Source: Gammaproteobacteria bacterium
Lineage (GTDB): Bacteria; Pseudomonadota; Gammaproteobacteria; Ga0077536
Length of the DNA: 64,000 nucleotides
Direction of reading: 5' to 3'
Assembly: GCA_963662545.2 (NCBI GenBank)
Contig: CAXXLL010000002.1
Span: 1,824,001 to 1,888,000 of the forward strand
Position numbers and translations under genes: made by a program. This document shows positions 1 through 64,000 of this stretch, piece by piece (within the stretch, counting starts at the first letter, position 1; each line of letters begins with the position of its first letter). The notes below the pieces were generated by a model, which worked only from the letters and a program-made list of their open reading frames with translations, was not told the DNA's origin and did no database searches.

Positions 1-2
1 TC

Positions 3-188
3 GCTGGCGACGCCTTTACCCTCGCCGACATCGTGCTCTACTGCTGTCTGGATTTCTGCCGCGGCGTCGGTCAGCCGCTGGAGGCAGACCTCAAAAACCT
101 GTCCGCGTGGTTCGCCCGCATCGACGGGCGCGACAGCGCCGCGGCCGCCATGCACCCCGCCGCCCCAGAGTTGAAAATGGCGGGTTGA
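3..188 (+). CDS. Glutathione S-transferase family protein, C-terminal fragment (runs off window start)
   Basis: Frame 3 reads AGDAFTLADIVLYCCLDFCRGVGQPLEADLKNLSAWFARIDGRDSAAAAMHP...*, the GST C-domain 'GD.F(S/T).ADI' and 'L.AW..R...R.S' pattern; not in the ORF track. Confidence 0.8.
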   Translation, partial: AGDAFTLADIVLYCCLDFCRGVGQPLEADLKNLSAWFARIDGRDSAAAAMHPAAPELKMAG

Positions 189-197
189 AGCTTCGTC

Positions 198-236
198 GGG
201 GCAACCGCCGCCGTTGAGACCGGCGGCGGTTGTCCC
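198..236. terminator. GC-rich hairpin between convergent genes, likely bidirectional terminator
   Basis: GGGGCAACCGCCGCCG-ttgagac-CGGCGGCGGTTGTCCC lies between the stops at 188 (+) and 239 (-). Confidence 0.7.
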
Positions 237-238
237 AC

Positions 239-1378
239 TCAGGCCGCTTTACTGTCGTCCCGCATGAACGCCGGGGGACCGTCGACTTGCATGTCGAACG
301 GCGGGCTGTGGCCGAGTTTCTTGAGTTCCGGCATGACTTCCCGCGCAAACAGGCTCAGGTTGTCCTGCGCCATTTTCTGTTCCATCCCGGCGTAGCTGAA
401 AACACCCGTGAACCCGCAGCAATCGGTGCGGGCGTGGATATCCTTGACCTTTTCGTAGCACTGTTCGGGCGTACCCCAGACCTGCAGGCTCATGAAGAAT
501 TCCGCCATGCCGTCCACGCCTTCCGATTCCATCGTCTCGGTCAGCCGCTTGTAATATTCGTAGCCCTTGGTGTGCTCGAAATGATCACTCTGCATTTCGT
601 AGTGCTTGACCACGGATTGCCAGTAACCGCCAATGTACTTGCGCGCTATCGCCTCCGCCTTGGCCGCGTCCTTGTCGCAGGCCACCCAGCCGGCGATATA
701 CGGGCGCGGCGCAGCGACACCCTGTTCGGCGAGAAACAGCTTGTTGTATTCAGCGAGTTCGGCGGCGTGCTCTTCCCACGGCTTCTGAGGAATGACGAGG
801 ATGCCAATGCCGAGCCGCGCCATGATCAAGGAGGATTCGGGTGAAATCGCGGCCGCGTAAGTGCGGTTTTTGAACGAGCGGAACGGCTCGGGGCGAATTC
901 GTACCCTCGGCTGCTTGACGTATTTACCGTCGTACTCGCAGTAGCCCTGTTCGAGCCCCTGCAGGATCATCTCTGCGCTTTCGACGAAACGCTCGCGCGA
1001 TTCCCCCATCGGTACGCGGAAGCCCTCGAATTCGACGCGTCCGAGGCCGCGGCCGATGCCGAACAGCACCCGCCCGTCCGTCATGCAGTCGAGCATGGAG
1101 ATTTTCTCTGCAACCCGGATGGGATCGTTCCACGGCAAGACCACCACCATCGAGCCGAGCTTGACCTTCTTGCAATGCCCGCCGACAAACGCAAGAAACT
1201 GAACGACGTCCGGTGTCATGGTGTAGTCGGTGAAGTGATGCTCCACGCCCCACACCGAATCGTAACCGAGGCCTTCCGCGCTCAGTGCCAAGGCCATGTC
1301 TTGTTGAATGACGGAATAATCGCTGACGCCGCTGTCGCGGCCCGGATTCTGGAAAATGGATGCCATGCCGACGTGCAT
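239..1378 (-). CDS. Luciferase-like (LLM class) flavin-dependent monooxygenase
   Basis: MHVGM..., GYDSVWGVEHHF, DGRVLFGIGRG, WGTPEQC, LFAREVMP; ATG at 1378 preceded by GGAGA. Confidence 0.9.
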   Translation of the reverse strand: MHVGMASIFQNPGRDSGVSDYSVIQQDMALALSAEGLGYDSVWGVEHHFTDYTMTPDVVQFLAFVGGHCKKVKLGSMVVVLPWNDPIRVAEKISMLDCMTDGRVLFGIGRGLGRVEFEGFRVPMGESRERFVESAEMILQGLEQGYCEYDGKYVKQPRVRIRPEPFRSFKNRTYAAAISPESSLIMARLGIGILVIPQKPWEEHAAELAEYNKLFLAEQGVAAPRPYIAGWVACDKDAAKAEAIARKYIGGYWQSVVKHYEMQSDHFEHTKGYEYYKRLTETMESEGVDGMAEFFMSLQVWGTPEQCYEKVKDIHARTDCCGFTGVFSYAGMEQKMAQDNLSLFAREVMPELKKLGHSPPFDMQVDGPPAFMRDDSKAA

Positions 1379-1476
1379 ATTGCGGTCTCCCGTGGTGGTC
1401 GCCGCCACCGAAATTTGAAGCTTGGTGCGCACCCTACGGGGGGGCACAGTATGAAGTCAACCGTGCGGGTTTGGTC

Positions 1477-2310
1477 TTAGGATGCAAATAATGCGATGGT
1501 CCGCACTTCGATACTCTGCCGCGCCGGCGCGTCGGCGGGCGCGCCCGGATCCTTGAAGGCGGTATGCGCCGAATAGCGCGCACGCCCGTCCCGGGCTGAA
1601 TCGAAGCATTTGAGCAGGAGCACTTCATCCTGACGCATCTGTGAGATGTAGAACCAGCGGTGCGCGGGGTTGTGCCGCACGCTGTAGACCTCACCGGCGC
1701 GGTCCTCGTAGTTGAGATCAGTTGCGATGAAATCCGACGGTTCGATGCTCTTGGCGTCGCAAACGGCAAGTGGCATATCGATCACCGGCTGCATGAGCGG
1801 CCGCCAAACGTTAATAAATGCAAAACGGCGTTGGGCCAAGTCTTCCGCTTCGTCACCCATGAGGTCACGTACGCGCTGCGGACCGGATTTTTCCGTGTAG
1901 TCGTTGTGTACGAAGCGTACCGGTTCGCGTATGCCTGACCCGTCCTGCTCGGACAGCGGCTTGTTACGGACGTTGTGATCGAAGGCATGAACACGGATAG
2001 CTCCCGTCCTGGCTTTAACGATCGCTTCCGATTCCGGGTAGTAGTCCGTCCTTATCACGCCGTCGTTGTAAAAATCGCTGGTGGATGAAGAATGCCGTAC
2101 GGCGGCGAAGCCGTTTTCGTCCAGCGAGACCGTGTCCATGATCGCGCGTAAATCGAACACGCTGACCGTCTGCCGATCGGCCCCAGGCCGGGGCGGCACC
2201 TGGCCTTGTTCGGTTTCGTACAAGTAGTAAGCCGGCCGCTCACCGGTGTAATCGAGGTAGTTGAGGGTCGTCTCAACACGGTCGAGGGCGGCGACATCAA
2301 CTTCAAGCAT
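1477..2310 (-). CDS. CmcJ/NvfI/AsaB-like oxidoreductase (probably Fe(II)/2-oxoglutarate type)
   Basis: VHNDYT, FINVWRP, PLAVCDA, AHTAF and RQSIEVR motifs; GGAGG before ATG 2310. Confidence 0.8.
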   Translation of the reverse strand: MLEVDVAALDRVETTLNYLDYTGERPAYYLYETEQGQVPPRPGADRQTVSVFDLRAIMDTVSLDENGFAAVRHSSSTSDFYNDGVIRTDYYPESEAIVKARTGAIRVHAFDHNVRNKPLSEQDGSGIREPVRFVHNDYTEKSGPQRVRDLMGDEAEDLAQRRFAFINVWRPLMQPVIDMPLAVCDAKSIEPSDFIATDLNYEDRAGEVYSVRHNPAHRWFYISQMRQDEVLLLKCFDSARDGRARYSAHTAFKDPGAPADAPARQSIEVRTIALFAS

Positions 2311-2391
2311 GCGGGCCTCCAAGCGATACGATTAAGGCTTATCCCGTAGTTTACCTCGCGCCGCCTGAAATGTTCAGCGGCTCCTCTGCGC

Positions 2392-3378
2392 CTACAAGGC
2401 CGGGAAGAGGCGCTCCTTGGGATATTCGGCGCCCACCACGTTTTGTAGCGTAATGGCGCGTACCATTTGATACACGCGCACGCGAAACGCCGGATCGCAG
2501 GACATGCGAATGTAAATGTCTTTGTTTTCGATGCCGTAGTCTTCCGCCAGCCATACCATGAGGTTCCGCGTGGCATCGAGGACGGCCTGTTCCATCGGTA
2601 AATTAATGCCGATGGCCACGACACTGTCCGGCTTGTCGATACGAACACAGGGTAGGCGCTTGTTCTTGATCACAGCGCAGCTCATCTGGACAGTGGAGCG
2701 CGTTTCATCGGCAATGCCGGTGAACTCCGTATCGCCCTGGCCCCCGTGAACATCACCCACGTATAGCAGCCCGCCCTCGTTATACGAATTGAGATAGATA
2801 GTGTGGCCGGCACAGATATCGCGACAATCGATGTTGCCGCCAAATGGCCCCTGGCCCAGCACGGAAGTGAATACTTCACGCTCGGGAGCGGTCGCCAGGG
2901 TGCCGATAAAGGGCTGCAAGTCCCAGGTCAGTTTGTCGGAATATTTCCCTTTACCGTCGCGCGTATGTCCACTTGGACCCGGCAAGTGCTCGATGACTTG
3001 AACGTGCGGTTCGGCACATTCCTTGAAGGTGAGCGAGTCACCTAAGGGCCCGATGCCCGGCAGCACACCAGAAAAACCGTAGCGCCAGGGATCGACCCAG
3101 TCGATGGTCACGGCCAAGACGTCGCCGTTTTCACAACCCTCGACGAAAATGGGACCGACCACGGGATTGTATAACGGCGGCCACTGCTGGGTGAGGCGGG
3201 CGAGATGCTCGCCGGTCAAGGTATGCACCTTGGGATCGTCGCTGTCATCGTCGATGAGGCCGGTGAGGGCGTCGTCGGTCTCGAGTTGAAAGGCTTCGCC
3301 CTGCGTGACTTTTAGTACGACTTCGTCGCGGTTATCGAAGGCGTATTTGTCGACAGTTGCTCGTTTGATCAATTGCAT
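2392..3378 (-). CDS. Acetamidase/formamidase family protein
   Basis: NPVVGPIFVEG, PFIGT, GGNIDC, GDVHGGQGDTE motifs. Confidence 0.85.
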   Translation of the reverse strand: MQLIKRATVDKYAFDNRDEVVLKVTQGEAFQLETDDALTGLIDDDSDDPKVHTLTGEHLARLTQQWPPLYNPVVGPIFVEGCENGDVLAVTIDWVDPWRYGFSGVLPGIGPLGDSLTFKECAEPHVQVIEHLPGPSGHTRDGKGKYSDKLTWDLQPFIGTLATAPEREVFTSVLGQGPFGGNIDCRDICAGHTIYLNSYNEGGLLYVGDVHGGQGDTEFTGIADETRSTVQMSCAVIKNKRLPCVRIDKPDSVVAIGINLPMEQAVLDATRNLMVWLAEDYGIENKDIYIRMSCDPAFRVRVYQMVRAITLQNVVGAEYPKERLFPAL

Positions 3379-3628
3379 CCCGGTTTTCTCCTTGCGGGCG
3401 AATAGAATTCTGTCTCGTAATTCGGATCACGTATTTTATCGATCGGGTAATGTCAGGAAGACGTGTCTCGCCCTGTGGCTGACCCGCCGGTGAAAATCCC
3501 GATGTCCAGTTCATAGTCAAGCGTAACCGCGATGTCAATAAATACCAACAGCGGCAGCGGCTCGGGTCCACGGTGCCGACGCGAGTCCGGCGGTATACTT
3601 GGCCACCACAGCATATAGATTGAAGATC

Positions 3629-5473
3629 ATGGCAGAGATTGCACGGACACACGCGAGGAGAAAGCGAGACCCTTCATTCGAATGGAGCGCACTCAGGGAT
3701 CTCGCGCCCTATCTCTGGCCGCGCGAACAAGCCGGTATCAAACTGCGCGTCGTCGTTGCACTCGCGTTCGTCGTTTGCGCCAAGCTCGCAATGGTCTACG
3801 CCCCGATGCTCTACAAGGTCATGGTCGACCAGTTTTCCGATCCAGCGCGCTTGCCCGTGGAGCTGCCCATTGCGTTATTGCTGGGCTATGGCCTGTTGCG
3901 GGTCATGGCCATTGCCTTCGCTGAACTGCGTGACGCAGTGTTCGCCAAGGTGGCGCAGCGCGCGATCCGCAATGTGTCCCTCAAGACATTCCGTCATCTC
4001 CATAAGTTGGCGCTCCGATTTCACCTGGAACGCCAAACCGGCGGCCTGTCACGTGCCATCGAACGTGGCACCAAGGGCATCGATTTCCTGTTGACATTCA
4101 TGCTGTTCAACATCATTCCTACCTTCCTGGAGATCAGCCTCGTATGCGGCATTCTGTGGTTCTTGTTCAATGCCTGGTATGCGATCGTGACCTTCGTCAC
4201 CATCGCGAGCTACATCACCTACACACTCGCGGTAACCGAGTGGCGGCTCAAATACCGACGCCGCATGAATGAATCCGATCAGGAAGCGAATACCCGCGCG
4301 ATTGACAGTCTCCTGAATTACGAGACCGTGAAGTATTTTGGCAACGAAGATTATGAGGCAAATCGTTTCGACCGGTCTCTGGCGCGATACGAACGTGCAG
4401 CGGTAACGAGTAAAAGCTCGCTTGCTCTACTCAATATCGGACAGGCATCGATCATCGGCGTCGGGCTCACCATCGTCATGGCGATGGCAGGACAGGGTGT
4501 GCTTGCAGGCTCGATGACGGTCGGTGATTTCGTTCTCGTGAATACCTATCTCCTTCAGCTCTACATGCCGTTGAACTTCCTCGGATTCGTCTATCGTGAA
4601 ATCAAGCAATCGTTAACCGACATGGAAGCGATGTTTCACCTGCTCGACGTTAATACCGAAATCACCGATGCCGAAGACGCAAGGCCGCTGGACGAAGGTC
4701 CGGGCAGGGTCGAATTTGACGGGGTCTCTTTTGCCTATGACGAACGTCGCGAGATCCTGCGCGATGTGAGCTTCGTTGTATCGGCCGGACGTCGCGTCGC
4801 GATCGTCGGTGCCAGCGGGGCGGGAAAATCCACTATCGCGCGCCTTCTGTTTCGCTTCTATGACGTGAGCCGCGGCTCAATACGTATCGACGGGCAGGAC
4901 ATCCGCCACGTTACGCAACGCAGCGTGCGGGATGCCTTCGGCGTCGTGCCGCAAGATACCGTGCTGTTCAACGATACGATTTACTACAACATTGCTTACG
5001 GTCGGCCTGGGGCGAGTCCGGCCGAGGTGGAGGAGGCGGCGCGGCTCGCCCAGATACACGCTTTCATCATGGGCTCACCCGACGGCTATGAGACCATGGT
5101 CGGCGAACGTGGGTTGAAGCTGTCTGGAGGCGAGAAACAGCGCGTGGCCATCGCACGCACCATCCTCAAGCAACCCCGTATCCTCATATTCGACGAGGCC
5201 ACCTCGGCTCTCGATACACGAACTGAACGCGAAATTCAGGAGGCGCTCGAGGAGGTGTCACGCGGGCACACGACCCTGGTCATCGCCCACCGCCTGTCGA
5301 CCGTAGTGGACGCGGACGAAATTATCGTACTCAGCGAAGGCGCGATCGCCGAGCGTGGCCGTCATGCGGAACTGCTGCAAGCCGGCGGCCTGTATGCATC
5401 GATGTGGCAACGGCAGCAGGAGGCCGAAACACACAGCGCCGAGCACGGAGATCCGGTCGTCGTACCGACTTGA
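3629..5473 (+). CDS. Atm1/ABCB7-type ABC exporter (fused permease and ATPase)
   Basis: FHLERQTGGLSRAIERG, DSLLNYETVKYF, Walker A GASGAGKST, LSGGEKQRVAIAR, DEATSALD. Confidence 0.9.
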   Translation: MAEIARTHARRKRDPSFEWSALRDLAPYLWPREQAGIKLRVVVALAFVVCAKLAMVYAPMLYKVMVDQFSDPARLPVELPIALLLGYGLLRVMAIAFAELRDAVFAKVAQRAIRNVSLKTFRHLHKLALRFHLERQTGGLSRAIERGTKGIDFLLTFMLFNIIPTFLEISLVCGILWFLFNAWYAIVTFVTIASYITYTLAVTEWRLKYRRRMNESDQEANTRAIDSLLNYETVKYFGNEDYEANRFDRSLARYERAAVTSKSSLALLNIGQASIIGVGLTIVMAMAGQGVLAGSMTVGDFVLVNTYLLQLYMPLNFLGFVYREIKQSLTDMEAMFHLLDVNTEITDAEDARPLDEGPGRVEFDGVSFAYDERREILRDVSFVVSAGRRVAIVGASGAGKSTIARLLFRFYDVSRGSIRIDGQDIRHVTQRSVRDAFGVVPQDTVLFNDTIYYNIAYGRPGASPAEVEEAARLAQIHAFIMGSPDGYETMVGERGLKLSGGEKQRVAIARTILKQPRILIFDEATSALDTRTEREIQEALEEVSRGHTTLVIAHRLSTVVDADEIIVLSEGAIAERGRHAELLQAGGLYASMWQRQQEAETHSAEHGDPVVVPT

Positions 5474-5649
5474 ACCGCCTGTACGGAGCCGATCGGCCAA
5501 GTGTTAAAATCTGTTGAAGAATCTGGCCGTTCCCGGGTCTTTGTCGAGGGAAGCGATACCATCCACGCGGATGCGTCGTGGTATTACGTTGCCAAGACGA
5601 CGCGAGCCTTTGCGGTCATTCGAACTACGAGGCATGAACGAAAAACCTG

Positions 5650-6623
5650 ATGTCCGGAAAGAACGCTAGACGGCGGAAACGCGACCGCGCGAAAGCGTCT
5701 TACCAGCGACGCTTGAGCGGCGTCGCCACGACGGTGGGCGTGCTCTATTCGCTGCCCTCAGTAGTATCCGCTGCCATCATTCACTTTTCGGGTACACCGG
5801 TGTCGATCGACGCGAAAGCGCCCGATGGCCTGGTACCCGAGCCAGAAGCGACCTCCGTCCTGTTCGACAATTCCGTGCTTTGGGATGTCGATGGCGGCGG
5901 CACGCCGGATTTCGTCCTGCGGCGCACTGGTACCGTCTTTGTTGAAACCGGGTCCACGAGCTACGGTGCCGCGCAAACCATTCGCAGTGTCGAAGGATAT
6001 CTCCATCTGGACAGCGGCAACAACGGCAACGGTGTGGTCATGGAATACGGTGGGGACCCTGAACCACAAGACATAGCTAAGTTGTCAAACAATGTGATCC
6101 CGAATGTACTAGTTGGTCCGGCGATGATGGGCCCGATGGGATCAGGCTCCTACGTTTTTGGCGCACCGGGCCAGACCGGGCGGATGATGATGTCTTTTAA
6201 TTCGTCGACTTCATCCATTGGCGGCCAATACAATTACGGCCTAATGAATGCAAATGTAGTGGGGGCGGCAATTACGGCCTAATGAATGCAAATGTAGTGG
6301 GGGCGGCTTATAACGGCAGATTCAACCAGGCGCCTGGGTCCTTAAATTATTTCGGCTTCAGCTTTACCGAGGGCGGCGATACCTTTTACGGCTGGGCGGC
6401 GATCCTGTTCGATCTCGAGGGCGAGGACCGGCGACTGGAAATCGTCGAATGGGCGTATGAGGACACGCCCGATACGGCCATCGCCGTCGGCGCGACGGGT
6501 GTTCCAGTGCCCGCCCACGGGCTCGCGATGCTGGCCGCAGGTGCCGGCAGCGTACTGGCCATGCGGCGCAAACGCCGCGATCTCGCATTGATTCCCCGTA
6601 CTAGCGATCGCGACACGCTCTGA
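5650..6623 (+). pseudogene. PEP-CTERM-like sorted surface protein, frameshifted by a 38-bp tandem duplication (ORFs 5650-6282 and 6282-6623)
   Basis: Basic N-region plus hydrophobic signal peptide; C-terminal VPVPAHG-LAMLAAGAGSVLAM-RRKRR tripartite sorting signal; removing one repeat copy gives a single 311-aa ORF. Confidence 0.75.
6231..6306 (+). repeat. Perfect 38-bp tandem duplication (2 copies)
   Basis: CAATTACGGCCTAATGAATGCAAATGTAGTGGGGGCGG at 6231-6268 and 6269-6306. Confidence 0.97.
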
Positions 6624-6658
6624 TCGCACGGTGCGCGATTCGCGCGCGTAACAAGCCC

Positions 6659-9469
6659 TTGGCCCCACCATTAACCGACAAGGTCCTACTGATCGGGTGG
6701 GACGCGGCGGACTGGAAAATCATGACGCCGCTCATCGACAGCGGTGCGATGCCGAACCTCGAACGGTTTCTCACACAAGGTGTGATGGGCAACCTCAGCA
6801 CCCTGATGCCGGTGCTCTCACCCATGCTATGGACATCGATTGCGACCGGCAAGCGCGCTTACAAGCACGGCGTCCACGGTTTCAGTGAACCCGATCCCGC
6901 CAGCGGGCAGGTCCGGCCCATCACCAATCTCGGCCGCCGCACGAAGGCCGTATGGAATATCCTCAATCAGAATGGCAAGCGCAGTAACATCATCGGCTGG
7001 TGGCCGTCGCACCCAGTCGAACCGATCAACGGGGTGATGGTGTCCAATCATTTTCAAACGGCGGTACGGGCGCTGGACCAACCGTGGCCGATGCGCCCGG
7101 GGACGGTGCATCCGCAACGCCTGATCAAACCCCTGTCGCAATTCCGCGTTCATCCCTGGGAAATCGATGCGGAACAGTTGCTGCCTTTCGTTCCCCAGGC
7201 GGCGGCTATCGATCAGGACGAGGACAAACGCCTGTTCAGTGTCGCCAAGGTACTGGCGGAGTGCGCCAGCGTCCATGCCGCAGCGACGGCCGTGATGGAA
7301 CTCGAGCCATGGGATTTCACGGCTGTTTACTACGATGCCATCGACCATTTCTGTCACGGCTTCATGAAATACCACCCACCACGGCTGCCATGGGTCGCCG
7401 AGGCGGATTTCGACCTGTACAAAAACGTCGTCGAAGGCGCCTACCGCTTCCATGACATGATGTTCGGGGCTTTGACGGATCTCGCGGGTGAAGACGCAAC
7501 GGTCATCCTGTGCTCCGATCATGGGTTCCACGCCGATCATCTACGCCCCCGCGAGATCCCGAATGAGCCGGCGGGCGCGGCGGAAGAGCACCGGCCGTTC
7601 GGGGTGTTCGCCATGCGCGGTCCCGCCATAAAGCTCGATGAATTGGTGTTCGGCGCGAGCCTGTTGGACATCACCCCCACCGTCCTGACCCTGTTCGGTC
7701 TCGCGGTTGGCCGCGACATGGATGGCAAGGTGCTGGTGACGGCGTTCGATCGGAAACCGGTTGTTGAATTCGTGGAGAGCTGGGATGCGATCGCCGGTGA
7801 TGACGGCAGCCATCCACCTGGGTGGCACGCCGATCCGGTCGATACCGCAGATGCGATGCAACAGCTGGTTGACTTGGGCTACGTCGATTCACCCGACGAG
7901 GACGTCTTGGTCGCCGCGCAGAATACCCTGCGCGAACTGCGCTACAACCTCGCGCGCGATCTGATCGACGCGCAACGACCGGGGGAGGCCGTGCCGGTGC
8001 TCGAATCGTTGTGGGAGCGATGGCCGGAGGAAACCCGCTTCGGCGTGCAGTTGTTCGGCTGCATGCTGACGATGGAACAAAGCGGTGAAGCACGCCAAAT
8101 CCTCAACGACATTCGTTCGCGCAAACAAACTTATGCAGCGAAGGCACGCGAGGAACTGACGTCAATCGCGGAGGCGTCCGGCAGCCGTAAGGACGCGGAC
8201 GAAAAAGAATTGACTCGCGAGGAACGCATGCGACGCATGAGATTGCGGCGGCGGGCGGTCACCAATCACGGTTCCCTGCATTACCTCGAGGGTCGTCTGT
8301 GCCTGGCTGACGGCGATGCGAAAGGCGCACTCGCATGTTTCGAACGCGTTGGCGAGGTCCAGACGCATAATCAGCCGAGCCTGCTTTTTGCCAAAGCCGA
8401 TGCCTTGCTAAAACTCGCGCGCTACGACGAGGCGGCAGCTGCGTTCGAACAAATGCTGAATATCGATCCGGTTAACGCCAACGCCCGCCTGGGCCTTTGC
8501 CGGGTCTGGCTCGGGCGCCGGCGGCCGCGCCGCGCGCTGGATGAAGCGCTGGCGGCCATCGGCCTCGTTTATCACAATCCCCAGGCCCATCACTGCTGCG
8601 GGATTGCCTGCCAATGGCTGGGGCGTATCGATGACGCCGTTCGCGCTTTTGAAATGGCCGTATCCCAAAACATGCTGCTGGTCGACGCACACCGGCGCCT
8701 GGCGAAGCTTTACCGGACGAAGCTCGACGACCCCGAACGCGCCGCCCGCCACCGCGTATTCGCCGCCGTCGCGCGGCGCCGACAGCGCGCGTTCCGTGAA
8801 AGCGGTGCATTGGATCGGGACCAGTCCTGCATACCGGCCGAGTTGCCCGACGCGCGGCTCGGTGCAGTAGGGAAACCCAAAACCTTGCCCCCACTGCACG
8901 ATGAAATCATCGTTGTTTCCGGTCTTCCGCGATCGGGAACGGCGATGATGATGCAAATGTTAAGCGCCGGCGGACTCGAACCACTTACCGACGGAGCACG
9001 TGGCGCGGATGAGCATAATCCGCGCGGTTACTTCGAATACGAAGCGGTCAAATCGATCGGACGGGATCCTCGCTGGATCCGGCGCGCACAGGGGCGCGCG
9101 GTGAAGATCGTCGCGCCACTGCTACCGAAGCTGCCGTCCGAATATCGTTATCGCGTGATCTTCATGGAACGCATCCTGGCGGAAGTCATCACTTCGCAGA
9201 ACGCAATGCTCAAAAAGCTGGGAAAATCCGGTGCCAGCGCCAGTCCGGAGCGCCTCGCCGAAATTTATCGGCGACAGTTCGAAGCGGTCAGGGAGTTCCT
9301 GACACGCAACGCCGACCACGTACAAGTCATGGCAGTCGATTACCATGAGACACTCGCACGGCCGCGGGCGACCGCCGAACGGCTCAACGACTTCCTCGGG
9401 GGTGGTCTCGAACGCGAGGCAATGATGCATGCGGTGGAGCCCACCTTGCGGCGGCAGCGCATGGCCTGA
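6659..9469 (+). CDS. Alkaline phosphatase/phosphodiesterase-superfamily domain + TPR region + C-terminal sulfotransferase domain fusion
   Basis: IGWDAADW, LSPMLWTSIATGK, DAIDHFCH, SDHGF (AP superfamily); helical TPR-like repeats; VSGLPRSGTAMMMQML PAPS-binding loop and NPRGYFE; TTG start. Confidence 0.85.
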   Translation: MAPPLTDKVLLIGWDAADWKIMTPLIDSGAMPNLERFLTQGVMGNLSTLMPVLSPMLWTSIATGKRAYKHGVHGFSEPDPASGQVRPITNLGRRTKAVWNILNQNGKRSNIIGWWPSHPVEPINGVMVSNHFQTAVRALDQPWPMRPGTVHPQRLIKPLSQFRVHPWEIDAEQLLPFVPQAAAIDQDEDKRLFSVAKVLAECASVHAAATAVMELEPWDFTAVYYDAIDHFCHGFMKYHPPRLPWVAEADFDLYKNVVEGAYRFHDMMFGALTDLAGEDATVILCSDHGFHADHLRPREIPNEPAGAAEEHRPFGVFAMRGPAIKLDELVFGASLLDITPTVLTLFGLAVGRDMDGKVLVTAFDRKPVVEFVESWDAIAGDDGSHPPGWHADPVDTADAMQQLVDLGYVDSPDEDVLVAAQNTLRELRYNLARDLIDAQRPGEAVPVLESLWERWPEETRFGVQLFGCMLTMEQSGEARQILNDIRSRKQTYAAKAREELTSIAEASGSRKDADEKELTREERMRRMRLRRRAVTNHGSLHYLEGRLCLADGDAKGALACFERVGEVQTHNQPSLLFAKADALLKLARYDEAAAAFEQMLNIDPVNANARLGLCRVWLGRRRPRRALDEALAAIGLVYHNPQAHHCCGIACQWLGRIDDAVRAFEMAVSQNMLLVDAHRRLAKLYRTKLDDPERAARHRVFAAVARRRQRAFRESGALDRDQSCIPAELPDARLGAVGKPKTLPPLHDEIIVVSGLPRSGTAMMMQMLSAGGLEPLTDGARGADEHNPRGYFEYEAVKSIGRDPRWIRRAQGRAVKIVAPLLPKLPSEYRYRVIFMERILAEVITSQNAMLKKLGKSGASASPERLAEIYRRQFEAVREFLTRNADHVQVMAVDYHETLARPRATAERLNDFLGGGLEREAMMHAVEPTLRRQRMA

Positions 9470-9572
9470 ACCGATCGCTCGAATGGCAGGCGAACTACGT
9501 GCCTCCAACTGCTGAAGGCAGAGATTTCTTACCGCTTGTCGATCAAGACCGGGAAATCGATTTGAGTTTTTG

Positions 9573-9971
9573 CTAACCCCTGAGCCAGGACAACGCGTCC
9601 GCACGTGTTCCGAAATAAGCGGTTGGAAATACCGCGGGGCTTTCGGGACCCGGTTCGGCGCCGATGGCCGGCATGCCCGCTGGCATATGAAAAGCGAAAC
9701 GCTCGACCCCCGCGGCGTTGTAACGGGGAATGATGTTCTGGTCACGCCAGTCCGTGTTCATTTGCGCCGGATTCATCCGAAACTGCGTCGTGTCCACCAG
9801 CACGCGCTGGCGCTCAAGTCGTTCGAGCTCACCGACGAATCGTTCGAGCCAACTTTGAAACTCCTCGCCGCTCATCGCGTCCGTCGAGTCGAACCAGCGA
9901 ATTTCTATGAAGCCGTCTTCTGTGCGATCGATGATGTCGCCATATTGATCGCAAAAAACTAATACCGCCAT
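9573..9971 (-). CDS. Small hypothetical protein, STAS/SpoIIAA-like fold suspected
   Basis: 132 aa; RVLVDTTQF, W....IIP.....GV.RFAF and terminal YF.TRADALSWL pattern. Confidence 0.55.
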   Translation of the reverse strand: MAVLVFCDQYGDIIDRTEDGFIEIRWFDSTDAMSGEEFQSWLERFVGELERLERQRVLVDTTQFRMNPAQMNTDWRDQNIIPRYNAAGVERFAFHMPAGMPAIGAEPGPESPAVFPTAYFGTRADALSWLRG

Positions 9972-10189
9972 TCTCGTTACCTTTCTAGTGCATCGCTCCG
10001 GTCGTCGGTTTGCGTTCGCTGACATACCCGGCCCGATTTTCCTCAACTGAAATCATTGACACAACATTTATCGAATGTGTGGGGAGGATAATCGGGAACC
10101 TCGAGTATGATCGATAAGGAAGTCGGCGGCCCCGGCGGCGGATCCGTTATAATCTCGCGCTGTTCGCACGCTCCGCGGAGGGGTCTAGC

Positions 10190-10783
10190 ATGGACATCGG
10201 CGCTATTGTCTTTCTCGTCATATTGATCGCGCTTGTCGGTTTCGTCGTTGGCGTCTACAACAATCTGGTCAATACGCGAAATCGGTTCAAGAACGCGTTC
10301 GCCCAGATCGACGTGCAGTTGCAGCGCCGCTACGACCTGATCCCGAACCTGGTCGAAACCGCCAAGGGCTACCTCGCCCACGAACGGGAAACGCTGGAAG
10401 CAGTCATCCAGGCACGCAACCAGGCACAGGCCGCGGCCAAGAGTGCCTCCGCGCGGCCCGACGACGCCGCCGCGATCGCTGCGCTCAGCGCCGCCGAAGG
10501 GGTTTTGACGGGCGCGATGGGGCGTTTTTTCGCGCTGGCCGAAGCCTACCCCGACCTCAAGGCGAACGAGACCATGCAGCAGTTGATGGAAGAATTGTCG
10601 TCGACCGAAAATAAGGTGGCGTTTTCGCGCCAGCACTTCAACGACGCGGCAACTGATTACAACAACAAGCGCGAGCAGTTCCCAAACAACATGATCGCGG
10701 GTATGTTTAATTTTTTCGCGGCCGAACTCCTCGAGATCGAAAGCGAGGAGGTGCGCGAAGCACCCAAGGTATCTTTCACCTGA
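10190..10783 (+). CDS. lemA: LemA family protein
   Basis: N-terminal TM, YNNLV, AFAQIDVQLQRRYDLIPNLVE, EAYPDLKAN, FPNN. Confidence 0.93.
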   Translation: MDIGAIVFLVILIALVGFVVGVYNNLVNTRNRFKNAFAQIDVQLQRRYDLIPNLVETAKGYLAHERETLEAVIQARNQAQAAAKSASARPDDAAAIAALSAAEGVLTGAMGRFFALAEAYPDLKANETMQQLMEELSSTENKVAFSRQHFNDAATDYNNKREQFPNNMIAGMFNFFAAELLEIESEEVREAPKVSFT

Positions 10784-10823
10784 ATGACGGATCGCGCCGG
10801 CGCAGCCCTCATGCGCTGAAACA

Positions 10824-12725
10824 ATGAATTTCTACCAGCACCAGGACCGGGCTCGGCGCAAGACCGGTATCCTCGTTCTTTATTTCCTGCTCGCGGTGAC
10901 TCTCATCGCGGCGGCCATTAACGCCTTGATCTTTGTCGCCATGATGTCTACCACGACGCCGCCCATGCAGTTGGCGGCCTGGCTCGAAAAGCCCTATTGG
11001 ATTTTTTTGACTTGTGCCGTGCTCATCGTAATTTGTCTGGGGTCGCTCGTTACAAGTCTCAAGTTACGCGGCGGCGGCCGTGCACTCGCCGGTATGATGG
11101 GAGCGCGCCAGGTCGATCCCACCACGAAAGATTTCAAAGAGCGGCAGATGATCAACGTGGTCGAAGAGATGTCGATCGCGTCCGGCACGCCTGTCCCCGC
11201 GCTATACGTGATGGACGACGAGACGGGCATCAATGCATTCGTCGCGGGCACACGACCGACGGAAACAGTGTTGGTCATCACGCGTGGCGCGCTCGATGCG
11301 TTTTCACGTGACGAATTGCAGGGCGTCATCGGCCACGAGTACAGTCACATTTTCAATAACGACATGCGTATCAATATTCAGCTGATGGGCATTCTCGCCG
11401 GGATCCTGTTGATAGGGCAGCTTGGTCGAGTCATGCTGTACTCCGGCAGTCGCAGCCGCGGCAAAGGCTCCGGACAGGCAGCGATCATCGGATTGGGCAT
11501 CCTTCTGGTCGGCTATATCGGGTTGTTTTTCGGATCTTTGATCAAGGCGGCGATTTCTCGTCAGCGCGAATTCCTGGCCGACGCCTCCGCTGTCCAGTTC
11601 ACGCGGAATCCGCAAGGTATTGCAGGGGCCCTCGACAAGATTAAGCAGCACGTTGATGGTTCGCTGTTAAACAACGCGCACTCAGAGGACGTCAGCCATT
11701 TCTGTTTTGGTGAATCCGTGCACTACGCATTTTCCTCGCTGATGGCGACTCACCCGCGGTTGGAAGATCGGATCGAAGCCGTCGACCCCGAATTCGCCGC
11801 GCGTCGTTTGTCCGAAAAGGCGGAGCGCGAAACCGCCGCGGCCGCGCCTGATGCCGCGAACAGATCACCCCTCCCGGGGATGGCTTCCGGGTTCGCCGGG
11901 GGAAGCGTGTCGACCGACGCCAGTCGAATCGCTGAATCCGTCGGCACTGTGACGCCGGAACAGATCGCGTTTGCCGAATACATCCACCGAAGGATCCCTC
12001 AGCGCTTGCTCGAAAGTACGCATGATGTGGAGACGGCTCCACAGGTCATTTACGCAGCGCTTCTGAACGTGATCGCTGACGAGGATCGCCACATCGGCAT
12101 AACGTTTTTGCGTGAGGCTGAAGGCGCCGATAACGCGGCCGCCATCGAAGATTTGAGCGATCTCGTGGCGCAATTGCCTGCTCGCGCCCGCCTGCCGCTC
12201 GTCAACATTGCCCTTCCGGCACTAAAGCGGCTCGGCGAGGACCGACGCGGTCATTTCATCGATCGTGTTCAGAAGCTGATTGAAATCGATCGCCGCTACA
12301 CGATTTTTGAGTATGCACTATTGCATATTTTGCGGGATCACCTGTCGGCTGTGGCGGAGCGCGCGCCGACTGTTAAGTATTTCAAGTTCGAACAAATTTC
12401 GACCGAACTGCGTATCCTGTTGAGCGTTCTGGCGAGAGTCGGTGCAAAATCCGAAGACGATGCGGCGGCAGCCTTCGACCGTTCATTTAGGCCCTTTGGT
12501 CTGAGTGCGATCACGCTCGAGCGCCGCGGGCAGTGCAATCTCGAGACGCTGACTCAGGCGCTAGACGCGTTGACCCAGTTGTCTCCCCTGCTGAAAAAGA
12601 ATGTCATCAGCGCCTGTGCCGATTGCGTCATCCACGACGGGAAAGTCACCGCTGCCGAAGCGGAACTCCTGCAGGTCATTGCCCTCACCCTCGATTGCCC
12701 GATGCCGCCGCTGCTCGACGCCTAA
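10824..12725 (+). CDS. M48 (HtpX-like) membrane zinc metallopeptidase with C-terminal extension
   Basis: INAFVAG, ELQGVIGHEYSH (HExxH), SRQREFLADASAVQFTRNP, THP; follows lemA. Confidence 0.9.
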   Translation: MNFYQHQDRARRKTGILVLYFLLAVTLIAAAINALIFVAMMSTTTPPMQLAAWLEKPYWIFLTCAVLIVICLGSLVTSLKLRGGGRALAGMMGARQVDPTTKDFKERQMINVVEEMSIASGTPVPALYVMDDETGINAFVAGTRPTETVLVITRGALDAFSRDELQGVIGHEYSHIFNNDMRINIQLMGILAGILLIGQLGRVMLYSGSRSRGKGSGQAAIIGLGILLVGYIGLFFGSLIKAAISRQREFLADASAVQFTRNPQGIAGALDKIKQHVDGSLLNNAHSEDVSHFCFGESVHYAFSSLMATHPRLEDRIEAVDPEFAARRLSEKAERETAAAAPDAANRSPLPGMASGFAGGSVSTDASRIAESVGTVTPEQIAFAEYIHRRIPQRLLESTHDVETAPQVIYAALLNVIADEDRHIGITFLREAEGADNAAAIEDLSDLVAQLPARARLPLVNIALPALKRLGEDRRGHFIDRVQKLIEIDRRYTIFEYALLHILRDHLSAVAERAPTVKYFKFEQISTELRILLSVLARVGAKSEDDAAAAFDRSFRPFGLSAITLERRGQCNLETLTQALDALTQLSPLLKKNVISACADCVIHDGKVTAAEAELLQVIALTLDCPMPPLLDA

Positions 12726-12746
12726 ACGCTTATGAAATAGGCGATC

Positions 12747-13382
12747 TCATGCCTGTGCGCTTGGTCGCGCCGCGACCCGGTCAAACCAGGCGCGCGTGCG
12801 GTCGTTTTTTTCGGGGATCTTGAAATCTACCCAGCCTACGAATTCCACCGCGCAGAACGCCGTGATGTCGGCCATCGTGAAAATTTCGCAGGCGACGAAG
12901 TCAGTCGCTTCGAGGTAGCCTTCGAGCCCGTCGAAGAAGCGCACCAGTGTTTGCCGGCCGCGCTCGACGAGCGCCGGAATGGCCGGAATAGAGTCCGAAC
13001 CGCCGCCCGGTATGCTCCGCTCGGCGAATCTTTCGTGTTGATTGCGAAAGATCTCGGAACCGGCAATCATCCCCTCGAATTCCATTTGACGTTGGCGCGA
13101 TTCGACCAGGGCTTTCTCTCGGGCGTCGCGCCCGAGCAGCGGCGGATCGGGCTGGATTTCTTCGAAATAGCGGCAGATAGCCATGACTTCGTCGAAGCAG
13201 GTGCCGTCGTCCAACTCGAGAGTCGGTAGCAGACCGCGTGGATTGATCTTCAAGAATTCGGGCTCGAGGTTCTCGCCCTCAACGATGTTGAGTTCGACCG
13301 TCGGAATGTCGATGCCTTTTTCGGCGATGAAAATGCGCGCCCGGCGCGGGTTGGGTGCCATTTTGCAGTCGTACAGCTTCAT
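12747..13382 (-). CDS. Glutathione S-transferase family protein
   Basis: MKLYD...APNPRRARIFIAEK, INPRGLLPTLELDDG, FTMADI; GGAGGAG RBS. Confidence 0.9.
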   Translation of the reverse strand: MKLYDCKMAPNPRRARIFIAEKGIDIPTVELNIVEGENLEPEFLKINPRGLLPTLELDDGTCFDEVMAICRYFEEIQPDPPLLGRDAREKALVESRQRQMEFEGMIAGSEIFRNQHERFAERSIPGGGSDSIPAIPALVERGRQTLVRFFDGLEGYLEATDFVACEIFTMADITAFCAVEFVGWVDFKIPEKNDRTRAWFDRVAARPSAQA

Positions 13383-13498
13383 CGAGTTCGTCTCCTCCTG
13401 TTTCGATGGGGCACGCATTCAGCGGTCCTCATGAAATATGCCGGCTAAATCAAAACGACCCGGATCTCGCGCTCTGCGAGCCCGCTCGGCTACCGTTG

Positions 13499-14839
13499 CT
13501 ACTGCCCGCTGGTCAGGCTGGATACGCTGAAAATACGTTTGATTGCCGCAGGACTCATCGTCGGATACAGGGTGTCGGTGCGCGCCGAAACGACCGTGGC
13601 CGTGTTGTCGAGGCGATCAATGTTGATCTGCCCCCGCCAACGCGACACCGACACCTCGATCGACGCTTCGCTACCGTCGTCCGGCAGCGGCCGCCGATAG
13701 ACCGTCTGCATCGTTTTCCACAACAGATTGTCGTGATTGAAGATCAAGGAAAGCGCGACGCCGAATGTCTGGCGATCGATGAATAGTACCCGGCTGCGGT
13801 AAGGGTGCCCCTCCCATACGGACTTCACTTCTACCACGTGGCAGTTTCGCAGCTGCCAACGGTCATCCGGTAAGCGGCTAAATGGCCCGAAAGTACGCTG
13901 CTTTTCCTGCTTGGTGTCGGCCACGTGGAGGATTTGCTTCTGTCCGAGGTAGGTCCATTTGTAATCGAGCACGCGCCCGGAAAAGCCCTCGAAATCATCG
14001 AGCGTTCCATTCGATCCCATGAAACTGTCGGCGCGTTCGCGCGCCGAGAACCGGCGTATGCGCCGCTCGGTCGGCAGGTAGGTGTTGACCTGGTCATCGG
14101 CGTGCGGGTCCAGCATGCGTTCAATGACGAACTTGGTGCCTTTGACATTGAAGGGGTCGAGGAACTCCATGTAATCTTTGAAGAATCTCGTATCACTGTC
14201 GGGCACCTCGACGCGGTAGTCTTGGTCCGGCAGCATCGCCAGCTTGTTCAGGTAGACGCGGTGGTAGGACTGGGTCAGGGTCCGGTCGAGACTACCGCCG
14301 CCTACGAGTCCCGCCTCCGGATCGAGCGGCGCGGGGCCGCTTGAGGACCCCACGTAGGCCATTGTCACTTCGTCGACTTTGTAACCGTAGAACTGCCAGC
14401 GGTGGATCTGATTCCAGGCGAGCATGTATCCGCCCGTAGCGGGATCGGCACTGATGATCTGCTCGTGCGTGAAAGGTCGGCCCGCCGTGTAATTTCCAAG
14501 TCGCCCATCCGCACCAATCGTGGCCTGCCCCTTGAAACGCTCGGTCGCTTCTACGTAGGAGCGGTGCCCCGGGTAGTCCGCAGTCTCCTGTATCTCGACG
14601 GTGACTTCGGGGAACTGAAATTCTTCGAAATAGCCTGGCGGTATCCAGGCCCGTAGCGGTGCGAGTTCGTCGACTTCGACGATCGTGCCGACCGACGGTG
14701 GATCGGCTAAAGTTGTTTCTGTTAACCAGGCGCCGATGTCGTCGCGCGTGACATTTTCGGCAAATACGGTTGCCAAAAAAAGGTTAGCGAATGCTGTCGT
14801 AATTCCGACTGTCAGTTTAAAAATGTTCATTTGATGCAC
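13499..14839 (-). CDS. DUF1329-family periplasmic protein (LolA-like C-terminal part)
   Basis: Signal peptide; NYTAGRPF, YLPTERRIRR, FMGS..TLDDFEGFSG, W.LR...VVE, HPY.SRVLFID; start may be 14830. Confidence 0.75.
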   Translation of the reverse strand: MHQMNIFKLTVGITTAFANLFLATVFAENVTRDDIGAWLTETTLADPPSVGTIVEVDELAPLRAWIPPGYFEEFQFPEVTVEIQETADYPGHRSYVEATERFKGQATIGADGRLGNYTAGRPFTHEQIISADPATGGYMLAWNQIHRWQFYGYKVDEVTMAYVGSSSGPAPLDPEAGLVGGGSLDRTLTQSYHRVYLNKLAMLPDQDYRVEVPDSDTRFFKDYMEFLDPFNVKGTKFVIERMLDPHADDQVNTYLPTERRIRRFSARERADSFMGSNGTLDDFEGFSGRVLDYKWTYLGQKQILHVADTKQEKQRTFGPFSRLPDDRWQLRNCHVVEVKSVWEGHPYRSRVLFIDRQTFGVALSLIFNHDNLLWKTMQTVYRRPLPDDGSEASIEVSVSRWRGQINIDRLDNTATVVSARTDTLYPTMSPAAIKRIFSVSSLTSGQ

Positions 14840-14938
14840 TAATAACCGAGTACGGACCGGGATGAGACACGCAAATCATTTCCTCTGTATAGGCTATCAG
14901 AAAATTAACGATCAACGGTTCCTGTTGCAATAAGCTGC

Positions 14939-16759
14939 CTACGCGGAGGCCTCGACGGCCGGCACGGCGGAAACCGGCGCATCCCGGAACTGCATCTTTG
15001 CGAGCCTCGCATACAGCCCGTCGTCGCGCGCCAGCTCGTCGTGCGTGCCGGTTGCGACGATTCTCCCGCCGTCCATGACGATGATGCGATCGACGCTACG
15101 CACGGTCGCGAGGCGATGGGCGATGATCAGCGTAGTCCGGCCTCGCATCAGGCTGGCCAAGGCCTGCTGCACTAGGACCTCGCTTTCGGCATCCAGGGCG
15201 CTCGTCGCTTCGTCGAGCAGAAGTACGGGTGGCGCCTTGAGCACCGCACGAGCGATGGCAATGCGCTGTTGCTGGCCGCCCGACAAGCGCACGCCGCGTT
15301 CGCCGACGAAAGTATCATAACCGTCGGGGAGGCGTTCGATGAAATCGTCCGTGGCAGCCGCGCGCGCGGCACCTATAACGGCCTCATCGCTTGCGTCCGG
15401 GCGCCCGTAGCGAATGTTTTCGAGGATGGTGTCGGCGAAGAGGACCGTTTCCTGGGGAACGATGGCGATGTGCTTGCGTACGTCCTCAGGCAAGGCGCGG
15501 GCGACATCGACTTCGTCCAGTAATACGCGGCCAGTCTGTGGCTGATAGAACGCCAGCAGCAATTGAAATACGGTGGTTTTTCCAGCCCCTGAGGGACCGA
15601 CCAGCGCGACGGTTTCACCTTGGGCGATTGCAAAAGAAAAATTCCGGAGCGCCGGTTGGGACGGCCGCGACGGATAGTTGAAGGTCACATTTTCGAACGC
15701 TATCTCGCCGAATCCCGGATCCGGCAATGCGATCGGATCAGCGGGCCGATTGGTGCGAGGGTCGGTGGCGAGCAGCTCGACTAGCCGTTCGGTCGCGCCA
15801 GCCGCTTGTTGCAGGACGCTCCATATTTCGCTTAATCCGGCCGTCGAACCGCCGACGAATATCGCGTAGAGCAGGTACTGGCCGAGTTCGCCGCCGCTCA
15901 TGCGCCCGAGCGCCACGTCTTGTGCCCCCATCCACAAGACCCAGACCAGTCCGCCGAAAATCGTGATGATGGCGTAAGCGGTCAAAAAAGCGCGCTGGCG
16001 CACGCGTCTCTTTGCGGTAACAAACGACTGTTCCACGGCTTCTTCAAAGCGATCACCGTGAAGACGCTCGAGCGTGAAGGCCTGTATGAGCGGCATGGCG
16101 TTCAGAACTTCGCCGGCCAGGGCCGAGGCATCCGCAATGCGATCCTGAGTATCGCGGGACAAACGGCGCACGCGCCGGCCGATCAGCACGATGGGCACGA
16201 CGACCGCCGGCACGAGCAAGACGATCATCATGGTCAGGCGCGGACTCGTGACGGCGAGCATGACGAGTGCACCGAGCAGCGTGACGAAGCTGCGCAGCGC
16301 AATCGACAGACTGCTCCCGACCACCGTCTGAATCAGGGTGGTGTCGGCCGTTAGGCGCGACAGGATCTCGCCCGTCCGCGTCACTTCAAAAAAGCTGGGA
16401 CTCATCTCCAGGACGTGGCGGAAGACGGCAGAGCGAATATCCGCCACCACCCGCTCGCCGAGCCAGGACACCAGGTAGAACCGCAACGCCGCGAAACACG
16501 CGGTTACCGCTGCGAGCACAAACAAGGCGATGAAATAGCGGTCTACCGCCGCGGCCTGCGCCGAACCGATCCCGGCATCGATAACATAGCGAACGGCGAT
16601 TGGCATGCCGAGGGTCGCCGCCGCGGCGGCGAGCAATGCAAGCAAGGCGGCCCCGATGACCGTCCGGTACGGTGACAGAAAAGGCACCAACCCACGCAGT
16701 GGCCGCAGGCGGCCGCGAACAGAGGGAGTGCGCAATACAGTGCCCCGATCGGAGCTCAT
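14939..16759 (-). CDS. ABCB/MsbA-related ABC exporter (fused permease and ATPase)
   Basis: RFYLVSWLGERVVADIR, GEILSRLTADTTLIQ, GPSGAGKTT, LSGGQQQRIAIAR. Confidence 0.9.
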   Translation of the reverse strand: MSSDRGTVLRTPSVRGRLRPLRGLVPFLSPYRTVIGAALLALLAAAAATLGMPIAVRYVIDAGIGSAQAAAVDRYFIALFVLAAVTACFAALRFYLVSWLGERVVADIRSAVFRHVLEMSPSFFEVTRTGEILSRLTADTTLIQTVVGSSLSIALRSFVTLLGALVMLAVTSPRLTMMIVLLVPAVVVPIVLIGRRVRRLSRDTQDRIADASALAGEVLNAMPLIQAFTLERLHGDRFEEAVEQSFVTAKRRVRQRAFLTAYAIITIFGGLVWVLWMGAQDVALGRMSGGELGQYLLYAIFVGGSTAGLSEIWSVLQQAAGATERLVELLATDPRTNRPADPIALPDPGFGEIAFENVTFNYPSRPSQPALRNFSFAIAQGETVALVGPSGAGKTTVFQLLLAFYQPQTGRVLLDEVDVARALPEDVRKHIAIVPQETVLFADTILENIRYGRPDASDEAVIGAARAAATDDFIERLPDGYDTFVGERGVRLSGGQQQRIAIARAVLKAPPVLLLDEATSALDAESEVLVQQALASLMRGRTTLIIAHRLATVRSVDRIIVMDGGRIVATGTHDELARDDGLYARLAKMQFRDAPVSAVPAVEASA

Positions 16760-16949
16760 CCCAAAACGATTCCTTTGAGCGCACGGCACAATCCGCAAGC
16801 GGTTCTCGCGATAGTTGACGGGGCCGAGTTATTAGGGGTGAAGTTGTTTTGGGTGCTCATTTTCGATTGGCGGCCGCGATGCGTGCGTGGCCGCGTTCGA
16901 CCATAACACAAGGCCTAGCCGTCGCGTCCTGAACGGCTAAACTGTCCCC

Positions 16950-17543
16950 ATGTCGAAGCCCTTTATCCCGGCCGCGGACAGGAACAAAGATCCTATCGCG
17001 ACCGTACTCACGCGTATTTTGGATTGCGTCGAGCACGTTCTCGAAATCGGTTCGGGTACGGGCCAGCACGCGGTTCATTTCGCTGCCAAGCTACCGCATC
17101 TCGTATGGCAGCCGTCCGATCTGCCGGCATACCAGGAAGGCATTCGCAGTTGGGTCGACGCAGCGCGGCTCACGAACCTGAATGCACCCATAGTACTCGA
17201 CGTCATGCAGCACCCGTGGCCGACGGTTGAAGTCGATGCCGTTTACTCGGCGAATACCGTGCACTACATGCCCTGGGCCTCCGTTTTATCAATGTTTCGA
17301 GGAATTTCTAGGTTGCTGCCGCGTGCCGGCGTATTCGCCCTGTACGGTCCGTTCAACTACGACGGCAAATTCGTGAGCGAAGGAAACCGCCAGCTCGATA
17401 AATGGCTCAAATCTGAGGATCCGCGCTACGGGATCCGTGATTTCGAAGCACTTGAAATCCTTGCGGCAGACCTCGCCATGCGCTTGCGCGAAGATTGCAC
17501 CCTGCCGGCCAACAACCGGTTGCTCGTCTGGGAGCGGGCGTAA
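16950..17543 (+). CDS. DUF938 class I SAM-dependent methyltransferase
   Basis: AADRNKDPI, VLEIGSGTGQHA, WQPSD, YGPF, LPANN. Confidence 0.88.
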   Translation: MSKPFIPAADRNKDPIATVLTRILDCVEHVLEIGSGTGQHAVHFAAKLPHLVWQPSDLPAYQEGIRSWVDAARLTNLNAPIVLDVMQHPWPTVEVDAVYSANTVHYMPWASVLSMFRGISRLLPRAGVFALYGPFNYDGKFVSEGNRQLDKWLKSEDPRYGIRDFEALEILAADLAMRLREDCTLPANNRLLVWERA

Positions 17544-17647
17544 ACCGCGAAACACTGAGACGGCGGTTCGCCGCGCACCGAACGAGGCGGGTCCGAACGC
17601 ACGCGTGTCCGTGCAGGATGGAATTCTATACACACCAAAGCGGGTAT

Positions 17648-17998
17648 CTATGCCGAGCTGGATTCAGCCTGCTCCGCGCAATCGATGCAGTGGAGAACAG
17701 TTGCGTCAATATCGAGCCGCTGTTCCGAAATCTCTTCACCGCAGGTGATGCAGGCGCCGAAGTTTCCGTCGTCGATACGCGAGAGGGCCGTAGCGATACG
17801 CACGAGTTGCATTTTTCGTCGGCGATTGGCGGCAGCTGACATCGCCTGGGCCTGCATGGCATCCATCCGCGAAACGCGGCCAACCCGCGCTTGGTCGAGT
17901 TCGACGGGTTCCGCTGCCGCGCTGCCGGCCTCGAGATCGGCCTCGATCTCAGAGCGGCGTTTAAGCAGCGCTTCGCGCCATGCGGCGGCGCTCTTCAC
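17648..17998 (-). CDS. TraR/DksA family C4 zinc-finger protein
   Basis: VELDQARVGRVSRMDAMQ coiled-coil tip; FGACITCGEEI...RL...CIDC. Confidence 0.88.
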   Translation of the reverse strand: MKSAAAWREALLKRRSEIEADLEAGSAAAEPVELDQARVGRVSRMDAMQAQAMSAAANRRRKMQLVRIATALSRIDDGNFGACITCGEEISEQRLDIDATVLHCIDCAEQAESSSA

Positions 17999-18004
17999 GA
18001 GCGG

Positions 18005-18406
18005 TCAGACCTCAACGCGGAAGGCGTCGTCGACGGCTACCTGCAGAGTCGTCACGAGACCGTTGGTCTGGTGTGCCATGCCGATAACGGCCACCAGTTC
18101 CGCGTGCTGCGCATCCGTCATACCTTTCGCGCGGGCGGCGGCCGTATGCGAATGCGTGCAGTATTCACAGGAATTCGCGACGGAAACCGCGATGTAGATA
18201 AATTCCTTGGTCAATGCATCAATGGTTCCGGGCGCCATTACGTCCTTGGCCGCCTCCCAGGTCCTTTTGAGTTGCGCCGGATCATGCGCCAGTGCCTTCC
18301 AGAAATTGTTGATGAAATCCGTCTTACGGATCTTTCGGATGTCGTCGTAGACGGCACGGACCTCATGGGAGGCATCCTCGTATTCAATCAATCCGACCGT
18401 CGCCAT
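18005..18406 (-). CDS. Carboxymuconolactone decarboxylase/AhpD-like protein
   Basis: KEFIYIAVSVANSCEYCTHSH (CxxC..H); AAGGAGG before ATG 18406. Confidence 0.87.
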   Translation of the reverse strand: MATVGLIEYEDASHEVRAVYDDIRKIRKTDFINNFWKALAHDPAQLKRTWEAAKDVMAPGTIDALTKEFIYIAVSVANSCEYCTHSHTAAARAKGMTDAQHAELVAVIGMAHQTNGLVTTLQVAVDDAFRVEV

Positions 18407-18423
18407 AAATGCCTCCTTTGCGC

Positions 18424-19566
18424 TCAGCCATTCGTTCCGGCTGCGCGTTCGCGCCCGTCCGCCGAATCCACACTTGCAGACCCGATGTCGACGAGGCGCG
18501 TCCAACCGTAAGGATCGGGACGGCGGCCATATTGCAAGGCCGTGAGTTCTTCGTAGAGCCGCGTCGCGACGGGCCCCGGTTCACCGTCCCTGATCACGAT
18601 CTCCTGGTCGTCATACGACAGCCGGCCAACCGGGGCCACGACGGCACCGGTGCCCATGCCGAAGATCTCGGTCACCTTGCCGTCCCGCAGGCCCGCTATG
18701 ACTTCGTCGATGGTGATGCGGCGCTCGGTCAGGGTATAGCCCAGGTCTGGTGCGAGCTGGAAAAGCGAGCGGCGGGTGATCCCCTTCAGGATGGCACCCG
18801 TTAAGCTCGGCGTGACGATTTCCTCTCCACCGAACACGAAAGCGATATTCATTGCCCCGACTTCGTCGACGTATTTTCGCTCGACACCGTCGAGCCACAG
18901 TACCTGTTGGTAGCCTTTTTTCAGCGCGATTTCAGTCGCCGCGATGGAGCCGGCGTAATTGCCCGGCGTTTTCGCCTCGCCGGTACCGCCGCGCACCGAA
19001 CGGACGAAATCCCGGGAGACGTACACCGAGACCGGCGCGAAACCCTCGGCAAAATAGGGCGCCACCGGGGACAGAATAATGTAGTGCAGATATTCGTGAC
19101 TCGCCCGGACCTCGAGCGAGGTCTCCGTTGCGATCATGACCGGCCGGATATACAGCGCCGTACCTGCCCGGTCCGGCACCCAGCGGTGCTCCAGGCGCAC
19201 GAGTTCCTCGATCGCGCCTAAGTGAAATTCGGGATCGACGGTCGGCATACCCATGCGCTCGGCTGAGTGATTGAAGCGCTCGACGTTCAACTCCGTGCGG
19301 AACAGGTTGATATTACCGTCGGCCCGGCGGTAGGCCTTGGTGCCGTCGAAGATCATCTGGCCGTTATGGTAGACGGTCGTCGCGGGATCGAGCGTGATGG
19401 AACGGTACGGTCCGATTACAGGGTCGTGCCAACCGCGATCCAGCGAGTACGACTGGGAAAACATGCGGTCGGTAAAGTAAAGGCCGAAGCCGAGGCGCTC
19501 CGGCAGTTCGATCTTTGCGGTTTCACCGATCGGCTCAATGCGTATCTGTTGTCTGATCTCGGACAT
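18424..19566 (-). CDS. ilvE: Branched-chain amino acid aminotransferase (long type)
   Basis: LGFGLYFTDRM, LYIRP, GGTGEAKTPGNY, QQVLWLD, EVGAMNI, ILKGITR, GTGAVVAPVG. Confidence 0.88.
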   Translation of the reverse strand: MSEIRQQIRIEPIGETAKIELPERLGFGLYFTDRMFSQSYSLDRGWHDPVIGPYRSITLDPATTVYHNGQMIFDGTKAYRRADGNINLFRTELNVERFNHSAERMGMPTVDPEFHLGAIEELVRLEHRWVPDRAGTALYIRPVMIATETSLEVRASHEYLHYIILSPVAPYFAEGFAPVSVYVSRDFVRSVRGGTGEAKTPGNYAGSIAATEIALKKGYQQVLWLDGVERKYVDEVGAMNIAFVFGGEEIVTPSLTGAILKGITRRSLFQLAPDLGYTLTERRITIDEVIAGLRDGKVTEIFGMGTGAVVAPVGRLSYDDQEIVIRDGEPGPVATRLYEELTALQYGRRPDPYGWTRLVDIGSASVDSADGRERAAGTNG

Positions 19567-19619
19567 GTGTTTGTTGACTGTAAGAGCCCGTTTGCAGGCG
19601 AATGACGTGATTTAGAATT

Positions 19620-20558
19620 TCAACCGTCGATGGCTTCGGTGAACGCTTCATCCTCGTGCGCCGCCCAGTAGAGCTGGCGAAGTCTGATCGACGCCTCCCC
19701 CGGTTTACCGTCTGCAACCGGCTTGCCATCCAAGCGTGTGACCGGCATGACGCCACCGGCGGTGCTGGTCAAAAAGATCTCGTCAGCGCCGTAAAGAACC
19801 GCCGGGTCAAACATCGTAACACGGGTTTCGATCCCGTCCCGCGCTGCGAGTTCCAGCACCGTCTTGCGCGTGATCCCCTCCAGCACGCCGCTGGCAGGTG
19901 TCCACAGGACGCTATCCTTTAGCACGAAGATGTTAAAGCCCGGGCCCTCGGTCACCTCGCCGGCTGCGTTCAGTAAGACGACGGTTGCCGCTTCGCGCTC
20001 ATAGGCCTCGTATAAACCCCGGGTCATGTCGCCCCAATGGAAATTCTTAATGGCCGGATCGACCGAGCTTGGTTCGATGCGCGTGACCTCGCGGGCGACT
20101 ATTAAGTGAGTGCCGACGAGTTGGTCGGCAGGCTGCACAATCCAGACGTAGGGAATGGCGAAAGCATAGAAACGGTTCTGGAATTGGCGCGGATCGCGAA
20201 CTCCCGCGGGCGGGACGCCACGGGTGAGAATCATCTCAACATAGGCGTCCTCTAGCTGTGATCGGCGGACGCATTCGTGGAGGATTTGGCGCATCTCGGC
20301 AAGCGATAACGGCGGGCGCAGGTGCATTGCCTGCCAACTTCGCTCGAAGCGCGCGAGATGATCTTCGAGCCGAAAGAAACGTTTCTTCCAGGTCGCGACG
20401 ACATCATAGGTGCAATCGGAGCGGGTGAACCCGGTATCCGTGATGGGGATGCGGGCTTTGGCGATGGGCAGGTAGTCGCCCTCGATCCAGGCACAGCCCT
20501 CGGCGTAAATGTTTTCGCTTTCAGTGCTGTTCTCAATATTCGTTGCACGCGTACTCAT
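19620..20558 (-). CDS. Fold-type IV PLP aminotransferase resembling (R)-selective amine transaminases
   Basis: DTGFTRSDCTYDV, FFRLEDH, YVEMILTRG, DPAIKNFHWGD, TEGPGFN, LEGITR, TSTAGG. Confidence 0.85.
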   Translation of the reverse strand: MSTRATNIENSTESENIYAEGCAWIEGDYLPIAKARIPITDTGFTRSDCTYDVVATWKKRFFRLEDHLARFERSWQAMHLRPPLSLAEMRQILHECVRRSQLEDAYVEMILTRGVPPAGVRDPRQFQNRFYAFAIPYVWIVQPADQLVGTHLIVAREVTRIEPSSVDPAIKNFHWGDMTRGLYEAYEREAATVVLLNAAGEVTEGPGFNIFVLKDSVLWTPASGVLEGITRKTVLELAARDGIETRVTMFDPAVLYGADEIFLTSTAGGVMPVTRLDGKPVADGKPGEASIRLRQLYWAAHEDEAFTEAIDG

Positions 20559-20567
20559 GCTGCGATC

Positions 20568-21902
20568 CTAAAAACTGAACGATAAAAATGTCTGGATAAC
20601 GGTAAAATTGTCGTTACCAAAGATCTCTTTGGCGGCGGTATGCGGCCTTGACCACGCAATGCCCGCATAGCCATAGAAGCGGTCGCCGCGAAAATGTTCG
20701 ATACCGAAATTGATCTCGTCGGCCCAGTCGGTATCCGTCACGGGCGTTCCGAAATACTGGGGTTCTTCCAGGTCATGGTGATAATAATAAAACGTAATAG
20801 CCCAGTGTGGATGCGGGAATGATTTTATCTTGAACATCTGAGTAATCTGGTTCTGGTTGAACAGGTGATAATTCCCGGCGATCTCGCCCTGATACCAGGT
20901 ATCCCAGTCACGCTTGAAGATCGTGTAGAAAAGTCCGCGGTATTCCTCGTTTTCCGGCGTTTCCGCCTCGTCGCCCGACAGCCGGACGTAGCGGTAGATC
21001 AGCTTGGGTGTCCAGGGCAGCCCCGGGAAGCTGTATTGCCCTTCGACATACCAGCCGATGGCGTCATTATCGCGGCCGCCGTCATCGTCGTCGGTGCCGA
21101 CCTCGAGGACCCATTCGCCATAGAACTCGAGGTTTTCGATACCAGGAATCTTGATCTCGCTGGCGCGCAGGTTCCAGACCTCGATGCCGTCGAGATTAAA
21201 GGCGTCACCCTGAAGGACTTCGAGATACATGAAGCCGAGGGTTCCAAATGTCTCTGCGGTGGTCGTCTCGAGACTGACGCCTACGACACGGCTGTCGCCT
21301 AAATCACCATCCGTTCTGAGCCAGAAAATGTCCGCGCGTACCGGTTCGGTGTTGAGCTTCACCACCGCGGAGTTGCGCCAGGACTGAAAGGCGCCGATCC
21401 AGTACTGGCCGTTTTCCTCACCCTGATTGAAATTTCCATCGCCGATGATGAAGCCGTCGCCGACCCAGAATTCCTGTCCGCCGACGGACATATCGATGAG
21501 CCCATTACGCCACCCGAAATAGGCGTGATCGGTGTCGAAGGCCTGATCGCCCGAGCGCGCGACCTGCCCGGACAATTCGCCGTCCAGAGTGGTGGTGGCG
21601 GCGACTCCGGAAACAGCGCCATAGAAGGTCGAAGCGTCGAGGGCTAAGGATAAATCGAGTTTTGGAATAAAGGCGAGCCAGAGCACATTACGTTCCGTCT
21701 CGCCGATCGCGTCGAGTGCACCGAGTCCGAAATTGATGCCGTCGCCGTGCTGCAGACCCAGCCTGACATTGAGGCTTGGCTGTACCGTCAGTTTACCGAA
21801 TTCGCGGGCATCGAAGGCGGAAACGGGTAGGGTCGCCCAAGCCAGGACCGCGCATGCGAGGGCACCGAACGCTTCATGCCGACAGAATCCGCGTCTTCTC
21901 AT
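20568..21902 (-). CDS. Predicted outer-membrane beta-barrel (alginate-export/porin-like)
   Basis: Signal peptide, alternating amphipathic strands rich in Y/W/G/D, C-terminal FLSFSF. Confidence 0.65.
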   Translation of the reverse strand: MRRRGFCRHEAFGALACAVLAWATLPVSAFDAREFGKLTVQPSLNVRLGLQHGDGINFGLGALDAIGETERNVLWLAFIPKLDLSLALDASTFYGAVSGVAATTTLDGELSGQVARSGDQAFDTDHAYFGWRNGLIDMSVGGQEFWVGDGFIIGDGNFNQGEENGQYWIGAFQSWRNSAVVKLNTEPVRADIFWLRTDGDLGDSRVVGVSLETTTAETFGTLGFMYLEVLQGDAFNLDGIEVWNLRASEIKIPGIENLEFYGEWVLEVGTDDDDGGRDNDAIGWYVEGQYSFPGLPWTPKLIYRYVRLSGDEAETPENEEYRGLFYTIFKRDWDTWYQGEIAGNYHLFNQNQITQMFKIKSFPHPHWAITFYYYHHDLEEPQYFGTPVTDTDWADEINFGIEHFRGDRFYGYAGIAWSRPHTAAKEIFGNDNFTVIQTFLSFSF

Positions 21903-22726
21903 GGAGATTGAGAATCGATGAGCCGCGCGAAATTCAATAGGGCCTCACGGTAACGTGCCGGCGCGGCAAACGGTATGCCGCCGTGCCCGGCTTCTTCAAT
22001 CCATAACGCCTGTTTAGGCGAAGCGGCTTTTTCGAACAGGGCTTCGCCATGCCACGGGAGAATGAGTTCGTCGTCCAGGCTGTGCATGATCAGCACCGGA
22101 CAGTGAACTTTCGCGATCTTCGACAAGTTGTCGAACCGGTCGAACGGCACGATCGGGATGTGGGTGCGTACCCGAAAGGCCGTGACGAAGGTGCTTTCCA
22201 GTATGAGGCCCGCGACCGATCGGCGCGATGCCAGATCGGTGCTGGGTCCGCCGCCAATTGACCGTCCATAAACAATGACGCGGCGCGCGGGTACGCCGAG
22301 TTCCATCGTGAGGTAATCGAAAGCGGCGTCGATATCCTCATAGGAATTACGCTCGGTCGGTCGTCCTTCACTGGCACCATATCCGCGATAGTCATAGCCG
22401 AACACGGAGAAACCGAATTCGTTGAACCGCGCGAATATGCCGTCCATGTCCCGGAGATCTTCCGCGTTTCCGTGGCTGAACAGGATGGTATAGTCCGATG
22501 AATCAACGGGGCGGTAAAGCGCGGATATCAATTCACCGTCCGGGGTCAGGATCATGATCTCTTTTTCAAACTCGCCGTGCGACGAGATCTCCGGATGGAA
22601 CATCAGGCGGCCCGCTCCGAAGTAAATGATGACGCAAAACGACAAATAGACGAAGAGAACGGCGCGCACGAGGCGCTTCCAAGAGAAATCACCGATCAAA
22701 AACCGCCGCCATTTATCTCTATCCAT
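21899..22726 (-). CDS. Membrane-anchored alpha/beta hydrolase (ABHD17-like)
   Basis: N-terminal TM, SHGNAED, YDYRGYG, GRSIGG nucleophile elbow, HS.DDELI, GH. Confidence 0.85.
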   Translation of the reverse strand: MDRDKWRRFLIGDFSWKRLVRAVLFVYLSFCVIIYFGAGRLMFHPEISSHGEFEKEIMILTPDGELISALYRPVDSSDYTILFSHGNAEDLRDMDGIFARFNEFGFSVFGYDYRGYGASEGRPTERNSYEDIDAAFDYLTMELGVPARRVIVYGRSIGGGPSTDLASRRSVAGLILESTFVTAFRVRTHIPIVPFDRFDNLSKIAKVHCPVLIMHSLDDELILPWHGEALFEKAASPKQALWIEEAGHGGIPFAAPARYREALLNFARLIDSQSP

Positions 22727-22828
22727 GATTTCTTTTTCAGGGTTGGAAGGCCGGCTTGTGGCGTTTGAGCGAGCGTCTGCGTACAGTACTTGGATAGTAA
22801 TCGTGAATAAGAACAAAGTAATGCTTCC

Positions 22829-23200
22829 ATGCACGATTTGAAATTTGGGGTTGTCCTCGGCGATCTGACGATGTCCGCCAGTGAATGCATTCGGCTGGGT
22901 CCCAAGGTCGAGAACTGGGGCTACGATTCGATCTGGATGGCCGATCATTTGATCGATATCGACGGCGCGGTCGCGGACCCTTACACCGTGTTCGGTTACC
23001 TCGCGGCGCGGACTCAGAACGTCCTGAGGCAGATGCATTGCGTCGGCACGGTCGAACAAGTCATTGCGTACTTCGACACCCAGATCCAAGCCGGCGTACG
23101 CCATTTCCTCATCAACCCGGCCGCGAGTCCGGACGTCGACGCGACGCTCGAGGCTTTCAGCACCCAAGTAATGTCGCAGTTAGTGCGGCATTCGCTTTAA
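22829..23200 (+). pseudogene. LLM-class oxidoreductase with large in-frame internal deletion
   Basis: LLM N-terminus (KFGV...GYDSIWMADH...DP...LAART) joined near 23023 directly to an LLM C-terminus (VGTVEQV...AGVRHF...LEAF...VM); only 123 aa. Confidence 0.75.
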
Positions 23201-23355
23201 TAGCGGTCGCCTTGTCGAGGGGAGCTCGAATTGAAAAGCAGTAAATGCGAAACGCGGCGGGAATCTCCAATTACCGTGTGTAAGGAGAATTACCTGCACG
23301 GTCCGGCAGCGCGAGTGCGAAACGGATTCTACGGACTGGCCGGGCCGTTATCTTC

Positions 23356-25386
23356 ATGAGCCGCTTCATGCTCGGTGTCGATGTCGGCAGGACGTTCACG
23401 GATTTCGTCGCCTACGATGTGGACACCCAAAAAGTTCGTGTCTGGAAAAATTTGACGACGCCCGATGACCCGACGACGGGCATTCTCGACGGGCTTAGCC
23501 GCATCGAGCCGGCGTCGATCGCGAATCTCCGGCTCGGCACCACGGTCGCGACCAACGCGATCCTCGAGCGCAAGGGGGCACGCGTGGCCTATATCGCGAC
23601 CCGGGGTTTCCGCGACATTCCGTTTCTGCAGCGTGGCAATCGCGCGCATCACTACGACAGCGGATGGATTAAACCCAAGCCGCTGGTCAAGCGTCGCGAC
23701 TGTTTCGAAGTGGACGAGCGCGTGATGAGCAGCGGCGAGGTGCTGGTGGACCTCGACGAGGACAGCGTGCGCCGGGTAGCCGAAAAGATTCGGATGGACG
23801 GCGGCATCGAGGCCGTGGCAGTCAATCTCCTGTTCTCTTACGTGCATCCCGATCACGAGCGCCGTGTGCGTGCCATTCTCGCAGATGAGCTCGGCGAGCT
23901 GCCGATTTCGATCTCGAGCGAGGTATTGCCCAAGTGGAAGGAATACGAACGTGCCTCGACGGTCTTGGCGGACGCCTACATCAAGCCCGTAGTACATCAC
24001 TATCTGCGCGATATGCGGGCGCGTTTTGCCGCCGCCGGCCTGAATGGAAACTGCGTCGTGATCAAGTCGAACGGCGGCGAAATGACGCTCGAAGCAGCCG
24101 CCGAGCAACCCATTCACCTGACACTTTCCGGGCCCACCGGCGGTGTAGTGGCCGCGCACCACATCGCGCGCGAATTGGGACTCGACCGCGTCGTGACCTT
24201 CGATATGGGCGGGACCTCGACGGATTGTTCGACGATCGTCGAGAACCAGATGAGCTTTACGACCAGCTTCGAGATCGAATTCGGCGTCCCGATCCAGATC
24301 CCGATGGCGGATATCCGCACGATTGGCGCGGGCGGCGGATCCATCGCCTGGGTCGACAAGGGCGGTATGTTACGGGTCGGGCCGCAGAGTGCGGGCGCTA
24401 ATCCCGGACCCGCGTGTTACAACTTCGGCGGTGCCGCCGCGACCGTGACCGATGCGAACCTCGTCCTGGGCCGCATCAATCCGGAGAATTTCCTCGGTGG
24501 GACGATGAAACTGGATAGGGCGAATGCGATCGACGCGATCGGTGACCTCGGCGATCGGATTGGGATGACCACGGAAAATACCGCGCTCGCCATATTGCGG
24601 ATCGTCAACAACAACATGGTGGGGGCGCTCAGGACCGTACTGATCGAACGGGGACTAGACCCGCGCGACTTTGCAATGCTCGCCTTCGGCGGCGCTGGAC
24701 CGTTGCATACCGCCGATCTCATGTTTGAAGCGGGGATTCCGACCGGCGTCGTGCCGATACATCCCGGACAGTTTTCCGCTTTGGGCTTTACCTTGGCGGA
24801 CGCGCGGGTTGACCTCGAACGTACCGTGCAGATGAACTCGCAGCATTTCGACATTGAACGCGCGAGCGAGCTTCTTCACGATCTTGTCGATACGGCGACT
24901 CGCAGCTTGACGGAGCAGGGCTATACGGGCGAGCTGCAGATTATCAAAACACTGGAACTCAGGTACCTGGGCCAGAACTACGAACTCGAAGTGCCATTTT
25001 CCTTCGACGCATTCTCGGCAGAGAATGCCGCCGAGGTGTGGGATAGTTTTCACGCCTTGCACGAGGCACGGTTCGGTTTCAATATTCCGCGTGAAGTCAT
25101 CGAGGTCATTACCATCAAGTGCACCGCGGTGTCGTCGACGGAGAAACCGGCGTTCACGCCGCTTGCAACTGCCGATCACGAGCCGGTACCGCTAACGACC
25201 CGTACAGTGTGGTTCGAGGAGGGCAGCTTTGATACGGCAGTCTACGATCGGCTGGACTTGAAAGCCGGTGATCGGATTACCGGGCCGGCATTGATCGAGG
25301 AGGCAGCATCTGTGACCGTGTTGCGCCCGGGACAAACCTTATCCGTCGCACCGCAAGGACATCTGATCCTGCGGCTTGAAAAATGA
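23356..25386 (+). CDS. Hydantoinase/5-oxoprolinase family, A (ATP-binding) subunit
   Basis: GVDVGRTFTD, GTTVATNA, SGPTGG, DMGGTSTD, TIGAGGGSIA, VGPQSAGANPGPACY, FGGAG. Confidence 0.92.
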   Translation: MSRFMLGVDVGRTFTDFVAYDVDTQKVRVWKNLTTPDDPTTGILDGLSRIEPASIANLRLGTTVATNAILERKGARVAYIATRGFRDIPFLQRGNRAHHYDSGWIKPKPLVKRRDCFEVDERVMSSGEVLVDLDEDSVRRVAEKIRMDGGIEAVAVNLLFSYVHPDHERRVRAILADELGELPISISSEVLPKWKEYERASTVLADAYIKPVVHHYLRDMRARFAAAGLNGNCVVIKSNGGEMTLEAAAEQPIHLTLSGPTGGVVAAHHIARELGLDRVVTFDMGGTSTDCSTIVENQMSFTTSFEIEFGVPIQIPMADIRTIGAGGGSIAWVDKGGMLRVGPQSAGANPGPACYNFGGAAATVTDANLVLGRINPENFLGGTMKLDRANAIDAIGDLGDRIGMTTENTALAILRIVNNNMVGALRTVLIERGLDPRDFAMLAFGGAGPLHTADLMFEAGIPTGVVPIHPGQFSALGFTLADARVDLERTVQMNSQHFDIERASELLHDLVDTATRSLTEQGYTGELQIIKTLELRYLGQNYELEVPFSFDAFSAENAAEVWDSFHALHEARFGFNIPREVIEVITIKCTAVSSTEKPAFTPLATADHEPVPLTTRTVWFEEGSFDTAVYDRLDLKAGDRITGPALIEEAASVTVLRPGQTLSVAPQGHLILRLEK

Positions 25387-25442
25387 TTGTCCCGATTCGG
25401 TACAGGTGATTACCAGGCTGTCAATACAACTGGAGGCCACTG

Positions 25443-27152
25443 ATGTCTGCAACTCGCAAATTAGACCTCGTCACCATGAACATCGTCGAAAATACGATGG
25501 TGTCGATCTGCCGCGAAATGGGCATTACCTTGATGAAGACGTCTTATTCGACGATCTTCAACGAAGCACTCGATTTTACCTGCGCGATCGCATCGCCGCG
25601 TGGCGAAATGCTCGCCGTCGCCGAATTCTGCCCTGCTCAAATCGGCGGCATGCCTCTGTTGATCAAATCGTGTCTGGAAGAGATCCCTTTATCGGAGATC
25701 GAACCGGGTGACGTTCTCGTGCACAACGACCCCTATCGGGGCGGCTTGCATACACCCGAACACACGCTGTTCTGCCCGGTCTACGTGGATGACGAATTGA
25801 TCGCTTTCACCGTTGCGATCGGTCACATCGCCGAAGTGGGCGGCATGGTACCAGGTGGTTTTCCCGCGGAAGCGACCGAGATCTTCCACGAGGGTATCCG
25901 GGTTCCCCCGGTCAAGATCAAAAAGCGTGGCGAGGACGTACCGGAAGTCTGGAAAATCTGGCTCGCGAACGTCCGCACGCCGCGCTACAACTACGGCGAC
26001 ATGCGGGCGTTGATATCGGGCGTCGAGATCGGTGTCCGCCGCCTGCAGGACACGGTAGCCAAGTACGGGCGTGAAGCATTCAAATCGATCTGCGGGGATC
26101 TGATGGATTATGCCGAAGCCCGCATGCGCGCGGAGATCGCCGAGATTCCGGATGGCAAATACAGCTTCGTCGATTACATGGACAACGACGGCGTATCGGA
26201 ATCTGAAATCCGCATAGAAGCGCACTGCTACGTACAGAAAGACGAAATCGTGGTCGATTACACCGGCAGTACGGCACAGGTCTCCGGCCCCATCAACGCC
26301 ACGCTCGGAGTCGCCTGGTCGGCCGCCTACAATGCCATCTTGCACTTGACCGATCCCTCGATCCCGAAAAATTCCGGGTGCTTCCGGCCCATTCGCATCG
26401 TCGCGCCGCAGGGTACGATCGTGAACGTCGACTATCCTGCGCCGGAAGTCGGCGGCAACACCGAGACCCACCCGCGGATTGCGGGCGCGGTCATCGGCGC
26501 GCTCGCGCAGGCTGCGCCGCAGCGCGCAATGGCTGGCGAAGGCGGTACCCATCTCAATTTCGTCTTCGGGGGGATCGATCGAAAACACGACGAATATTTC
26601 GCGTGTTATGACATCGAAACGGTCGGCTGGGGCGCGCGTCCGTTTGCCGACGGTAACGACGCTACCGATTCGATCAATGGCAATTGCCGGTTCATGCCGG
26701 TCGAAGTTTACGAGACACGCTATCCGTGGCTGACGGAGGAGTTCTGCCTGCGCGCCGATTCCGGCGGCGCCGGCGAATTTCGCGGCGGTCTCGGTACCCA
26801 GAAGACCTGGCGCTGTCTCGACGCCGAAATCACTTGCAGCCAATTGACCGATCGCCACGTCCACCAGGCCTGGGGGTTCGACGGTGGGCGTCCCGGTGCG
26901 ACCGGCAATACGTTGTTCATGCAGGCCGGCAAAACCAACTGGCAGACGATGGTCGAGGCCTTCGGCAAGAGTTCGACCAGCAAGTGGTCGAACGTGGTGA
27001 TCAAGCCCGGCGATCGAGTGCGTCTCATGACGCCGGGCGGGGGCGGCTGGGGCGCTCCCGGCAAGCGCAAGCGCGAGTTTATCGACGAAAATCTGGCCGA
27101 AGGCTGGATTACGCTCGAACGCGCACGTAATGATTACGATAGCGATGCGTAG
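25443..27152 (+). CDS. Hydantoinase B/oxoprolinase family subunit
   Basis: S.IFNEALDF, NDPYRGGLHTP, HIAEVGG, EIFHEG, DSGGAGEFRGG, TPGGGGWG. Confidence 0.92.
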   Translation: MSATRKLDLVTMNIVENTMVSICREMGITLMKTSYSTIFNEALDFTCAIASPRGEMLAVAEFCPAQIGGMPLLIKSCLEEIPLSEIEPGDVLVHNDPYRGGLHTPEHTLFCPVYVDDELIAFTVAIGHIAEVGGMVPGGFPAEATEIFHEGIRVPPVKIKKRGEDVPEVWKIWLANVRTPRYNYGDMRALISGVEIGVRRLQDTVAKYGREAFKSICGDLMDYAEARMRAEIAEIPDGKYSFVDYMDNDGVSESEIRIEAHCYVQKDEIVVDYTGSTAQVSGPINATLGVAWSAAYNAILHLTDPSIPKNSGCFRPIRIVAPQGTIVNVDYPAPEVGGNTETHPRIAGAVIGALAQAAPQRAMAGEGGTHLNFVFGGIDRKHDEYFACYDIETVGWGARPFADGNDATDSINGNCRFMPVEVYETRYPWLTEEFCLRADSGGAGEFRGGLGTQKTWRCLDAEITCSQLTDRHVHQAWGFDGGRPGATGNTLFMQAGKTNWQTMVEAFGKSSTSKWSNVVIKPGDRVRLMTPGGGGWGAPGKRKREFIDENLAEGWITLERARNDYDSDA

Positions 27153-27243
27153 GGCACCGCGCGCGGAACGTCGGTGAGCCGATATTCGCGCGCAAGCGCG
27201 CTCCTACAAAAGGCTCGGATGTAGGAGCCCGTTCGCGGGGGAT

Positions 27244-28245
27244 TCAACCAAGCAGCTCGGTCAGAGCCACATCGATGAACGCATTGTCCGCAGTGTCGAT
27301 ACCGAAGCCTGCGCCGTGCCCCCATTTCGACTCGATCGGGCGCAGTTCGGCGTTCGGCATTTTCGAGACTTCATAAGCGCTGTCGGGCACGCGGAAATAG
27401 AGATCGGTATCACCGGGCATGACGATCGCGCGACAGGTAATGCCCGCCAGAGCCTGATCGAAGTTACCGTTGTAGCGATCGTTCGCACTGATGTCGCCGG
27501 TCATCCAGGTGCGTGCCATTGCGATCAGGTCATTCGCATCGTTTTGCAGGAAATAATTCTGGGTGAACTTGACGACGTCGTCCCGCGAACGCAGTCCGAT
27601 CTGCTCGTAGAGTTTCTCGCGGAAGAAATCCTGCGAAAAGAGCCAGCCGGCGTAAACATGACCGAAGGCGAGAATGCCGCGGATGGGTGGTGATTCGTAC
27701 CACCCCTCGTTAAACGCCGGATCAAGTTCGAGTGCATTGACGGCGCTGTCGACAAATACGAAATTATGTTCCGAGATCCGCGCCGAGCAGCAGATTGGCG
27801 CGATCGCCTCGACCCGGTCCGGGAACAGCGCGCCCCACTGGAAGGACTGCATCCCGCCCATCGAAAAGCCGCTGACAAGCTTGATCCGTTTGATTCCCAG
27901 ATGATCGAAAACGAGTTTTTGCTGGCACATCACGTCATCGTAAAGCGTCGTCAGCGGAAAGGCGCCGCGCCCGTAAGGTGCGGGCGTACTGCTGGGCGAG
28001 GTCGAATAGCCGTTGCCGAGCATATTCGGAATGACGACAAAGTATTTTTCGATATCGATCGCGCGGCCTTTCGCAATCATGTACTCGGTTTCCGTGTGCC
28101 GGCCACCGTAAAAGGTCGGGATCACGACCGCATTGTCGGCCGCGCTCGACAACTTGCCGTAGGTTTTGTACGCCAGTTTTACGTCGAGCGTAATGCCACT
28201 CTGAGTAGTGAACTGTGGGATTTCGAGAATTTGATAATCACTCAT
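27244..28245 (-). CDS. Alpha/beta hydrolase, homoserine O-acetyltransferase-like
   Basis: LAYKTYG, GNGYSTSPS, GFSMGG, TDLYF, WGHGAG (Ser-Asp-His triad). Confidence 0.82.
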   Translation of the reverse strand: MSDYQILEIPQFTTQSGITLDVKLAYKTYGKLSSAADNAVVIPTFYGGRHTETEYMIAKGRAIDIEKYFVVIPNMLGNGYSTSPSSTPAPYGRGAFPLTTLYDDVMCQQKLVFDHLGIKRIKLVSGFSMGGMQSFQWGALFPDRVEAIAPICCSARISEHNFVFVDSAVNALELDPAFNEGWYESPPIRGILAFGHVYAGWLFSQDFFREKLYEQIGLRSRDDVVKFTQNYFLQNDANDLIAMARTWMTGDISANDRYNGNFDQALAGITCRAIVMPGDTDLYFRVPDSAYEVSKMPNAELRPIESKWGHGAGFGIDTADNAFIDVALTELLG

Positions 28246-28566
28246 CGTCCATTTCCCCATCAGGTGATCTCGTTGCAATGCAAGCCAGCCCCGCGGCGGA
28301 GAAGCGCATCTGGGACACCCGCAATGCTTACCCCATGCCGGCGTTGACTACGGGTCAAGTTTACAGCTTTCTGGAACCCGCGGTGCCATATCTCGGGCAA
28401 CTTGCGCGACCCTAGCCAATTGGTGACCGCACACGACAGGAAATGCGCTTAACACCGGATTCGGTATAAAAGGAAAAACACTCCCGCCGCGAGCAGGTAG
28501 GGGTTAAACTTGAACGCCAGCAACGTCGATGCGCTTAAATGCCGGATTTCTTTAATGACTGCATAC

Positions 28567-29793
28567 ATGACACATGCATTGCCTGACATCGTGTTGACCG
28601 ATCACCTTCGAGGCATCCTGGATCAACTCGATGAATCCATCACTGATCTCGAATCCTGCATCTCCCTCCCGCCAGAAGTGTATACCTCCGAAGCGTGGTT
28701 CGAATTTGAGAAGCGGGCGGTATGGGACCGCGAATGGATCTGTGTCGGGCATGTCGGACACATTCCCGAAACGGGCGACTACACGTCGATCACTATCAAC
28801 GATGATCCGCTGCTGGTATTGCGCGGCTTAGAAGGGGAAATACGCGTCATGTCGGCGGTTTGCCAGCACCGCGGCCACCTGCTCGGCGAAGCCAGCGGCA
28901 ATACCCGGGTGTTCACCTGTCCGTTTCACGCCTGGTCCTACGATCTTGAAGGCAGGCTCTTGAGCGCACCCGAAATGAAGGCGCATGCGTCACTGGACGA
29001 ACTTCGGAAAACGTTTTGCCTACCGCGCTTGTGCGTGGAGATTTGGCAAGGTTTCATTTTCGTCAACATAGATGGCAACGCGCCGCCGCTCGGCGCGAGA
29101 CTCAAGCGGCTGTCGAAGGAAATTGCGAATCATCACCTGGGCGAGATGGGGGCAACGCCGACGGTAGACTGGCCGGACAATCCATGGAACTGGAAATTTA
29201 TGCATGAAAACGCGATTGAACCCCACCATACCGGCTACTTACACAAGGGACCACACGATTTCGCCCCGCCGCGCCTGGCGAGTTTCTTCGCGTGGAACGA
29301 GCAAGACGATGGCGCGATATTTCATCCGACCGGTTTCCTGACCAGGGACGCCAACTTCACCGCGGGGTTTCGCTGCCTATTCCCAATCATCGAAACGCTG
29401 ACCGATGCAGAACGACAGCGGGTCATGTTTGCATGCGTTCTGCCGAACCTGTTTTTCGGCTGTGTCCCAGACGGCTGTTTCTATTACTGGATTCTGCCGC
29501 AAGGCGTCGGCGCACTCACCCTGCGCGTAGGGTTTTTGTACCCTCATTCGACGCTGCACATGGATAACTTTGATGTCACTCTGAAAGCCGTGATCGACGG
29601 CATATCCATTTATAACGATCAGGATACGATCGCAAATACTTCGGTTCACAAAGGCCTCAAATCTAGGTTCGCCAATCGCGGGCGATATGGCCCGAAGGAA
29701 GCGACACTGCAGCAGATGAACCGCTGGTTAGTGAAGCGATACCGTGAATATGCCGAAGACCTTATGGCCATCCGGAGCGCGGATGATCGATGA
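28567..29793 (+). CDS. Rieske non-heme iron oxygenase alpha subunit
   Basis: Rieske CQHRG...CPFHAWSY; catalytic NWK...ENAIEPHHTGYLH and NDQD; start uncertain (28510-28567). Confidence 0.9.
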   Translation: MTHALPDIVLTDHLRGILDQLDESITDLESCISLPPEVYTSEAWFEFEKRAVWDREWICVGHVGHIPETGDYTSITINDDPLLVLRGLEGEIRVMSAVCQHRGHLLGEASGNTRVFTCPFHAWSYDLEGRLLSAPEMKAHASLDELRKTFCLPRLCVEIWQGFIFVNIDGNAPPLGARLKRLSKEIANHHLGEMGATPTVDWPDNPWNWKFMHENAIEPHHTGYLHKGPHDFAPPRLASFFAWNEQDDGAIFHPTGFLTRDANFTAGFRCLFPIIETLTDAERQRVMFACVLPNLFFGCVPDGCFYYWILPQGVGALTLRVGFLYPHSTLHMDNFDVTLKAVIDGISIYNDQDTIANTSVHKGLKSRFANRGRYGPKEATLQQMNRWLVKRYREYAEDLMAIRSADDR

Positions 29794-29806
29794 CGGTCCT
29801 AGGGAT

Positions 29807-30559
29807 ATGGCCATGAGCGACCGCGAACTCGAACGGATCAAGGATCGCCTGGACGACCTCGAAGCGCGGCTGCAGGACATCGAAGATCGCGATGCGATCG
29901 TGACCTTAATAGTCGATTATGCGCGAGCCTGCGATCAAGGAAACGACCCCTTGCTCCTCGACCCATTGTTTACGGAAGACGCCGTGTGGGAATGCGGGGG
30001 TTTCGGGCGTTACGAGGGAAGGGCGCGGCTCTGTTCGGCATTGCAAGGGATAGCCGCAGAGAAGATCTGGTGGTCACTGCACTACATGATCTCGCCCAGG
30101 ATCGAAATTGACGCCGACAATGACTGCGCGACCGCCTTTTGGTACCTGTGGGAGTCGGCGACGATTCCCGACAGCGCCACTGACAAGCCGGAACCCCATT
30201 GGATCGGCGCCACCTATGACGCGATCGTCGTCAAGCAGGCGGGGCGGTGGTTGTTCCAGTCGATGCAACTAAACCTCAACATGGTCAGTCCTTACTCAGA
30301 CGGATGGGTCAAGCGCCCATTTCCAGAGGGCGGCGCCAATCTTCCGTATTTTCAAAAAACGGAACCGGGTAACTATGCCTGGTGCGCGTGCGGTCGCTCG
30401 AAGAGACAACCTTTTTGCGACGGCTCGCATAGAGACACGGCTGTCCAACCGTGCAGATTTAACGTTGAATCCGAGAAGCTACTGGCTCTGTGCGGTTGCA
30501 AGCGCACCGCAACGCCCCCCTATTGCGACGGGACGCATATGGACCTGGATTTCGATTAG
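29807..30559 (+). CDS. NTF2/SnoaL-like domain fused to two CDGSH iron-sulfur motifs
   Basis: EDRDAI..L...YARACD...LFTEDAVW...G.YEGR...HY...P.I (SnoaL_4-like); WCACGRSKRQPFCDGSH and LCGCKRTATPPYCDGTH. Confidence 0.82.
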   Translation: MAMSDRELERIKDRLDDLEARLQDIEDRDAIVTLIVDYARACDQGNDPLLLDPLFTEDAVWECGGFGRYEGRARLCSALQGIAAEKIWWSLHYMISPRIEIDADNDCATAFWYLWESATIPDSATDKPEPHWIGATYDAIVVKQAGRWLFQSMQLNLNMVSPYSDGWVKRPFPEGGANLPYFQKTEPGNYAWCACGRSKRQPFCDGSHRDTAVQPCRFNVESEKLLALCGCKRTATPPYCDGTHMDLDFD

Positions 30560-30569
30560 AAGTGGTCTC

Positions 30570-31613
30570 ATGGCACGTTCGAGCTTTTTCGCCGAATCAA
30601 CCACTGCGAACCGTCCCGTCGACGAGGTTTTCGAACAGTCGAATGCATTGTTCGCACGGCTGAAACACCCGCGGCAAGAACCGGCTGATGGAGAACATGT
30701 CTGCGTCCATGCCAGTTTCGAAAGCGCCGAATACATCCGCGCCTTCTGGCCTCACCTACGACGTCTGATCGACGCGGATCCGCGTAAGCTCGGATTGAGC
30801 GTCGAGCAACCCGGCGGCCGCCTCGAAGTAGGTGAGATCCAACGATCGATATCGGACAGAGGTGCTTCTCTCGGCAACGAAACCGAAGTCCGGCTCATGA
30901 TGACGACCATTGCGCCGCTGACGATGATGAGCAGGATCCTGAATGAGGCAACCGACGGTTTTGCAGCGGACTTGTCATCGGGTCGCGGACGATGTCCGTT
31001 GGCGTTCGAGCTGGATCCCGAGCGTTTCGTGTCGCTGCGCACGCTTTTTCCGCGGAAGGATCGACAGGGTAAGGTCGGCGGTAACGCGCCGACCCTGGTG
31101 ATGGGAGGTACCGCGACGGCCGTGGCGATGTGCTGGAATTTACTACATCGCATGCCGCGCGCTTATTACGAATGTGAACAGATCGAACTCGATCGCGACA
31201 CGGCTGAGCAGATCTGGGCGCAGACGCGCGAACTGATCTTTCGGATAGGCGGCGGCAGCCTGGCCGCTTTCGTAGCCCTCGCGAGTGCCTGCTCCTCCAA
31301 TGCGGCGGCGCTAAAGTGGGACGGCGCCAAGGATCTTGGGCTCGCGACCTCGGCGGGGCGCTATGAATGGACCATGAATAGTGCCCTTCTCGGACGTTTT
31401 GATGAAATTCTGACGACGGTCAGGGAATCGCAGAAGGGTCATTACGTCGGCTGTGCGGCCCTGTTCGCACGTGCTGAACCGCTACCCTTGTCACCCGATT
31501 TTGCCGACGCCGTTTCCGACGACAGGGAGCCGACGGTTTTTTCTGAACTCATTCGATGGATCACTGCGGTCGCGCGTGCCGAATATTTTCCGCAATTCGA
31601 AAATCGCGGATGA
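30570..31613 (+). CDS. Hypothetical protein
   Basis: 347-codon ORF starting 11 bp after the CDGSH gene on the same strand; no family recognised. Confidence 0.6.
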   Translation: MARSSFFAESTTANRPVDEVFEQSNALFARLKHPRQEPADGEHVCVHASFESAEYIRAFWPHLRRLIDADPRKLGLSVEQPGGRLEVGEIQRSISDRGASLGNETEVRLMMTTIAPLTMMSRILNEATDGFAADLSSGRGRCPLAFELDPERFVSLRTLFPRKDRQGKVGGNAPTLVMGGTATAVAMCWNLLHRMPRAYYECEQIELDRDTAEQIWAQTRELIFRIGGGSLAAFVALASACSSNAAALKWDGAKDLGLATSAGRYEWTMNSALLGRFDEILTTVRESQKGHYVGCAALFARAEPLPLSPDFADAVSDDREPTVFSELIRWITAVARAEYFPQFENRG

Positions 31614-31744
31614 ACCGAGTGCTCGCCCACATAACGGAGTCGGTCAACAGGACACGCGTCATCCAGACGCTGTATGAAACATCGCTTGAAAAGAATCGGT
31701 GAAAACGAGAATTGCGGTTTGGGTCGACCGGTTCGGCTGGAACC

Positions 31745-32059
31745 CTATCGATAGGCGGAAACGGCCTTACGGCCCTTCACGATTCGTTTAATTTCGGACC
31801 TTGTGGCGTCGCGTGTTTCGATGGCTGCACTGCGTACCCGCTCGATGAGATGCTGCGCGCTTTTGAACTGCGTTTGCACGCTGTGAGCGTCAGCCCGTGG
31901 CGCTGCGCGGAGCAAAGTCGAAAATTCTCCTGCAAGCAATCTGACCGCATGCCAATCAGCGGACTCCATGGCCTGTTCGAGGGCCCCGGCTTTTTCGTCG
32001 ACACAGCGCGCCCACCCATCGAAAGAGTTCATTGCAGCCGGCGTGCCTTCAACCGACAA
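31745..32059 (-). CDS. FliT-like small helical flagellar protein
   Basis: Overlaps fliS 3' end, helical, ends KGRKAVSAY as in FliT-like proteins. Confidence 0.5.
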   Translation of the reverse strand: MSVEGTPAAMNSFDGWARCVDEKAGALEQAMESADWHAVRLLAGEFSTLLRAAPRADAHSVQTQFKSAQHLIERVRSAAIETRDATRSEIKRIVKGRKAVSAYR

Positions 32060-32507
32060 GTAGTTCCGTCGGGCCGATTTCGTTTTGTACCGGCGCCGCG
32101 CCTTGCCCCTCGACTTCTCCCTCGATGGCCTTCCAGGCGAGCCGTCCCTCGATCAGCAGCGCTTCGACTTCATTTAGCTTGCGCCGATCGCTATTGAGGT
32201 TGGCTTCGACCAGAGTACGGACCATGTATTCGTAGAGCCGGTCCAGGTTCGATGCGAGTTCGCCGCCCTTTTCCATGTTGAGGCTGGCTCGCAGTCCGTC
32301 GATGATCGATATCGCCCAGCTTATATTCGTGCCTTTAGCGGCAATTTCGTCTCTTTCCATAGCCAGTCGCGCCGCACGAATCTTGTCGATCGCACCATCG
32401 ATCAGCAGCAGGATCAGTCGATGGGGGGATGCCGTTTCAATGTCCGTTCTCAAGCCGAGCCGGGCGTACTCGTCGACTGCATTCAGAACGTTTTGCGATT
32501 GACCCAT
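32049..32507 (-). CDS. fliS: Flagellar export chaperone FliS
   Basis: ASPHRLILLLIDGAI, IIDGLRASLNMEKGGELASNLDRLYEYM. Confidence 0.93.
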   Translation of the reverse strand: MGQSQNVLNAVDEYARLGLRTDIETASPHRLILLLIDGAIDKIRAARLAMERDEIAAKGTNISWAISIIDGLRASLNMEKGGELASNLDRLYEYMVRTLVEANLNSDRRKLNEVEALLIEGRLAWKAIEGEVEGQGAAPVQNEIGPTELLVG

Positions 32508-32600
32508 GTTGTTTCCCTCTTCGTTCGTGTCCGATTCGCCGAATTCCCTTACGATTGATCGACAGGCCGTGAAATTTCTTCCCTCGTCATTTCTTTATCG

Positions 32601-33962
32601 TCATGAATTGTTAAACCTGAAGTTCGTCGTTGCAGCGATTTGCTCGAGCTGAACAGTCAGGAAGCTGCTCGTCGAATTCAGTTGCGCGATCAAGGTGTCA
32701 AGCGCAGTGAATTGAGCGACCAGGGTTGCTTCCTTTTGCGCTAGACGGAATTCGAGGTTGAGGCGTCGATCCTCGAGTTCCTTGATCTGTTGGTTGAGAC
32801 TCTCCTCGCGGCTGTCGAACAATCCACCCGACTCCAGTAGCGTGCCGGCCAGGGCCTCGAAGCGGACCGCGATCCCGCCGGGATCATTGGAGAAGAGGTC
32901 CGCGATCCCGTCGGGGTCGGTCGCGAGTGCGCTCTCAAGGACCGTTGAGTCCAGCGTCAACTGTCCGTCGAGTTGTGTCGACACCCCAAGCTCGAACAGA
33001 AATTGGAAGGCGCCCGATGCCGCCCCCGCGGTGTTGAGAATACCGCGAAACTGCGATTCTAAGCTCAGAAGCGAGGCACGATCGGTGCGGAGTACATCAC
33101 CCTTCAGCTCTTCGATGACGCTGATGATCTCGTTGTAGGTACCGATGAATTGGTTGACGGACCCCGTGATCTTGGCCGTATCCAAGTCGATGTCGAGCGT
33201 GGTCGTACCCGCGCTTTCGAGATTGAGCGTAATACCCTGGATGACGTCGCTGATCGTGTTCGTACCGCGCGTCACCGTAAAACTGTTTTCGATGGTCAAC
33301 ACGGCGTCCAGATCCGCACTGGTAAACGTGCCACTCCCGTCGCGGTCGGCATTGAGATCTTGCAGGCTGAACGGATCAATGCCGCTGTAGGCAACACTGA
33401 TGAACTCGGCGGACCCGGTGTCATCAGCCGACAGGGTCAGGTGATAGCCCGTATCGTCCTGCAGGGTGGACGCCGTAACGCCTGCATTGTCGCTGGCGCC
33501 GTTGACGGCATTGCGAATCTCATCGAGGCTCTTACCACCGATATCGACGACGAACGCAGTGCCGCCGACTGTTATTGTCATGGTATCGCCCGGGTTACCG
33601 ATGAGAGTCGTATCGGTATCGGCGAAGACGTTCGCGGCCGCCATGCGGTGATTTTCCGCGATACGGTTTACCTGCACGTTGAAAACACCCTTGGCCGCAC
33701 TGCTGTCCGCAGTCGCCGTCAGGACGTCCTCGTCGGATGAACCGACCGCGAAGAATTTGAATTGGTCCGGATCGCTCAGATTCTGCATCGCGCTCTGGAA
33801 AATCGAGACCGTGCTCTTGAGCTTACCGATGCCGCTCAACTGTGCCTGGAGCTCAATCTTGTCGACGCTGAGCTGCACCAGCGGCCGCCGTTCGATAGCA
33901 ATCAGCTGGTTGATGATACTCGTGATGTCAAGGCCGGAACCGATTCCCGGGCTGCTCAGCAT
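32601..33962 (-). CDS. fliD: Flagellar filament cap FliD
   Basis: SSPGIGSGLD..SII.QL, NTISDVIQGITLNL, L..QFTALDTLI.QLNS. Confidence 0.93.
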   Translation of the reverse strand: MLSSPGIGSGLDITSIINQLIAIERRPLVQLSVDKIELQAQLSGIGKLKSTVSIFQSAMQNLSDPDQFKFFAVGSSDEDVLTATADSSAAKGVFNVQVNRIAENHRMAAANVFADTDTTLIGNPGDTMTITVGGTAFVVDIGGKSLDEIRNAVNGASDNAGVTASTLQDDTGYHLTLSADDTGSAEFISVAYSGIDPFSLQDLNADRDGSGTFTSADLDAVLTIENSFTVTRGTNTISDVIQGITLNLESAGTTTLDIDLDTAKITGSVNQFIGTYNEIISVIEELKGDVLRTDRASLLSLESQFRGILNTAGAASGAFQFLFELGVSTQLDGQLTLDSTVLESALATDPDGIADLFSNDPGGIAVRFEALAGTLLESGGLFDSREESLNQQIKELEDRRLNLEFRLAQKEATLVAQFTALDTLIAQLNSTSSFLTVQLEQIAATTNFRFNNS

Positions 33963-34022
33963 GGCGATTCTCGCAGGTCAGAAAGCAAAACTAACGATTG
34001 GGCCTGCAATATCGGGGCCACT

Positions 34023-34415
34023 TCAGGCGGTTTCGACGACGAACAGGCCCGAGAGGTCTTCGAGACGTTGGGCGAGTGCGAGGACCTCCTTGGGTGGAAT
34101 CTGGCGGATCACCTCGTTGGTCTCCTTATCGACCACGGTAATCACTGTGCGCCCGCTGATTTCGTCCACAGTGAACTCGAGCGAACGCTGTACGGTTCTT
34201 ATGTTCTGTGAGATGTCTTTGAGCGCGGCCTGCAGCGCGTCGGAATCAACCTGCGGGATGGTGTTTGACGGTGCCGGAGACAACACGGCGACGGAGGCTG
34301 CAGGCGAATGTTTGGCCTCAATCGCCGCCAGCGCCGGCGTGCCGGCTGCGTGCCGCAATGATCCCACTTCACGCAGCGCCGCCTGGATCCTGTTGGCTGC
34401 GACCTGAGCGACCAT
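34023..34415 (-). CDS. flaG: FlaG family protein
   Basis: LEFTVDE.SGR.VITVVDKET.EVIRQIP..EVL. Confidence 0.9.
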   Translation of the reverse strand: MVAQVAANRIQAALREVGSLRHAAGTPALAAIEAKHSPAASVAVLSPAPSNTIPQVDSDALQAALKDISQNIRTVQRSLEFTVDEISGRTVITVVDKETNEVIRQIPPKEVLALAQRLEDLSGLFVVETA

Positions 34416-34438
34416 TACGCTACCTCTCGTTGGTAAGT

Positions 34439-34465
34439 GTGCCCGGACCGCATCGGTCCGGGCAC
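34439..34465 (-). terminator. 12-bp perfect stem hairpin downstream of flagellin (terminator or mRNA-stabilising)
   Basis: GTGCCCGGACCG-cat-CGGTCCGGGCAC between fliC stop and flaG start; only a weak U-tract on the minus strand. Confidence 0.6.
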
Positions 34466-34493
34466 TTTATTATGGGATGTTTGTCTTATTGGC

Positions 34494-35972
34494 CTACTGC
34501 AACAGCGCCAATACGGCCTGCGGTACGGCGTTGGCCTGCGAGACCATCGCTATACCTGCCTGCTGCAGTATTTGCGCGCGGATCAAGTTGGCCGATTCCA
34601 TGGCGAAATCCGCGTCCTGGATCCGTCCACGCGCGGCGGAGATGTTCTCCCGCACGTTTTCCAGGTTGCGCACGACCGCCTCGAAACGGTTCAGCTTGGC
34701 GCCGAGAATGGCGCGGTCACCGTTGATCGAATCGATGGCGCCCTGGAAGGACAACAGGGCCAAGTTGGCCGCCGTAGCGGTCAAGACCGTCTGCGCATTG
34801 ACTGGCGCGTCGGTGAGCGTGGTCGTCGCCGAGCTGACACCTGTAACCGCTAAGCCGGTGGCGGCTGCGTCGTAGGTGACCGTGTTGGTGCCCAGGTCGT
34901 CGTTAAGCACGATCAGGCCATTTGCCCCTGCATCGACCGAAGTCGTGCCGATCGCAAAGCCCGTGATGTCGTCGACGTTGGCATCGTTGAGGGTCACGGT
35001 GATGGCCGCGCCCGTGCTGTTCAGCAGCACCAGACGATTCTGGTTCGCCGCGGCGCCCGCATCGCGTACGGCCGTCACGCCATGCTGGCCCGTCAAGGCG
35101 TTGATGTTGGTGATGAGGTCGTCCATGGTCGTCAGCGCGCCATTGCCGTCGACGCTGATGCCATTGATGGTGAGGGCATTGCTGCCGACGGTCAGGCCGA
35201 CGGCGCCGGTTGCGTTGGCATCGGTGACGTCGGTGCTGGCCACGGCGGCATTGCCGTAGCTGAACGCCGTGACGCCGGTCGAGCCCGTCACGTTGTTGAT
35301 GGCGTCGATCTTGGTGATCGAATTGGAGCTGGCCGCCACGGCTGCCAGCACGATGCCGTTCAGCGCGTCGGCGGCACCGTCGAACACGCCATCGAAGGTG
35401 TTCCTGATGCGGTCGGCAAAGGTGGCGCCGAGACCGAGGGCATCGACCGCCGTGTATTCTGAAGCGACACCGAGTCCAGTCGGCGACAGGTTGCTGATCG
35501 CAATGTTAATGGTCTCGTTGACGTTCGTGCCGACCTGTATATCGGCGCTAAAGCCGCCGGTCAGGAGTTTCTCGCCGTTGTAACGGGTCTGGTTCACCAC
35601 CCGGCTCAATTCGTCGAGGATTTGGCTAACTTCCTGGTTCAGCGAAGTGCGGTCCGCACTGGTGTTATAGCTGGCAGCCTGCAGCGCCAGGTCATTGGCG
35701 CGGTTCAGCGCCTTGACCATTTCGTCCATCGAGCCTTCCGCCGTCTGCGCGACGGAAATACCGTCGTTGGCGTTGCGGATGGCCACGGACAGGCCGCTGA
35801 CCTGCACGCTCATGCGCGTTGCAATCGCGAGACCAGCGGCGTCGTCCTTGGCCGAATTAATGCGCAAACCGGACGACAGACGCTGAATCGACGTCGCCAG
35901 ATCGCTTTGCGTACGGTTCAGGTAACGCTGCGCCGTCATGGAAATGATGTTGGTATTAATCGTTTGAGGCAT
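34494..35972 (-). CDS. fliC: Flagellin
   Basis: INTN, QRLSSGLRINSAKDDAAGLAIA, RNANDGIS.AQTAEG, RA.LGA..NRF, RI.DADFA.E, ILQQAG..M..QAN..PQ.VL.LL; GGAGG before ATG 35972. Confidence 0.96.
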   Translation of the reverse strand: MPQTINTNIISMTAQRYLNRTQSDLATSIQRLSSGLRINSAKDDAAGLAIATRMSVQVSGLSVAIRNANDGISVAQTAEGSMDEMVKALNRANDLALQAASYNTSADRTSLNQEVSQILDELSRVVNQTRYNGEKLLTGGFSADIQVGTNVNETINIAISNLSPTGLGVASEYTAVDALGLGATFADRIRNTFDGVFDGAADALNGIVLAAVAASSNSITKIDAINNVTGSTGVTAFSYGNAAVASTDVTDANATGAVGLTVGSNALTINGISVDGNGALTTMDDLITNINALTGQHGVTAVRDAGAAANQNRLVLLNSTGAAITVTLNDANVDDITGFAIGTTSVDAGANGLIVLNDDLGTNTVTYDAAATGLAVTGVSSATTTLTDAPVNAQTVLTATAANLALLSFQGAIDSINGDRAILGAKLNRFEAVVRNLENVRENISAARGRIQDADFAMESANLIRAQILQQAGIAMVSQANAVPQAVLALLQ

Positions 35973-36072
35973 GAGTAGACCTCCTAATGAGGACACCCGC
36001 GTGTCGGCCGGCGTCGTGCAATATTGACGGATATATCCTATAAAATCGGATATTCACCGCCTCCGACGAGAA

Positions 36073-36100
36073 ATATCGGGAGTGGCGCGGTAAAACTTTA
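36073..36100 (-). promoter_or_regulatory. Probable sigma-28 (FliA) promoter of flagellin
   Basis: Minus strand TAAAGTTT-N12-CCCGATAT about 100 bp upstream of fliC; consensus TAAAGTTT-N11-GCCGATAA. Confidence 0.65.
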
Positions 36101-36206
36101 GGGGAATCGGCAAGGCTTGCCGGAACGCCGGCAAAAGGGTGCCGGCCAGCCCGCCTTCGGCCTGAGTCGGGTGCCGGCTCGGACGGCGTTGAACGCCTGC
36201 TCTATC

Positions 36207-36872
36207 TCAGGCCGCTTTCGCCGTCCATGTCGGCGTTTCTTCATCGATGACCGCCTTGAAACTCGGGCGTTCGAACATCGATGAGACGTAACTCGCGAGC
36301 CGCGGCCAACGCGCCGCATCGACGGCGATCCCGGCATGCTTCAGATTGACGTGGATCGAGACGACGGCAATGTCAGCGATGGTGAGGGCGTCACCGACGA
36401 AGAATTTCTTATCGGCGATTTCCTTTTCGAGATAGTTCCAGAAGACTGGAAATTCCTCGGCGACGACCTTTCGAACAGCGTCCCTGACCTCTTCACTGGG
36501 CGGTTTCTTGTCGAGCATAGGACTGACCACTAGGGGAAAAAAGACCTTGCCGCCCGCCACCGGCACGAATCCGGCGTCGATGAACTCTTCCAGCCATAGT
36601 GCTCGGATGTAAGCGTCGTCATCGGCTGGAATCAACGCGGGGGCAGGATTTTTGCGCTCGATATACTGGCAGATGCAGGTCGAATCGTTGATGATTTTGT
36701 CGCCGTCCAAAAACGCAGGGATCTTGCCCAGGGGACTGATCTCGCGCCATCCCTCGGGCGGGGAGAACGGGCTCACCTGCTCGTAATCGTATTCGATGCC
36801 TTTTTCCGCCAGAAATACACGCACTTTGCGGACGAAAGGCGATACGTTGCCGCCCATTAGTTTGTATGTCAT
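36207..36872 (-). CDS. Glutathione S-transferase family protein
   Basis: VSPFVRKVRVFLAEKG, SPLGKIPAF, DST.I..Y, GDALTIADI, RPSF. Confidence 0.9.
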   Translation of the reverse strand: MTYKLMGGNVSPFVRKVRVFLAEKGIEYDYEQVSPFSPPEGWREISPLGKIPAFLDGDKIINDSTCICQYIERKNPAPALIPADDDAYIRALWLEEFIDAGFVPVAGGKVFFPLVVSPMLDKKPPSEEVRDAVRKVVAEEFPVFWNYLEKEIADKKFFVGDALTIADIAVVSIHVNLKHAGIAVDAARWPRLASYVSSMFERPSFKAVIDEETPTWTAKAA

Positions 36873-36933
36873 AGCCCTTACTCCTTCAAAATACCGCGTC
36901 GCCGCGCGCGACACCGCTCAAATCTGTGAGGCT

Positions 36934-37722
36934 TTAGCGAGCACGCTTCAGTGTGTCGCGATCGAAATTCCGGTCTTTAAGCCCGGTCTGGAACTGGTAG
37001 TTCCCCCAGTTCAACTCGGTACTCTTCCCGGTCTGGTGGTTGATCATGTGCATGCGCCCGGGACGCCAATAGCGGCCGAGATACTGCTGGTAATCGCTCG
37101 ACGTGAGTGTTTTCAGCTCAGCGTTCTTGCGGTCGAAGAATTCGATCTGGAGTGGTTGGTACATCTCCTTGTCGAGCCAGACGATCTGCCGTACATAACC
37201 CGAATTCTCATAGACGGGATAGGCTTCGATGACGAAAACGGGGCGGCCGTCGAATTCATCGTCGCGCAGCCATTTGTACGTGTACTTTTCGATTTCCTGC
37301 GATGTCAAATCCTCGTATGCGAACTCGCTACCGACGAACGGCCCGGACTTGTTGGCCGACGCGATGCGTTTGACGCGTTTGAGTGCCGGCAGGTAGAGCC
37401 ATTGATCGTCGGGCTTTAGCGCATGGGTGTAACTCAGAAACGCGGTGCCCTTGATGTCTTTCGGGGAATTGAACACCGACAGGCTCTTGTCGCCGTCGCC
37501 ATCGACTTCGAGGGTGTTGATGCTGAGGCTGCGCCGGCTTTCCTCGCCTTGCTTGTTGCGCAGGATCATTTCCATTTCGGCTTTCGCGTCGATCCAGCCT
37601 AGATCGCGTTTATCGGCCTCGATCGCAATGGCCAGGCCTTTTTCTTCCGGCGTCTCCGCGCTGAGGCTAAGCGGCAGCAGTGCGATCAGTATCGCTGGCA
37701 ACCATCGAGACATCATCGTCAT
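36934..37722 (-). CDS. Outer-membrane lipoprotein-sorting (LolA-like) periplasmic protein
   Basis: Signal peptide; F.SP.DIKGTAFL, DDQWLYLPALKRVKRI, GPFVGSEFAYED. Confidence 0.85.
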   Translation of the reverse strand: MTMMSRWLPAILIALLPLSLSAETPEEKGLAIAIEADKRDLGWIDAKAEMEMILRNKQGEESRRSLSINTLEVDGDGDKSLSVFNSPKDIKGTAFLSYTHALKPDDQWLYLPALKRVKRIASANKSGPFVGSEFAYEDLTSQEIEKYTYKWLRDDEFDGRPVFVIEAYPVYENSGYVRQIVWLDKEMYQPLQIEFFDRKNAELKTLTSSDYQQYLGRYWRPGRMHMINHQTGKSTELNWGNYQFQTGLKDRNFDRDTLKRAR

Positions 37723-40009
37723 CTCCTTCGATTTTCATGAGTAAGGGAGGCAAAAGGAAAAAGGCTGTTAACAGTGCAAGGGATATCACGATAGCACTCA
37801 TCAAGCCCATCCCTGAATTGAGTTCGAAACTCGAGGTCGCGAGCACGAGAAACCCGGCAACCAGCACGACCGAGGTCACAAACAAGGCGTGGCCCACGGT
37901 GCGGAAAGCGTAGCGCACCGCGTCTGGCGGAGGCAGGCGTTTTTCCCTGCGCGCACGAAGATATTTCGAAAGAAAATGAACCGTGTCGTCGACCACGATG
38001 CCGAGCGTCATGCTCGTTACCACCGACAGCGCGAGGCCCACTTGTCCGACGAAGATTCCCCACAGCCCGAACCCCATGGCGGCCGGGACGAGGTTCGGTA
38101 TCAGGCTGAGGAACCCCAGCTTCACCGACCGCAGTGCGAGGATGAGGATCATCGAGATCAACGCCAGCGCTACGGTCGTACCGATGAGCATCGCAGCAAT
38201 ATTGCGCTTGCCGATATTAGAGAACATCAGGTTCATGCCCGCGCTCTGGGCGAACTCGACCGCGGACGCATTCTCGTTCACCCACGCGAGCGCTCGCGCG
38301 TTGAAAGCGATCTGCTCGTTGCTCGAAATGAGCTTCAAAATCACCGACACCCGGGTCGAGGATTTGTCGACGTTGATCTGGTTGTTGAGATCGAGCCCGT
38401 AAGGCAGCGACATTTCGTAGAGCAGCAGATACTGCGCGGCCAATTCGCGATCGCCCGGCAACCGGTAGAAACTCTCGTCGTCCGCATGCATGTTCTTGTT
38501 CAGGCGCTTCATGACGTTGGTGAAGCGGTCGACGTGGACGATTTCGGGCTGCGACTCGAGCCACTGCGCAAACCGTTCGACGTCGCGCTGGAACTCGGGG
38601 TCGCTGATGCCGCCTGATTCGCGCGATTCGAGCGAATAATGGATGGTGTAGAGCCCGGTCAGGTTGTCGAGCACGAAATCGGTGTCTGTTCGAAAGACAA
38701 TGGATTTCCCGAAGTAATGTACGAATACATCGTTGAGTTCGTTGCGCGGCACGTTGACGACCAAGATGACGATGACCGCGGTCATACTCCACAGCAGCGG
38801 CTTGCGGCGTGTAATCACGAATTCAGCGAGGCGCTCCATCGCCGATGTATCACGCTCGGCCCGTTTCGGCGCCCGTACCGGTAACAGTGTCATGACCGAG
38901 GGTAGAAACGTGACGGCCAGCACAAAGGAAACGAGAACGCCGGATGCCACGATGTTGCCGAGTTGACCGAAGGGCGGCACCTCCGAAAAATTGAGGGTAA
39001 GGAATCCGATTGCGGTGGTAATGCTCGCGAGAAACACCGGGTGCAGATTGACCCTCAAGCTCTCCTCCATGGCCGCGATCCGGCTTTCGCCGTGGCGCAG
39101 CCCGTAGAAGAATGTCACCAACAAATGCACGCAATTCGCCATCGACACCGTCAGGATGATGATTGGCGCCGACGATGTTGGGGAAGTCAAAGGGTAGCCT
39201 AGATGTCCGCCGATCCCCATCGCCGCGGTAATCGAAAATCCGATCACCATCAAGGTAACGAACGTACCGAAGAAACCACCGACAAGCACGGCCAATATGA
39301 GCAACATCAAGCCGAAACTGATCGGGATCAACGACGACATGTCGTCCATTGCCGACTCGAAAAAGGTATTGTTCATCACCACCGTGCCGGTGAGATAAAC
39401 ATCGATATCCGGATGCCGTTGCTGGAAATCCGCCACCATGTTACGGATGAATTCGACGACTTCAGGCGAAGCCTCGTTGAGTACTTCGACCGGAAACTGG
39501 GTCGTCACGTTGATCGCCGTGACGTGCCCCCGATCCGAAATCAAACGGCCGTACAGCGCGGGTTCGGCAAAGACCCGTTGCCGCACCCGATCGACTCCTT
39601 CGTCAGACAGGGACAGCGCGTCCTTCACCATGTCGCGCACGATGAGGTCGTCCTCGACGGCCTCGGTGTACTGGAAGTTCGTGATCGAGTCGACGCGGTT
39701 GGAATACGGGACCTGCCAGGCGGATTTCGTCAGCTCTTCGACGGCGGCGAGCGTCTCGCGGCTGAAGACCTGTCCGTCCCCAGGCGCAATCACGATCATT
39801 ACGTTGTCGTTCTTGGTGTAGGTGTTCTCAAGCGCCTCGAAGGCGAGCAACTCCGGGTTGTCCCGGCTGAAGAACACGCGGTAACTTGAATCGAAGTAGA
39901 GCTTCGTGACGCCGTGGCTGCCGGCGAGGATCCCGATCAGCGCCAGCACGATCACCAGCCCCCGGTGCGACAGGATCCATTTCGCGAAAGAAGCTTCTAA
40001 GGCGCCCAT
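37667..40009 (-). CDS. MMPL/RND family transporter
   Basis: Two TM-periplasmic-5TM repeats; SITTAIGFL, PNL.P, GIVVDDTVHF. Confidence 0.88.
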   Translation of the reverse strand: MGALEASFAKWILSHRGLVIVLALIGILAGSHGVTKLYFDSSYRVFFSRDNPELLAFEALENTYTKNDNVMIVIAPGDGQVFSRETLAAVEELTKSAWQVPYSNRVDSITNFQYTEAVEDDLIVRDMVKDALSLSDEGVDRVRQRVFAEPALYGRLISDRGHVTAINVTTQFPVEVLNEASPEVVEFIRNMVADFQQRHPDIDVYLTGTVVMNNTFFESAMDDMSSLIPISFGLMLLILAVLVGGFFGTFVTLMVIGFSITAAMGIGGHLGYPLTSPTSSAPIIILTVSMANCVHLLVTFFYGLRHGESRIAAMEESLRVNLHPVFLASITTAIGFLTLNFSEVPPFGQLGNIVASGVLVSFVLAVTFLPSVMTLLPVRAPKRAERDTSAMERLAEFVITRRKPLLWSMTAVIVILVVNVPRNELNDVFVHYFGKSIVFRTDTDFVLDNLTGLYTIHYSLESRESGGISDPEFQRDVERFAQWLESQPEIVHVDRFTNVMKRLNKNMHADDESFYRLPGDRELAAQYLLLYEMSLPYGLDLNNQINVDKSSTRVSVILKLISSNEQIAFNARALAWVNENASAVEFAQSAGMNLMFSNIGKRNIAAMLIGTTVALALISMILILALRSVKLGFLSLIPNLVPAAMGFGLWGIFVGQVGLALSVVTSMTLGIVVDDTVHFLSKYLRARREKRLPPPDAVRYAFRTVGHALFVTSVVLVAGFLVLATSSFELNSGMGLMSAIVISLALLTAFFLLPPLLMKIEGDDDDVSMVASDTDRTAAA

Positions 40010-40067
40010 GTTTTCCGGTTCAAAATCAGAATATCGCCAACCGGGTGCTGAATAATCGCCGCAATAT

Positions 40068-40691
40068 TTACGCCGGTGGCGACACTCTGCCGCTACCGAG
40101 GCCAGCCCGGATCAGCCCGCTGATCCCCCGTGCGCGACGCTCGAACTCTTCGCGCTCGAACAGCCCGATGAACAGCGGCACGTCGAACAAGACGAAAGCA
40201 CTGTATACATCGCGCGCGGTTTCGATGACGTCGTCGACCTCAAATTCGCCGCTCTCTATTCCAGCACTTAATATTTCCGCTATAAGCGCATGATGTATAG
40301 AGATTTTATCGCGAATTAGACTGGGGCGATCACGCGCGATCGTGGCGACCAGTTCGCCGATTTTGGAAGCCGGATCCGCCATTTCGTAGGCGTGCTCAAT
40401 CATCGCAAGTGCGTAGGCAGTGAGCTTATCACCGGGCGACAGGCGCGAGTCGCGTGCCACCGCACGCAGGCGTTCGAGCCGCTCGGTCATACAACGTCCG
40501 GCGCATTCTGCGGCTATTTCCTGCTTGTTCGCGAAATATCGATACAAGTTTGCAGCAGACATGCCCACGTCTTCGGCGATTTCGGCCATGGTCGTCTTGT
40601 GGTAGCCATATTGCAGGAAACGAACCCGCGCAGCGTTCAGGATCTGCTCGCGCGCTAGGTGGGATGCTTCATGGCTGTGATCGTGGGTCAT
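40068..40691 (-). CDS. TetR/AcrR family transcriptional regulator
   Basis: ILNAA...F...GY.KTTMAEIAEDVGMSAANLYRYFANK HTH. Confidence 0.92.
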   Translation of the reverse strand: MTHDHSHEASHLAREQILNAARVRFLQYGYHKTTMAEIAEDVGMSAANLYRYFANKQEIAAECAGRCMTERLERLRAVARDSRLSPGDKLTAYALAMIEHAYEMADPASKIGELVATIARDRPSLIRDKISIHHALIAEILSAGIESGEFEVDDVIETARDVYSAFVLFDVPLFIGLFEREEFERRARGISGLIRAGLGSGRVSPPA

Positions 40692-40721
40692 TGTTGCGTC
40701 GCAATATTAACAGGCTGAATA

Positions 40722-40738
40722 CTAAATTTAAAATTTAG
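40722..40738. promoter_or_regulatory. Palindrome upstream of tetR, candidate operator
   Basis: CTAAATTT-A-AAATTTAG perfect inverted repeat about 30 bp upstream of the tetR start in an AT-rich patch. Confidence 0.5.
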
Positions 40739-40803
40739 ATTTAACCCTGGTCACGAATCGAGTCAGATCCCGCAATATTGCCTCATCGGAACCGCTGCTG
40801 CCT

Positions 40804-42474
40804 TCATTTACGCCGCCGACGCGCCGCGCGCTCGAATTCCGTTCGCAGCCGTTTCGCGATCGCGAACGCGGCCTGCGGCCGACCGGAATCCATCGCTTTA
40901 GCGGCTTTGTCCAACGCTGTTTTCACCCGTTTGCCACGCATGAGGTCGGGCCGGGACTGGAGCAAAGCGATGACCTCGGTCAATTCGCGATGGGCCGCAA
41001 TGGACTGTCGCGCGCGCTCGACAACGGTGTTTTTCGCGCCCTGTTCTATCGCTGCGTCGATCAACGCTTCCGCGGTGCCGTAGTCCCCGGCCACAACCGC
41101 CGTTTCGAATCTTGCTGCAAGATCGCGTTGCGAGCCAACAGGTTCGTCGACTGCGGGGTCCCGCGGGGACGGCAGTACGGGCACCTCCGCAACCGGTGGC
41201 TTGACGCCAGGTGCGGTGCTAGTGACGGCAGACGCTGGCTCCGGTACTTTTTCGACTTCGGACTCCACCGGTTCGTTTACGCTGCCGCTCGCGGATAGGT
41301 CCGGGAGGTCCTCGACGACGGCGGGGATAGTCTGAATTTCGGCGGTCGCGACCGTCGACGGCGGCGTAATGTCATCCGGATCATTTTTCTTTTTGTCTTC
41401 GCCCGCGAGCAAAAGGAAAACGACGGCGACAGCGAGCCATACCCGTTTGCGGCGATACCAGGATTTTTTCCTGGCCGGCGCCGGTGGCTCGGGCTCGTTC
41501 TGTGGCGACAGCCGAACAGTGTCGGCGACGACGGTCTCGACCTCGGCCGGATCCGCGAGCGGCGTTCGAATCTCGGCCACCGGCTGCTCGCCGCGCAGGG
41601 TCGCGCGCCAGGCCGCAATATTTTGCGGGCGCGCATCGCTGTGAAAACTCAAACCGGCATCAATTGCGACCAGCAGATTGGGCGAGTAGTCGCCGGAGGC
41701 CAGCTCGGAGCAACCAACCAGCGGGTCGCCTTCGTTTTCGAGAATGCCGCGGCCGCGATCGACCGCTGCCATCGGCGCAATCCCTGTCACGCAACGATAA
41801 GCAGTCGCCGCAAGCGCATAGATGTCTGTCCAGGGTCCTTGTTGTTTGCCATCCGACTGGTACTGTTCGAACGGCGCGTAGCCGGGTGAGACCAGGGTCG
41901 TCAGGGTCTGGGTGTGTTCGCTCAAGGCCTGTCTAGCCGAGCCAAAATCGATCAGCACGGCATGGCCATCATCACGCAGATAAATATTGGCCGGCTTGAT
42001 GTCGCGGTGAATGAAGCCGGCCTCATGGACCGTTTCAAGACCGTCCATGCAGGTGTCGATCACGGCCCGGACGCGCTCCTCTGGCAGCGTCTTTTTTTCC
42101 TTGAGTTCGGCACCCAAGGTTTGTCCGCGTTCGAAACGCATTACCAGATAGGCAGTGCCATGCGCTTCGAAGACCGACAAAACGCGCACGATTGCCGGAT
42201 GGTCGAAGCGCGCCAGGGTGCGCCCTTCACTGATGAAGCGTTCTAGCCCCCACCGGTAATCGGGCTCGTGGTCGGGCGTCAGCGGCAGCACCTGGTGATC
42301 GGGACCTCGCGTTGCAATCGAACCCGGCAGGTATTCCTTGATCGCAACTGCTTGTTCGAGATTCGTATCGAGCGCGAGGTAGGTGATCCCGAAGCCGCCG
42401 TGACCGAGCACTCGCGAGATCCGGTACCAGAGCAATTGGAAGTCCGCGGGGAGGGCGTTCGGGATCGCACTCAC
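40804..42474 (-). CDS. Hanks-type Ser/Thr protein kinase with TM segment and Pro-rich C-terminal region
   Basis: LGHGGFGITY, VAIKE, HRDIKPANI, DFG, GYAPFEQ, TDIY; TM VWLAVAVVFLLLAG. Confidence 0.92.
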   Translation of the reverse strand: MSAIPNALPADFQLLWYRISRVLGHGGFGITYLALDTNLEQAVAIKEYLPGSIATRGPDHQVLPLTPDHEPDYRWGLERFISEGRTLARFDHPAIVRVLSVFEAHGTAYLVMRFERGQTLGAELKEKKTLPEERVRAVIDTCMDGLETVHEAGFIHRDIKPANIYLRDDGHAVLIDFGSARQALSEHTQTLTTLVSPGYAPFEQYQSDGKQQGPWTDIYALAATAYRCVTGIAPMAAVDRGRGILENEGDPLVGCSELASGDYSPNLLVAIDAGLSFHSDARPQNIAAWRATLRGEQPVAEIRTPLADPAEVETVVADTVRLSPQNEPEPPAPARKKSWYRRKRVWLAVAVVFLLLAGEDKKKNDPDDITPPSTVATAEIQTIPAVVEDLPDLSASGSVNEPVESEVEKVPEPASAVTSTAPGVKPPVAEVPVLPSPRDPAVDEPVGSQRDLAARFETAVVAGDYGTAEALIDAAIEQGAKNTVVERARQSIAAHRELTEVIALLQSRPDLMRGKRVKTALDKAAKAMDSGRPQAAFAIAKRLRTEFERAARRRRK

Positions 42475-42737
42475 GTGCCTGGACCTCCGTTCAAAGCTGG
42501 CATCTGCGGCTGATGTTCGCGATGATTACGCCCTCTCGACGTCGCCATAAGGCGCCCGGCCGTCGCACGGCACCGGGCGGCGAAACACGGGCTCCACCCG
42601 TGTCGCTGAAGTTGAGCGCGGCAATGAACGATCCAGGGGGATCTATCCATCGACCGGGACGGGGATGTAGGGGAACAACGGGTTTCTCATCATTCTAATA
42701 ACGCTCGGATGGGTGTTTCGTTGACCAGGAGAAGGCA

Positions 42738-44390
42738 ATGACGAATTTACTCGAGCGCGGCTCCACCTACGAAGAAGTCTATAACAATTTCAAGTGGAAC
42801 ATTCCGCAACGTTACAACATCGCTGACGACGTTTGCGATCGATGGGCAGATGATACCGACCGCGTTGCGCTGATCTATGAAGATGCCGCCAAGAAGGTAC
42901 ACACCTATAACTTCGCGCAAATCCGTAAGTACGCGAACCAGCTTGCCAATACGCTGTGCTCGTACGGACTCCAGCGCGGCGATCGCGTCACCCTGCTGCT
43001 CGCGCAGGATCCCGAGTGCGCGTTCGCGCACGTCGCGTGCTGGAAAGCCGGCATGGTGTCCGGCCCGACTTCGGTACTGTTCGCCGGCGATGCCATCATC
43101 TATCGGTTGAACGACAGCGGCGCAAAGGTTTTGATTACGGATGCAGCAAACTATCCCAAGGTCGCAGAAGTGCGAGGAGAGTGCCCGAATCTCGAGCGCG
43201 TACTGGTTATAGACGGCGAACCCGAGGGTGCGGAAAATTTCTGGAAGGCGATCGAGGGCGCCGACGAGTCGTTCACGAACGTCGACACAGGCGCGGAAGA
43301 GGTCGCCTGGATCAGTTATACCTCGGGAACGACGGGTATGCCGAAGGGCTCGGTCCAGCCGCACCGGATGATGCTCGGCCACATGCCGAGCCTCGAATTC
43401 ATCTATGATTTTTTTCCGCAGGAAAACGACGCTTTGTGGTCGCCCGCCGACTGGGCGTGGATGGCAGGATTAATGGACGTCCTGATGCCTGGCTGGTTCC
43501 ACGGCTGCAAGGTCGTCGCGACTGCGATGAAAGGTTTCGATGCCGAAGACGCGTACCGCATCATGGCCGAGCACGAAGTGACGCTCGCGCTTTTGACGCC
43601 GACGATGCTGAAACTCATGCGGCAGGTGCCGGCACCCCTGGAGCGCCACGACCTCAAACTGAGGGCGGTGCTGTCGGGCGGCGAGTCAGTGGGTACCAGT
43701 CTGCTTGAATGGGCGGAGAAGGAACTCGGACTCAGCATCAACGAAGGCTTCGGCCAGACCGAATGCAACGTTATCCTCGGCAATAACGGCAAGGTCTTTC
43801 CCGTTAAGCCAGGCTCGCTGGGCAAGCCGACGCCGGGTTCCATCGTCGCTATCGTCGACGACGACGGCAAGGAGGTTCAGCCGGGGACCGAGGGACACAT
43901 CGCTTGCAAGCGACCTCATCCCGTCATGCTTCTCGAATACCTCAACAAACCGGACGCGACGCGCGAGAAATTCATCGATGACTGGTTGATCACGGGAGAC
44001 CTCGGACACATGGACGAGGATGGTTACTTTTGGTTTCACGGGCGTGGCGACGACGTCATTACGAGTTCCGGCTACCGTATTGGTCCGGGTGAGATCGAAG
44101 ACGCTCTCATCAAGCACGACGCCGTCCAGATGGTGGCCGTGATAGGCGTTCCCGATCCCGTGCGCACGGAGATCATCAAGGCCTTTATCATTCCAGTGGC
44201 AGGAGCAAAGGCAGATGACGGCCTGGCGGAAGAACTGCGGGACTTCGTGCGCACGCGGCTCGCCCGGCACGAGGTGCCGAAGCTGATTGAATTCGTCGAC
44301 AGCCTGCCGATGACGACGACGGGCAAGATCATGCGGCGCGAACTCAGGGAACGCGAAAAAACGCGTTTGGCGGCGCAGAGCATGGGCTGA
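42738..44390 (+). CDS. Acyl-CoA synthetase (AMP-forming, medium-chain/acetyl-CoA synthetase-like)
   Basis: YTSGTTGMPKG, FGQTE, TGDLG, GRGDDVI.SSGYRIGP.EIE, LPMTTTGKIMR; AGGAG RBS. Confidence 0.92.
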   Translation: MTNLLERGSTYEEVYNNFKWNIPQRYNIADDVCDRWADDTDRVALIYEDAAKKVHTYNFAQIRKYANQLANTLCSYGLQRGDRVTLLLAQDPECAFAHVACWKAGMVSGPTSVLFAGDAIIYRLNDSGAKVLITDAANYPKVAEVRGECPNLERVLVIDGEPEGAENFWKAIEGADESFTNVDTGAEEVAWISYTSGTTGMPKGSVQPHRMMLGHMPSLEFIYDFFPQENDALWSPADWAWMAGLMDVLMPGWFHGCKVVATAMKGFDAEDAYRIMAEHEVTLALLTPTMLKLMRQVPAPLERHDLKLRAVLSGGESVGTSLLEWAEKELGLSINEGFGQTECNVILGNNGKVFPVKPGSLGKPTPGSIVAIVDDDGKEVQPGTEGHIACKRPHPVMLLEYLNKPDATREKFIDDWLITGDLGHMDEDGYFWFHGRGDDVITSSGYRIGPGEIEDALIKHDAVQMVAVIGVPDPVRTEIIKAFIIPVAGAKADDGLAEELRDFVRTRLARHEVPKLIEFVDSLPMTTTGKIMRRELREREKTRLAAQSMG

Positions 44391-44411
44391 ACCGCGGTCC
44401 GACGGCCTTTG

Positions 44412-44630
44412 ATGCGCTATCGAATTAGGCCCTCCGGCACCGACATTCCGGCCCAGAACAGCATTGACTTCGTCACTTCGACGGTGTGGCTCACCCTTTT
44501 CGTCGGGATTGCATTGGTCGTGATGGGTTTTCACGGCCGTCAGCGTTGGCTGCAGTTCTGGGGCGGCCTGACCTGTCTGTGCTGCGCCGCTTATTTCCTG
44601 CGCGAGGTGTTCGGCTGGTTGCGAGTTTAG
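44412..44630 (+). CDS. Small two-TM membrane protein
   Basis: Two hydrophobic stretches flanking GRQRWL; follows acyl-CoA synthetase. Confidence 0.5.
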   Translation: MRYRIRPSGTDIPAQNSIDFVTSTVWLTLFVGIALVVMGFHGRQRWLQFWGGLTCLCCAAYFLREVFGWLRV

Positions 44631-44688
44631 CGGTGAGGTCCGGGATTTAAATTTTACCTTTCACCATCTCGCGGTCGGGCGGCGACGC

Positions 44689-46481
44689 TTACTCGACGGC
44701 AAAAGCCCGGGCGAACACCGTCGGCTGGCCCTTGTACGCGCCCACGCGCGCTTCGGCGAACTGTTCGAAACCCGCGGCATGGCCGCCGTCCGATCCGAAC
44801 AAGAGGGCCCCTCGCAACCCTTTGTTGCGCTGCAGCCTTTCCTCGTGCGAGCTCGCCGCGAGGATATTGTCGGCGCGCCGCACATAAACGTAGCGTACCC
44901 AAGGGTAATCCCGTTTGAGTTCCGAGGGACTCAAAGCGAGCATCGTCTCGACCAGATCGATCTTAGCCAGGTGTTGTTCGGTCATGATGAAGTTATTGGC
45001 GATGATCGAGCAATCCGTATGGAAACGCAGGTAATGCCCGTCGTTGAAATCCGCGAGAACAACGCCCGGCTCGCGCTCGCATCGTTTCCCGAGTTCAAGA
45101 AACATCGGTCGTTGCAACAAGTATTCGAGATGTCCGCCAAGCGCTGGACTGTCGCCGAGATGATAAAGCCCGGGCCACATCGCGAGCGCCAGTGCCGCGA
45201 TCGAAAGAACCGACACCGCTATCCGGCGCGCCGGCGCTAACTGAAGTCGTAGGTGATCCGCACTGATGATCAGGGGCAGGTACAGCGCGAAGCTGCCGAA
45301 ATAGTGCAGCCGTTCCTGGGCAAGTAATAGCGCAAGCCACCGCAGGCGCCGAGGTCGAAGACGACCCGCGCCGGATCGCGCCCGCGCACGACGCCGTACA
45401 GACAACAGGCAAAAGTCACTGGCATTACAAGAAAAAAGCCCGAATACGCGGTGAGAAGCGCGCCCAACCCGCCGCTGAAAACCGATTTCAGCGGGCTCCG
45501 CACTTCGTTTATGGGGGCGAGATGGGCGAGGTTCGCCCCGACGAAATCGAACCCTTGCCTGACCTGCGCGATGTTCAACAGTAGCAAAGCGGCAATGGAC
45601 AGCAGCCACAGGGCATGGCGTGAGGGCAAGGCCCGCGTCGCGAGCAATACCGTCAGGGCGGTGAAGCTTGCAGCCGCGAGGTGAAACCAGGACAGGAGAT
45701 AGAAAGCGTAGCTGCCGGCGCGAAAGGGTTGGGACGGAATCAAGACCATCACGGTCGCAGCGAGCAATGCGATCGCGAAATGTCTCGAGGTGGTCGAGGG
45801 GACGGGTAGCTTGCGGAATGCCAGGATGGCCAGTCCGGCGATCAGGGGTGCCTGCAGTACGAACAGGCCGTTATGAAATGCGGGCGCCACGCCCAGCACG
45901 ATGCCCGTCGCGAGCGCTGCGGCGCGCGAGGTCTGGTTCTGCATCCATGTGATCGCCGTGATCAGAAATCCGAGGACGAAAGCGAATTCGACGAAATGGT
46001 GGTCGATACGCCCGACGGCATGCAGTGCCTGGGTAAGCGGGGACAGGGCGAAGCACGCGCCGCCCAGTATGGCGGCAAAATGTGAAGCGCCCAGCGCACG
46101 AACCAGTCCCAGCCATAAGGCGGCGGTCAGCAAGGTGGTATAGACGGGAATCAACACGAGCACCTGCATTGGATCGCGCGCGGGCGATAGCCCGTGGAAA
46201 GCGGCCACGATCCTTGCGCACAGCCAGTCGTACGCCCATGGCCAGGTCAACATGCTGCCTTCCGGCATGTGTATGCGAACGTCGAACTGGTAGAACCCGG
46301 TAGCGCCGATGGCGGCGTCCAGAATACGGCGCGCGTGGTAGAAGGCGTCGGGACCGACAGGAACGAAACTACCGTCCACCGACGAGGCCGGCATCCAGTT
46401 GAGGCCCGCTACCACTGCCGCCGTCCCGGTCAACAGCCAGATGAAAAACGATACGGTAAATCGCCGGTCGTCGAGCGTCAT
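44689..46481 (-). pseudogene. STT3/AglB-like (GT-C) oligosaccharyltransferase homologue, frameshifted near 45335-45345
   Basis: GPDAFYHARR, WPW.YD, GRIDHHFVE, PINEVRSP and many TMs in 45270-46481; frame switches to LALLLAQERLHY and VLADFNDGHYLRFHTDCSIIANNF in the 44689-45609 frame. Confidence 0.7.
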
Positions 46482-46547
46482 TTCACGGCGCCCTCGGGCA
46501 TATCGTGCCGTGGGTGACTGGGTGCGGCGGTCAGGTATGCCCGCCGG

Positions 46548-47312
46548 TTACGGTACCGTGAAGCCACCGTCGACGGGCATGGCGATACCGGTCACGAACG
46601 AAGATCGATCGGAGAGCAGCCAAACGACGGCTTCACCTATTTCCTGAGGCTCACCGATCCGTCCGATGGGCTGTTGATCGAGCAGGCTTTCCCGGGTGAT
46701 CCCCGTTTCCGCGATCATGCGTTCGACCATCGGCGTCTGGATGACGCCGGGGCAAACGGCGTTAACGCGGATGCGCTTACGCGCGTATTCGAGCGCCGCG
46801 CACTTGGTCAAGCCCACCACGCCGTGCTTGGCCGCGCAATAGGCGGAGCCGCCGCGCGTGCCGACCAAGCCTGCGACGGACGCGGTGCTGACGATGGCAC
46901 CGCCATTTTCCTGCAGGAGAAATCGTTCGATTTCATACTTCACACAAAGCCATACGGATTTCAAATCGATGTTGATGGTGCGATCGAACTCCCGCTCGGA
47001 CATCTTGACGATGCTCGTGAACTGTCCTTCTATGCCGGCGTTGTTGAATGCTCCGTCGAGACGGCCGTAAGCCTCGATCGTGGAAGCGATCATGCGCTTG
47101 ACTTGATCGGTTTCGGCGACATTGGTCTCGACGAACAGCGCGCGCCCGCCGTTCGCGTTGATTTCCTCGGCGACCGCCCGACCCGCTTCGACGTTGATGT
47201 CGGCGATGGTCAACGCCGCCCCTTCCTCGGCGCAGCGCAGCGCGCTGGCGCGACCGATGCCGGTGCTGCCGCCGGTCACGAGAATGACTTTGTCTTCGAG
47301 TAGAGCAGGCAT
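46548..47312 (-). CDS. SDR family oxidoreductase
   Basis: TGGSTGIG, NNAGI, YCAAK, RVNAVCPG, VDGG. Confidence 0.92.
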   Translation of the reverse strand: MPALLEDKVILVTGGSTGIGRASALRCAEEGAALTIADINVEAGRAVAEEINANGGRALFVETNVAETDQVKRMIASTIEAYGRLDGAFNNAGIEGQFTSIVKMSEREFDRTINIDLKSVWLCVKYEIERFLLQENGGAIVSTASVAGLVGTRGGSAYCAAKHGVVGLTKCAALEYARKRIRVNAVCPGVIQTPMVERMIAETGITRESLLDQQPIGRIGEPQEIGEAVVWLLSDRSSFVTGIAMPVDGGFTVP

Positions 47313-47313
47313 A

Positions 47314-48882
47314 TCAGGTTCCGTATACCCGTTCGAGATGTTCATCGGAGGGCGGCGTCGTCATCAGGGAGACAACGACCATGGCCGTGACCGAAGCCGC
47401 CGCTCCCAAGGTAGCGCATGCAAAGGGATTGACTGCTTGTGATTCGAGCCATGCAACAACGGGTTCGAGACCGCCGCCAGCGAACCACGAGGCCTTGAGC
47501 GAACCGGTTTTGAGAAGCGGGAAAACCGCGCCGCCCACGACAAATCCTGCGATGCTGCCGACTTTCGTCGCACGGCGCCACAATACACCCAGGAACATAG
47601 GTCCGCAGGTCGCCGCCATCATGCCGCCTATGCCGAGCCAGACAAGGAGCGCGATGTTCTCATTGCGCTGATTCCACGCGATGGCGATGGCACATACCAA
47701 GATGATCACGGTCGCGACGCGGCTGATCAAGAGCGTCATGCGATCCACATCGCGGGGATCGCGATTGGCCATCCAGCGCGGCGCGAGCGTTCGACGGAAT
47801 ATGTCATTGGCGAATATCTGCGCGGTCGATACGACCAGCCCGTCCGCCGTCGACATCACGGCGGCGAGGACGCCGGCCCCGATCATGGCGGCCGCCCAGC
47901 TCGGTAGCGTGGCGATGAAAAGCTCCGGAATCGCATGGTTCGGATTACTGCCCTCGGCCATCAAGGCATCACCGAACATCGCGCGCGCCAGGATGCCGCC
48001 GCAGGTGATCGCCGGCAGCAACATGCCGAAGGCGAAGGCGAAGGAGATGAATTTCAGCTGGTCGCGATTGTTCTTGAGCGCCCACAATTTATTGCCGATG
48101 TGGGGCAGCAATCCCAGCGGGAGATGGGAGCAGAAGATCGCGAAAATATCCCACCAGGAATCAAACAGCGGATGGGTCGGATGCAAGGTCATGACCAGGC
48201 CGGGATCCAGTTCCTCCAGTCGGGTGAGCATGCCGCCGAAACCGCCTTCCATGCCGAAACCGGTGAGAAACATCCACAAAACGAGGGCGGCTAGGGCGAG
48301 CATCAGGGCACCTTGCACCCCATCGGTCAGGATGTCGGCGTGCGCACCGCCGAGCGCGATGTAGATCATCAGGACGAGCGCTGTTACGACCAGCGCGGTA
48401 AAGGTGTCGAGCCCCAACATCTGGGTGAACATGACGGCGCCCGCCAGTAACTGGCCGGCGAGGTAGAACAAGAGCAGCATCGAGAACAGCGCGACCAGGA
48501 TGCGCAGGGCATCGGAGTCGAATCGATCGCCCAGGTATTCCGGCATCGAGCGGCTGCCGAAGCTGGCACCCGCCCGGCGGATGGCGTGCAGGCAGATCAG
48601 CACGCCGGAATAAACGCCGAGAGGATAGACGAAGGCGTACCACAGGGTGGACAGGCCGCCTTTGTAAGCCAGGCCCGGAAGACCGAGGAATGTAGCGCCG
48701 CTCGCCGTCGTGGCGGTCAAGGCGAAAGCCAGGAACAAGGGGCCATAGCTGCCGCGTGCCGTGGCGAAATCATCGCTGTCATGGACGCGTCCCATGCCCA
48801 CGAAGCCAAATACGACCATCACCGCGACGTAAAACGCGAGAAACGTCCAACCCCAAAATAACAGGGGTTCAAATCCGAACAT
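47314..48882 (-). CDS. Sodium:solute symporter family protein
   Basis: Multi-TM; AT..SGATFLG.PG..Y, YLGDRFDS, TD.VQG, AAVMSTAD. Confidence 0.9.
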   Translation of the reverse strand: MFGFEPLLFWGWTFLAFYVAVMVVFGFVGMGRVHDSDDFATARGSYGPLFLAFALTATTASGATFLGLPGLAYKGGLSTLWYAFVYPLGVYSGVLICLHAIRRAGASFGSRSMPEYLGDRFDSDALRILVALFSMLLLFYLAGQLLAGAVMFTQMLGLDTFTALVVTALVLMIYIALGGAHADILTDGVQGALMLALAALVLWMFLTGFGMEGGFGGMLTRLEELDPGLVMTLHPTHPLFDSWWDIFAIFCSHLPLGLLPHIGNKLWALKNNRDQLKFISFAFAFGMLLPAITCGGILARAMFGDALMAEGSNPNHAIPELFIATLPSWAAAMIGAGVLAAVMSTADGLVVSTAQIFANDIFRRTLAPRWMANRDPRDVDRMTLLISRVATVIILVCAIAIAWNQRNENIALLVWLGIGGMMAATCGPMFLGVLWRRATKVGSIAGFVVGGAVFPLLKTGSLKASWFAGGGLEPVVAWLESQAVNPFACATLGAAASVTAMVVVSLMTTPPSDEHLERVYGT

Positions 48883-49136
48883 GTCTGGTGCTCTCCCCAA
48901 GTGCCAGCGGGTTTCCAACCGGCTCAGAATCGCGGTGAAATCCCCGGTGCGGTTTCCCTTAAACGTTTCGGACGGCTCGCTACCGCTTGCTTACGGCGTG
49001 CGGCGCCGGGTACCGCGACCGCGCAGGTTTATAACATCTGCTCGCGTGCAGTGCTACCAGGCGTTCGCTGGAGGCCTGGTCGGATAGTGAAAAACGATGT
49101 CCTGCCGTTAAGGGTACACTGTCGTGCACAGGCGCA

Positions 49137-50408
49137 ATGGACGCCCGTCCGATCCCCGAAGAGATGAAAGTGGTCACACCCGGCGAGGCAGTCGCCGCCA
49201 TCCCCGACGGCAAGCTCGTCGTGTTTCCCGGCGGCTGTGCCGATCCGAGCATGTTCTATGATGCCTTTAGCGCGGATGTCGATCGCTTCAGCGATCTCAC
49301 CGTCTGTTCGGGCATGTCCTGGGGCGATTACCGCTTCCTCGAACGCGGTCTGGGTGATCACTTCCATTATCTTACGTGGCAAGCGTCACCCAAGATCCGG
49401 CACCTGTTTACTGAAAACGATCGCCGCAAGGTGAGCTTCGTTCCGATCAGGCTGAGCGATCTGACACGCGTGGTCTCGCGCAATGGACCCATCAGACCCG
49501 AGGTCGTCGTGGTACAGACGACCATGCCGCAGGACGATGCGACCGTAAGCCTCGGCATCTCGGTCGGGCCCAACCAGGATTTCATCGAAAGCGCAAATTT
49601 CGTCATCGCTGAAATGAACAGCAATATGCCGGTAACGGCGGGTGACAGTCGCGTGGCCATAGCGAATATCGATCTCGCCATTGAATCGTCCCGCCCCCTG
49701 GCGACCTACGACACCGGCGCGCCCGAACCGCGCGACGAGTGCATCGTCGAGCACGTGCTGAGTCTCATCCCCGATGCCGCCTGGGTGCAGTTCGGCGTCG
49801 GCGCCGTACCCGACCGTGTGCTGGGACGACTGGCCGAAATATACGGCGCGAATCTCTACTCGGGCATGCTATCGCAAGGGCTGATCCGGTATCTGGAAAA
49901 TGCCAAGCACAAACCCAAGGTGATCAACGGTGAAATTGCCGGAAACGCCTCCCTATATGCATTTTGTGACGGCAACGACACTGTCGAAATGCACCGAACA
50001 TCCGTCACCCACGACCCGCTCAAGCTCGCAGCACTGCCGCACTTCGTTTCAATCAATTCGACGGTCGAAATCGATCTACAGGGCCAGAGCAACGGCGAGA
50101 CCCTCGGCCCGGTGCAGATCAGCGGCGTTGGCGGTAGCCTCGATTACATCGAAGCGGCGGCATTGTCCGACGGCGGCGTATCCATCATCGCACTGCCGTC
50201 GACCACGGCCGGCGACAAGCGGTCCAAGATCGTCGTCTCGCTTACACCCGGCAGCGTGGTGACGACACCCCGGTATTGCATTGATTACGTCATTACCGAA
50301 TACGGTATCGCGCGCCTGCGCGGCAAAAGTCTATGGCAAAGAGCCGAAGCACTGATCGAAATCGCGCACCCCGATTTTCGCGATGAATTAGCAGCCTGTC
50401 GGACTTAG
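49137..50408 (+). CDS. Acetyl-CoA hydrolase/4-hydroxybutyrate CoA-transferase family protein
   Basis: VQFGVGAVP, SINS.VEIDL.GQ, SGVGG.LD, VITEYGIA.LRGK, LIEIAHPDFR; last codons derive from a MITE. Confidence 0.88.
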   Translation: MDARPIPEEMKVVTPGEAVAAIPDGKLVVFPGGCADPSMFYDAFSADVDRFSDLTVCSGMSWGDYRFLERGLGDHFHYLTWQASPKIRHLFTENDRRKVSFVPIRLSDLTRVVSRNGPIRPEVVVVQTTMPQDDATVSLGISVGPNQDFIESANFVIAEMNSNMPVTAGDSRVAIANIDLAIESSRPLATYDTGAPEPRDECIVEHVLSLIPDAAWVQFGVGAVPDRVLGRLAEIYGANLYSGMLSQGLIRYLENAKHKPKVINGEIAGNASLYAFCDGNDTVEMHRTSVTHDPLKLAALPHFVSINSTVEIDLQGQSNGETLGPVQISGVGGSLDYIEAAALSDGGVSIIALPSTTAGDKRSKIVVSLTPGSVVTTPRYCIDYVITEYGIARLRGKSLWQRAEALIEIAHPDFRDELAACRT

Positions 50409-50600
50409 GGAATCGTAACGATGTGGGTGGGAGAGCGGTCTGAGAGGTGTCATGGTTTGAGGCGAATAGTGGTTCTATTTAACGAAAATCATGGTGCATC
50501 TGGACCGCTATCCCACCGCCGTACGACTGCATGGATGCAGGAGGTAGAGCAATGCAGGAGCAATTGCCGAGTAGATTTCCTAAGTTCGACAGGCTGCTAA
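50388..50600. mobile_element. Non-autonomous miniature inverted-repeat element (MITE), about 213 bp
   Basis: TTAGCAGCCTGTCGGACTTAGGGAATC (50388-50414) vs reverse complement of 50574-50600 TTAGCAGCCTGTCGAACTTAGGAAATC, 25/27 identical; internal inverted repeats; no transposase. Confidence 0.8.
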
Positions 50601-50608
50601 GCAGCCGG

Positions 50609-51265
50609 TCATTGAACGGCTGAGTGGGTTTCCGTCGCCGGTTCGAATACGCGCTTTATTTCGACTGGTTCTTTTAATATCCGCATTTCGAGCTTGATCT
50701 GGTAGAGCAGTTGACGGGGATTACTCTTGACCGTGATTTTTTCGATGACCTTACCACCGTTCGGCGGATCCGTTTCGAGTATCAGAGTGCCGCTCTCCCA
50801 GTAGGCCAGCGTGTGTCCCAGCGTATCGGCCACCAACTCCTCGCCGCTTGCCGAGAATACCCGGCCAGCCGGATTCGGTTTGATCGATCGCGGCAGCTCG
50901 CCGTCGTAGAGGATTTCGTAACCGTCATCGAGGCGTGAAATGTCGAAGCGGCCCGCTTTGACGAGTGGATATACCGCGCCCAGACGCCTTAAGTTTTTTA
51001 GGCTGCTTCGCTCTTTGCCTGCGCGGACCGTATCCCAGTAGGCGTTCTGAGTCTCGTCGTAAGGGCCTTTTTCCCCACTTCCCCGGATCGGCGGGCGCGG
51101 CGTTGGGAAACCTCTCTTGCGCAGTTTTCCGCTGAACGCCTTTTTCGTGTCATCACTCAGTACTTCATCGATTACCCAGCCACCTTCGATCGCTGGCTCG
51201 GCGTGAACGATCCCGGCGGTGAGGAGGAAGGCGGCTAAGGTGTATTTGAGCAATCCGACGATCAA
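50609..51265 (-). CDS. Hypothetical exported protein
   Basis: Signal-peptide-like LLKYTLAAFLLTAGIVHA then G.W..D...SDD; start uncertain (TTG 51265 or 51253). Confidence 0.6.
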   Translation of the reverse strand: MIVGLLKYTLAAFLLTAGIVHAEPAIEGGWVIDEVLSDDTKKAFSGKLRKRGFPTPRPPIRGSGEKGPYDETQNAYWDTVRAGKERSSLKNLRRLGAVYPLVKAGRFDISRLDDGYEILYDGELPRSIKPNPAGRVFSASGEELVADTLGHTLAYWESGTLILETDPPNGGKVIEKITVKSNPRQLLYQIKLEMRILKEPVEIKRVFEPATETHSAVQ

Positions 51266-51667
51266 AAACCTGCCCGTAATGGCGGCGTAGATACCGATGG
51301 GCACGCGTCTTCGTGGCACGCCCCGGTTCACCGTGGTGCGTCTGGTTCTCGATCTGTGGCGATCATCGTGCATTCGTTGGAACGGGCAGTGCGTTACGCA
51401 AAGGAGATCGCCGGGTTGCGTTATGCTTGTACGCCACCCGGAGAAGCCGGCGATCGACCGTTCGGATGCATGTTGCCACGCCGTACCCCGTGCCTCAACC
51501 GCATTGATCATGAAGGAGAAATATGTGGCCAGTATGAAGATTCCATTGCAACCTGGTCCACGCGCAGTGGCGGTACCGGTTGACGCAGGTCTCTGCTGCG
51601 ATACCCGGCTGACTGCTCGACGATTTACCGCGTTGCGATCCACTCGATCGGGGCAGGGCGTCCGCAC

Positions 51668-52336
51668 ATGATCAAGGTCATTTCGGTGATTAAGCGCAAG
51701 GCGGACATGGAAGTGGACGCGTTTCAGAAATACTGGTTGAACGTCCACGCCGACATCGTATTGCAGATGCCGGGGATTCGGCGCTATGTTCAGTCGCATA
51801 CACTGATCGCAGGTTACAGGAAAGGCGAACCGGCCGCCGACGGTATCGCCGAGCTATGGCTTGACGACAGCGATGCGCTGCACGCGCTCGCGGGCACAGC
51901 CGAACTGGCGGCCGCGAGCGCCGACCACGCCACATTCATCGCACCGAACAGCCGCCGCCAAATCGTGACCGTGGAGCACGTGATCAAGGACGGCACGATA
52001 CCGGACGGGGCGGTGAAAAACATCGAATTCGTCAAGAAGAAGCCCGGCATGCCGGTCGACGAATTCCAGCGTTACTGGAAGTCGGTACACGGACCGATCG
52101 GCGCAGCCATCGCGCCGATCCGGCGTTATGTTCAGAGCCACACCTTGGTCGCGGCCTATCGGGACAGGCAAGCACCGCCGCTCGACGGTGCGGCTCTGAC
52201 CTGGTTTGACGACACCGATGGCATGCGCGCTGCGGCGCGCTCCGCCGAATATGCGGCAACCCGTGCTGACGAGGACAATTTCGTGAGTGCGTCACTGGAA
52301 TTCATCATCACGCGTGAACACGTCATCGTGGCTTGA
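51668..52336 (+). CDS. EthD family protein (two tandem EthD domains)
   Basis: Two repeats of K(R/K)K..M.VD.FQ.YW..VH....IRRYVQSHTL...DG.A..W.DD. Confidence 0.88.
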   Translation: MIKVISVIKRKADMEVDAFQKYWLNVHADIVLQMPGIRRYVQSHTLIAGYRKGEPAADGIAELWLDDSDALHALAGTAELAAASADHATFIAPNSRRQIVTVEHVIKDGTIPDGAVKNIEFVKKKPGMPVDEFQRYWKSVHGPIGAAIAPIRRYVQSHTLVAAYRDRQAPPLDGAALTWFDDTDGMRAAARSAEYAATRADEDNFVSASLEFIITREHVIVA

Positions 52337-53174
52337 GCGCCGACGGGGCATTCGACAGAAATTCGAGTATCTCGGTATTCAAACCCGGCCATTGGCGATG
52401 GGTGCCGTCGGTTTCGCAGAATCGGGTGCGCCCGCCGACCGGACAACCCTCGTAATCGAAACAGCGCCCATCGGGTGGGCGCGTAGCGGCCCCGCAACGA
52501 TTGCACGTGGCGAACCAGGCCGCAAGCTCGGCGGCATAGCCGGGAAAGAGTGCGTCATGCGTTTGCTGCGTGATCATCACCGATAGCGGAGCGGGGCAGT
52601 CGTACTGCGCCAGATCGATCTGCCGGATCCCCGGTGCACTAATAGCGATTGCGCCCGGTAAGAGATCAATGTTGCCAAGGAAAACAATCGCGGCGGACGT
52701 CGTTGCACCGTCTGAATGCCCCGTCAGGTAAATGCGGTCATGGTCGATACACCAGTCCTTTTCGATGATGCCCGGTATCTCGGCAAGTACACGGATCATT
52801 CGCGGGGACAGCGGCCGGCTTTCGACATAAGCGACGACGATTCCCCGCCCGGTCGCCTCGCGGGTCAAACCGGTGAAGCGTTCGCTGCCCGCCGCGCCGT
52901 GGGTAGCAGCCGCGTAGACGACGAGCAGGGGGTGCGCCCGGGTCGCATCATAGTTCGAAGGCGTTCGCAGGTTGAAGCGGATTCCGTCGATCGCTTGCGC
53001 GCCGTTTACCCGGCCCGCGGATCCGCTGCGTTCACCTTGGGAGCAATCGACGCGATCGGATCTCCCGTAATCGTAACTGCCGAGGTCAAGCGTGGCGGCG
53101 GAATCCGGGTTGGGCGAACAACCGCCCGCAGATATTGCCGCGGCGCACAGAACGGCAAGCCCGTGGAGAGTCAC
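52323..53174 (-). CDS. PHB-depolymerase/LpqP-like esterase, probable lipoprotein
   Basis: Lipobox-like SAGGC; P.NYD....PLLV, CID.DRIYLTGHSDG, GTH..WP. Confidence 0.72.
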   Translation of the reverse strand: MTLHGLAVLCAAAISAGGCSPNPDSAATLDLGSYDYGRSDRVDCSQGERSGSAGRVNGAQAIDGIRFNLRTPSNYDATRAHPLLVVYAAATHGAAGSERFTGLTREATGRGIVVAYVESRPLSPRMIRVLAEIPGIIEKDWCIDHDRIYLTGHSDGATTSAAIVFLGNIDLLPGAIAISAPGIRQIDLAQYDCPAPLSVMITQQTHDALFPGYAAELAAWFATCNRCGAATRPPDGRCFDYEGCPVGGRTRFCETDGTHRQWPGLNTEILEFLSNAPSALKPR

Positions 53175-53178
53175 CGGC

Positions 53179-53922
53179 TTACCAAGATTCTCCGAAGGGT
53201 CGCAAGTCGAGTTCGAACGTCCAGGCATCGCGCGTCTGCTGATGCAGCGACCAGTAAGCGCAGGCCACGGATTCCGGATCCATGAGCGTGTGTTCTGGCA
53301 GCGTGTCGGGATCGATGCCGCGGTGTTCCCGGATCCGATCGCGTACCCACTCGGTATCGACGCCCGCGTCGATGATCAAGTGCGCGACGTGGATACCCTG
53401 TGGGCCCAGTTCGCGCGCCATCGACTGCGCGAGCGCGCGCAGCGCGAATTTCCCCGAGGCAAATGCACTGTAGCCATTCCCACCGCGAAGACTCGCAGTC
53501 GCGCCGGTAAAGAATATCGACCCGGCGCCCCTGGGCACCATGTGTTTCGCGGCCTCACGTCCCGTTAGAAAGCCCGCGAAGCAGCACAGTTCCCATACCT
53601 TGCGGAAGACACGCGCGGTCGTTTCGGCCAAGGGAAAATTCACATTTCCGCCAATGTTGAAAATGACCGCTTCTAGCGCCCCAATCTCTGCTTCAATGTG
53701 GGCGAATCGGTCCACCACCAGATCTTCGTCGCGCGCATCGAAACGTAAGGGATGAACGCTACCACCCGCGTTGCGGATGGTCTCAACCAGGGGTGCGAGT
53801 TTCTCTTCGTTCCGCCGTCCTACACAGACCGGGTGTCCTGCCGACGCAAACCGACGTGCAATTGCCGATCCAATGTAATCACCCGCACCGACGACGAAGA
53901 CCACGCCTTTCTCTTTTTCCAT
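53179..53922 (-). CDS. SDR family oxidoreductase
   Basis: VVGAG..IG, FTGATASLRG, FASGKFALR, GIHVAHLIID, WTFELDLRP. Confidence 0.9.
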   Translation of the reverse strand: MEKEKGVVFVVGAGDYIGSAIARRFASAGHPVCVGRRNEEKLAPLVETIRNAGGSVHPLRFDARDEDLVVDRFAHIEAEIGALEAVIFNIGGNVNFPLAETTARVFRKVWELCCFAGFLTGREAAKHMVPRGAGSIFFTGATASLRGGNGYSAFASGKFALRALAQSMARELGPQGIHVAHLIIDAGVDTEWVRDRIREHRGIDPDTLPEHTLMDPESVACAYWSLHQQTRDAWTFELDLRPFGESW

Positions 53923-53923
53923 A

Positions 53924-54757
53924 CTATCGACCTTCGAACTTCGGCTCTCGCTTCTCCAGAAATGCCTCGATGGCGCGCAGATGATCGTCGGTTTGCGTGC
54001 AACGCATCAGGCGATCGGCCTCCAGATCCAGACAGGTCGTCAGATCGGCAACCGTCGCACGGTTGAAATTTTCCTTCATGTAGCGAAGCGCGATCGGCGG
54101 CCCTTGGGCGATCGATCGCGCCAGCTCGCGCGTACGCCGCACGAGATCTTCGTCCGCGACGACTTCGTTCACGATGCCGAGCTTGAGACATTCGGCAGCG
54201 CCAACCCGCCTCGAGGTGAAATAGATCTCCTTGGCGCGCGCCGGTCCGACGAGTTGGGTGAGAAACCAACTCCCACCGTAGTCGCCGGATAAGCCGATGC
54301 GGCCGAACGCGGCGGTCACGAACGCGCTCGCCGCCGCAATGCGCAGATCACAGGCGAGAGCGATGCTGAATCCCGCGCCGGCCGCAGGGCCGGGTAACGA
54401 TGCGATCGTCGGTTTCGCGTGTTGATACAGACGCAGGGTCAAGGTCTTTTGCTTGTGCTGCAACGCGCGAATTTGCGCTTCGATCGGCGGACAGCTGGTG
54501 TCCTCGTTCTCGCCCCAGGTATCACGCATCGAACCGACGTCGCCGCCGGCACAGAATGCAGTTCCGGCGCCGGTGAGAACGACACAGCGTACGGCGTCGT
54601 CCGTTTCGAGGGCCAGCAGTATTTTACGCAGCGCGGGCGTCAATTCGTTCGATAGCGCATTGCGCTTTGCGGGTCTGTTGAAGGTAACGGTCGCAACGCT
54701 CTCGTCGATTTCGCACAAGAGTTGATCGGTGCCAGTGTCGATCGTTTGACTGCCCAT
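53924..54757 (-). CDS. Enoyl-CoA hydratase/isomerase family protein
   Basis: FNRP.KRNAL, AFCAGGDV, GPAAGAG..IALACDLR, GLSGDYGG, F.EKR.P.F.GR. Confidence 0.92.
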   Translation of the reverse strand: MGSQTIDTGTDQLLCEIDESVATVTFNRPAKRNALSNELTPALRKILLALETDDAVRCVVLTGAGTAFCAGGDVGSMRDTWGENEDTSCPPIEAQIRALQHKQKTLTLRLYQHAKPTIASLPGPAAGAGFSIALACDLRIAAASAFVTAAFGRIGLSGDYGGSWFLTQLVGPARAKEIYFTSRRVGAAECLKLGIVNEVVADEDLVRRTRELARSIAQGPPIALRYMKENFNRATVADLTTCLDLEADRLMRCTQTDDHLRAIEAFLEKREPKFEGR

Positions 54758-54776
54758 GGAATTACGCCTTCAAGAA

Positions 54777-54801
54777 CAAAAGCCGGGCTTTGAGCCCGGC
54801 T
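54777..54801 (-). terminator. Intrinsic terminator after LLM gene
   Basis: Minus strand AGCCGGGCT-caa-AGCCCGGCT followed by TTTG. Confidence 0.65.
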
Positions 54802-54835
54802 GAATACCTAGTCGCGATACAACTCCTAAATCGTT

Positions 54836-55912
54836 TCAACAAAGTGGTATGACCTGCTCCGCAAAATCCTTCGCGACCTCACGCGCGTGTGCGAGCGGCG
54901 GCAACAGGCTGACTTCGCCCAGCCCGTGATTCGCAGCGGTCTGGATCTTCTCCGCGATCTCGGACGGCCCGCCAACGAGTGAGGTGCCCTCGATCATTCC
55001 CGGCGTAACGAATTTCTTCTCGTTCTTGGTGTAATAGCTGCAATGTCCCTCGTGCAGGATCTGATGCCATTTCTCCTCGGGCAACGGGAAGCCTTTTACA
55101 TGATCGGAGTACTCTTCCCAAATTCCTTTCATGTACTCGGGTACGACAGCATCGTCATTGGTGTAGCGCCATATCTCAAAGACGAAATGAAGTGCCGTGA
55201 CTACCCACGATCCAGCGCGCTCTATCACTGCGTCATCCGTCAATTTTTCCCCGGCACGTAAAATCACGGCGTTGGTAAGGGTCGTCGTGTGATATCCGTT
55301 CAGCTTGCGACCCGCTTTTTCTGCGCCTTCAGCAACGTATTTCAAGTTGTAGTCGAGGACATCGGGCTGTTCGTTGAACACGGATATCAAACCGTCGCCG
55401 TACATGCCCGCCGATCGCAGTGCGCGCGGTCCGTTCGCCGCGACGTACATGGGGATGTGGTCCTCGATATTGCGAAACCCCGTATCGTGGTCCTGCCACA
55501 CGATCGCCGTGGTCTTGTCGCGGTAGGTGTAGTCCACTTCCTCGCCGTTCAGCATGGCCCTCACCACCCGCAGGTACTCGCGAAATTCCTTGATCGGCAT
55601 CGGGTCGTGGCCCATGACGCGCATGGCCGTGTGGCCCGTGCCAATGCCGAGAAAAATTCTACCCGGGGCGATCGCATTGATGGACGAAATGGAGGCGGCG
55701 GTGGTGGGCGCGATACGCGTACCCGTGATCGCGACGCCGGTACCGATCTTGATCTTGGACGTGTTATGCGCGGCCAGCGCCATGGTGGCGTAGCAGTCTG
55801 ACCACATCATCTGGGTGTCCGGAACCCAGCAGGCATCGTAGCCCAGGTCCTCGAGGTACTTGACGATTTTCCAGTCAGTGATGCGGGTCTGCAGGTGTAG
55901 GCTGAATTTCAT
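54836..55912 (-). CDS. LLM class oxidoreductase (Mer/F420-type branch suspected)
   Basis: LGYD.CWVPDTQ, IKIGTGV, PGRIFLGIGTG, IPMYVAANGP..L..AG..GDG. Confidence 0.87.
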   Translation of the reverse strand: MKFSLHLQTRITDWKIVKYLEDLGYDACWVPDTQMMWSDCYATMALAAHNTSKIKIGTGVAITGTRIAPTTAASISSINAIAPGRIFLGIGTGHTAMRVMGHDPMPIKEFREYLRVVRAMLNGEEVDYTYRDKTTAIVWQDHDTGFRNIEDHIPMYVAANGPRALRSAGMYGDGLISVFNEQPDVLDYNLKYVAEGAEKAGRKLNGYHTTTLTNAVILRAGEKLTDDAVIERAGSWVVTALHFVFEIWRYTNDDAVVPEYMKGIWEEYSDHVKGFPLPEEKWHQILHEGHCSYYTKNEKKFVTPGMIEGTSLVGGPSEIAEKIQTAANHGLGEVSLLPPLAHAREVAKDFAEQVIPLC

Positions 55913-56023
55913 GAGGGGTTCCTCTCTTATGGTTTTGCTGACTATAGCCAAAGCACACGTGTCTTGTAACCGTTAACGCGCGCCTGCGCACTCGCGGCCA
56001 CTCATATAGCCAGGACTTCAGGT

Positions 56024-57328
56024 CTAACGTCGACGAAAGCTTCGCCCGCCGCCGCTCCGCATCGCGCCCGTATCGAAATCTTCCGGCCCTACATCGTCGA
56101 CGTTGATGACGGTCAGGAGCTGGATCGTGGTGCAGCGGTTCGTTTGCGTATCGATGGTCGAAAACACCGTCAGTACCGGCGCGCCGGTTTCATTGTTTTC
56201 GGCGATGTGTGAATTCGGATGCGCAAAACCGCTGATGATGATTTTCCATAAAGCGCCGTTTTCTTTGTACGCCTTCCAGAGCGGCGCAACGTGGGTTTGT
56301 GCATCCAGGTAGAAAACCCGCCGGGTGACTGGTGCAGAAGGATCGACTGCCTGACCTTCGAGAATAATAACCGGCCGCAATTGCCACTGAATCTTCGGGA
56401 AACAGCCGGCCCTGCCGTGAAAGTCGACGTGCCAGTAATCGTACTTACGGGCTTTGCGATCGGCCGGTTCGATCCGATCGTGGCGGTACATGGGCAACAA
56501 CATGAACGTCGAGCCGAGGTATTGCCATGTCATATCGACGATGCGGCCGGAATAGATCAGAAAATCCGTCGGTAAAATATCGGTTCCGAACATCGATTCT
56601 TCGGTCGAAAACGAGGCGAGTGACTGGGTGCGTTGGAGTTGCGGGATGTAGACCCAGCCGTTGATGTCGCGCGACTCGTCACGGTTCGCGAACACCAGGG
56701 CCTGCGTGCCGTCGTAAGACCCGGCATCGATGGCATCGAGAAGAAACGCCCCGTAGGCATCCTGGGGATTTTTCTTGATGAAGGGGACCGGTTGCTGCAC
56801 ATGGCGATACATGAATCGCATGGTGCGTGCTTCGAACAACATTTCGAAGTCGACCGTGTCCTTGCGCCAGTCCCGCAGCTGCCAGTGCATTTCCGGTATC
56901 TTGCCGCTGTCGCCAGTATAGGCGTAACGCATGTTCCACGCGGTCTTGGTTCCGGCCCTGGGATCGTCGATTTCGAGACGTCCGGGGAAGGGTAGGCCCT
57001 GGGTGAAGTCGACTAACAATCCCGGATTGTCGGAGAGTCGGGGTTGGCCACGGAACTGGCGGGTGGCAAAGACGAAAGCGGGATGCGGCTTGAATGAAAG
57101 GGGCGGGTCGACCTCGATACTCGTAAATCCGCCTTCGACGAACTTCGCGAAGTCGCGATCGAACAGGTGGGCGTAGTGTTCGAAATTCCCCGAATCGATG
57201 ACCGTACCAGGCCGCGGACTGATCTCGTTTAATTCATCTAGGTCGAGGTCGAACTCGGCGGCAAGTCCAAATAAGGGCGCCAACAGGGCGGCTACACATA
57301 ACAGACAGGAGTACGGCGAAACCGTCAC
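56024..57328 (-). CDS. DUF1329-family periplasmic protein
   Basis: Signal peptide; QGLPFP, AG.K.AWN, WVYIPQLQR, FGTD....D, W.YLG, WQLRPV; GTG start inferred. Confidence 0.72.
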   Translation of the reverse strand: MTVSPYSCLLCVAALLAPLFGLAAEFDLDLDELNEISPRPGTVIDSGNFEHYAHLFDRDFAKFVEGGFTSIEVDPPLSFKPHPAFVFATRQFRGQPRLSDNPGLLVDFTQGLPFPGRLEIDDPRAGTKTAWNMRYAYTGDSGKIPEMHWQLRDWRKDTVDFEMLFEARTMRFMYRHVQQPVPFIKKNPQDAYGAFLLDAIDAGSYDGTQALVFANRDESRDINGWVYIPQLQRTQSLASFSTEESMFGTDILPTDFLIYSGRIVDMTWQYLGSTFMLLPMYRHDRIEPADRKARKYDYWHVDFHGRAGCFPKIQWQLRPVIILEGQAVDPSAPVTRRVFYLDAQTHVAPLWKAYKENGALWKIIISGFAHPNSHIAENNETGAPVLTVFSTIDTQTNRCTTIQLLTVINVDDVGPEDFDTGAMRSGGGRSFRRR

Positions 57329-57350
57329 CGAGGTGCACGCCGCGGGTTCA

Positions 57351-58442
57351 TCAGGCGGCCCAGGCAATATTTCCGGTAATCGCCTTTGATTGAAGGCGCG
57401 GCATGACTTCGCCCGCGAAACACGTGAGATTGCGCTCCGCCTCCGCCCACGGCATGCCGGCATAGCTGAATATCCCTACATAGGCTTCCGCGCCGATGCG
57501 CTCGACGTTGCCAACGATAGTGTCGTAGCACTTGTCCGGCGTACCCCAGGTCTGCAGGTTCATGAAATACTCGACGGCCCCGTCGACCCCTGTTTTCGCG
57601 ATACTTTCGGCAAACTTGCCGTAGTATTCGTAGCCCTTTTGATTTTTGAGATGGTCGGTGTCAAAAGCATAGTGATCCAAAACCGACTGCCAGTAACGCC
57701 CGATGTAGCGCTTTGCCTTCTCGTAGGCCCGTTCTTCATCCGGTTCGCAAAATGTCCATCCGGCCACGATCGGGGCCGGTGGATCTTCGCCGTTGATCCG
57801 ACGGTAGCTCTCTTTGTACGTGGCGACTTCCTGCTCCACCTGGTCCCAGGGTTTCTGCGGAACGATGAGCAGGCCGAGCCCGAGGCGCGCCATGATTTCA
57901 ACCGATTCGGGTGACACGGCCGCGGCGTAGGTCCGGCCCTTGAAGGTCTTGAACGGCGCAGGGCGTATAGCGGCCCTGGGCTGCTTGACGAATTCCCCCT
58001 GATATTCGCAATAGCCCGTCTCGAGACCGTCTAGCACGCATTCCGCGCGCTCGATGAAGCGCGGCCTGGAGTCCGCCATGTCCTGGCGAAAGGCATCGAA
58101 CTCGACGCGACCCGCGCCGCGGCCGAAGCCCAGGATGAGGCGGCCGCCGGACAGATGATCGAGCATGGACACCTGCTCGGCGACCCGCAAGGGATCGTGC
58201 CACGGCAGCACCACCACCATGGATCCAAGTTTTACTTTCTGCGTGCGTCCCGCCATATAGGTTAGAAACTGCAGCGGATCCGGACACATCGTGTAGTCGG
58301 TGAAATGGTGTTCGATGGTCCAGACCGATTCGAAACCGAGCGGCTCGGCCATTTCCGCGAGTCGCACGTCGTTGGCGTAGACGTCCTGATCGTTAGTGTG
58401 TTTGTCCGGGTATTGAAAAATCGTGCACATGCCGACGTGCAT
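57351..58442 (-). CDS. Luciferase-like (LLM class) monooxygenase, paralogue of 239-1378
   Basis: MHVGM, EHHFTDYTM, KVKLGSMVVVLPW, RTYAAAVSPES, KGYEYY, FSYAGM; GGAGG RBS. Confidence 0.9.
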   Translation of the reverse strand: MHVGMCTIFQYPDKHTNDQDVYANDVRLAEMAEPLGFESVWTIEHHFTDYTMCPDPLQFLTYMAGRTQKVKLGSMVVVLPWHDPLRVAEQVSMLDHLSGGRLILGFGRGAGRVEFDAFRQDMADSRPRFIERAECVLDGLETGYCEYQGEFVKQPRAAIRPAPFKTFKGRTYAAAVSPESVEIMARLGLGLLIVPQKPWDQVEQEVATYKESYRRINGEDPPAPIVAGWTFCEPDEERAYEKAKRYIGRYWQSVLDHYAFDTDHLKNQKGYEYYGKFAESIAKTGVDGAVEYFMNLQTWGTPDKCYDTIVGNVERIGAEAYVGIFSYAGMPWAEAERNLTCFAGEVMPRLQSKAITGNIAWAA

Positions 58443-58528
58443 GGTTTGGACCTCCGCGGAACCGCAAATTTAGTGGCGGCGCACTATAGGCGGAACCGAC
58501 TGCCTTGTCGATTCTGAATCGCCGCGCC

Positions 58529-58936
58529 TCAACTGTCGGCGTGAAAGAAGTTGAGTTCGATGGTGACGCCGTCGGGGTCGTTAATGAACAACTGGCTCAA
58601 GGAAAAGTCGGGGATTTCGCGTCGCTGGAAGTTGAGATTCCGTTCCTCGAAACGCGCTTCGAAACTGTCGATGTCACTGCCTCGAAACGCGATGTGATCG
58701 ACGGGCCCGGTGCCGCCCGTGATTTTGCGTTTCTCGCCGTCCTCGGTATAGCCACCTTCGAATTCCTCGTTGCCGACGTGAACGACCGGACGATCTTCGA
58801 GATAAAACCAGAAGCCGGGAAACCCGAAATCGGGTCGGGGACCCTGTTCCAGTCCGAGGACCTCGCTGTAGAACGCGCGCGTGCGTTCGAGATCCGAAGC
58901 GTAGACGAAGTAGTGGTCGAGTCTATCGAGTGGCAT
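58529..58936 (-). CDS. VOC/glyoxalase family protein
   Basis: LDH..V...DLE.T..FY..VLGL, RP.F.FPG.W, DHIAF, QLF..DPDG..IELN; GAGGAG RBS. Confidence 0.88.
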   Translation of the reverse strand: MPLDRLDHYFVYASDLERTRAFYSEVLGLEQGPRPDFGFPGFWFYLEDRPVVHVGNEEFEGGYTEDGEKRKITGGTGPVDHIAFRGSDIDSFEARFEERNLNFQRREIPDFSLSQLFINDPDGVTIELNFFHADS

Positions 58937-59362
58937 GTGCTACTCCTCACTTTCGTGTCGGACCGTTGGTCATTCGGCCCCGCTGCTAAAAGGCGTGACA
59001 GCATATCATTTCTCTATTTGGACGCAGGTTTGAGCCATGACCGCAGGGCTCGGGAAAACGGCTGCCTGCGCTCCTGCGATGGGGTCGCGACCGTTTACAA
59101 AGGTTTAGCTCGGCGTCTGTCGATAAATTCCGCAAGAACCGATGGAAGCAACGACCGAGACGAAACCCAGCGTCGCGCCGAATCCCACCGGCGGACGCCG
59201 CGCCAGGCAATTGGGAAAAAGTCTGCGGGCCATCGCACTCGCCGGGCTGTCGGCCGTGTCGCACTTGGCAGGGTAGACGCCCTCACGTATGCTGCGCTGC
59301 AGTATACGAGGCCGTTTTCGGCTAGTGGCCGCGCAAGCAGTTCAAAAAAAAGAGGGATTCGA

Positions 59363-60592
59363 TTGCTATATCAATTGTATGAATTAACCCATGCGGCGGT
59401 CGCTCCGTGGCGGACAGCGGCCCACCTTGGGCGCCTGATGCTCAATAACCCGGCAAACCCACTGTCTTACACCTATCCAGCAAAAGCGGCCTCGGCAACG
59501 CTCGAGGTTTTCGAGGGGTTGACGCGGCAATACGGCAAACCCGAATTCGGCATCGAAACCATTAACGTCAACGGCGCCCGCGTTGCCATCGACGAAGTCG
59601 AGGTGATGAAACGCCCCTTCTGCCGGCTTAAGCGATTCCGACGGGCCGACCTCCAACTGAAAAAACGCCCCGTACCGAAGCTCCTCATCGTCGCGCCGCT
59701 TTCCGGTCACTACGCTACGCTCTTGCACGGCACCGTGAAGGCGATGCTCGAGTATTGCGACGTCACCATCACGGACTGGACAGATGCACGTGAGGTGCCG
59801 CTGCACGAAGGCGCGTTCGACCTCGACGATTACATTGATTACGTGCTCGACTTCATGCGCCGTCTCGGACCCGATTTACACGTGCTCGCAGTCTGCCAAC
59901 CCGGACCCGCGGTGCTGGCAGCGACCGCGTTGCTGGCTGCGGACGACGACCCGATGCAACCGGCAACCGTCACCCTCATGGGCAGCCCGATCGACGCCCG
60001 CAAAAGTCCGACCCAGCCGAACGATCTGGCGGCCAGCAAGTCACTTTCCTGGTTCGAGCGCAACGTCATCATGCAGGTGCCGTTTCCCAATCCCGGCGTC
60101 ATGCGGCGCGTCTATCCGGGTTTCCTGCAGTTGACAGGCTTCATGACCATGAATCTGGACCGGCATCTGAGCGCACACCAGACCCTCTTCCAGAATCTGG
60201 TCGCCGGCGACGGTGATTCAGTCGCCGGACATCACAAGTTCTACGATGAATATCTGGCGGTCATGGATCTCCCCGCCGAATATTATCTCCAGACCCTGCA
60301 CGTCGTGTTTCAGGAATACCAGCTCGCGGAAGGCGCGATGACCCATCGTGGGCGCAAGGTCGACCTCGGACAGATCAAGCACACCGCATTAATGACGGTC
60401 GAAGGGGAGAACGACGACATTTCAGGCATCGGCCAAACCCAGGCGGCTCACGATCTCTGCATCAATATCCCCGATCACATGCGCGTCGATTACATCCAGC
60501 CGGATGTCGGCCACTATGGCGTGTTCAATGGCTCGCGGTGGCGCGCTGAGATCGCTCCGCGGATCCGGGATTTCATTTGCTCCTTCGCTTGA
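59363..60592 (+). CDS. phaZ: Intracellular polyhydroxyalkanoate depolymerase
   Basis: YGKPEFG, VAPLSGHYATLL, AVCQP (Cys nucleophile), RRVYPGFLQL, EGENDDISG.GQT, GHYGVF; TTG start after GAGGGA. Confidence 0.9.
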   Translation: MLYQLYELTHAAVAPWRTAAHLGRLMLNNPANPLSYTYPAKAASATLEVFEGLTRQYGKPEFGIETINVNGARVAIDEVEVMKRPFCRLKRFRRADLQLKKRPVPKLLIVAPLSGHYATLLHGTVKAMLEYCDVTITDWTDAREVPLHEGAFDLDDYIDYVLDFMRRLGPDLHVLAVCQPGPAVLAATALLAADDDPMQPATVTLMGSPIDARKSPTQPNDLAASKSLSWFERNVIMQVPFPNPGVMRRVYPGFLQLTGFMTMNLDRHLSAHQTLFQNLVAGDGDSVAGHHKFYDEYLAVMDLPAEYYLQTLHVVFQEYQLAEGAMTHRGRKVDLGQIKHTALMTVEGENDDISGIGQTQAAHDLCINIPDHMRVDYIQPDVGHYGVFNGSRWRAEIAPRIRDFICSFA

Positions 60593-60627
60593 GAAACAAC
60601 TTCCAGTGGATGCAAATGCTTCTCGTT

Positions 60628-60650
60628 AAAAAAACGTTTCCGCGGAAACG
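60628..60650 (-). terminator. Hairpin plus U7 tract, candidate minus-strand intrinsic terminator
   Basis: Minus strand CGTTTC-CGCG-GAAACG-TTTTTTT just downstream of the phaZ stop. Confidence 0.5.
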
Positions 60651-60725
60651 CGCGTAGCAACGAGCTCAGCCACCCGTTCTAAATCTTGCGTTTTACCGCG
60701 TCCAAGTCGAAACACAATACCCCTC

Positions 60726-60795
60726 CAGGCCATCCATACCGTCAATTCCTCCGTCGAGTTTGTGCGCGAATTCGTGCTGCATAACCTTGCCGCCG
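60726..60795 (-). repeat. Degenerate 70-bp direct-repeat copy of mtfA 62282-62351 (gene remnant)
   Basis: Ungapped hand alignment 57/70 identical; translates GGKVMQHEFAHKLDGGIDGMDGL vs GCNVVLHEFAHKLDEENDVMDGL. Confidence 0.85.
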
Positions 60796-60842
60796 AATGA
60801 AAGGACGTTGAAATCGCTCCCCAAACGGAGAATAAGCCGTGC

Positions 60843-60921
60843 ATTCTCCGCAATACGTGCGGAGATTCTGTTGCCTGTGCGGAAGATATCGACCATAATA
60901 TCCGCAGAATATGCGGAGAAT
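60843..60921. promoter_or_regulatory. Two TCCGCA-N5-TGCGGA palindromes upstream of the Fic gene
   Basis: TCCGCA-atacg-TGCGGA at 60847-60863 and TCCGCA-gaata-TGCGGA at 60901-60917, plus a TGCGGA half-site near 60878. Confidence 0.7.
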
Positions 60922-60926
60922 ATCTG

Positions 60927-62057
60927 ATGTATATCTGGGAAACCCAGGAATGGCCGGCTTTTACCTGGGATGAAAAGAGCGTATCCCGCCTGGTCGTGCA
61001 GGTCTCTCGGGAACAGGGCCGCCTGCTCGGAAAAATGGAAGCCCTGGGCTTCGAGCTGCGCAGCGAGGCCCAGCTCAGCACCCTGACACAGGACGTCGTC
61101 AAAACTAGCGAAATCGAAGGCGAGAAGCTCGATACCGCTCAGGTCAGGTCTTCGATCGCCAGGCGACTCGGCATGGATGTCGGCGGACTCGTCCCGGCGG
61201 ATCGCGATGTCGAAGGCGTGGTCGAGATGACGCTCGACGCCACGCGCAACTACGAGGAGCGTCTGACCGAAGCGCGACTGTTCGACTGGCACGCGGCACT
61301 ATTTCCGACCGGCCGAAGCGGCATGCGGAAAATCAATGTCGGAACCTGGCGAAAGGACAGCGACGGCCCGATGCAGGTTGTGTCCGGTGCTACGGGTCAG
61401 GAAAAGGTTCATTACGAGGCTCCGCCCGCTGCACGCGTACCGGATGAGATGACAGCGTTTCTAAACTGGATTGAGCAGCCGGGAGAAACCGAGCCGCTAC
61501 TCATCGCAGCGCTCGCGCATCTCTGGTTTGTGACCATACATCCGTTCGATGATGGCAACGGGCGCATTGCGCGCGCCATTGCCGATCTGGCGCTGTGCCG
61601 CTCTGAAAAAAGTGCACAGCGCTTTTACAGCATGTCGGCACAAATTAGCCGTGACCGTAACGATTATTACTCGACACTGGAATGGACTCAGAAAGCTACG
61701 CTCGATGTTACGGCTTGGCAGACATGGTTTCTGGAGTGTCTCCTACATGCGATCGACGGCGCTCAGGAAACCCTCGGCTCGATCCTAGGTAAAGCCCGCT
61801 TCTGGGAACGCTTCGCCAAAGAGCCCTTGAACGAGCGTCAAATCAAAGTGATGAACAGGCTACTGGACGGCTTCGAAGGCAAGCTCACGAGTTCGAAGTG
61901 GGCCAAGATCGCCAAATGCTCGCAAGACACGGCCCATCGCGACATCGTTGATCTCATCGACCGGGGTGCATTGAGAAAAGATCCCGGCGGCGGTCGCGCT
62001 ACCAGCTATTCCTTGGCGCCTCATCGTTTTCGCCAGCGGCCGGGGTCGACTTTGTAG
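60927..62057 (+). CDS. Fic family protein (DUF4172-type N-terminus, C-terminal HTH)
   Basis: YIW...WP.F.W, TSEIEGE, HPFDDGNGRIAR Fic motif, SSKWAKIAKCSQDTA.RDI.DL. Confidence 0.92.
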   Translation: MYIWETQEWPAFTWDEKSVSRLVVQVSREQGRLLGKMEALGFELRSEAQLSTLTQDVVKTSEIEGEKLDTAQVRSSIARRLGMDVGGLVPADRDVEGVVEMTLDATRNYEERLTEARLFDWHAALFPTGRSGMRKINVGTWRKDSDGPMQVVSGATGQEKVHYEAPPAARVPDEMTAFLNWIEQPGETEPLLIAALAHLWFVTIHPFDDGNGRIARAIADLALCRSEKSAQRFYSMSAQISRDRNDYYSTLEWTQKATLDVTAWQTWFLECLLHAIDGAQETLGSILGKARFWERFAKEPLNERQIKVMNRLLDGFEGKLTSSKWAKIAKCSQDTAHRDIVDLIDRGALRKDPGGGRATSYSLAPHRFRQRPGSTL

Positions 62058-62845
62058 AATTTGTTCAACTCTGCGTACAGCTTCGGGTGTTCATCTTCGA
62101 GTTCCACCGGCGTCTCGAAAAACGCTTCCGTCGCAACCGCGAAGAACTCGGACGGCGACGCCGCCCCGTATTCGTCGAGCACCTGGGGTACGCCGCGCTT
62201 GGCGTCCTCCTGGAGGAGGCTGTATTCCTTGCGCAAAACATCCGTCCAGCTCGCATAATGTGAATCGGAGTCGAGTACCGGCAGGCCATCCATCACGTCG
62301 TTTTCTTCGTCGAGCTTGTGGGCGAATTCGTGCAGCACGACATTGCAGCCGTCGCGATGCTCGGTTGCATCGCGCATGACGTCGCCCCATGACAGAATGA
62401 CCGGGCCGCGATGCCAGGATTCACCGAGTCTAGGCTGGAGATCACGGGTCTCCAACATTCCGTCTCTATGCGAGGTCGGTACGACGAACGTATCCGGGTA
62501 GACCAGCACCGTGGTGAAGCCGGGGAAATAGTCGGTTGCTCGGCTCAGCAGCAGCAGACAGGCATGCCCCGCGATGGTGACGCGGATCTCATCGGTGACG
62601 GTAAGCCCCTGGCAGCCCTCGAACACTTTCGCATCCAGGAACACGTTGATTTGGCCACGGAGCTCGCGGCGCAGATCGTCGGGCAAGATGCGATAAAGGC
62701 GTACGTTGCGTTCGAGTATGTGGAGCCATCCGTGCGGGAATGGCGCGGCAAAAAGCCTCTTGCGCCGCGCGGCCCGCCGCTCGCGTAGCAGCACCCATGC
62801 GCAGAGGACGCCTATGACCAAGGTCAAAAATATGAAAATTGGCAC
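62021..62845 (-). CDS. mtfA: MtfA/M90 family zinc-dependent peptidase
   Basis: F.GC.GL.VTDE, LVYPD.F, GESW..GPVILSW, NVVLHEFAHKLD, EFFAVATEAFFE. Confidence 0.88.
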   Translation of the reverse strand: MPIFIFLTLVIGVLCAWVLLRERRAARRKRLFAAPFPHGWLHILERNVRLYRILPDDLRRELRGQINVFLDAKVFEGCQGLTVTDEIRVTIAGHACLLLLSRATDYFPGFTTVLVYPDTFVVPTSHRDGMLETRDLQPRLGESWHRGPVILSWGDVMRDATEHRDGCNVVLHEFAHKLDEENDVMDGLPVLDSDSHYASWTDVLRKEYSLLQEDAKRGVPQVLDEYGAASPSEFFAVATEAFFETPVELEDEHPKLYAELNKFYKVDPGRWRKR

Positions 62846-62900
62846 GGACGGGCGGCCTTCGATTTCTTGATCGTTGTTCGCGCGCAAGCGCGAGAATTAT

Positions 62901-63647
62901 CTAATTTAAATACACGCCGCCATTAACGTGCAACGTTTGCCCGGTCATGAAGGATGCGTCGCCCGACAATAGAAACGACACCGTGCCCGCGATTTCGCGC
63001 GGCTCGCCGCGGCGTTTCATGGGGGTGGCTTGCTCCATTGCTTCGTATTCCTCTTCCGGAAGGACACCCTCCAGCCGTTCGTGCCAGATCAATCCTGGTG
63101 CTATGACGTTGCACGTAATTCCGTGGGCCGCGAGATCCAGCGCAATTGAATGCGTGTAACCGATGATCCCCGCCTTGGCAGCGGCGTAGGGTGATTGTCC
63201 GGGGCCCGGCGTAAACGCGTACAGTGAAGCGAAGTTGACGATACGGCCGAAGCCCGCTTTGACCATTGGTTCGCTGAACGTTCGCGTGCAGTAAAACGTG
63301 CCGTGCAGGTTGACCTTGAGCACGATATCGAAGGTTTTGGGGTTGATGCTCCAGGGCGGTGCCGCCGAGGCGACGCCGGCGTTGTTGACGAGTCGGTCCA
63401 CGTGGATGTCTTGCGCGCGCAACTCGTCGCGCAGCGATTCGATTTCTTCAAGCTTCGTCACGTCGAGCGACCGCATCAGGATGTGCTGGCGCAGCGGATC
63501 TTTGAATCCTTCCAGCCACGCGTCCCCGTCCTCGATGCGCCTGTCGGTGGCGATGACTTGTTGTCCGTCCTCTATCAGACGCCGGACGATCGCCGTGCCG
63601 AGTCCGCCGAAGGCACCCGTGACCAGCGTATAAACCGATAAGCTCAT
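62901..63647 (-). CDS. SDR family oxidoreductase (3-oxoacyl-ACP reductase-like)
   Basis: TGAFGGLG, LVNNAG, GRIVN, YAAAK, NVIAPG, TGQTLHVNGG. Confidence 0.9.
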   Translation of the reverse strand: MSLSVYTLVTGAFGGLGTAIVRRLIEDGQQVIATDRRIEDGDAWLEGFKDPLRQHILMRSLDVTKLEEIESLRDELRAQDIHVDRLVNNAGVASAAPPWSINPKTFDIVLKVNLHGTFYCTRTFSEPMVKAGFGRIVNFASLYAFTPGPGQSPYAAAKAGIIGYTHSIALDLAAHGITCNVIAPGLIWHERLEGVLPEEEYEAMEQATPMKRRGEPREIAGTVSFLLSGDASFMTGQTLHVNGGVYLN

Positions 63648-63790
63648 GTCAACTTTTCCCGGTAATCGATGCGACTTGCGATATTAGCGTATTCATGCGG
63701 CCGGAAAGCATCGCCGGAGGTATCGACGGCCGCGAACGTGGGAGCTAAGCTGTAAGTTGCTTACAATAACGCCCCAAGGAGGAACCCATC

Positions 63791-64000
63791 ATGGCCTACG
63801 ACGCTTTAGTCGAACGAAAACTCGATGTACCCCGTTCCAAAGTCTTTGCGGCCTTCTATGATTTTGGCGGTATCGACAAACTCCTGCCCGACATGTTCGG
63901 CTCGTGCGACTGTATCGGCGAGGGCGTGGGCGCCCTGCGGACGCTTAAGTTTGCCGACGGCAGCGGTACGGTCGTCGAACGCATGGAAATTGCCCACGAG
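63791..64000 (+). CDS. SRPBCC/polyketide-cyclase family protein, 5' fragment (runs off window end)
   Basis: MAYDALVERKLDVPRSKVFAAFYDFGGIDKLLP...GEGVGALRTLKFADGSGTVVER; AAGGAGG RBS; not in ORF track. Confidence 0.75.
   Translation, partial: MAYDALVERKLDVPRSKVFAAFYDFGGIDKLLPDMFGSCDCIGEGVGALRTLKFADGSGTVVERMEIAHE

Follow-up and report, generated by a model that had tools for sequence, protein, structure and literature searches.

Positions 5650 to 9469 of the window, as we call the whole 64,000-nucleotide stretch of DNA analysed here, hold a gene for a small surface protein followed by one for a large enzyme, and the locus raises the question of whether the two act together and what the enzyme might do to its neighbour. 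A preliminary description had proposed a two-gene cassette in which a PEP-CTERM-like protein is the substrate of a 936-aa three-domain enzyme encoded 35 bp downstream on the same strand. The spacing is as described, the first gene ending at 6623 and the second beginning at 6659.

In the assembly the small-protein gene (5650-6623) is present as two ORFs on the + strand, 5650..6282 (210 aa) and 6282..6623 (113 aa), because a perfect 38-bp tandem duplication at 6231..6307, a feature without strand (TRF period 38, 2.0 copies, 100 % match; copies letter-identical), shifts the frame. The earlier mention of a 'repaired substrate' implies that this interruption had been noticed. The duplication was absent from contigs of all four public runs (four studies), which skip 38 bp at a joint 6230->6269 and show no other difference from the assembly over 5600-6700. 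These contigs carry an unbroken allele of 311 aa (P0136) to which the 5′ fragment is 99-100 % identical, the stop of the 5′ ORF being a product of the frameshift. The 5′ fragment encodes a basic N-terminus, a hydrophobic signal-like stretch at aa ~25-44 (hydrophobic window at aa 25-26) and the first half of a beta-rich core domain with WDVDGGG..DF and NGNGVV motifs, the core profile matching at C2:1829854-1830231 (window 5854-6231). It is rich in Gly and Ser as had been claimed (G 13 %, S 10.5 %, V 10.5 %, A 8.6 %, N 5.7 %), while Tyr, named in the same claim, lies outside its eight commonest residues. The 3′ fragment encodes the second half of the core (YGW, WAYE; E 4.3e-16 to the core profile) and then a sorting tail, and it is in this second ORF that the C-terminal text quoted earlier is found: YFGFSF, FYGW, IVEWAYEDTPDTAIAVGA, VPVPAHG, a hydrophobic stretch and RRKRR. 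Scanning of 3400-10200 for promoters and terminators gave counts no higher than in shuffles, and Rfam gave no match over the same interval at E ≤ 0.1.

The tail (6501..6575, + strand) is of PEP-CTERM type with a degenerate PEP motif, consisting of VPVPAHG, a hydrophobic helix and RRKRR. TIGR02595 (PEP_CTERM) recognises it at aa 74-98 of the 113-aa ORF with a borderline 17.8 bits, the cut-off being 16, and with 19.4 bits in a scan of the genome (C2:1830501-1830575); PF07589 gave no match to the small protein at E ≤ 0.01. Pro-Glu-Pro is not present before the helix, the window protein reading VPVPAHG; its closest relatives have VPVPAHG or IPIPAHG and more distant partners the canonical VPEP or IPEP. 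As the preliminary description had noted, no exosortase (PF09721) lies within the window (C2:1824001-1888000), and those it anticipated elsewhere in the genome amount to two PF09721 matches, at C2:2246019-2246783 and C3:132664-133125. One is XrtD (TIGR04152, 581 bits against a cut-off of 400), the sole whole exosortase of the genome, and the other is the C-terminal half only of an XrtA-like gene, beside a transposase. Matches to VPLPA-CTERM (TIGR03370), the XrtD cargo model, numbered 12 in the genome at E ≤ 1, with 3 above cut-off. With XrtD the whole exosortase, assignment of the tail to VPLPA-CTERM was considered and rejected, C2:1830501-1830575 being absent from the 12.

The enzyme is an intact 936-aa ORF (6659..9469, + strand) with the three domains previously assigned to it. 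An AlkP-superfamily phosphodiesterase domain (aa 1-400; 6659..7858, +) matches PF01663 (aa 9-291, E 4e-24, 86.3 bits against a cut-off of 23), a central region (aa ~430-700; 7946..8758, +) matches TPR_19, TPR_2, TPR_14 and other TPR models at about aa 435-700, and a PAPS-type sulfotransferase domain (aa 738-936; 8870..9469, +), with a GLPRxGT loop and the R and S of the 3′-phosphate site, matches PF13469 (Sulfotransfer_3; aa 832-914, 33.9 bits against a cut-off of 27) and was also recognised as a sulfotransferase by fold. D15, S54, D229, H230, H233, D287 and H288 of the phosphodiesterase domain are invariant in 37 homologues. Profile searches matched this domain to the phosphonoacetate hydrolase PhnA (3t02, E 2e-6) and to NPP (2gsn, E 1.6e-3), with D15, S54 and S286-D287-H288-G289 aligning to both and S54 falling at the position of the nucleophile Thr; D229, H230 and H233, which are outside the aligned parts, would be the equivalents of the second metal site. 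Across 38 homologues the sulfotransferase domain keeps an invariant G-L-P-R-x-G-T loop, x being a nearly invariant S, together with invariant R101 and S109 (numbered as in alignment A4); in SULT1A3 the PKSGT loop aligns with the former, and the enzyme's R and S align with the latter two. Judged by these alignments, both catalytic domains retain their active-site residues.

The fold of the sulfotransferase domain comes closest to that of tyrosylprotein sulfotransferases, in a tie with CurM-type enzymes, and the profile of the TPR region matched TPR structures including the OGT TPRs. Searches of the PDB returned nothing relevant with the single sulfotransferase domain sequence and TPR proteins only with the whole-enzyme profile. 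The family is conserved at ~935 aa, with 573 confirmed stretches in hundreds of species genomes; no longer fused forms were found at E ≤ 1e-30 among proteins of 1639-4680 aa, which counts as weak evidence. The enzyme has no signal peptide, its homologues aligning from residues 1-12 with no N-terminal hydrophobic stretch, and any modification must therefore occur in the cytoplasm, before export. An APS kinase is encoded in the genome and thus PAPS can be made.

The enzyme and the small protein form a real two-gene module, kept adjacent and co-directional across many phyla. Using a core-only profile, with signal and tail removed, we found a core homologue at 48 of 80 enzyme loci; an earlier profile, drawn from the window's clade and two remote proteins only, had matched at 45 of the 80. 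Among the 57 well-flanked loci, those where 1 kb or more is available to each side of the enzyme, 39 had a core match, which in 36 lay no more than 700 bp away and on the enzyme's strand, so that the cassette claim, which predicted enrichment of YGW-domain proteins beside homologues of the enzyme, clearly stands. The nearest core copy lay at a median gap of 94.5 bp and on the enzyme's strand at 48/48 loci, and both gene orders occur (35 upstream, 12 downstream). By record title, the enzyme loci span Cyanobacteria, Planctomycetota, Verrucomicrobiota, Lentisphaerae, Methylococcales, Acidobacteriota, Nitrospirae, Bacteroidota and others, and the carriers include the cultivable Stieleria marina, Thalassobacterium maritimum and Methylomagnum ishizawai. 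No third conserved gene was found among the 131 neighbour ORFs scanned (131 of 300 listed, loci L030-L068). In the window's genome (5.58 Mb) enzyme and core are each single-copy and adjacent, 35 bp apart, and two planctomycete genomes likewise have one copy of each, side by side. Three of four core members in G042 and G044 adjoin an enzyme paralogue, and the congener G001 has the same gene order with an intact 270-aa partner.

At 18 of the 57 well-flanked loci there was no core match, and 4 of 10 genomes of partnerless loci, which are MAGs of unknown completeness, had no core homologue anywhere at E ≤ 1e-5. A sample of 400 other genomes of the window's phylum contained no copy of the enzyme (0 of 400), and the pair was therefore probably acquired as a unit; for the enzyme, a phylum-level test of co-occurrence was thus uninformative. 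Co-ranking of enzymes and partners by similarity to the G001 pair was not significant (Spearman 0.54, p 0.088, n 11).

Tails of 36 partners comprised 19 of PEP-CTERM, 7 of T9SS and 2 of IPTL-CTERM type. The sorting tail varies by lineage while the core persists, and pairing with the enzyme tracks the core domain and not the PEP-CTERM tail. Since T9SS and IPTL-CTERM partners exist too, the module does not form part of the exosortase system as such; the earlier label of a PEP-CTERM-like substrate suits the tail of the window protein but not the feature that the enzyme follows.

The core is a beta-rich domain of ~160 residues with YGW and WAYE motifs, in which G157, W158 and Y179 are nearly invariant among 39 partners. 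The near-invariant Tyr sits in a confidently predicted beta-strand beside a conserved Trp, and on this model it may be a structural or ligand-site residue and not a target. The core family extends far beyond its enzyme-linked members: it has 15,642 representatives, 15 of 19 core copies in one Chitinophagales genome are not beside the enzyme, and 3 of the 400 same-phylum genomes, all without the enzyme, hold core-like proteins. A single-sequence search understates the partner family (13 proteins), and profiles are needed to show its size. The core is also found as 3-5 repeats in giant proteins. Neither Pfam nor NCBIfam matched the core in the members scanned, a Foldseek search of the core model against the PDB gave no match at E ≤ 0.001, and ESM Atlas returned unnamed PEP-CTERM clusters only. 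The structures that matched the core best were the HmuY-family proteins 8b6a, 6r2h, 3h8t and 6eu8 (model residues 1-182/188).

The partner N-terminus has a basic stretch followed, in 31 of 54 adjacent partners, by an L-x-x-Y-[SA]-A-x-A-G-A-like segment. The Tyr motif is missing in the other 23 and there is no Tyr at all in that position in 15, and for this reason it was rejected as an obligatory recognition or modification site; proteins from enzyme-less genomes usable for a comparison of the motif numbered two, too few. In most members an A-x-A-type site stands directly before the conserved first strand. At Bryobacterales loci the protein encoded upstream is a different one, whose N-terminus is similar.

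In our reading, the enzyme most likely modifies the small-protein precursor in the cytoplasm before export. We favour, tentatively and at a little short of an even chance, a two-gene module in which the cytoplasmic enzyme meets and sulfates that precursor. The small protein would comprise a signal peptide, the core and a lineage-specific sorting tail; on its encounter with the enzyme in the cytoplasm, the precursor would be held by the TPRs while the sulfotransferase domain moves sulfate from PAPS onto it, a candidate target being a conserved Tyr such as that of WAYE. The modified protein would then leave by Sec and be sorted according to the tail that it carries, in the window a PEP-CTERM-type tail in a genome with XrtD as its only whole exosortase. 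For the phosphodiesterase domain, possible roles are disposal of the by-product PAP and the addition or removal of a phospho group. Action of a cytoplasmic enzyme on a Sec substrate needs modification ahead of export, which is unusual and counts against this reading. It is possible, but unlikely, that the module represents dedicated surface-protein sulfation across many phyla, with a TPST-like cytoplasmic enzyme O-sulfating, perhaps on Tyr, a beta-sandwich acceptor domain before export.

Less probably, but with a fair chance, the enzyme instead works in the cytoplasm on a small molecule, lipid or glycan, by sulfation or phospho-processing, and the surface protein, as a partner and not the substrate, binds, presents or senses the product or a related external ligand. 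Many binding modules have conserved aromatic residues, as the core does (YGW, W-A-Y), and the repetition of the core 3-5 times in giant proteins is typical of binding or adhesion modules; the tie of the sulfotransferase fold with CurM-type small-molecule enzymes and the proximity of the AP domain to phosphonoacetate hydrolase and NPP, both small-molecule hydrolases, point the same way. A cytoplasmic product would however need an exit, and no exporter, glycosyltransferase or pathway gene was conserved among the 131 neighbours. TPRs generally suit protein or peptide clients, and their position between two catalytic domains fits such a client better. An improbable alternative makes the small protein a membrane partner or regulator, whose uncleaved basic N-terminus and helix recruit or control the enzyme via the TPRs. 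For a signal peptide the N-terminus shows unusual conservation, given the segment in 31/54 adjacent partners, and the similar N-terminus at the Bryobacterales loci would fit; against this stand the 23/54 partners without the motif and the 15/54 without the Tyr, the A-x-A-type site before the first strand in most members, as expected of a cleaved signal peptide, and the C-terminal sorting tails, which imply full export. That the genes have no functional link, and owe their proximity solely to common ancestry or to hitch-hiking in an operon, is very improbable and already disfavoured: many of the loci belong to PVC and Bacteroidota lineages that are related and so are not independent, and 18/57 well-flanked loci have no partner, but adjacency extends over at least 8 phylum-level groups in both orders (35 upstream, 12 downstream) among differing other neighbours, single copies lie 35 bp apart in a 5.58-Mb genome, and an enzyme found in 0/400 same-phylum genomes suggests acquisition of the pair as a unit.

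The pair may point to an unstudied system for the chemical tagging of surface proteins before export. To our knowledge bacterial protein sulfation is represented by essentially one case, RaxST-RaxX, and our literature search found no paper on protein sulfation of PEP-CTERM/exosortase cargo and none describing a module of a surface protein with a sulfotransferase fusion. If the enzyme modifies its neighbour, this would establish a post-translational modification that is widespread on bacterial surface proteins and give a function to a ~935-aa enzyme family and to a large extracellular domain family without Pfam or NCBIfam match in the scanned members. If that modification is sulfation, sulfated proteins would be commonplace on bacterial surfaces and not a Xanthomonas curiosity, and the acceptor domain would be a family without annotation that counts more than 15,000 sequence clusters. 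Even under a rival reading the strict pairing offers a handle on the function of both families. As there are only two genes and the carriers include cultivable species, the question is directly testable.

Parts of the module resemble known systems. The window protein ends in motif, helix and basic cluster, passes TIGR02595 and comes from a genome with exosortases, as in PEP-CTERM/exosortase sorting (Haft et al. 2006, PMC1569441). It differs in its VPVPAHG motif, which is not PEP, and in having no PF07589 match. The best structural matches of the partner core are HmuY-family beta proteins of Bacteroidota; HmuY itself has paired His ligands. The enzyme shares its metal Asp, nucleophile position and SDHG motif with NPP and phosphonoacetate hydrolase (PF01663; 2gsn, 3t02), in an alignment limited to the first ~70 residues and the SDHG region (best E 2e-6), but has an invariant Ser and not Thr at the nucleophile position. 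Its sulfotransferase domain has 16-19 % identity to TPST1/TPST2 (5wrj, 5wri, 3ap1-3, 9wwe; tick 8w5z), a match within 1 Z of, and so tied with, the CurM and olefin-synthase sulfotransferases. Animal TPSTs are membrane-located in the Golgi lumen; unlike them, the domain here is ~200 aa, cytoplasmic and fused. A characterised member combining AlkP-phosphodiesterase, TPR and sulfotransferase domains was not found in the literature. In HMW1C-HMW1 and Aah-AIDA-I a cytoplasmic glycosyltransferase encoded beside an adhesin gene modifies the adhesin before Sec export, the same logic as in the sulfation reading that we prefer, although the chemistry differs and the families are unrelated. Among known systems, the one that by description works most like that reading is RaxST-RaxX of Xanthomonas oryzae, in which RaxST is reported to sulfate the secreted RaxX (PMC4646787, PMC4892823), a PAPS-dependent sulfotransferase without export signal thus acting on a protein secreted later. 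Unlike RaxX, the partner here is a folded Sec-type surface protein of ~250-310 aa with a sorting tail, and unlike RaxST the enzyme adds an AlkP-type domain and TPRs. The raxX and raxST genes are likewise linked, RaxX being a short peptide with a dedicated transporter and RaxST a single-domain enzyme.

Two genes running in the same direction occupy positions 5650-9469 of the window. The first encodes a small secreted surface protein, here called the partner, and is read as two ORFs on the forward strand (5650..6282, 210 aa; 6282..6623, 113 aa) because a perfect tandem duplication of 38 bp with identical copies at 6231-6307 splits the gene and shifts its frame. The 210-aa ORF carries a basic N-terminal stretch followed by a hydrophobic signal-like segment, and the motifs quoted in the preliminary description are indeed present in the 113-aa ORF, which closes with VPVPAHG followed by a hydrophobic helix and then RRKRR. 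This tail narrowly passes the NCBIfam PEP-CTERM model (17.8 bits; cut-off 16) and does not pass that of Pfam. The enzyme gene (6659..9469) starts 35 bp past the partner gene and is whole, its 936-aa product combining in Pfam a phosphodiesterase / nucleotide pyrophosphatase (AP) domain (PF01663, aa 9-291), TPRs at about aa 435-700 and a C-terminal sulfotransferase domain (PF13469), with every family-invariant residue present. Genes without relation to the pair lie at 239-5473 and 10190-16798; these encode a luciferase-like monooxygenase, a CmcJ/NvfI-family oxidoreductase, a formamidase-family protein, LemA, an M48 peptidase, a GST and a DUF1329/LolA-like protein, with two ABC exporters at 3599..5473 and 14939..16798.

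The 90%-identity protein cluster of the partner includes two intact members of 311 aa (P0136 and P0137) along with the window's two pieces and several fragments from other assemblies with other break points, and P0136 equals the two pieces read without the duplication. Contigs from four public runs of four studies, compared over 5600-6700, all omit exactly 38 bases (6230->6269) with zero other differences, a comparison at contig level that could miss a minor variant. The uninterrupted partner gene is therefore present in public data, leaving two explanations for the duplication, a very recent variant in the window's strain or an artefact of assembly. Among near-identical assemblies the gene is broken after about aa 144, after aa 155-158 and at the N-terminus (P0125, P0135, P0139, P0141-P0143); such a spread of break points could reflect repeated inactivation of the gene, a stretch that is hypervariable, or errors in long-read assembly. 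A partner adjoining the enzyme in Verrucomicrobiota (locus L082) is also split, into overlapping ORFs at 5169-5516 and 5482-5919 (profile positions 14-95 and 149-238).

To examine the neighbours of enzyme homologues we fetched 80 loci and searched every ORF of 50 aa or longer. A first partner profile, made from five proteins (that of the congener G001, two close relatives and two remote ones), matched 45 of the 80 loci at E<1e-5. Since this profile holds the signal peptide and tail, a profile of the beta-rich core alone (160 positions) was built, which matched 48 of the 80 loci at E<1e-4, a count that, unlike that of the first profile, is not independent, the core profile deriving from hits in these same loci. 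When the count is confined to the 57 loci whose flanks both reach 1 kb or more, 39 contained a core match, again by this non-independent profile, and in 36 it lay on the same strand within 700 bp, bearing out the earlier proposal of a cassette in which YGW-domain genes are enriched beside enzyme homologues. In all 48 loci with a match the nearest core copy shared the strand of the enzyme, with a median gap of 94.5 bp (quartiles 71 and 182), upstream in 35, downstream in 12 and overlapped by an over-long ORF call in one; 11 loci contained 2-4 tandem copies. A fuller second profile gained neighbours in ten more loci, and those of the remaining no-match loci were inspected by eye. Pfam returned an unrelated mix for neighbouring ORFs (e.g. 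aldo-keto reductase, DUF2330, HicB, FGE-sulfatase, CoA-transferase, EPSP synthase), and no third conserved gene was found among the 131 of 300 neighbour ORFs searched (loci L030-L068). The module consists of just the enzyme and partner genes.

Certain loci carry other proteins in place of the core partner. In Bacteroidales a conserved secreted protein of 144-148 aa, with no Pfam match, lies directly upstream of the enzyme (L063:5481-5912, L065:1029-1460, L094:617-1060). In Bryobacterales/Bryobacteraceae (L059, L074, L092, L093, L102) the upstream position is held by a protein of ~424-461 aa and then a secreted protein of ~367-381 aa; the former has an N-terminus like the signal region of partners, a long Gly-rich C-terminal part and a basic PY/RLRF-like motif at its end, and is a possible alternative client of the enzyme. 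By eye nothing comparable was found beside the enzyme at some no-match loci, among them L034, L051, L061 and L062, of which L034, alphaproteobacterial and lacking a partner gene, has directly downstream of the enzyme a gene of the inositol-monophosphatase family (L034:8995-9789), a family that includes the PAP phosphatase CysQ. Ten no-match genomes were searched for the core at E≤1e-5, with a homologue elsewhere in six and none in four, these being MAGs, in which a missing match may not mean absence. Thalassobacterium (G044:C289:2975-12433) has a split module: two core-domain genes flank an AP-TPR gene whose 715-aa frame contains one TAA, and the sulfotransferase domain has its own 209-aa ORF ~6 kb off on the opposite strand.

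Full-length relatives of the enzyme, ~900-1000 aa, are numerous, with 51-59% identity outside the genus; among 7,582 scoring proteins, the top 120 all span 96% or more of the query, and scanning a single genome for each species confirmed at least 573 stretches encoding it. Carriers that can be cultivated include Stieleria marina K23_9, Thalassobacterium maritimum and Methylomagnum ishizawai. Residues D15, S54, D229, H230, H233, D287 and H288 are invariant in 37 AP-domain sequences. The AP-domain profile matches phosphonoacetate hydrolase (E 2e-6) and a Xanthomonas NPP (E 1.6e-3), in which D15, S54 (the position of the nucleophile Thr) and the SDHG motif align. A G-L-P-R-x-G-T loop, one Arg and one Ser are common to 38 sulfotransferase-domain sequences and align to PAPS-binding elements of SULT1A3, and the model of this domain is confident (pLDDT 90.1). 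Homologues start aligning at query residues 1-12 and no N-terminal hydrophobic stretch was found, the most hydrophobic window falling inside the catalytic domain, which places the enzyme in the cytoplasm as predicted from its sequence. PAPS is available, as an APS kinase domain is among the products encoded by the window's genome.

The partners are united by their core and not by their tails. Sorting tails recognised by Pfam in 36 full-length partners were PEP-CTERM in 19, T9SS in 7 and IPTL-CTERM in 2, and no family covering the core was found in Pfam (these 36 partners) or NCBIfam. As the tail varies and the core stays, the enzyme is linked to the core domain rather than to exosortase sorting; the pairing put forward in the preliminary description holds, with the emphasis shifted from the PEP-CTERM tail to the core. 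Near-invariance across 39 partners from many phyla is confined to three residues, G and W in the YGW motif and Y in WAYE. The core model is all-beta (pLDDT 75.6, pTM 0.76) and gave no match in Foldseek. There is a hint of an HmuY-like fold in the core. At E≤0.001 the core family numbers 15,642 representatives, falling to 7,681 at the stricter E≤1e-10, and the core is also found as 3-5 repeats within giant proteins. In the reverse direction, from core to enzyme, the association holds only in part. Every core member is paired in the window's genome, which has one enzyme and one adjacent partner, and in two planctomycete genomes; three of four core members adjoin an enzyme paralogue in G042 and the Thalassobacterium genome G044, 4 of 19 adjoin the enzyme in a Chitinophagales genome, and 3 of 400 sampled genomes of the window's phylum have weaker core-like proteins, the enzyme being absent in all three.

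The preliminary description saw no exosortase in the window and proposed a search of the rest of the genome, where one whole exosortase was located, the VPLPA-CTERM-specific XrtD (581 bits; cut-off 400). Its flanking genes (locus L002, G000:C2:2244519-2248283) encode glycosyltransferases of WcaI-like and WecA/MraY-like type, and the genome's best VPLPA-CTERM match lies about 3 kb away (G000:C2:2242686-2242751); the V-P-V-P-A tail in the window has no match to the VPLPA-CTERM model. A second exosortase (L003, G000:C3:131164-134625; ORFs 811..1827(-) and 1971..2858(-)) is the C-terminal half only of an XrtA-like gene, aligning to XrtA positions 153-261 and the EpsI domain, and tblastn from C3:125000 to C3:142000 (about 7-9 kb around) found no N-terminal half. 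The truncated gene directly adjoins an IS-type transposase ORF, with a PEP-CTERM/XrtA-system glycosyltransferase next to it. With this gene halved, about 13 PEP-CTERM proteins of the genome may be without their usual sortase.

Among congeners, G001 has the same order as the window (ABC transporter, intact 270-aa partner, 934-aa enzyme) with an enzyme 71% identical, and the ABC exporter upstream of the pair is common to G001 only. G002 retains only a degraded C-terminal piece of the enzyme gene (L022/L024, G002:C125:32141-35659), 63% identical across aa 759-931 and interrupted by four in-frame stops, and no partner gene was detected there with the one query used. No copy of the enzyme turned up in 21 further members of the family, in 16 genomes from other families of the class or in any of 400 more sampled across the phylum; a match in genome G024 was rejected as an AP-domain relative (28% identical) and not the fusion. 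The pair thus has a scattered distribution in this part of the tree, and its two genes were probably gained together.

Comparative genomics demonstrates a strict and ancient linkage between the genes for a cytoplasmic bifunctional enzyme with intact active sites and for an exported beta-rich domain. For a two-gene unit without exporter or pathway genes, enzyme and client is the simplest relation, and we tentatively favour, at a little short of even confidence, an enzyme acting on the partner precursor. The TPRs would hold the precursor, the sulfotransferase domain would move sulfate to it from PAPS, and export followed by sorting according to the tail would come afterwards. The main alternative, in which the enzyme would make or process some molecule other than a protein, to be bound by a possibly HmuY-like, aromatic-rich core, accords with structural hints but sits poorly with the lack of a conserved exporter beside the pair, and we consider it rather unlikely. 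Judged by titles and opening lines of abstracts, no paper was found that links PEP-CTERM or exosortase cargo to a sulfotransferase acting on protein. Cytoplasmic adhesin glycosyltransferases work in a similar way to the proposed action of the enzyme on its client. The closest likeness of such a working is to RaxST-RaxX, in the outline given in PMC4646787 and PMC4892823.

Follow-up and report, generated by a model that had tools for sequence, protein, structure and literature searches.

We describe a conserved two-gene module in which a Rieske oxygenase alpha subunit is paired with a protein that joins an NTF2/SnoaL domain to two CDGSH iron-sulfur motifs. The pair is real and recurs in many genomes, and although its parts are known in kind, their combination is apparently undescribed. 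In the reading that we favor, with a probability of about 0.42, it is a mobile oxygenase and lyase module of aromatic or heterocyclic catabolism in which the CDGSH domain is a probable redox relay.

Organization of the locus

The two genes lie in a 64,000-nucleotide stretch of gammaproteobacterial DNA, the whole of which was analyzed and is referred to here as the window. Both open reading frames were confirmed, and the fusion gene lies directly 3′ of the alpha gene, as originally predicted, with a gap of 19 nt (Table 1). Relatives of the alpha subunit align from the start at 28555, and a second ATG, the start used originally, is found at 28567; the sequence AGGGA is positioned 7 nt 5′ of the fusion ATG. 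A promoter scan returned no sites, and there are seven terminator-like matches against 3.7 ± 2.2 in shuffled sequences. The statement that no ferredoxin, reductase or standard beta subunit is encoded nearby also holds, in that tblastn with 18 such queries (16 from the source genome and two from related loci) found nothing in the window.

The 347-aa open reading frame following the fusion has no Pfam or NCBIfam match, and an Atlas match to VipB (0.90, with low recognition) was dismissed as weak. Because a relative of this frame lies 3′ of the fusion in only three other loci, it is placed outside the core module.

Table 1. Features of the Rieske alpha and NTF2-CDGSH gene pair, in window coordinates
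Feature	Position	Strand	Details
Rieske alpha subunit gene	28555..29793	+	412 aa; Pfam Rieske E 2e-19, Ring_hydroxyl_A E 3e-27
Rieske [2Fe-2S] ligands C103, H105, C122, H125	28861..28929	+	invariant, 65/65 aligned alphas
Bridging Glu222 and mononuclear Fe ligands H225, H230	29218..29244	+	alignment
Third mononuclear Fe ligand D357 of alpha	29623-29625	+	alignment
NTF2/SnoaL_4 and tandem CDGSH fusion gene	29813..30559	+	248 aa
LdpA/LinA/BaiE-type NTF2 barrel with Y36, D41, H90, Y135	29876..30265	+	Pfam, fold, alignment
CDGSH motif 1 (3Cys-1His), C191-C193-C202-H206	30383..30430	+	complete motif
CDGSH motif 2 (3Cys-1His), C227-C229-C238-H242	30491..30538	+	complete motif
347-aa open reading frame, function unassigned	30570..31613	+	begins 10 nt past fusion

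Genomic linkage of the pair

Scans of GTDB genomes and of metagenomes yielded 128 loci, of which 112 belong to the fusion family; the other 16, which are NTF2-only or distant, were set aside. Several metagenome loci repeat GTDB loci, and the counts are thus partly redundant and not independent. A clade A or clade B alpha gene (see below) lies within 600 nt of the fusion gene in 93 of the 112 loci, and in 54 of the 61 derived from GTDB. In five others the alpha gene is farther off, three have only a distant alpha, and 11 are without one, although in ten of these 11 the sequence breaks off, on one side, ~740 nt or less from the fusion. The one real exception is L033, where there is no alpha gene in 8 kb upstream or 2 kb downstream. 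Among the hosts are Gammaproteobacteria, Alphaproteobacteria, Binatia, 'delta proteobacteria' and Planctomycetota. In support of the original prediction, the fusion is not unique to the source assembly and is tightly linked to Rieske alphas.

This linkage is kept through rearrangement. Clade B alphas are found upstream of the fusion, divergent from it, and downstream of it, and in five loci (L034, L050, L072, L081 and L085) the fusion lies directly 3′ of a third-clade alpha that is ~26% identical. In a search that started from the alphas, 11 of 12 clade A members had a fusion no more than 1.5 kb away, all 11 being the window or known loci and five coming from genomes picked for having the fusion. 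The same search found it beside one of four clade B alphas (two of these rows being one place), and beside none of 27 clade C and none of 20 more distant alphas within 1.5 kb. The alphas of these first two clades that lack a fusion within that distance are L130 in clade A, and L132/L133 (one place) and L172 in clade B.

Alpha and NTF2 distances are correlated (Mantel rho 0.75, 58 pairs, 0/999 permutations), and alpha and CDGSH distances track each other more weakly (rho 0.36, 58 pairs, over a short domain); truncated or frameshifted fusions (L053, L060, L111, L114, L116, L117 and L128) are left out of this test. As adjacent genes are inherited together, the correlation is no proof of co-evolution, and co-inheritance alone could be sufficient to produce it.

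The fusion protein as a family

The SnoaL/NTF2 domain and two complete CDGSH motifs first read from the sequence are borne out by a motif check and by Pfam (SnoaL_4 at residues 22–151, E 1e-19; two zf-CDGSH stretches, E 8e-18). Both domains are present in 107 of the 120 homologues listed from 629 matches, at 45–88% identity, and the SnoaL and CDGSH architecture is shared by an Atlas cluster with 169 members. An AF2 monomer model is confident throughout (pLDDT 96, pTM 0.90) and has a helix at residues 3–41. The coiled N-terminus of the original prediction is a long helix in this model, and not a separate added domain; LdpA and BaiE have N-termini that align with it, which makes it a trait of that family.

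Among the 120 listed of 399 longer proteins with the same CDGSH pair, most are flavoenzyme fusions and none is a triple fusion of Rieske, NTF2 and CDGSH domains or one with a reductase, which is weak evidence. One protein joining the N-terminal half of an alpha subunit to a CDGSH pair (P0238) comes from a single 2-kb contig, is a probable deletion or misassembly, and was set aside. A plasmid search matched 37 records, none of which covered more than 80% of the query.

The Rieske alpha subunit

The source alpha belongs to clade A, whose members (70 rows) are 51–93% identical to it and have a bridging Glu. Clade B (14 rows, ~40% identical to the source alpha) and the sister clade C (27 rows) both have Asp. 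The trees were made with FastTree and midpoint-rooted, and the direction of transfer cannot be read from them. Residues H225, H230 and D357 are invariant across the alphas; within the EPHH motif, E222 is the one that bridges, and most relatives have Tyr in place of the first His.

By fold, the model of the alpha subunit is closest to Stc2 (Z 39.0, rmsd 2.4, 371 residues aligned), with CntA at 36.8 and the best alpha3beta3 enzyme at 34.2; ranks 1–10 are occupied by Stc2, TM1040_3219 and CntA (Z 35–39). CntA is also the best profile match (E 2e-45). The group V alpha3 monooxygenases CntA, Stc2 and GbcA are thus nearest in fold, and share the bridging Glu with clade A, albeit at 17–23% identity. 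Position 203 of CntA is described as aromatic (Tyr/Phe) in group Va and Asn in group Vb in the available sections of PMC7948474. The corresponding residue here is Ala220, and the alpha subunit scores 109.8 bits with the GbcA family model against a cut-off of 670, so that by signature it is not a group V member despite its nearest fold. No reductase of the CntB type was found in 113 loci. The bridging Glu noted originally is real, but it does not go with the fusion as such, given the Asp of clade B, and the idea that it marks a CntA-type amine oxygenase was rejected because of both that Asp and Ala220.

The NTF2 domain resembles LdpA-type lyases

LinA, LdpA, BaiE and scytalone-dehydratase-like proteins rank top for the NTF2 domain with Foldseek and VIA-align, the best structural matches being LinA (Z 20.1, rmsd 1.7, 142 residues aligned), LdpA (Z 17.4) and BaiE (Z 16.3). 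A profile search with the barrel likewise ranks LdpA (1e-14), BaiE and LinA at the top. In LdpA a His97/Asp40 dyad, a Tyr35/Tyr147 oxyanion hole and a second acid, Glu143, have been described, with dyad and oxyanion-hole residues essential by mutagenesis (PMC9942872, in its accessible sections), and a gallate decarboxylase paper reports the same His-Asp dyad across the family (PMC7862292, likewise in part). By alignment, H90, D41, Y36 and Y135 of the fusion correspond to H97, D40, Y35 and Y147 of NaLdpA, and all four are invariant in 106 of 106 fusion sequences; invariant pocket residues of the domain are W59, W87, H90, Y111 and W113. The position of LdpA Glu143 is occupied by I131 (Ile in 96, Val in nine and Thr in one of the 106), and the near-invariant E114 might replace the missing second acid.

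The fusion therefore has in common with the LdpA/PcfL formaldehyde lyases, LinA, BaiE and scytalone dehydratase (PDB 8ABT/8ABV, 3A76, 4L8P) the fold, the long N-terminal helix, the dyad and the two tyrosines, at ~20–24% identity. It departs from them in having Ile for Glu143, a tandem CDGSH domain at the C-terminus and a Rieske neighbor.

Two roles had been proposed for the fusion, as a beta-like subunit of the oxygenase that also donates electrons or clusters, or as a product-processing lyase with an Fe-S domain. There is no match to the ring-hydroxylase beta family PF00866 at E 0.01, whereas a true beta subunit in locus L002 scores 53.9 bits, and beta subunits, although they may still match lower down, are absent among the fold matches listed, the top rows of which are lyases. 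The alpha3beta3 dioxygenases NDO, BPDO and TPADO also have a Rieske alpha gene followed by an NTF2-fold gene; unlike their beta partners, the fusion is not a PF00866 protein, keeps lyase residues, and carries added Fe-S motifs. Because the tetrad is invariant and the alpha subunit is closest to the beta-less Stc2 and CntA, the NTF2 part looks like an LdpA/LinA/BaiE-type lyase and not a beta subunit, and the second of the two roles fits the evidence best. We consider it likely that the barrel is catalytic, acting on a product or substrate of the oxygenase.

CDGSH-less NTF2 relatives adjoin Rieske alphas of another clade (L062, L066, L123, L125, and the plasmid loci L192 and L193), which suggests that the tie of the barrel to oxygenases is independent of the Fe-S domain. 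In L193 a ferredoxin gene lies directly 3′ of the NTF2 gene, in the place where the fusion has CDGSH. Other NTF2-only relatives are in clusters without a Rieske gene (L063–L065, L068, L120, L194 and L195).

The tandem CDGSH domain and electron supply

CDGSH (NEET/MiNT) domains bind redox-active 3Cys-1His [2Fe-2S] clusters. The domain of the fusion is a type 6 CISD, with two complete motifs ~20 residues apart (type as defined in the available text of PMC3174974), and its best PDB sequence matches are MmCISD (3TBN) and human MiNT/CISD3 (6AVJ), at E 7e-19 and 3e-17. Tandem 3Cys-1His motifs are common to these proteins, to the type 5 CISD that is fused to the FMN domain of glutamate synthase, and to the fusion; only in the fusion is CDGSH joined to an NTF2 lyase-like domain. 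Fusion partners surveyed elsewhere are glutamate synthase, DUF1271, Fer4_19, ferritin-like, thioredoxin, Cyt-b5 and Rieske domains, with no SnoaL/NTF2 among them (PMC3174974, PMC5859297, in their accessible parts).

All four ligands are aligned in 102 of 106 fusion sequences for motif 1 and in 105 of 106 for motif 2. One Novosphingobium lineage has an altered or missing motif 1, with outright loss in two Novosphingobium loci; this decay is seen only in a lineage that has a ferredoxin (L054–L056, L058, L061 and L110). In 22 of the 113 loci, which all belong to the alphaproteobacterial-type clade, a conventional Rieske ferredoxin adjoins the pair, and motif 2 is still kept there. Over the 113 loci the search turned up no reductase at all, and no ferredoxin in the gammaproteobacterial, Binatia and clade B members.

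The argument that the fusion must be the donor for lack of another nearby was dropped after a control with the 13 other alpha-size Rieske open reading frames of the source genome: within 10 kb, none has a reductase (PF00970 or PF14759) and only two have a ferredoxin-size frame. A missing neighboring donor is uninformative, since it is the norm for alphas of this genome, which encodes four ferredoxin-size Rieske frames and nine reductase-domain matches in trans. A complex prediction for alpha and fusion scored 0.00 against a mark of 0.32, and is evidence neither way. Oxygenase Rieske centers have potentials similar to or lower than that of mitoNEET, so transfer from CDGSH to the Rieske center could be uphill. 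The midpoint of mitoNEET is ~ −30 mV, and FMNH2 supplied by a generic flavin reductase can reduce its clusters (PMC9490426, in the sections available). Speaking for a relay are this reduction by flavin, the flavoenzyme fusions among longer proteins with the CDGSH pair, the ferredoxin gene that takes the place of CDGSH in L193, and the failure to find a reductase in the 113 loci or a ferredoxin outside the alphaproteobacterial-type clade. The electron-donor idea is thus possible, yet weaker than on first reading, and we put relay of electrons from CDGSH to the alpha subunit at about even odds.

Gene neighborhoods

The commonest neighbors after the pair itself are FAD-linked oxidases (33/113 loci), UbiD-family decarboxylases (33/113) and a VdcD-like small subunit (29/113); the NCBIfam cut-offs are exceeded by VdcC, VdcD and a single catechol 2,3-dioxygenase. 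Elsewhere the neighbors include intradiol dioxygenases, HpaB-like hydroxylases, molybdoenzymes, TauD enzymes, amidases and deaminases, and the window has hydantoinase A/B and an alpha/beta hydrolase. Genes of phenolic catabolism are thus frequent beside the pair. SDR genes, which could encode dihydrodiol dehydrogenases, are sporadic. These neighborhoods point to aromatic or heterocycle catabolism, without naming a substrate.

Proposed function of the module and alternatives

A simple scheme would be as follows. Judging from its fold and intact metal ligands, the alpha subunit would form a beta-less, probably alpha3, Rieske oxygenase that oxygenates an aromatic or heterocyclic substrate. The NTF2 domain would be an active acid-base enzyme, with a His90-Asp41 dyad and a Tyr36/Tyr135 oxyanion hole assigned by alignment, and would resolve an unstable oxygenase product. 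It could, for instance, remove water from a cis-dihydrodiol to give a phenol or catechol precursor, or alternatively cleave a carbinolamine or hemiacetal. In the weakest step, the MiNT-type tandem CDGSH domain may be the redox relay of the module, with electrons most likely passing from reduced flavin, or from a ferredoxin or reductase encoded elsewhere, through CDGSH to the Rieske center; cluster 2 would be the essential one. The broader proposal of a new class of Rieske system, in which a NEET-type tandem cluster is the dedicated carrier, receives its electrons from free reduced flavin or from a generic reductase, and is fused to the finishing enzyme, we regard as less likely than not.

A tentative but substantial alternative is that the NTF2 domain is a pathway lyase, and that the CDGSH clusters are not the electron donor of the oxygenase. 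They might instead serve a reaction of the fusion itself, in which a quinone-methide-like intermediate undergoes a one-electron step, or they might sense redox state or NO, or store and repair Fe-S clusters, with an ordinary ferredoxin and reductase, in trans or adjoining, driving the oxygenase. Such donors are plentiful in trans in the source genome, motif 2 is kept even in loci with a ferredoxin of their own, and the pTM of 0.90 over both domains suggests that CDGSH is packed in the model and not freely tethered; NEET clusters also bind NO reversibly and are proposed cluster donors (PMC9490426, again in part). However, the accessible text of PMC9942872 and PMC7862292 presents all characterized LinA/BaiE/LdpA-type enzymes as acid-base catalysts that need no cofactor, and the gammaproteobacterial, Binatia and clade B loci have no ferredoxin that we could find. 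Decay of motif 1 only beside a ferredoxin is what partial redundancy predicts, albeit one lineage represents one event.

Two further readings are improbable. The fusion could be a beta-like structural subunit of an alpha3beta3 enzyme, with a built-in ferredoxin equivalent and a non-catalytic NTF2 pocket, since the alpha to NTF2 gene order and tight spacing mimic alpha-beta operons and true beta subunits share the NTF2-like fold. The missing PF00866 match, the invariant tetrad and pocket, and the beta-less nearest relatives of the alpha subunit all argue against this, as do the pairing of one fusion family with alphas only ~40% and, in five loci, ~26% identical, and the finding that clade C relatives are without a small NTF2 partner within 1.5 kb. 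The remaining reading, given slightly less weight still, is that the genes merely share a pathway, the fusion acting at least one step away with no direct chemical or electronic link to the oxygenase; the exceptions in both directions (L033 on the one side, and L130, L132 and L172 on the other) and the NTF2-only relatives in Rieske-free clusters are consistent with this. Yet the pair is the sole constant in very different neighborhoods, in which the next commonest neighbors reach only 33 of 113 loci, and its adjacency survives rearrangements.

Relation to described systems

In the literature searched, which took in few subscription papers, we found no description of a SnoaL-CDGSH fusion or of its pairing with a Rieske oxygenase. 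The term SnoaL is absent from the main text of PMC5859297, and CDGSH from that of a 2025 Rieske review (PMC12445004); the supplements of the two CDGSH surveys (PMC3174974, PMC5859297) might list such proteins. In their available sections these surveys list fusions without a partner or reaction for bacterial members, and the review counts redox partners not yet known among the main barriers to new Rieske oxygenases. With only two genes and soluble products, the pair is a compact system in which to address both questions; there are cultured Novosphingobium carriers (Rr 2-17, Leaf2, AP12), and natural variants with or without a ferredoxin and with motif 1 intact or lost. Should the NEET domain prove to be the carrier, a single protein would supply electrons to the oxygenase and also take up its unstable product, and the physiological redox partner of bacterial CDGSH domains would be defined. 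If CDGSH turns out not to be the donor, the fusion would still add Fe-S motifs to a family of lyases that normally work without cofactors, beside an unstudied oxygenase subfamily, and the module would still point to a step of catabolism in marine, soil and peat bacteria that has not been described.

We note a parallel in the Acinetobacter cluster of L192, which encodes a Rieske protein, a small protein, an NTF2 protein and a skatole/indole monooxygenase. The CDGSH-less NTF2 protein, 39% identical to the fusion barrel, is encoded two genes past a beta-less alpha; L192 differs from the source locus in having an alpha of another clade, and its operon includes a normal ferredoxin and reductase. 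In the accessible sections of PMC11434297, no function is given for the NTF2 gene of A. piscicola p38. The order of genes 1684–1690 of that strain fits L192, and on gene order only we infer that the two are the same cluster.

Small proteins adjoining other Rieske alphas

Alphas of another beta-less Rieske clade are immediately adjoined by a 114–125-aa protein in four of the gathered loci (L034, L050, L062 and L192), and ORFs of like size lie in the same position by the alphas of L066, L123, L125 and L193. The L034 copy has no Pfam or NCBIfam match, and this protein may be an undescribed small subunit. The L192 cluster, on an Acinetobacter plasmid, encodes an acetamidase, the Rieske alpha, the small protein, an NTF2 protein, a styrene/indole monooxygenase, a flavin reductase, an SDR, a ferredoxin and a reductase. 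Its spacing agrees with that of A. piscicola p38 genes 1684–1690, a match inferred from gene order alone; these genes are reported to be skatole-induced (PMC11434297).

In the Sphingomonadaceae sample, the matches in 25 of 401 genomes are accounted for by alphas of sister clade C (L141–L168), which bear an NNND motif and have no fusion of NTF2 and tandem CDGSH domains within 1.5 kb, and which are often adjoined by a 161-aa protein. Other frequent neighbors are what we take to be acetamidase-like, AraC-like and ring-cleavage-like genes, labels given by sequence resemblance and not by a family search.

Surroundings of the alpha–fusion pair

The ORF downstream of the fusion in the window matched nothing in Pfam and NCBIfam searches, and among the fusion loci compared a relative lies 3' of the fusion only in L001, L091 and L109. 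The FAD-linked oxidases and molybdoenzyme beside the pair in L015 and L086 are probably exported, because twin-arginine-like signals can be read at their N-termini; the pair itself carries no such signal. In L048, from a record labelled Actinobacteria, alpha and fusion both nest within Sphingomonadaceae in midpoint-rooted FastTree trees, and the contig is probably misbinned.

CDGSH and NTF2 domains in other settings

Among the 120 of 399 longer CDGSH-bearing proteins listed, tandem CDGSH is fused to an acyl-CoA-dehydrogenase-like flavoprotein (P0243), a Rieske and thiamine-enzyme protein (P0259) and a DAO-type flavoprotein (P0362). Three Chloroflexota loci hold tandem arrays of 3 to 8 NTF2-like genes each, adjoined in L063 and L120 by luciferase-like genes. 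In the window, the 123-aa luciferase-like monooxygenase fragment is probably a remnant.

Coordinates of features in the window, host genome (G000) and gathered loci
Feature	Position	Strand	Remark
114–125-aa protein	L034:6059-6400; L050:6439-6783; L062:7627-7968; L192:8624-8977
L192 cluster	L192:5966-13391		NZ_CP048671.1
347-aa ORF	window 30570-31613	+	starts 10 nt past fusion
FAD-linked oxidases, molybdoenzyme	L015:8914-10584; L086:8741-11863
Two further tandem-CDGSH regions	C3:314277-314501; C3:2792640-2792840		G000
Tandem NTF2-like arrays	L063:8502-10015; L068:6817-10576; L120:168-4440		Chloroflexota
123-aa luciferase-like monooxygenase fragment	window 22829-23200	+	aligns to profile positions 21-68 of 314
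Hydantoinase A/B genes	window 23356-27152		directly after the 123-aa fragment
Two class IV aminotransferases	window 18424-20558	-	tandem
Presumably flagellin and FliD/FliS-like block	window 31745-35996	-	labelled by sequence resemblance
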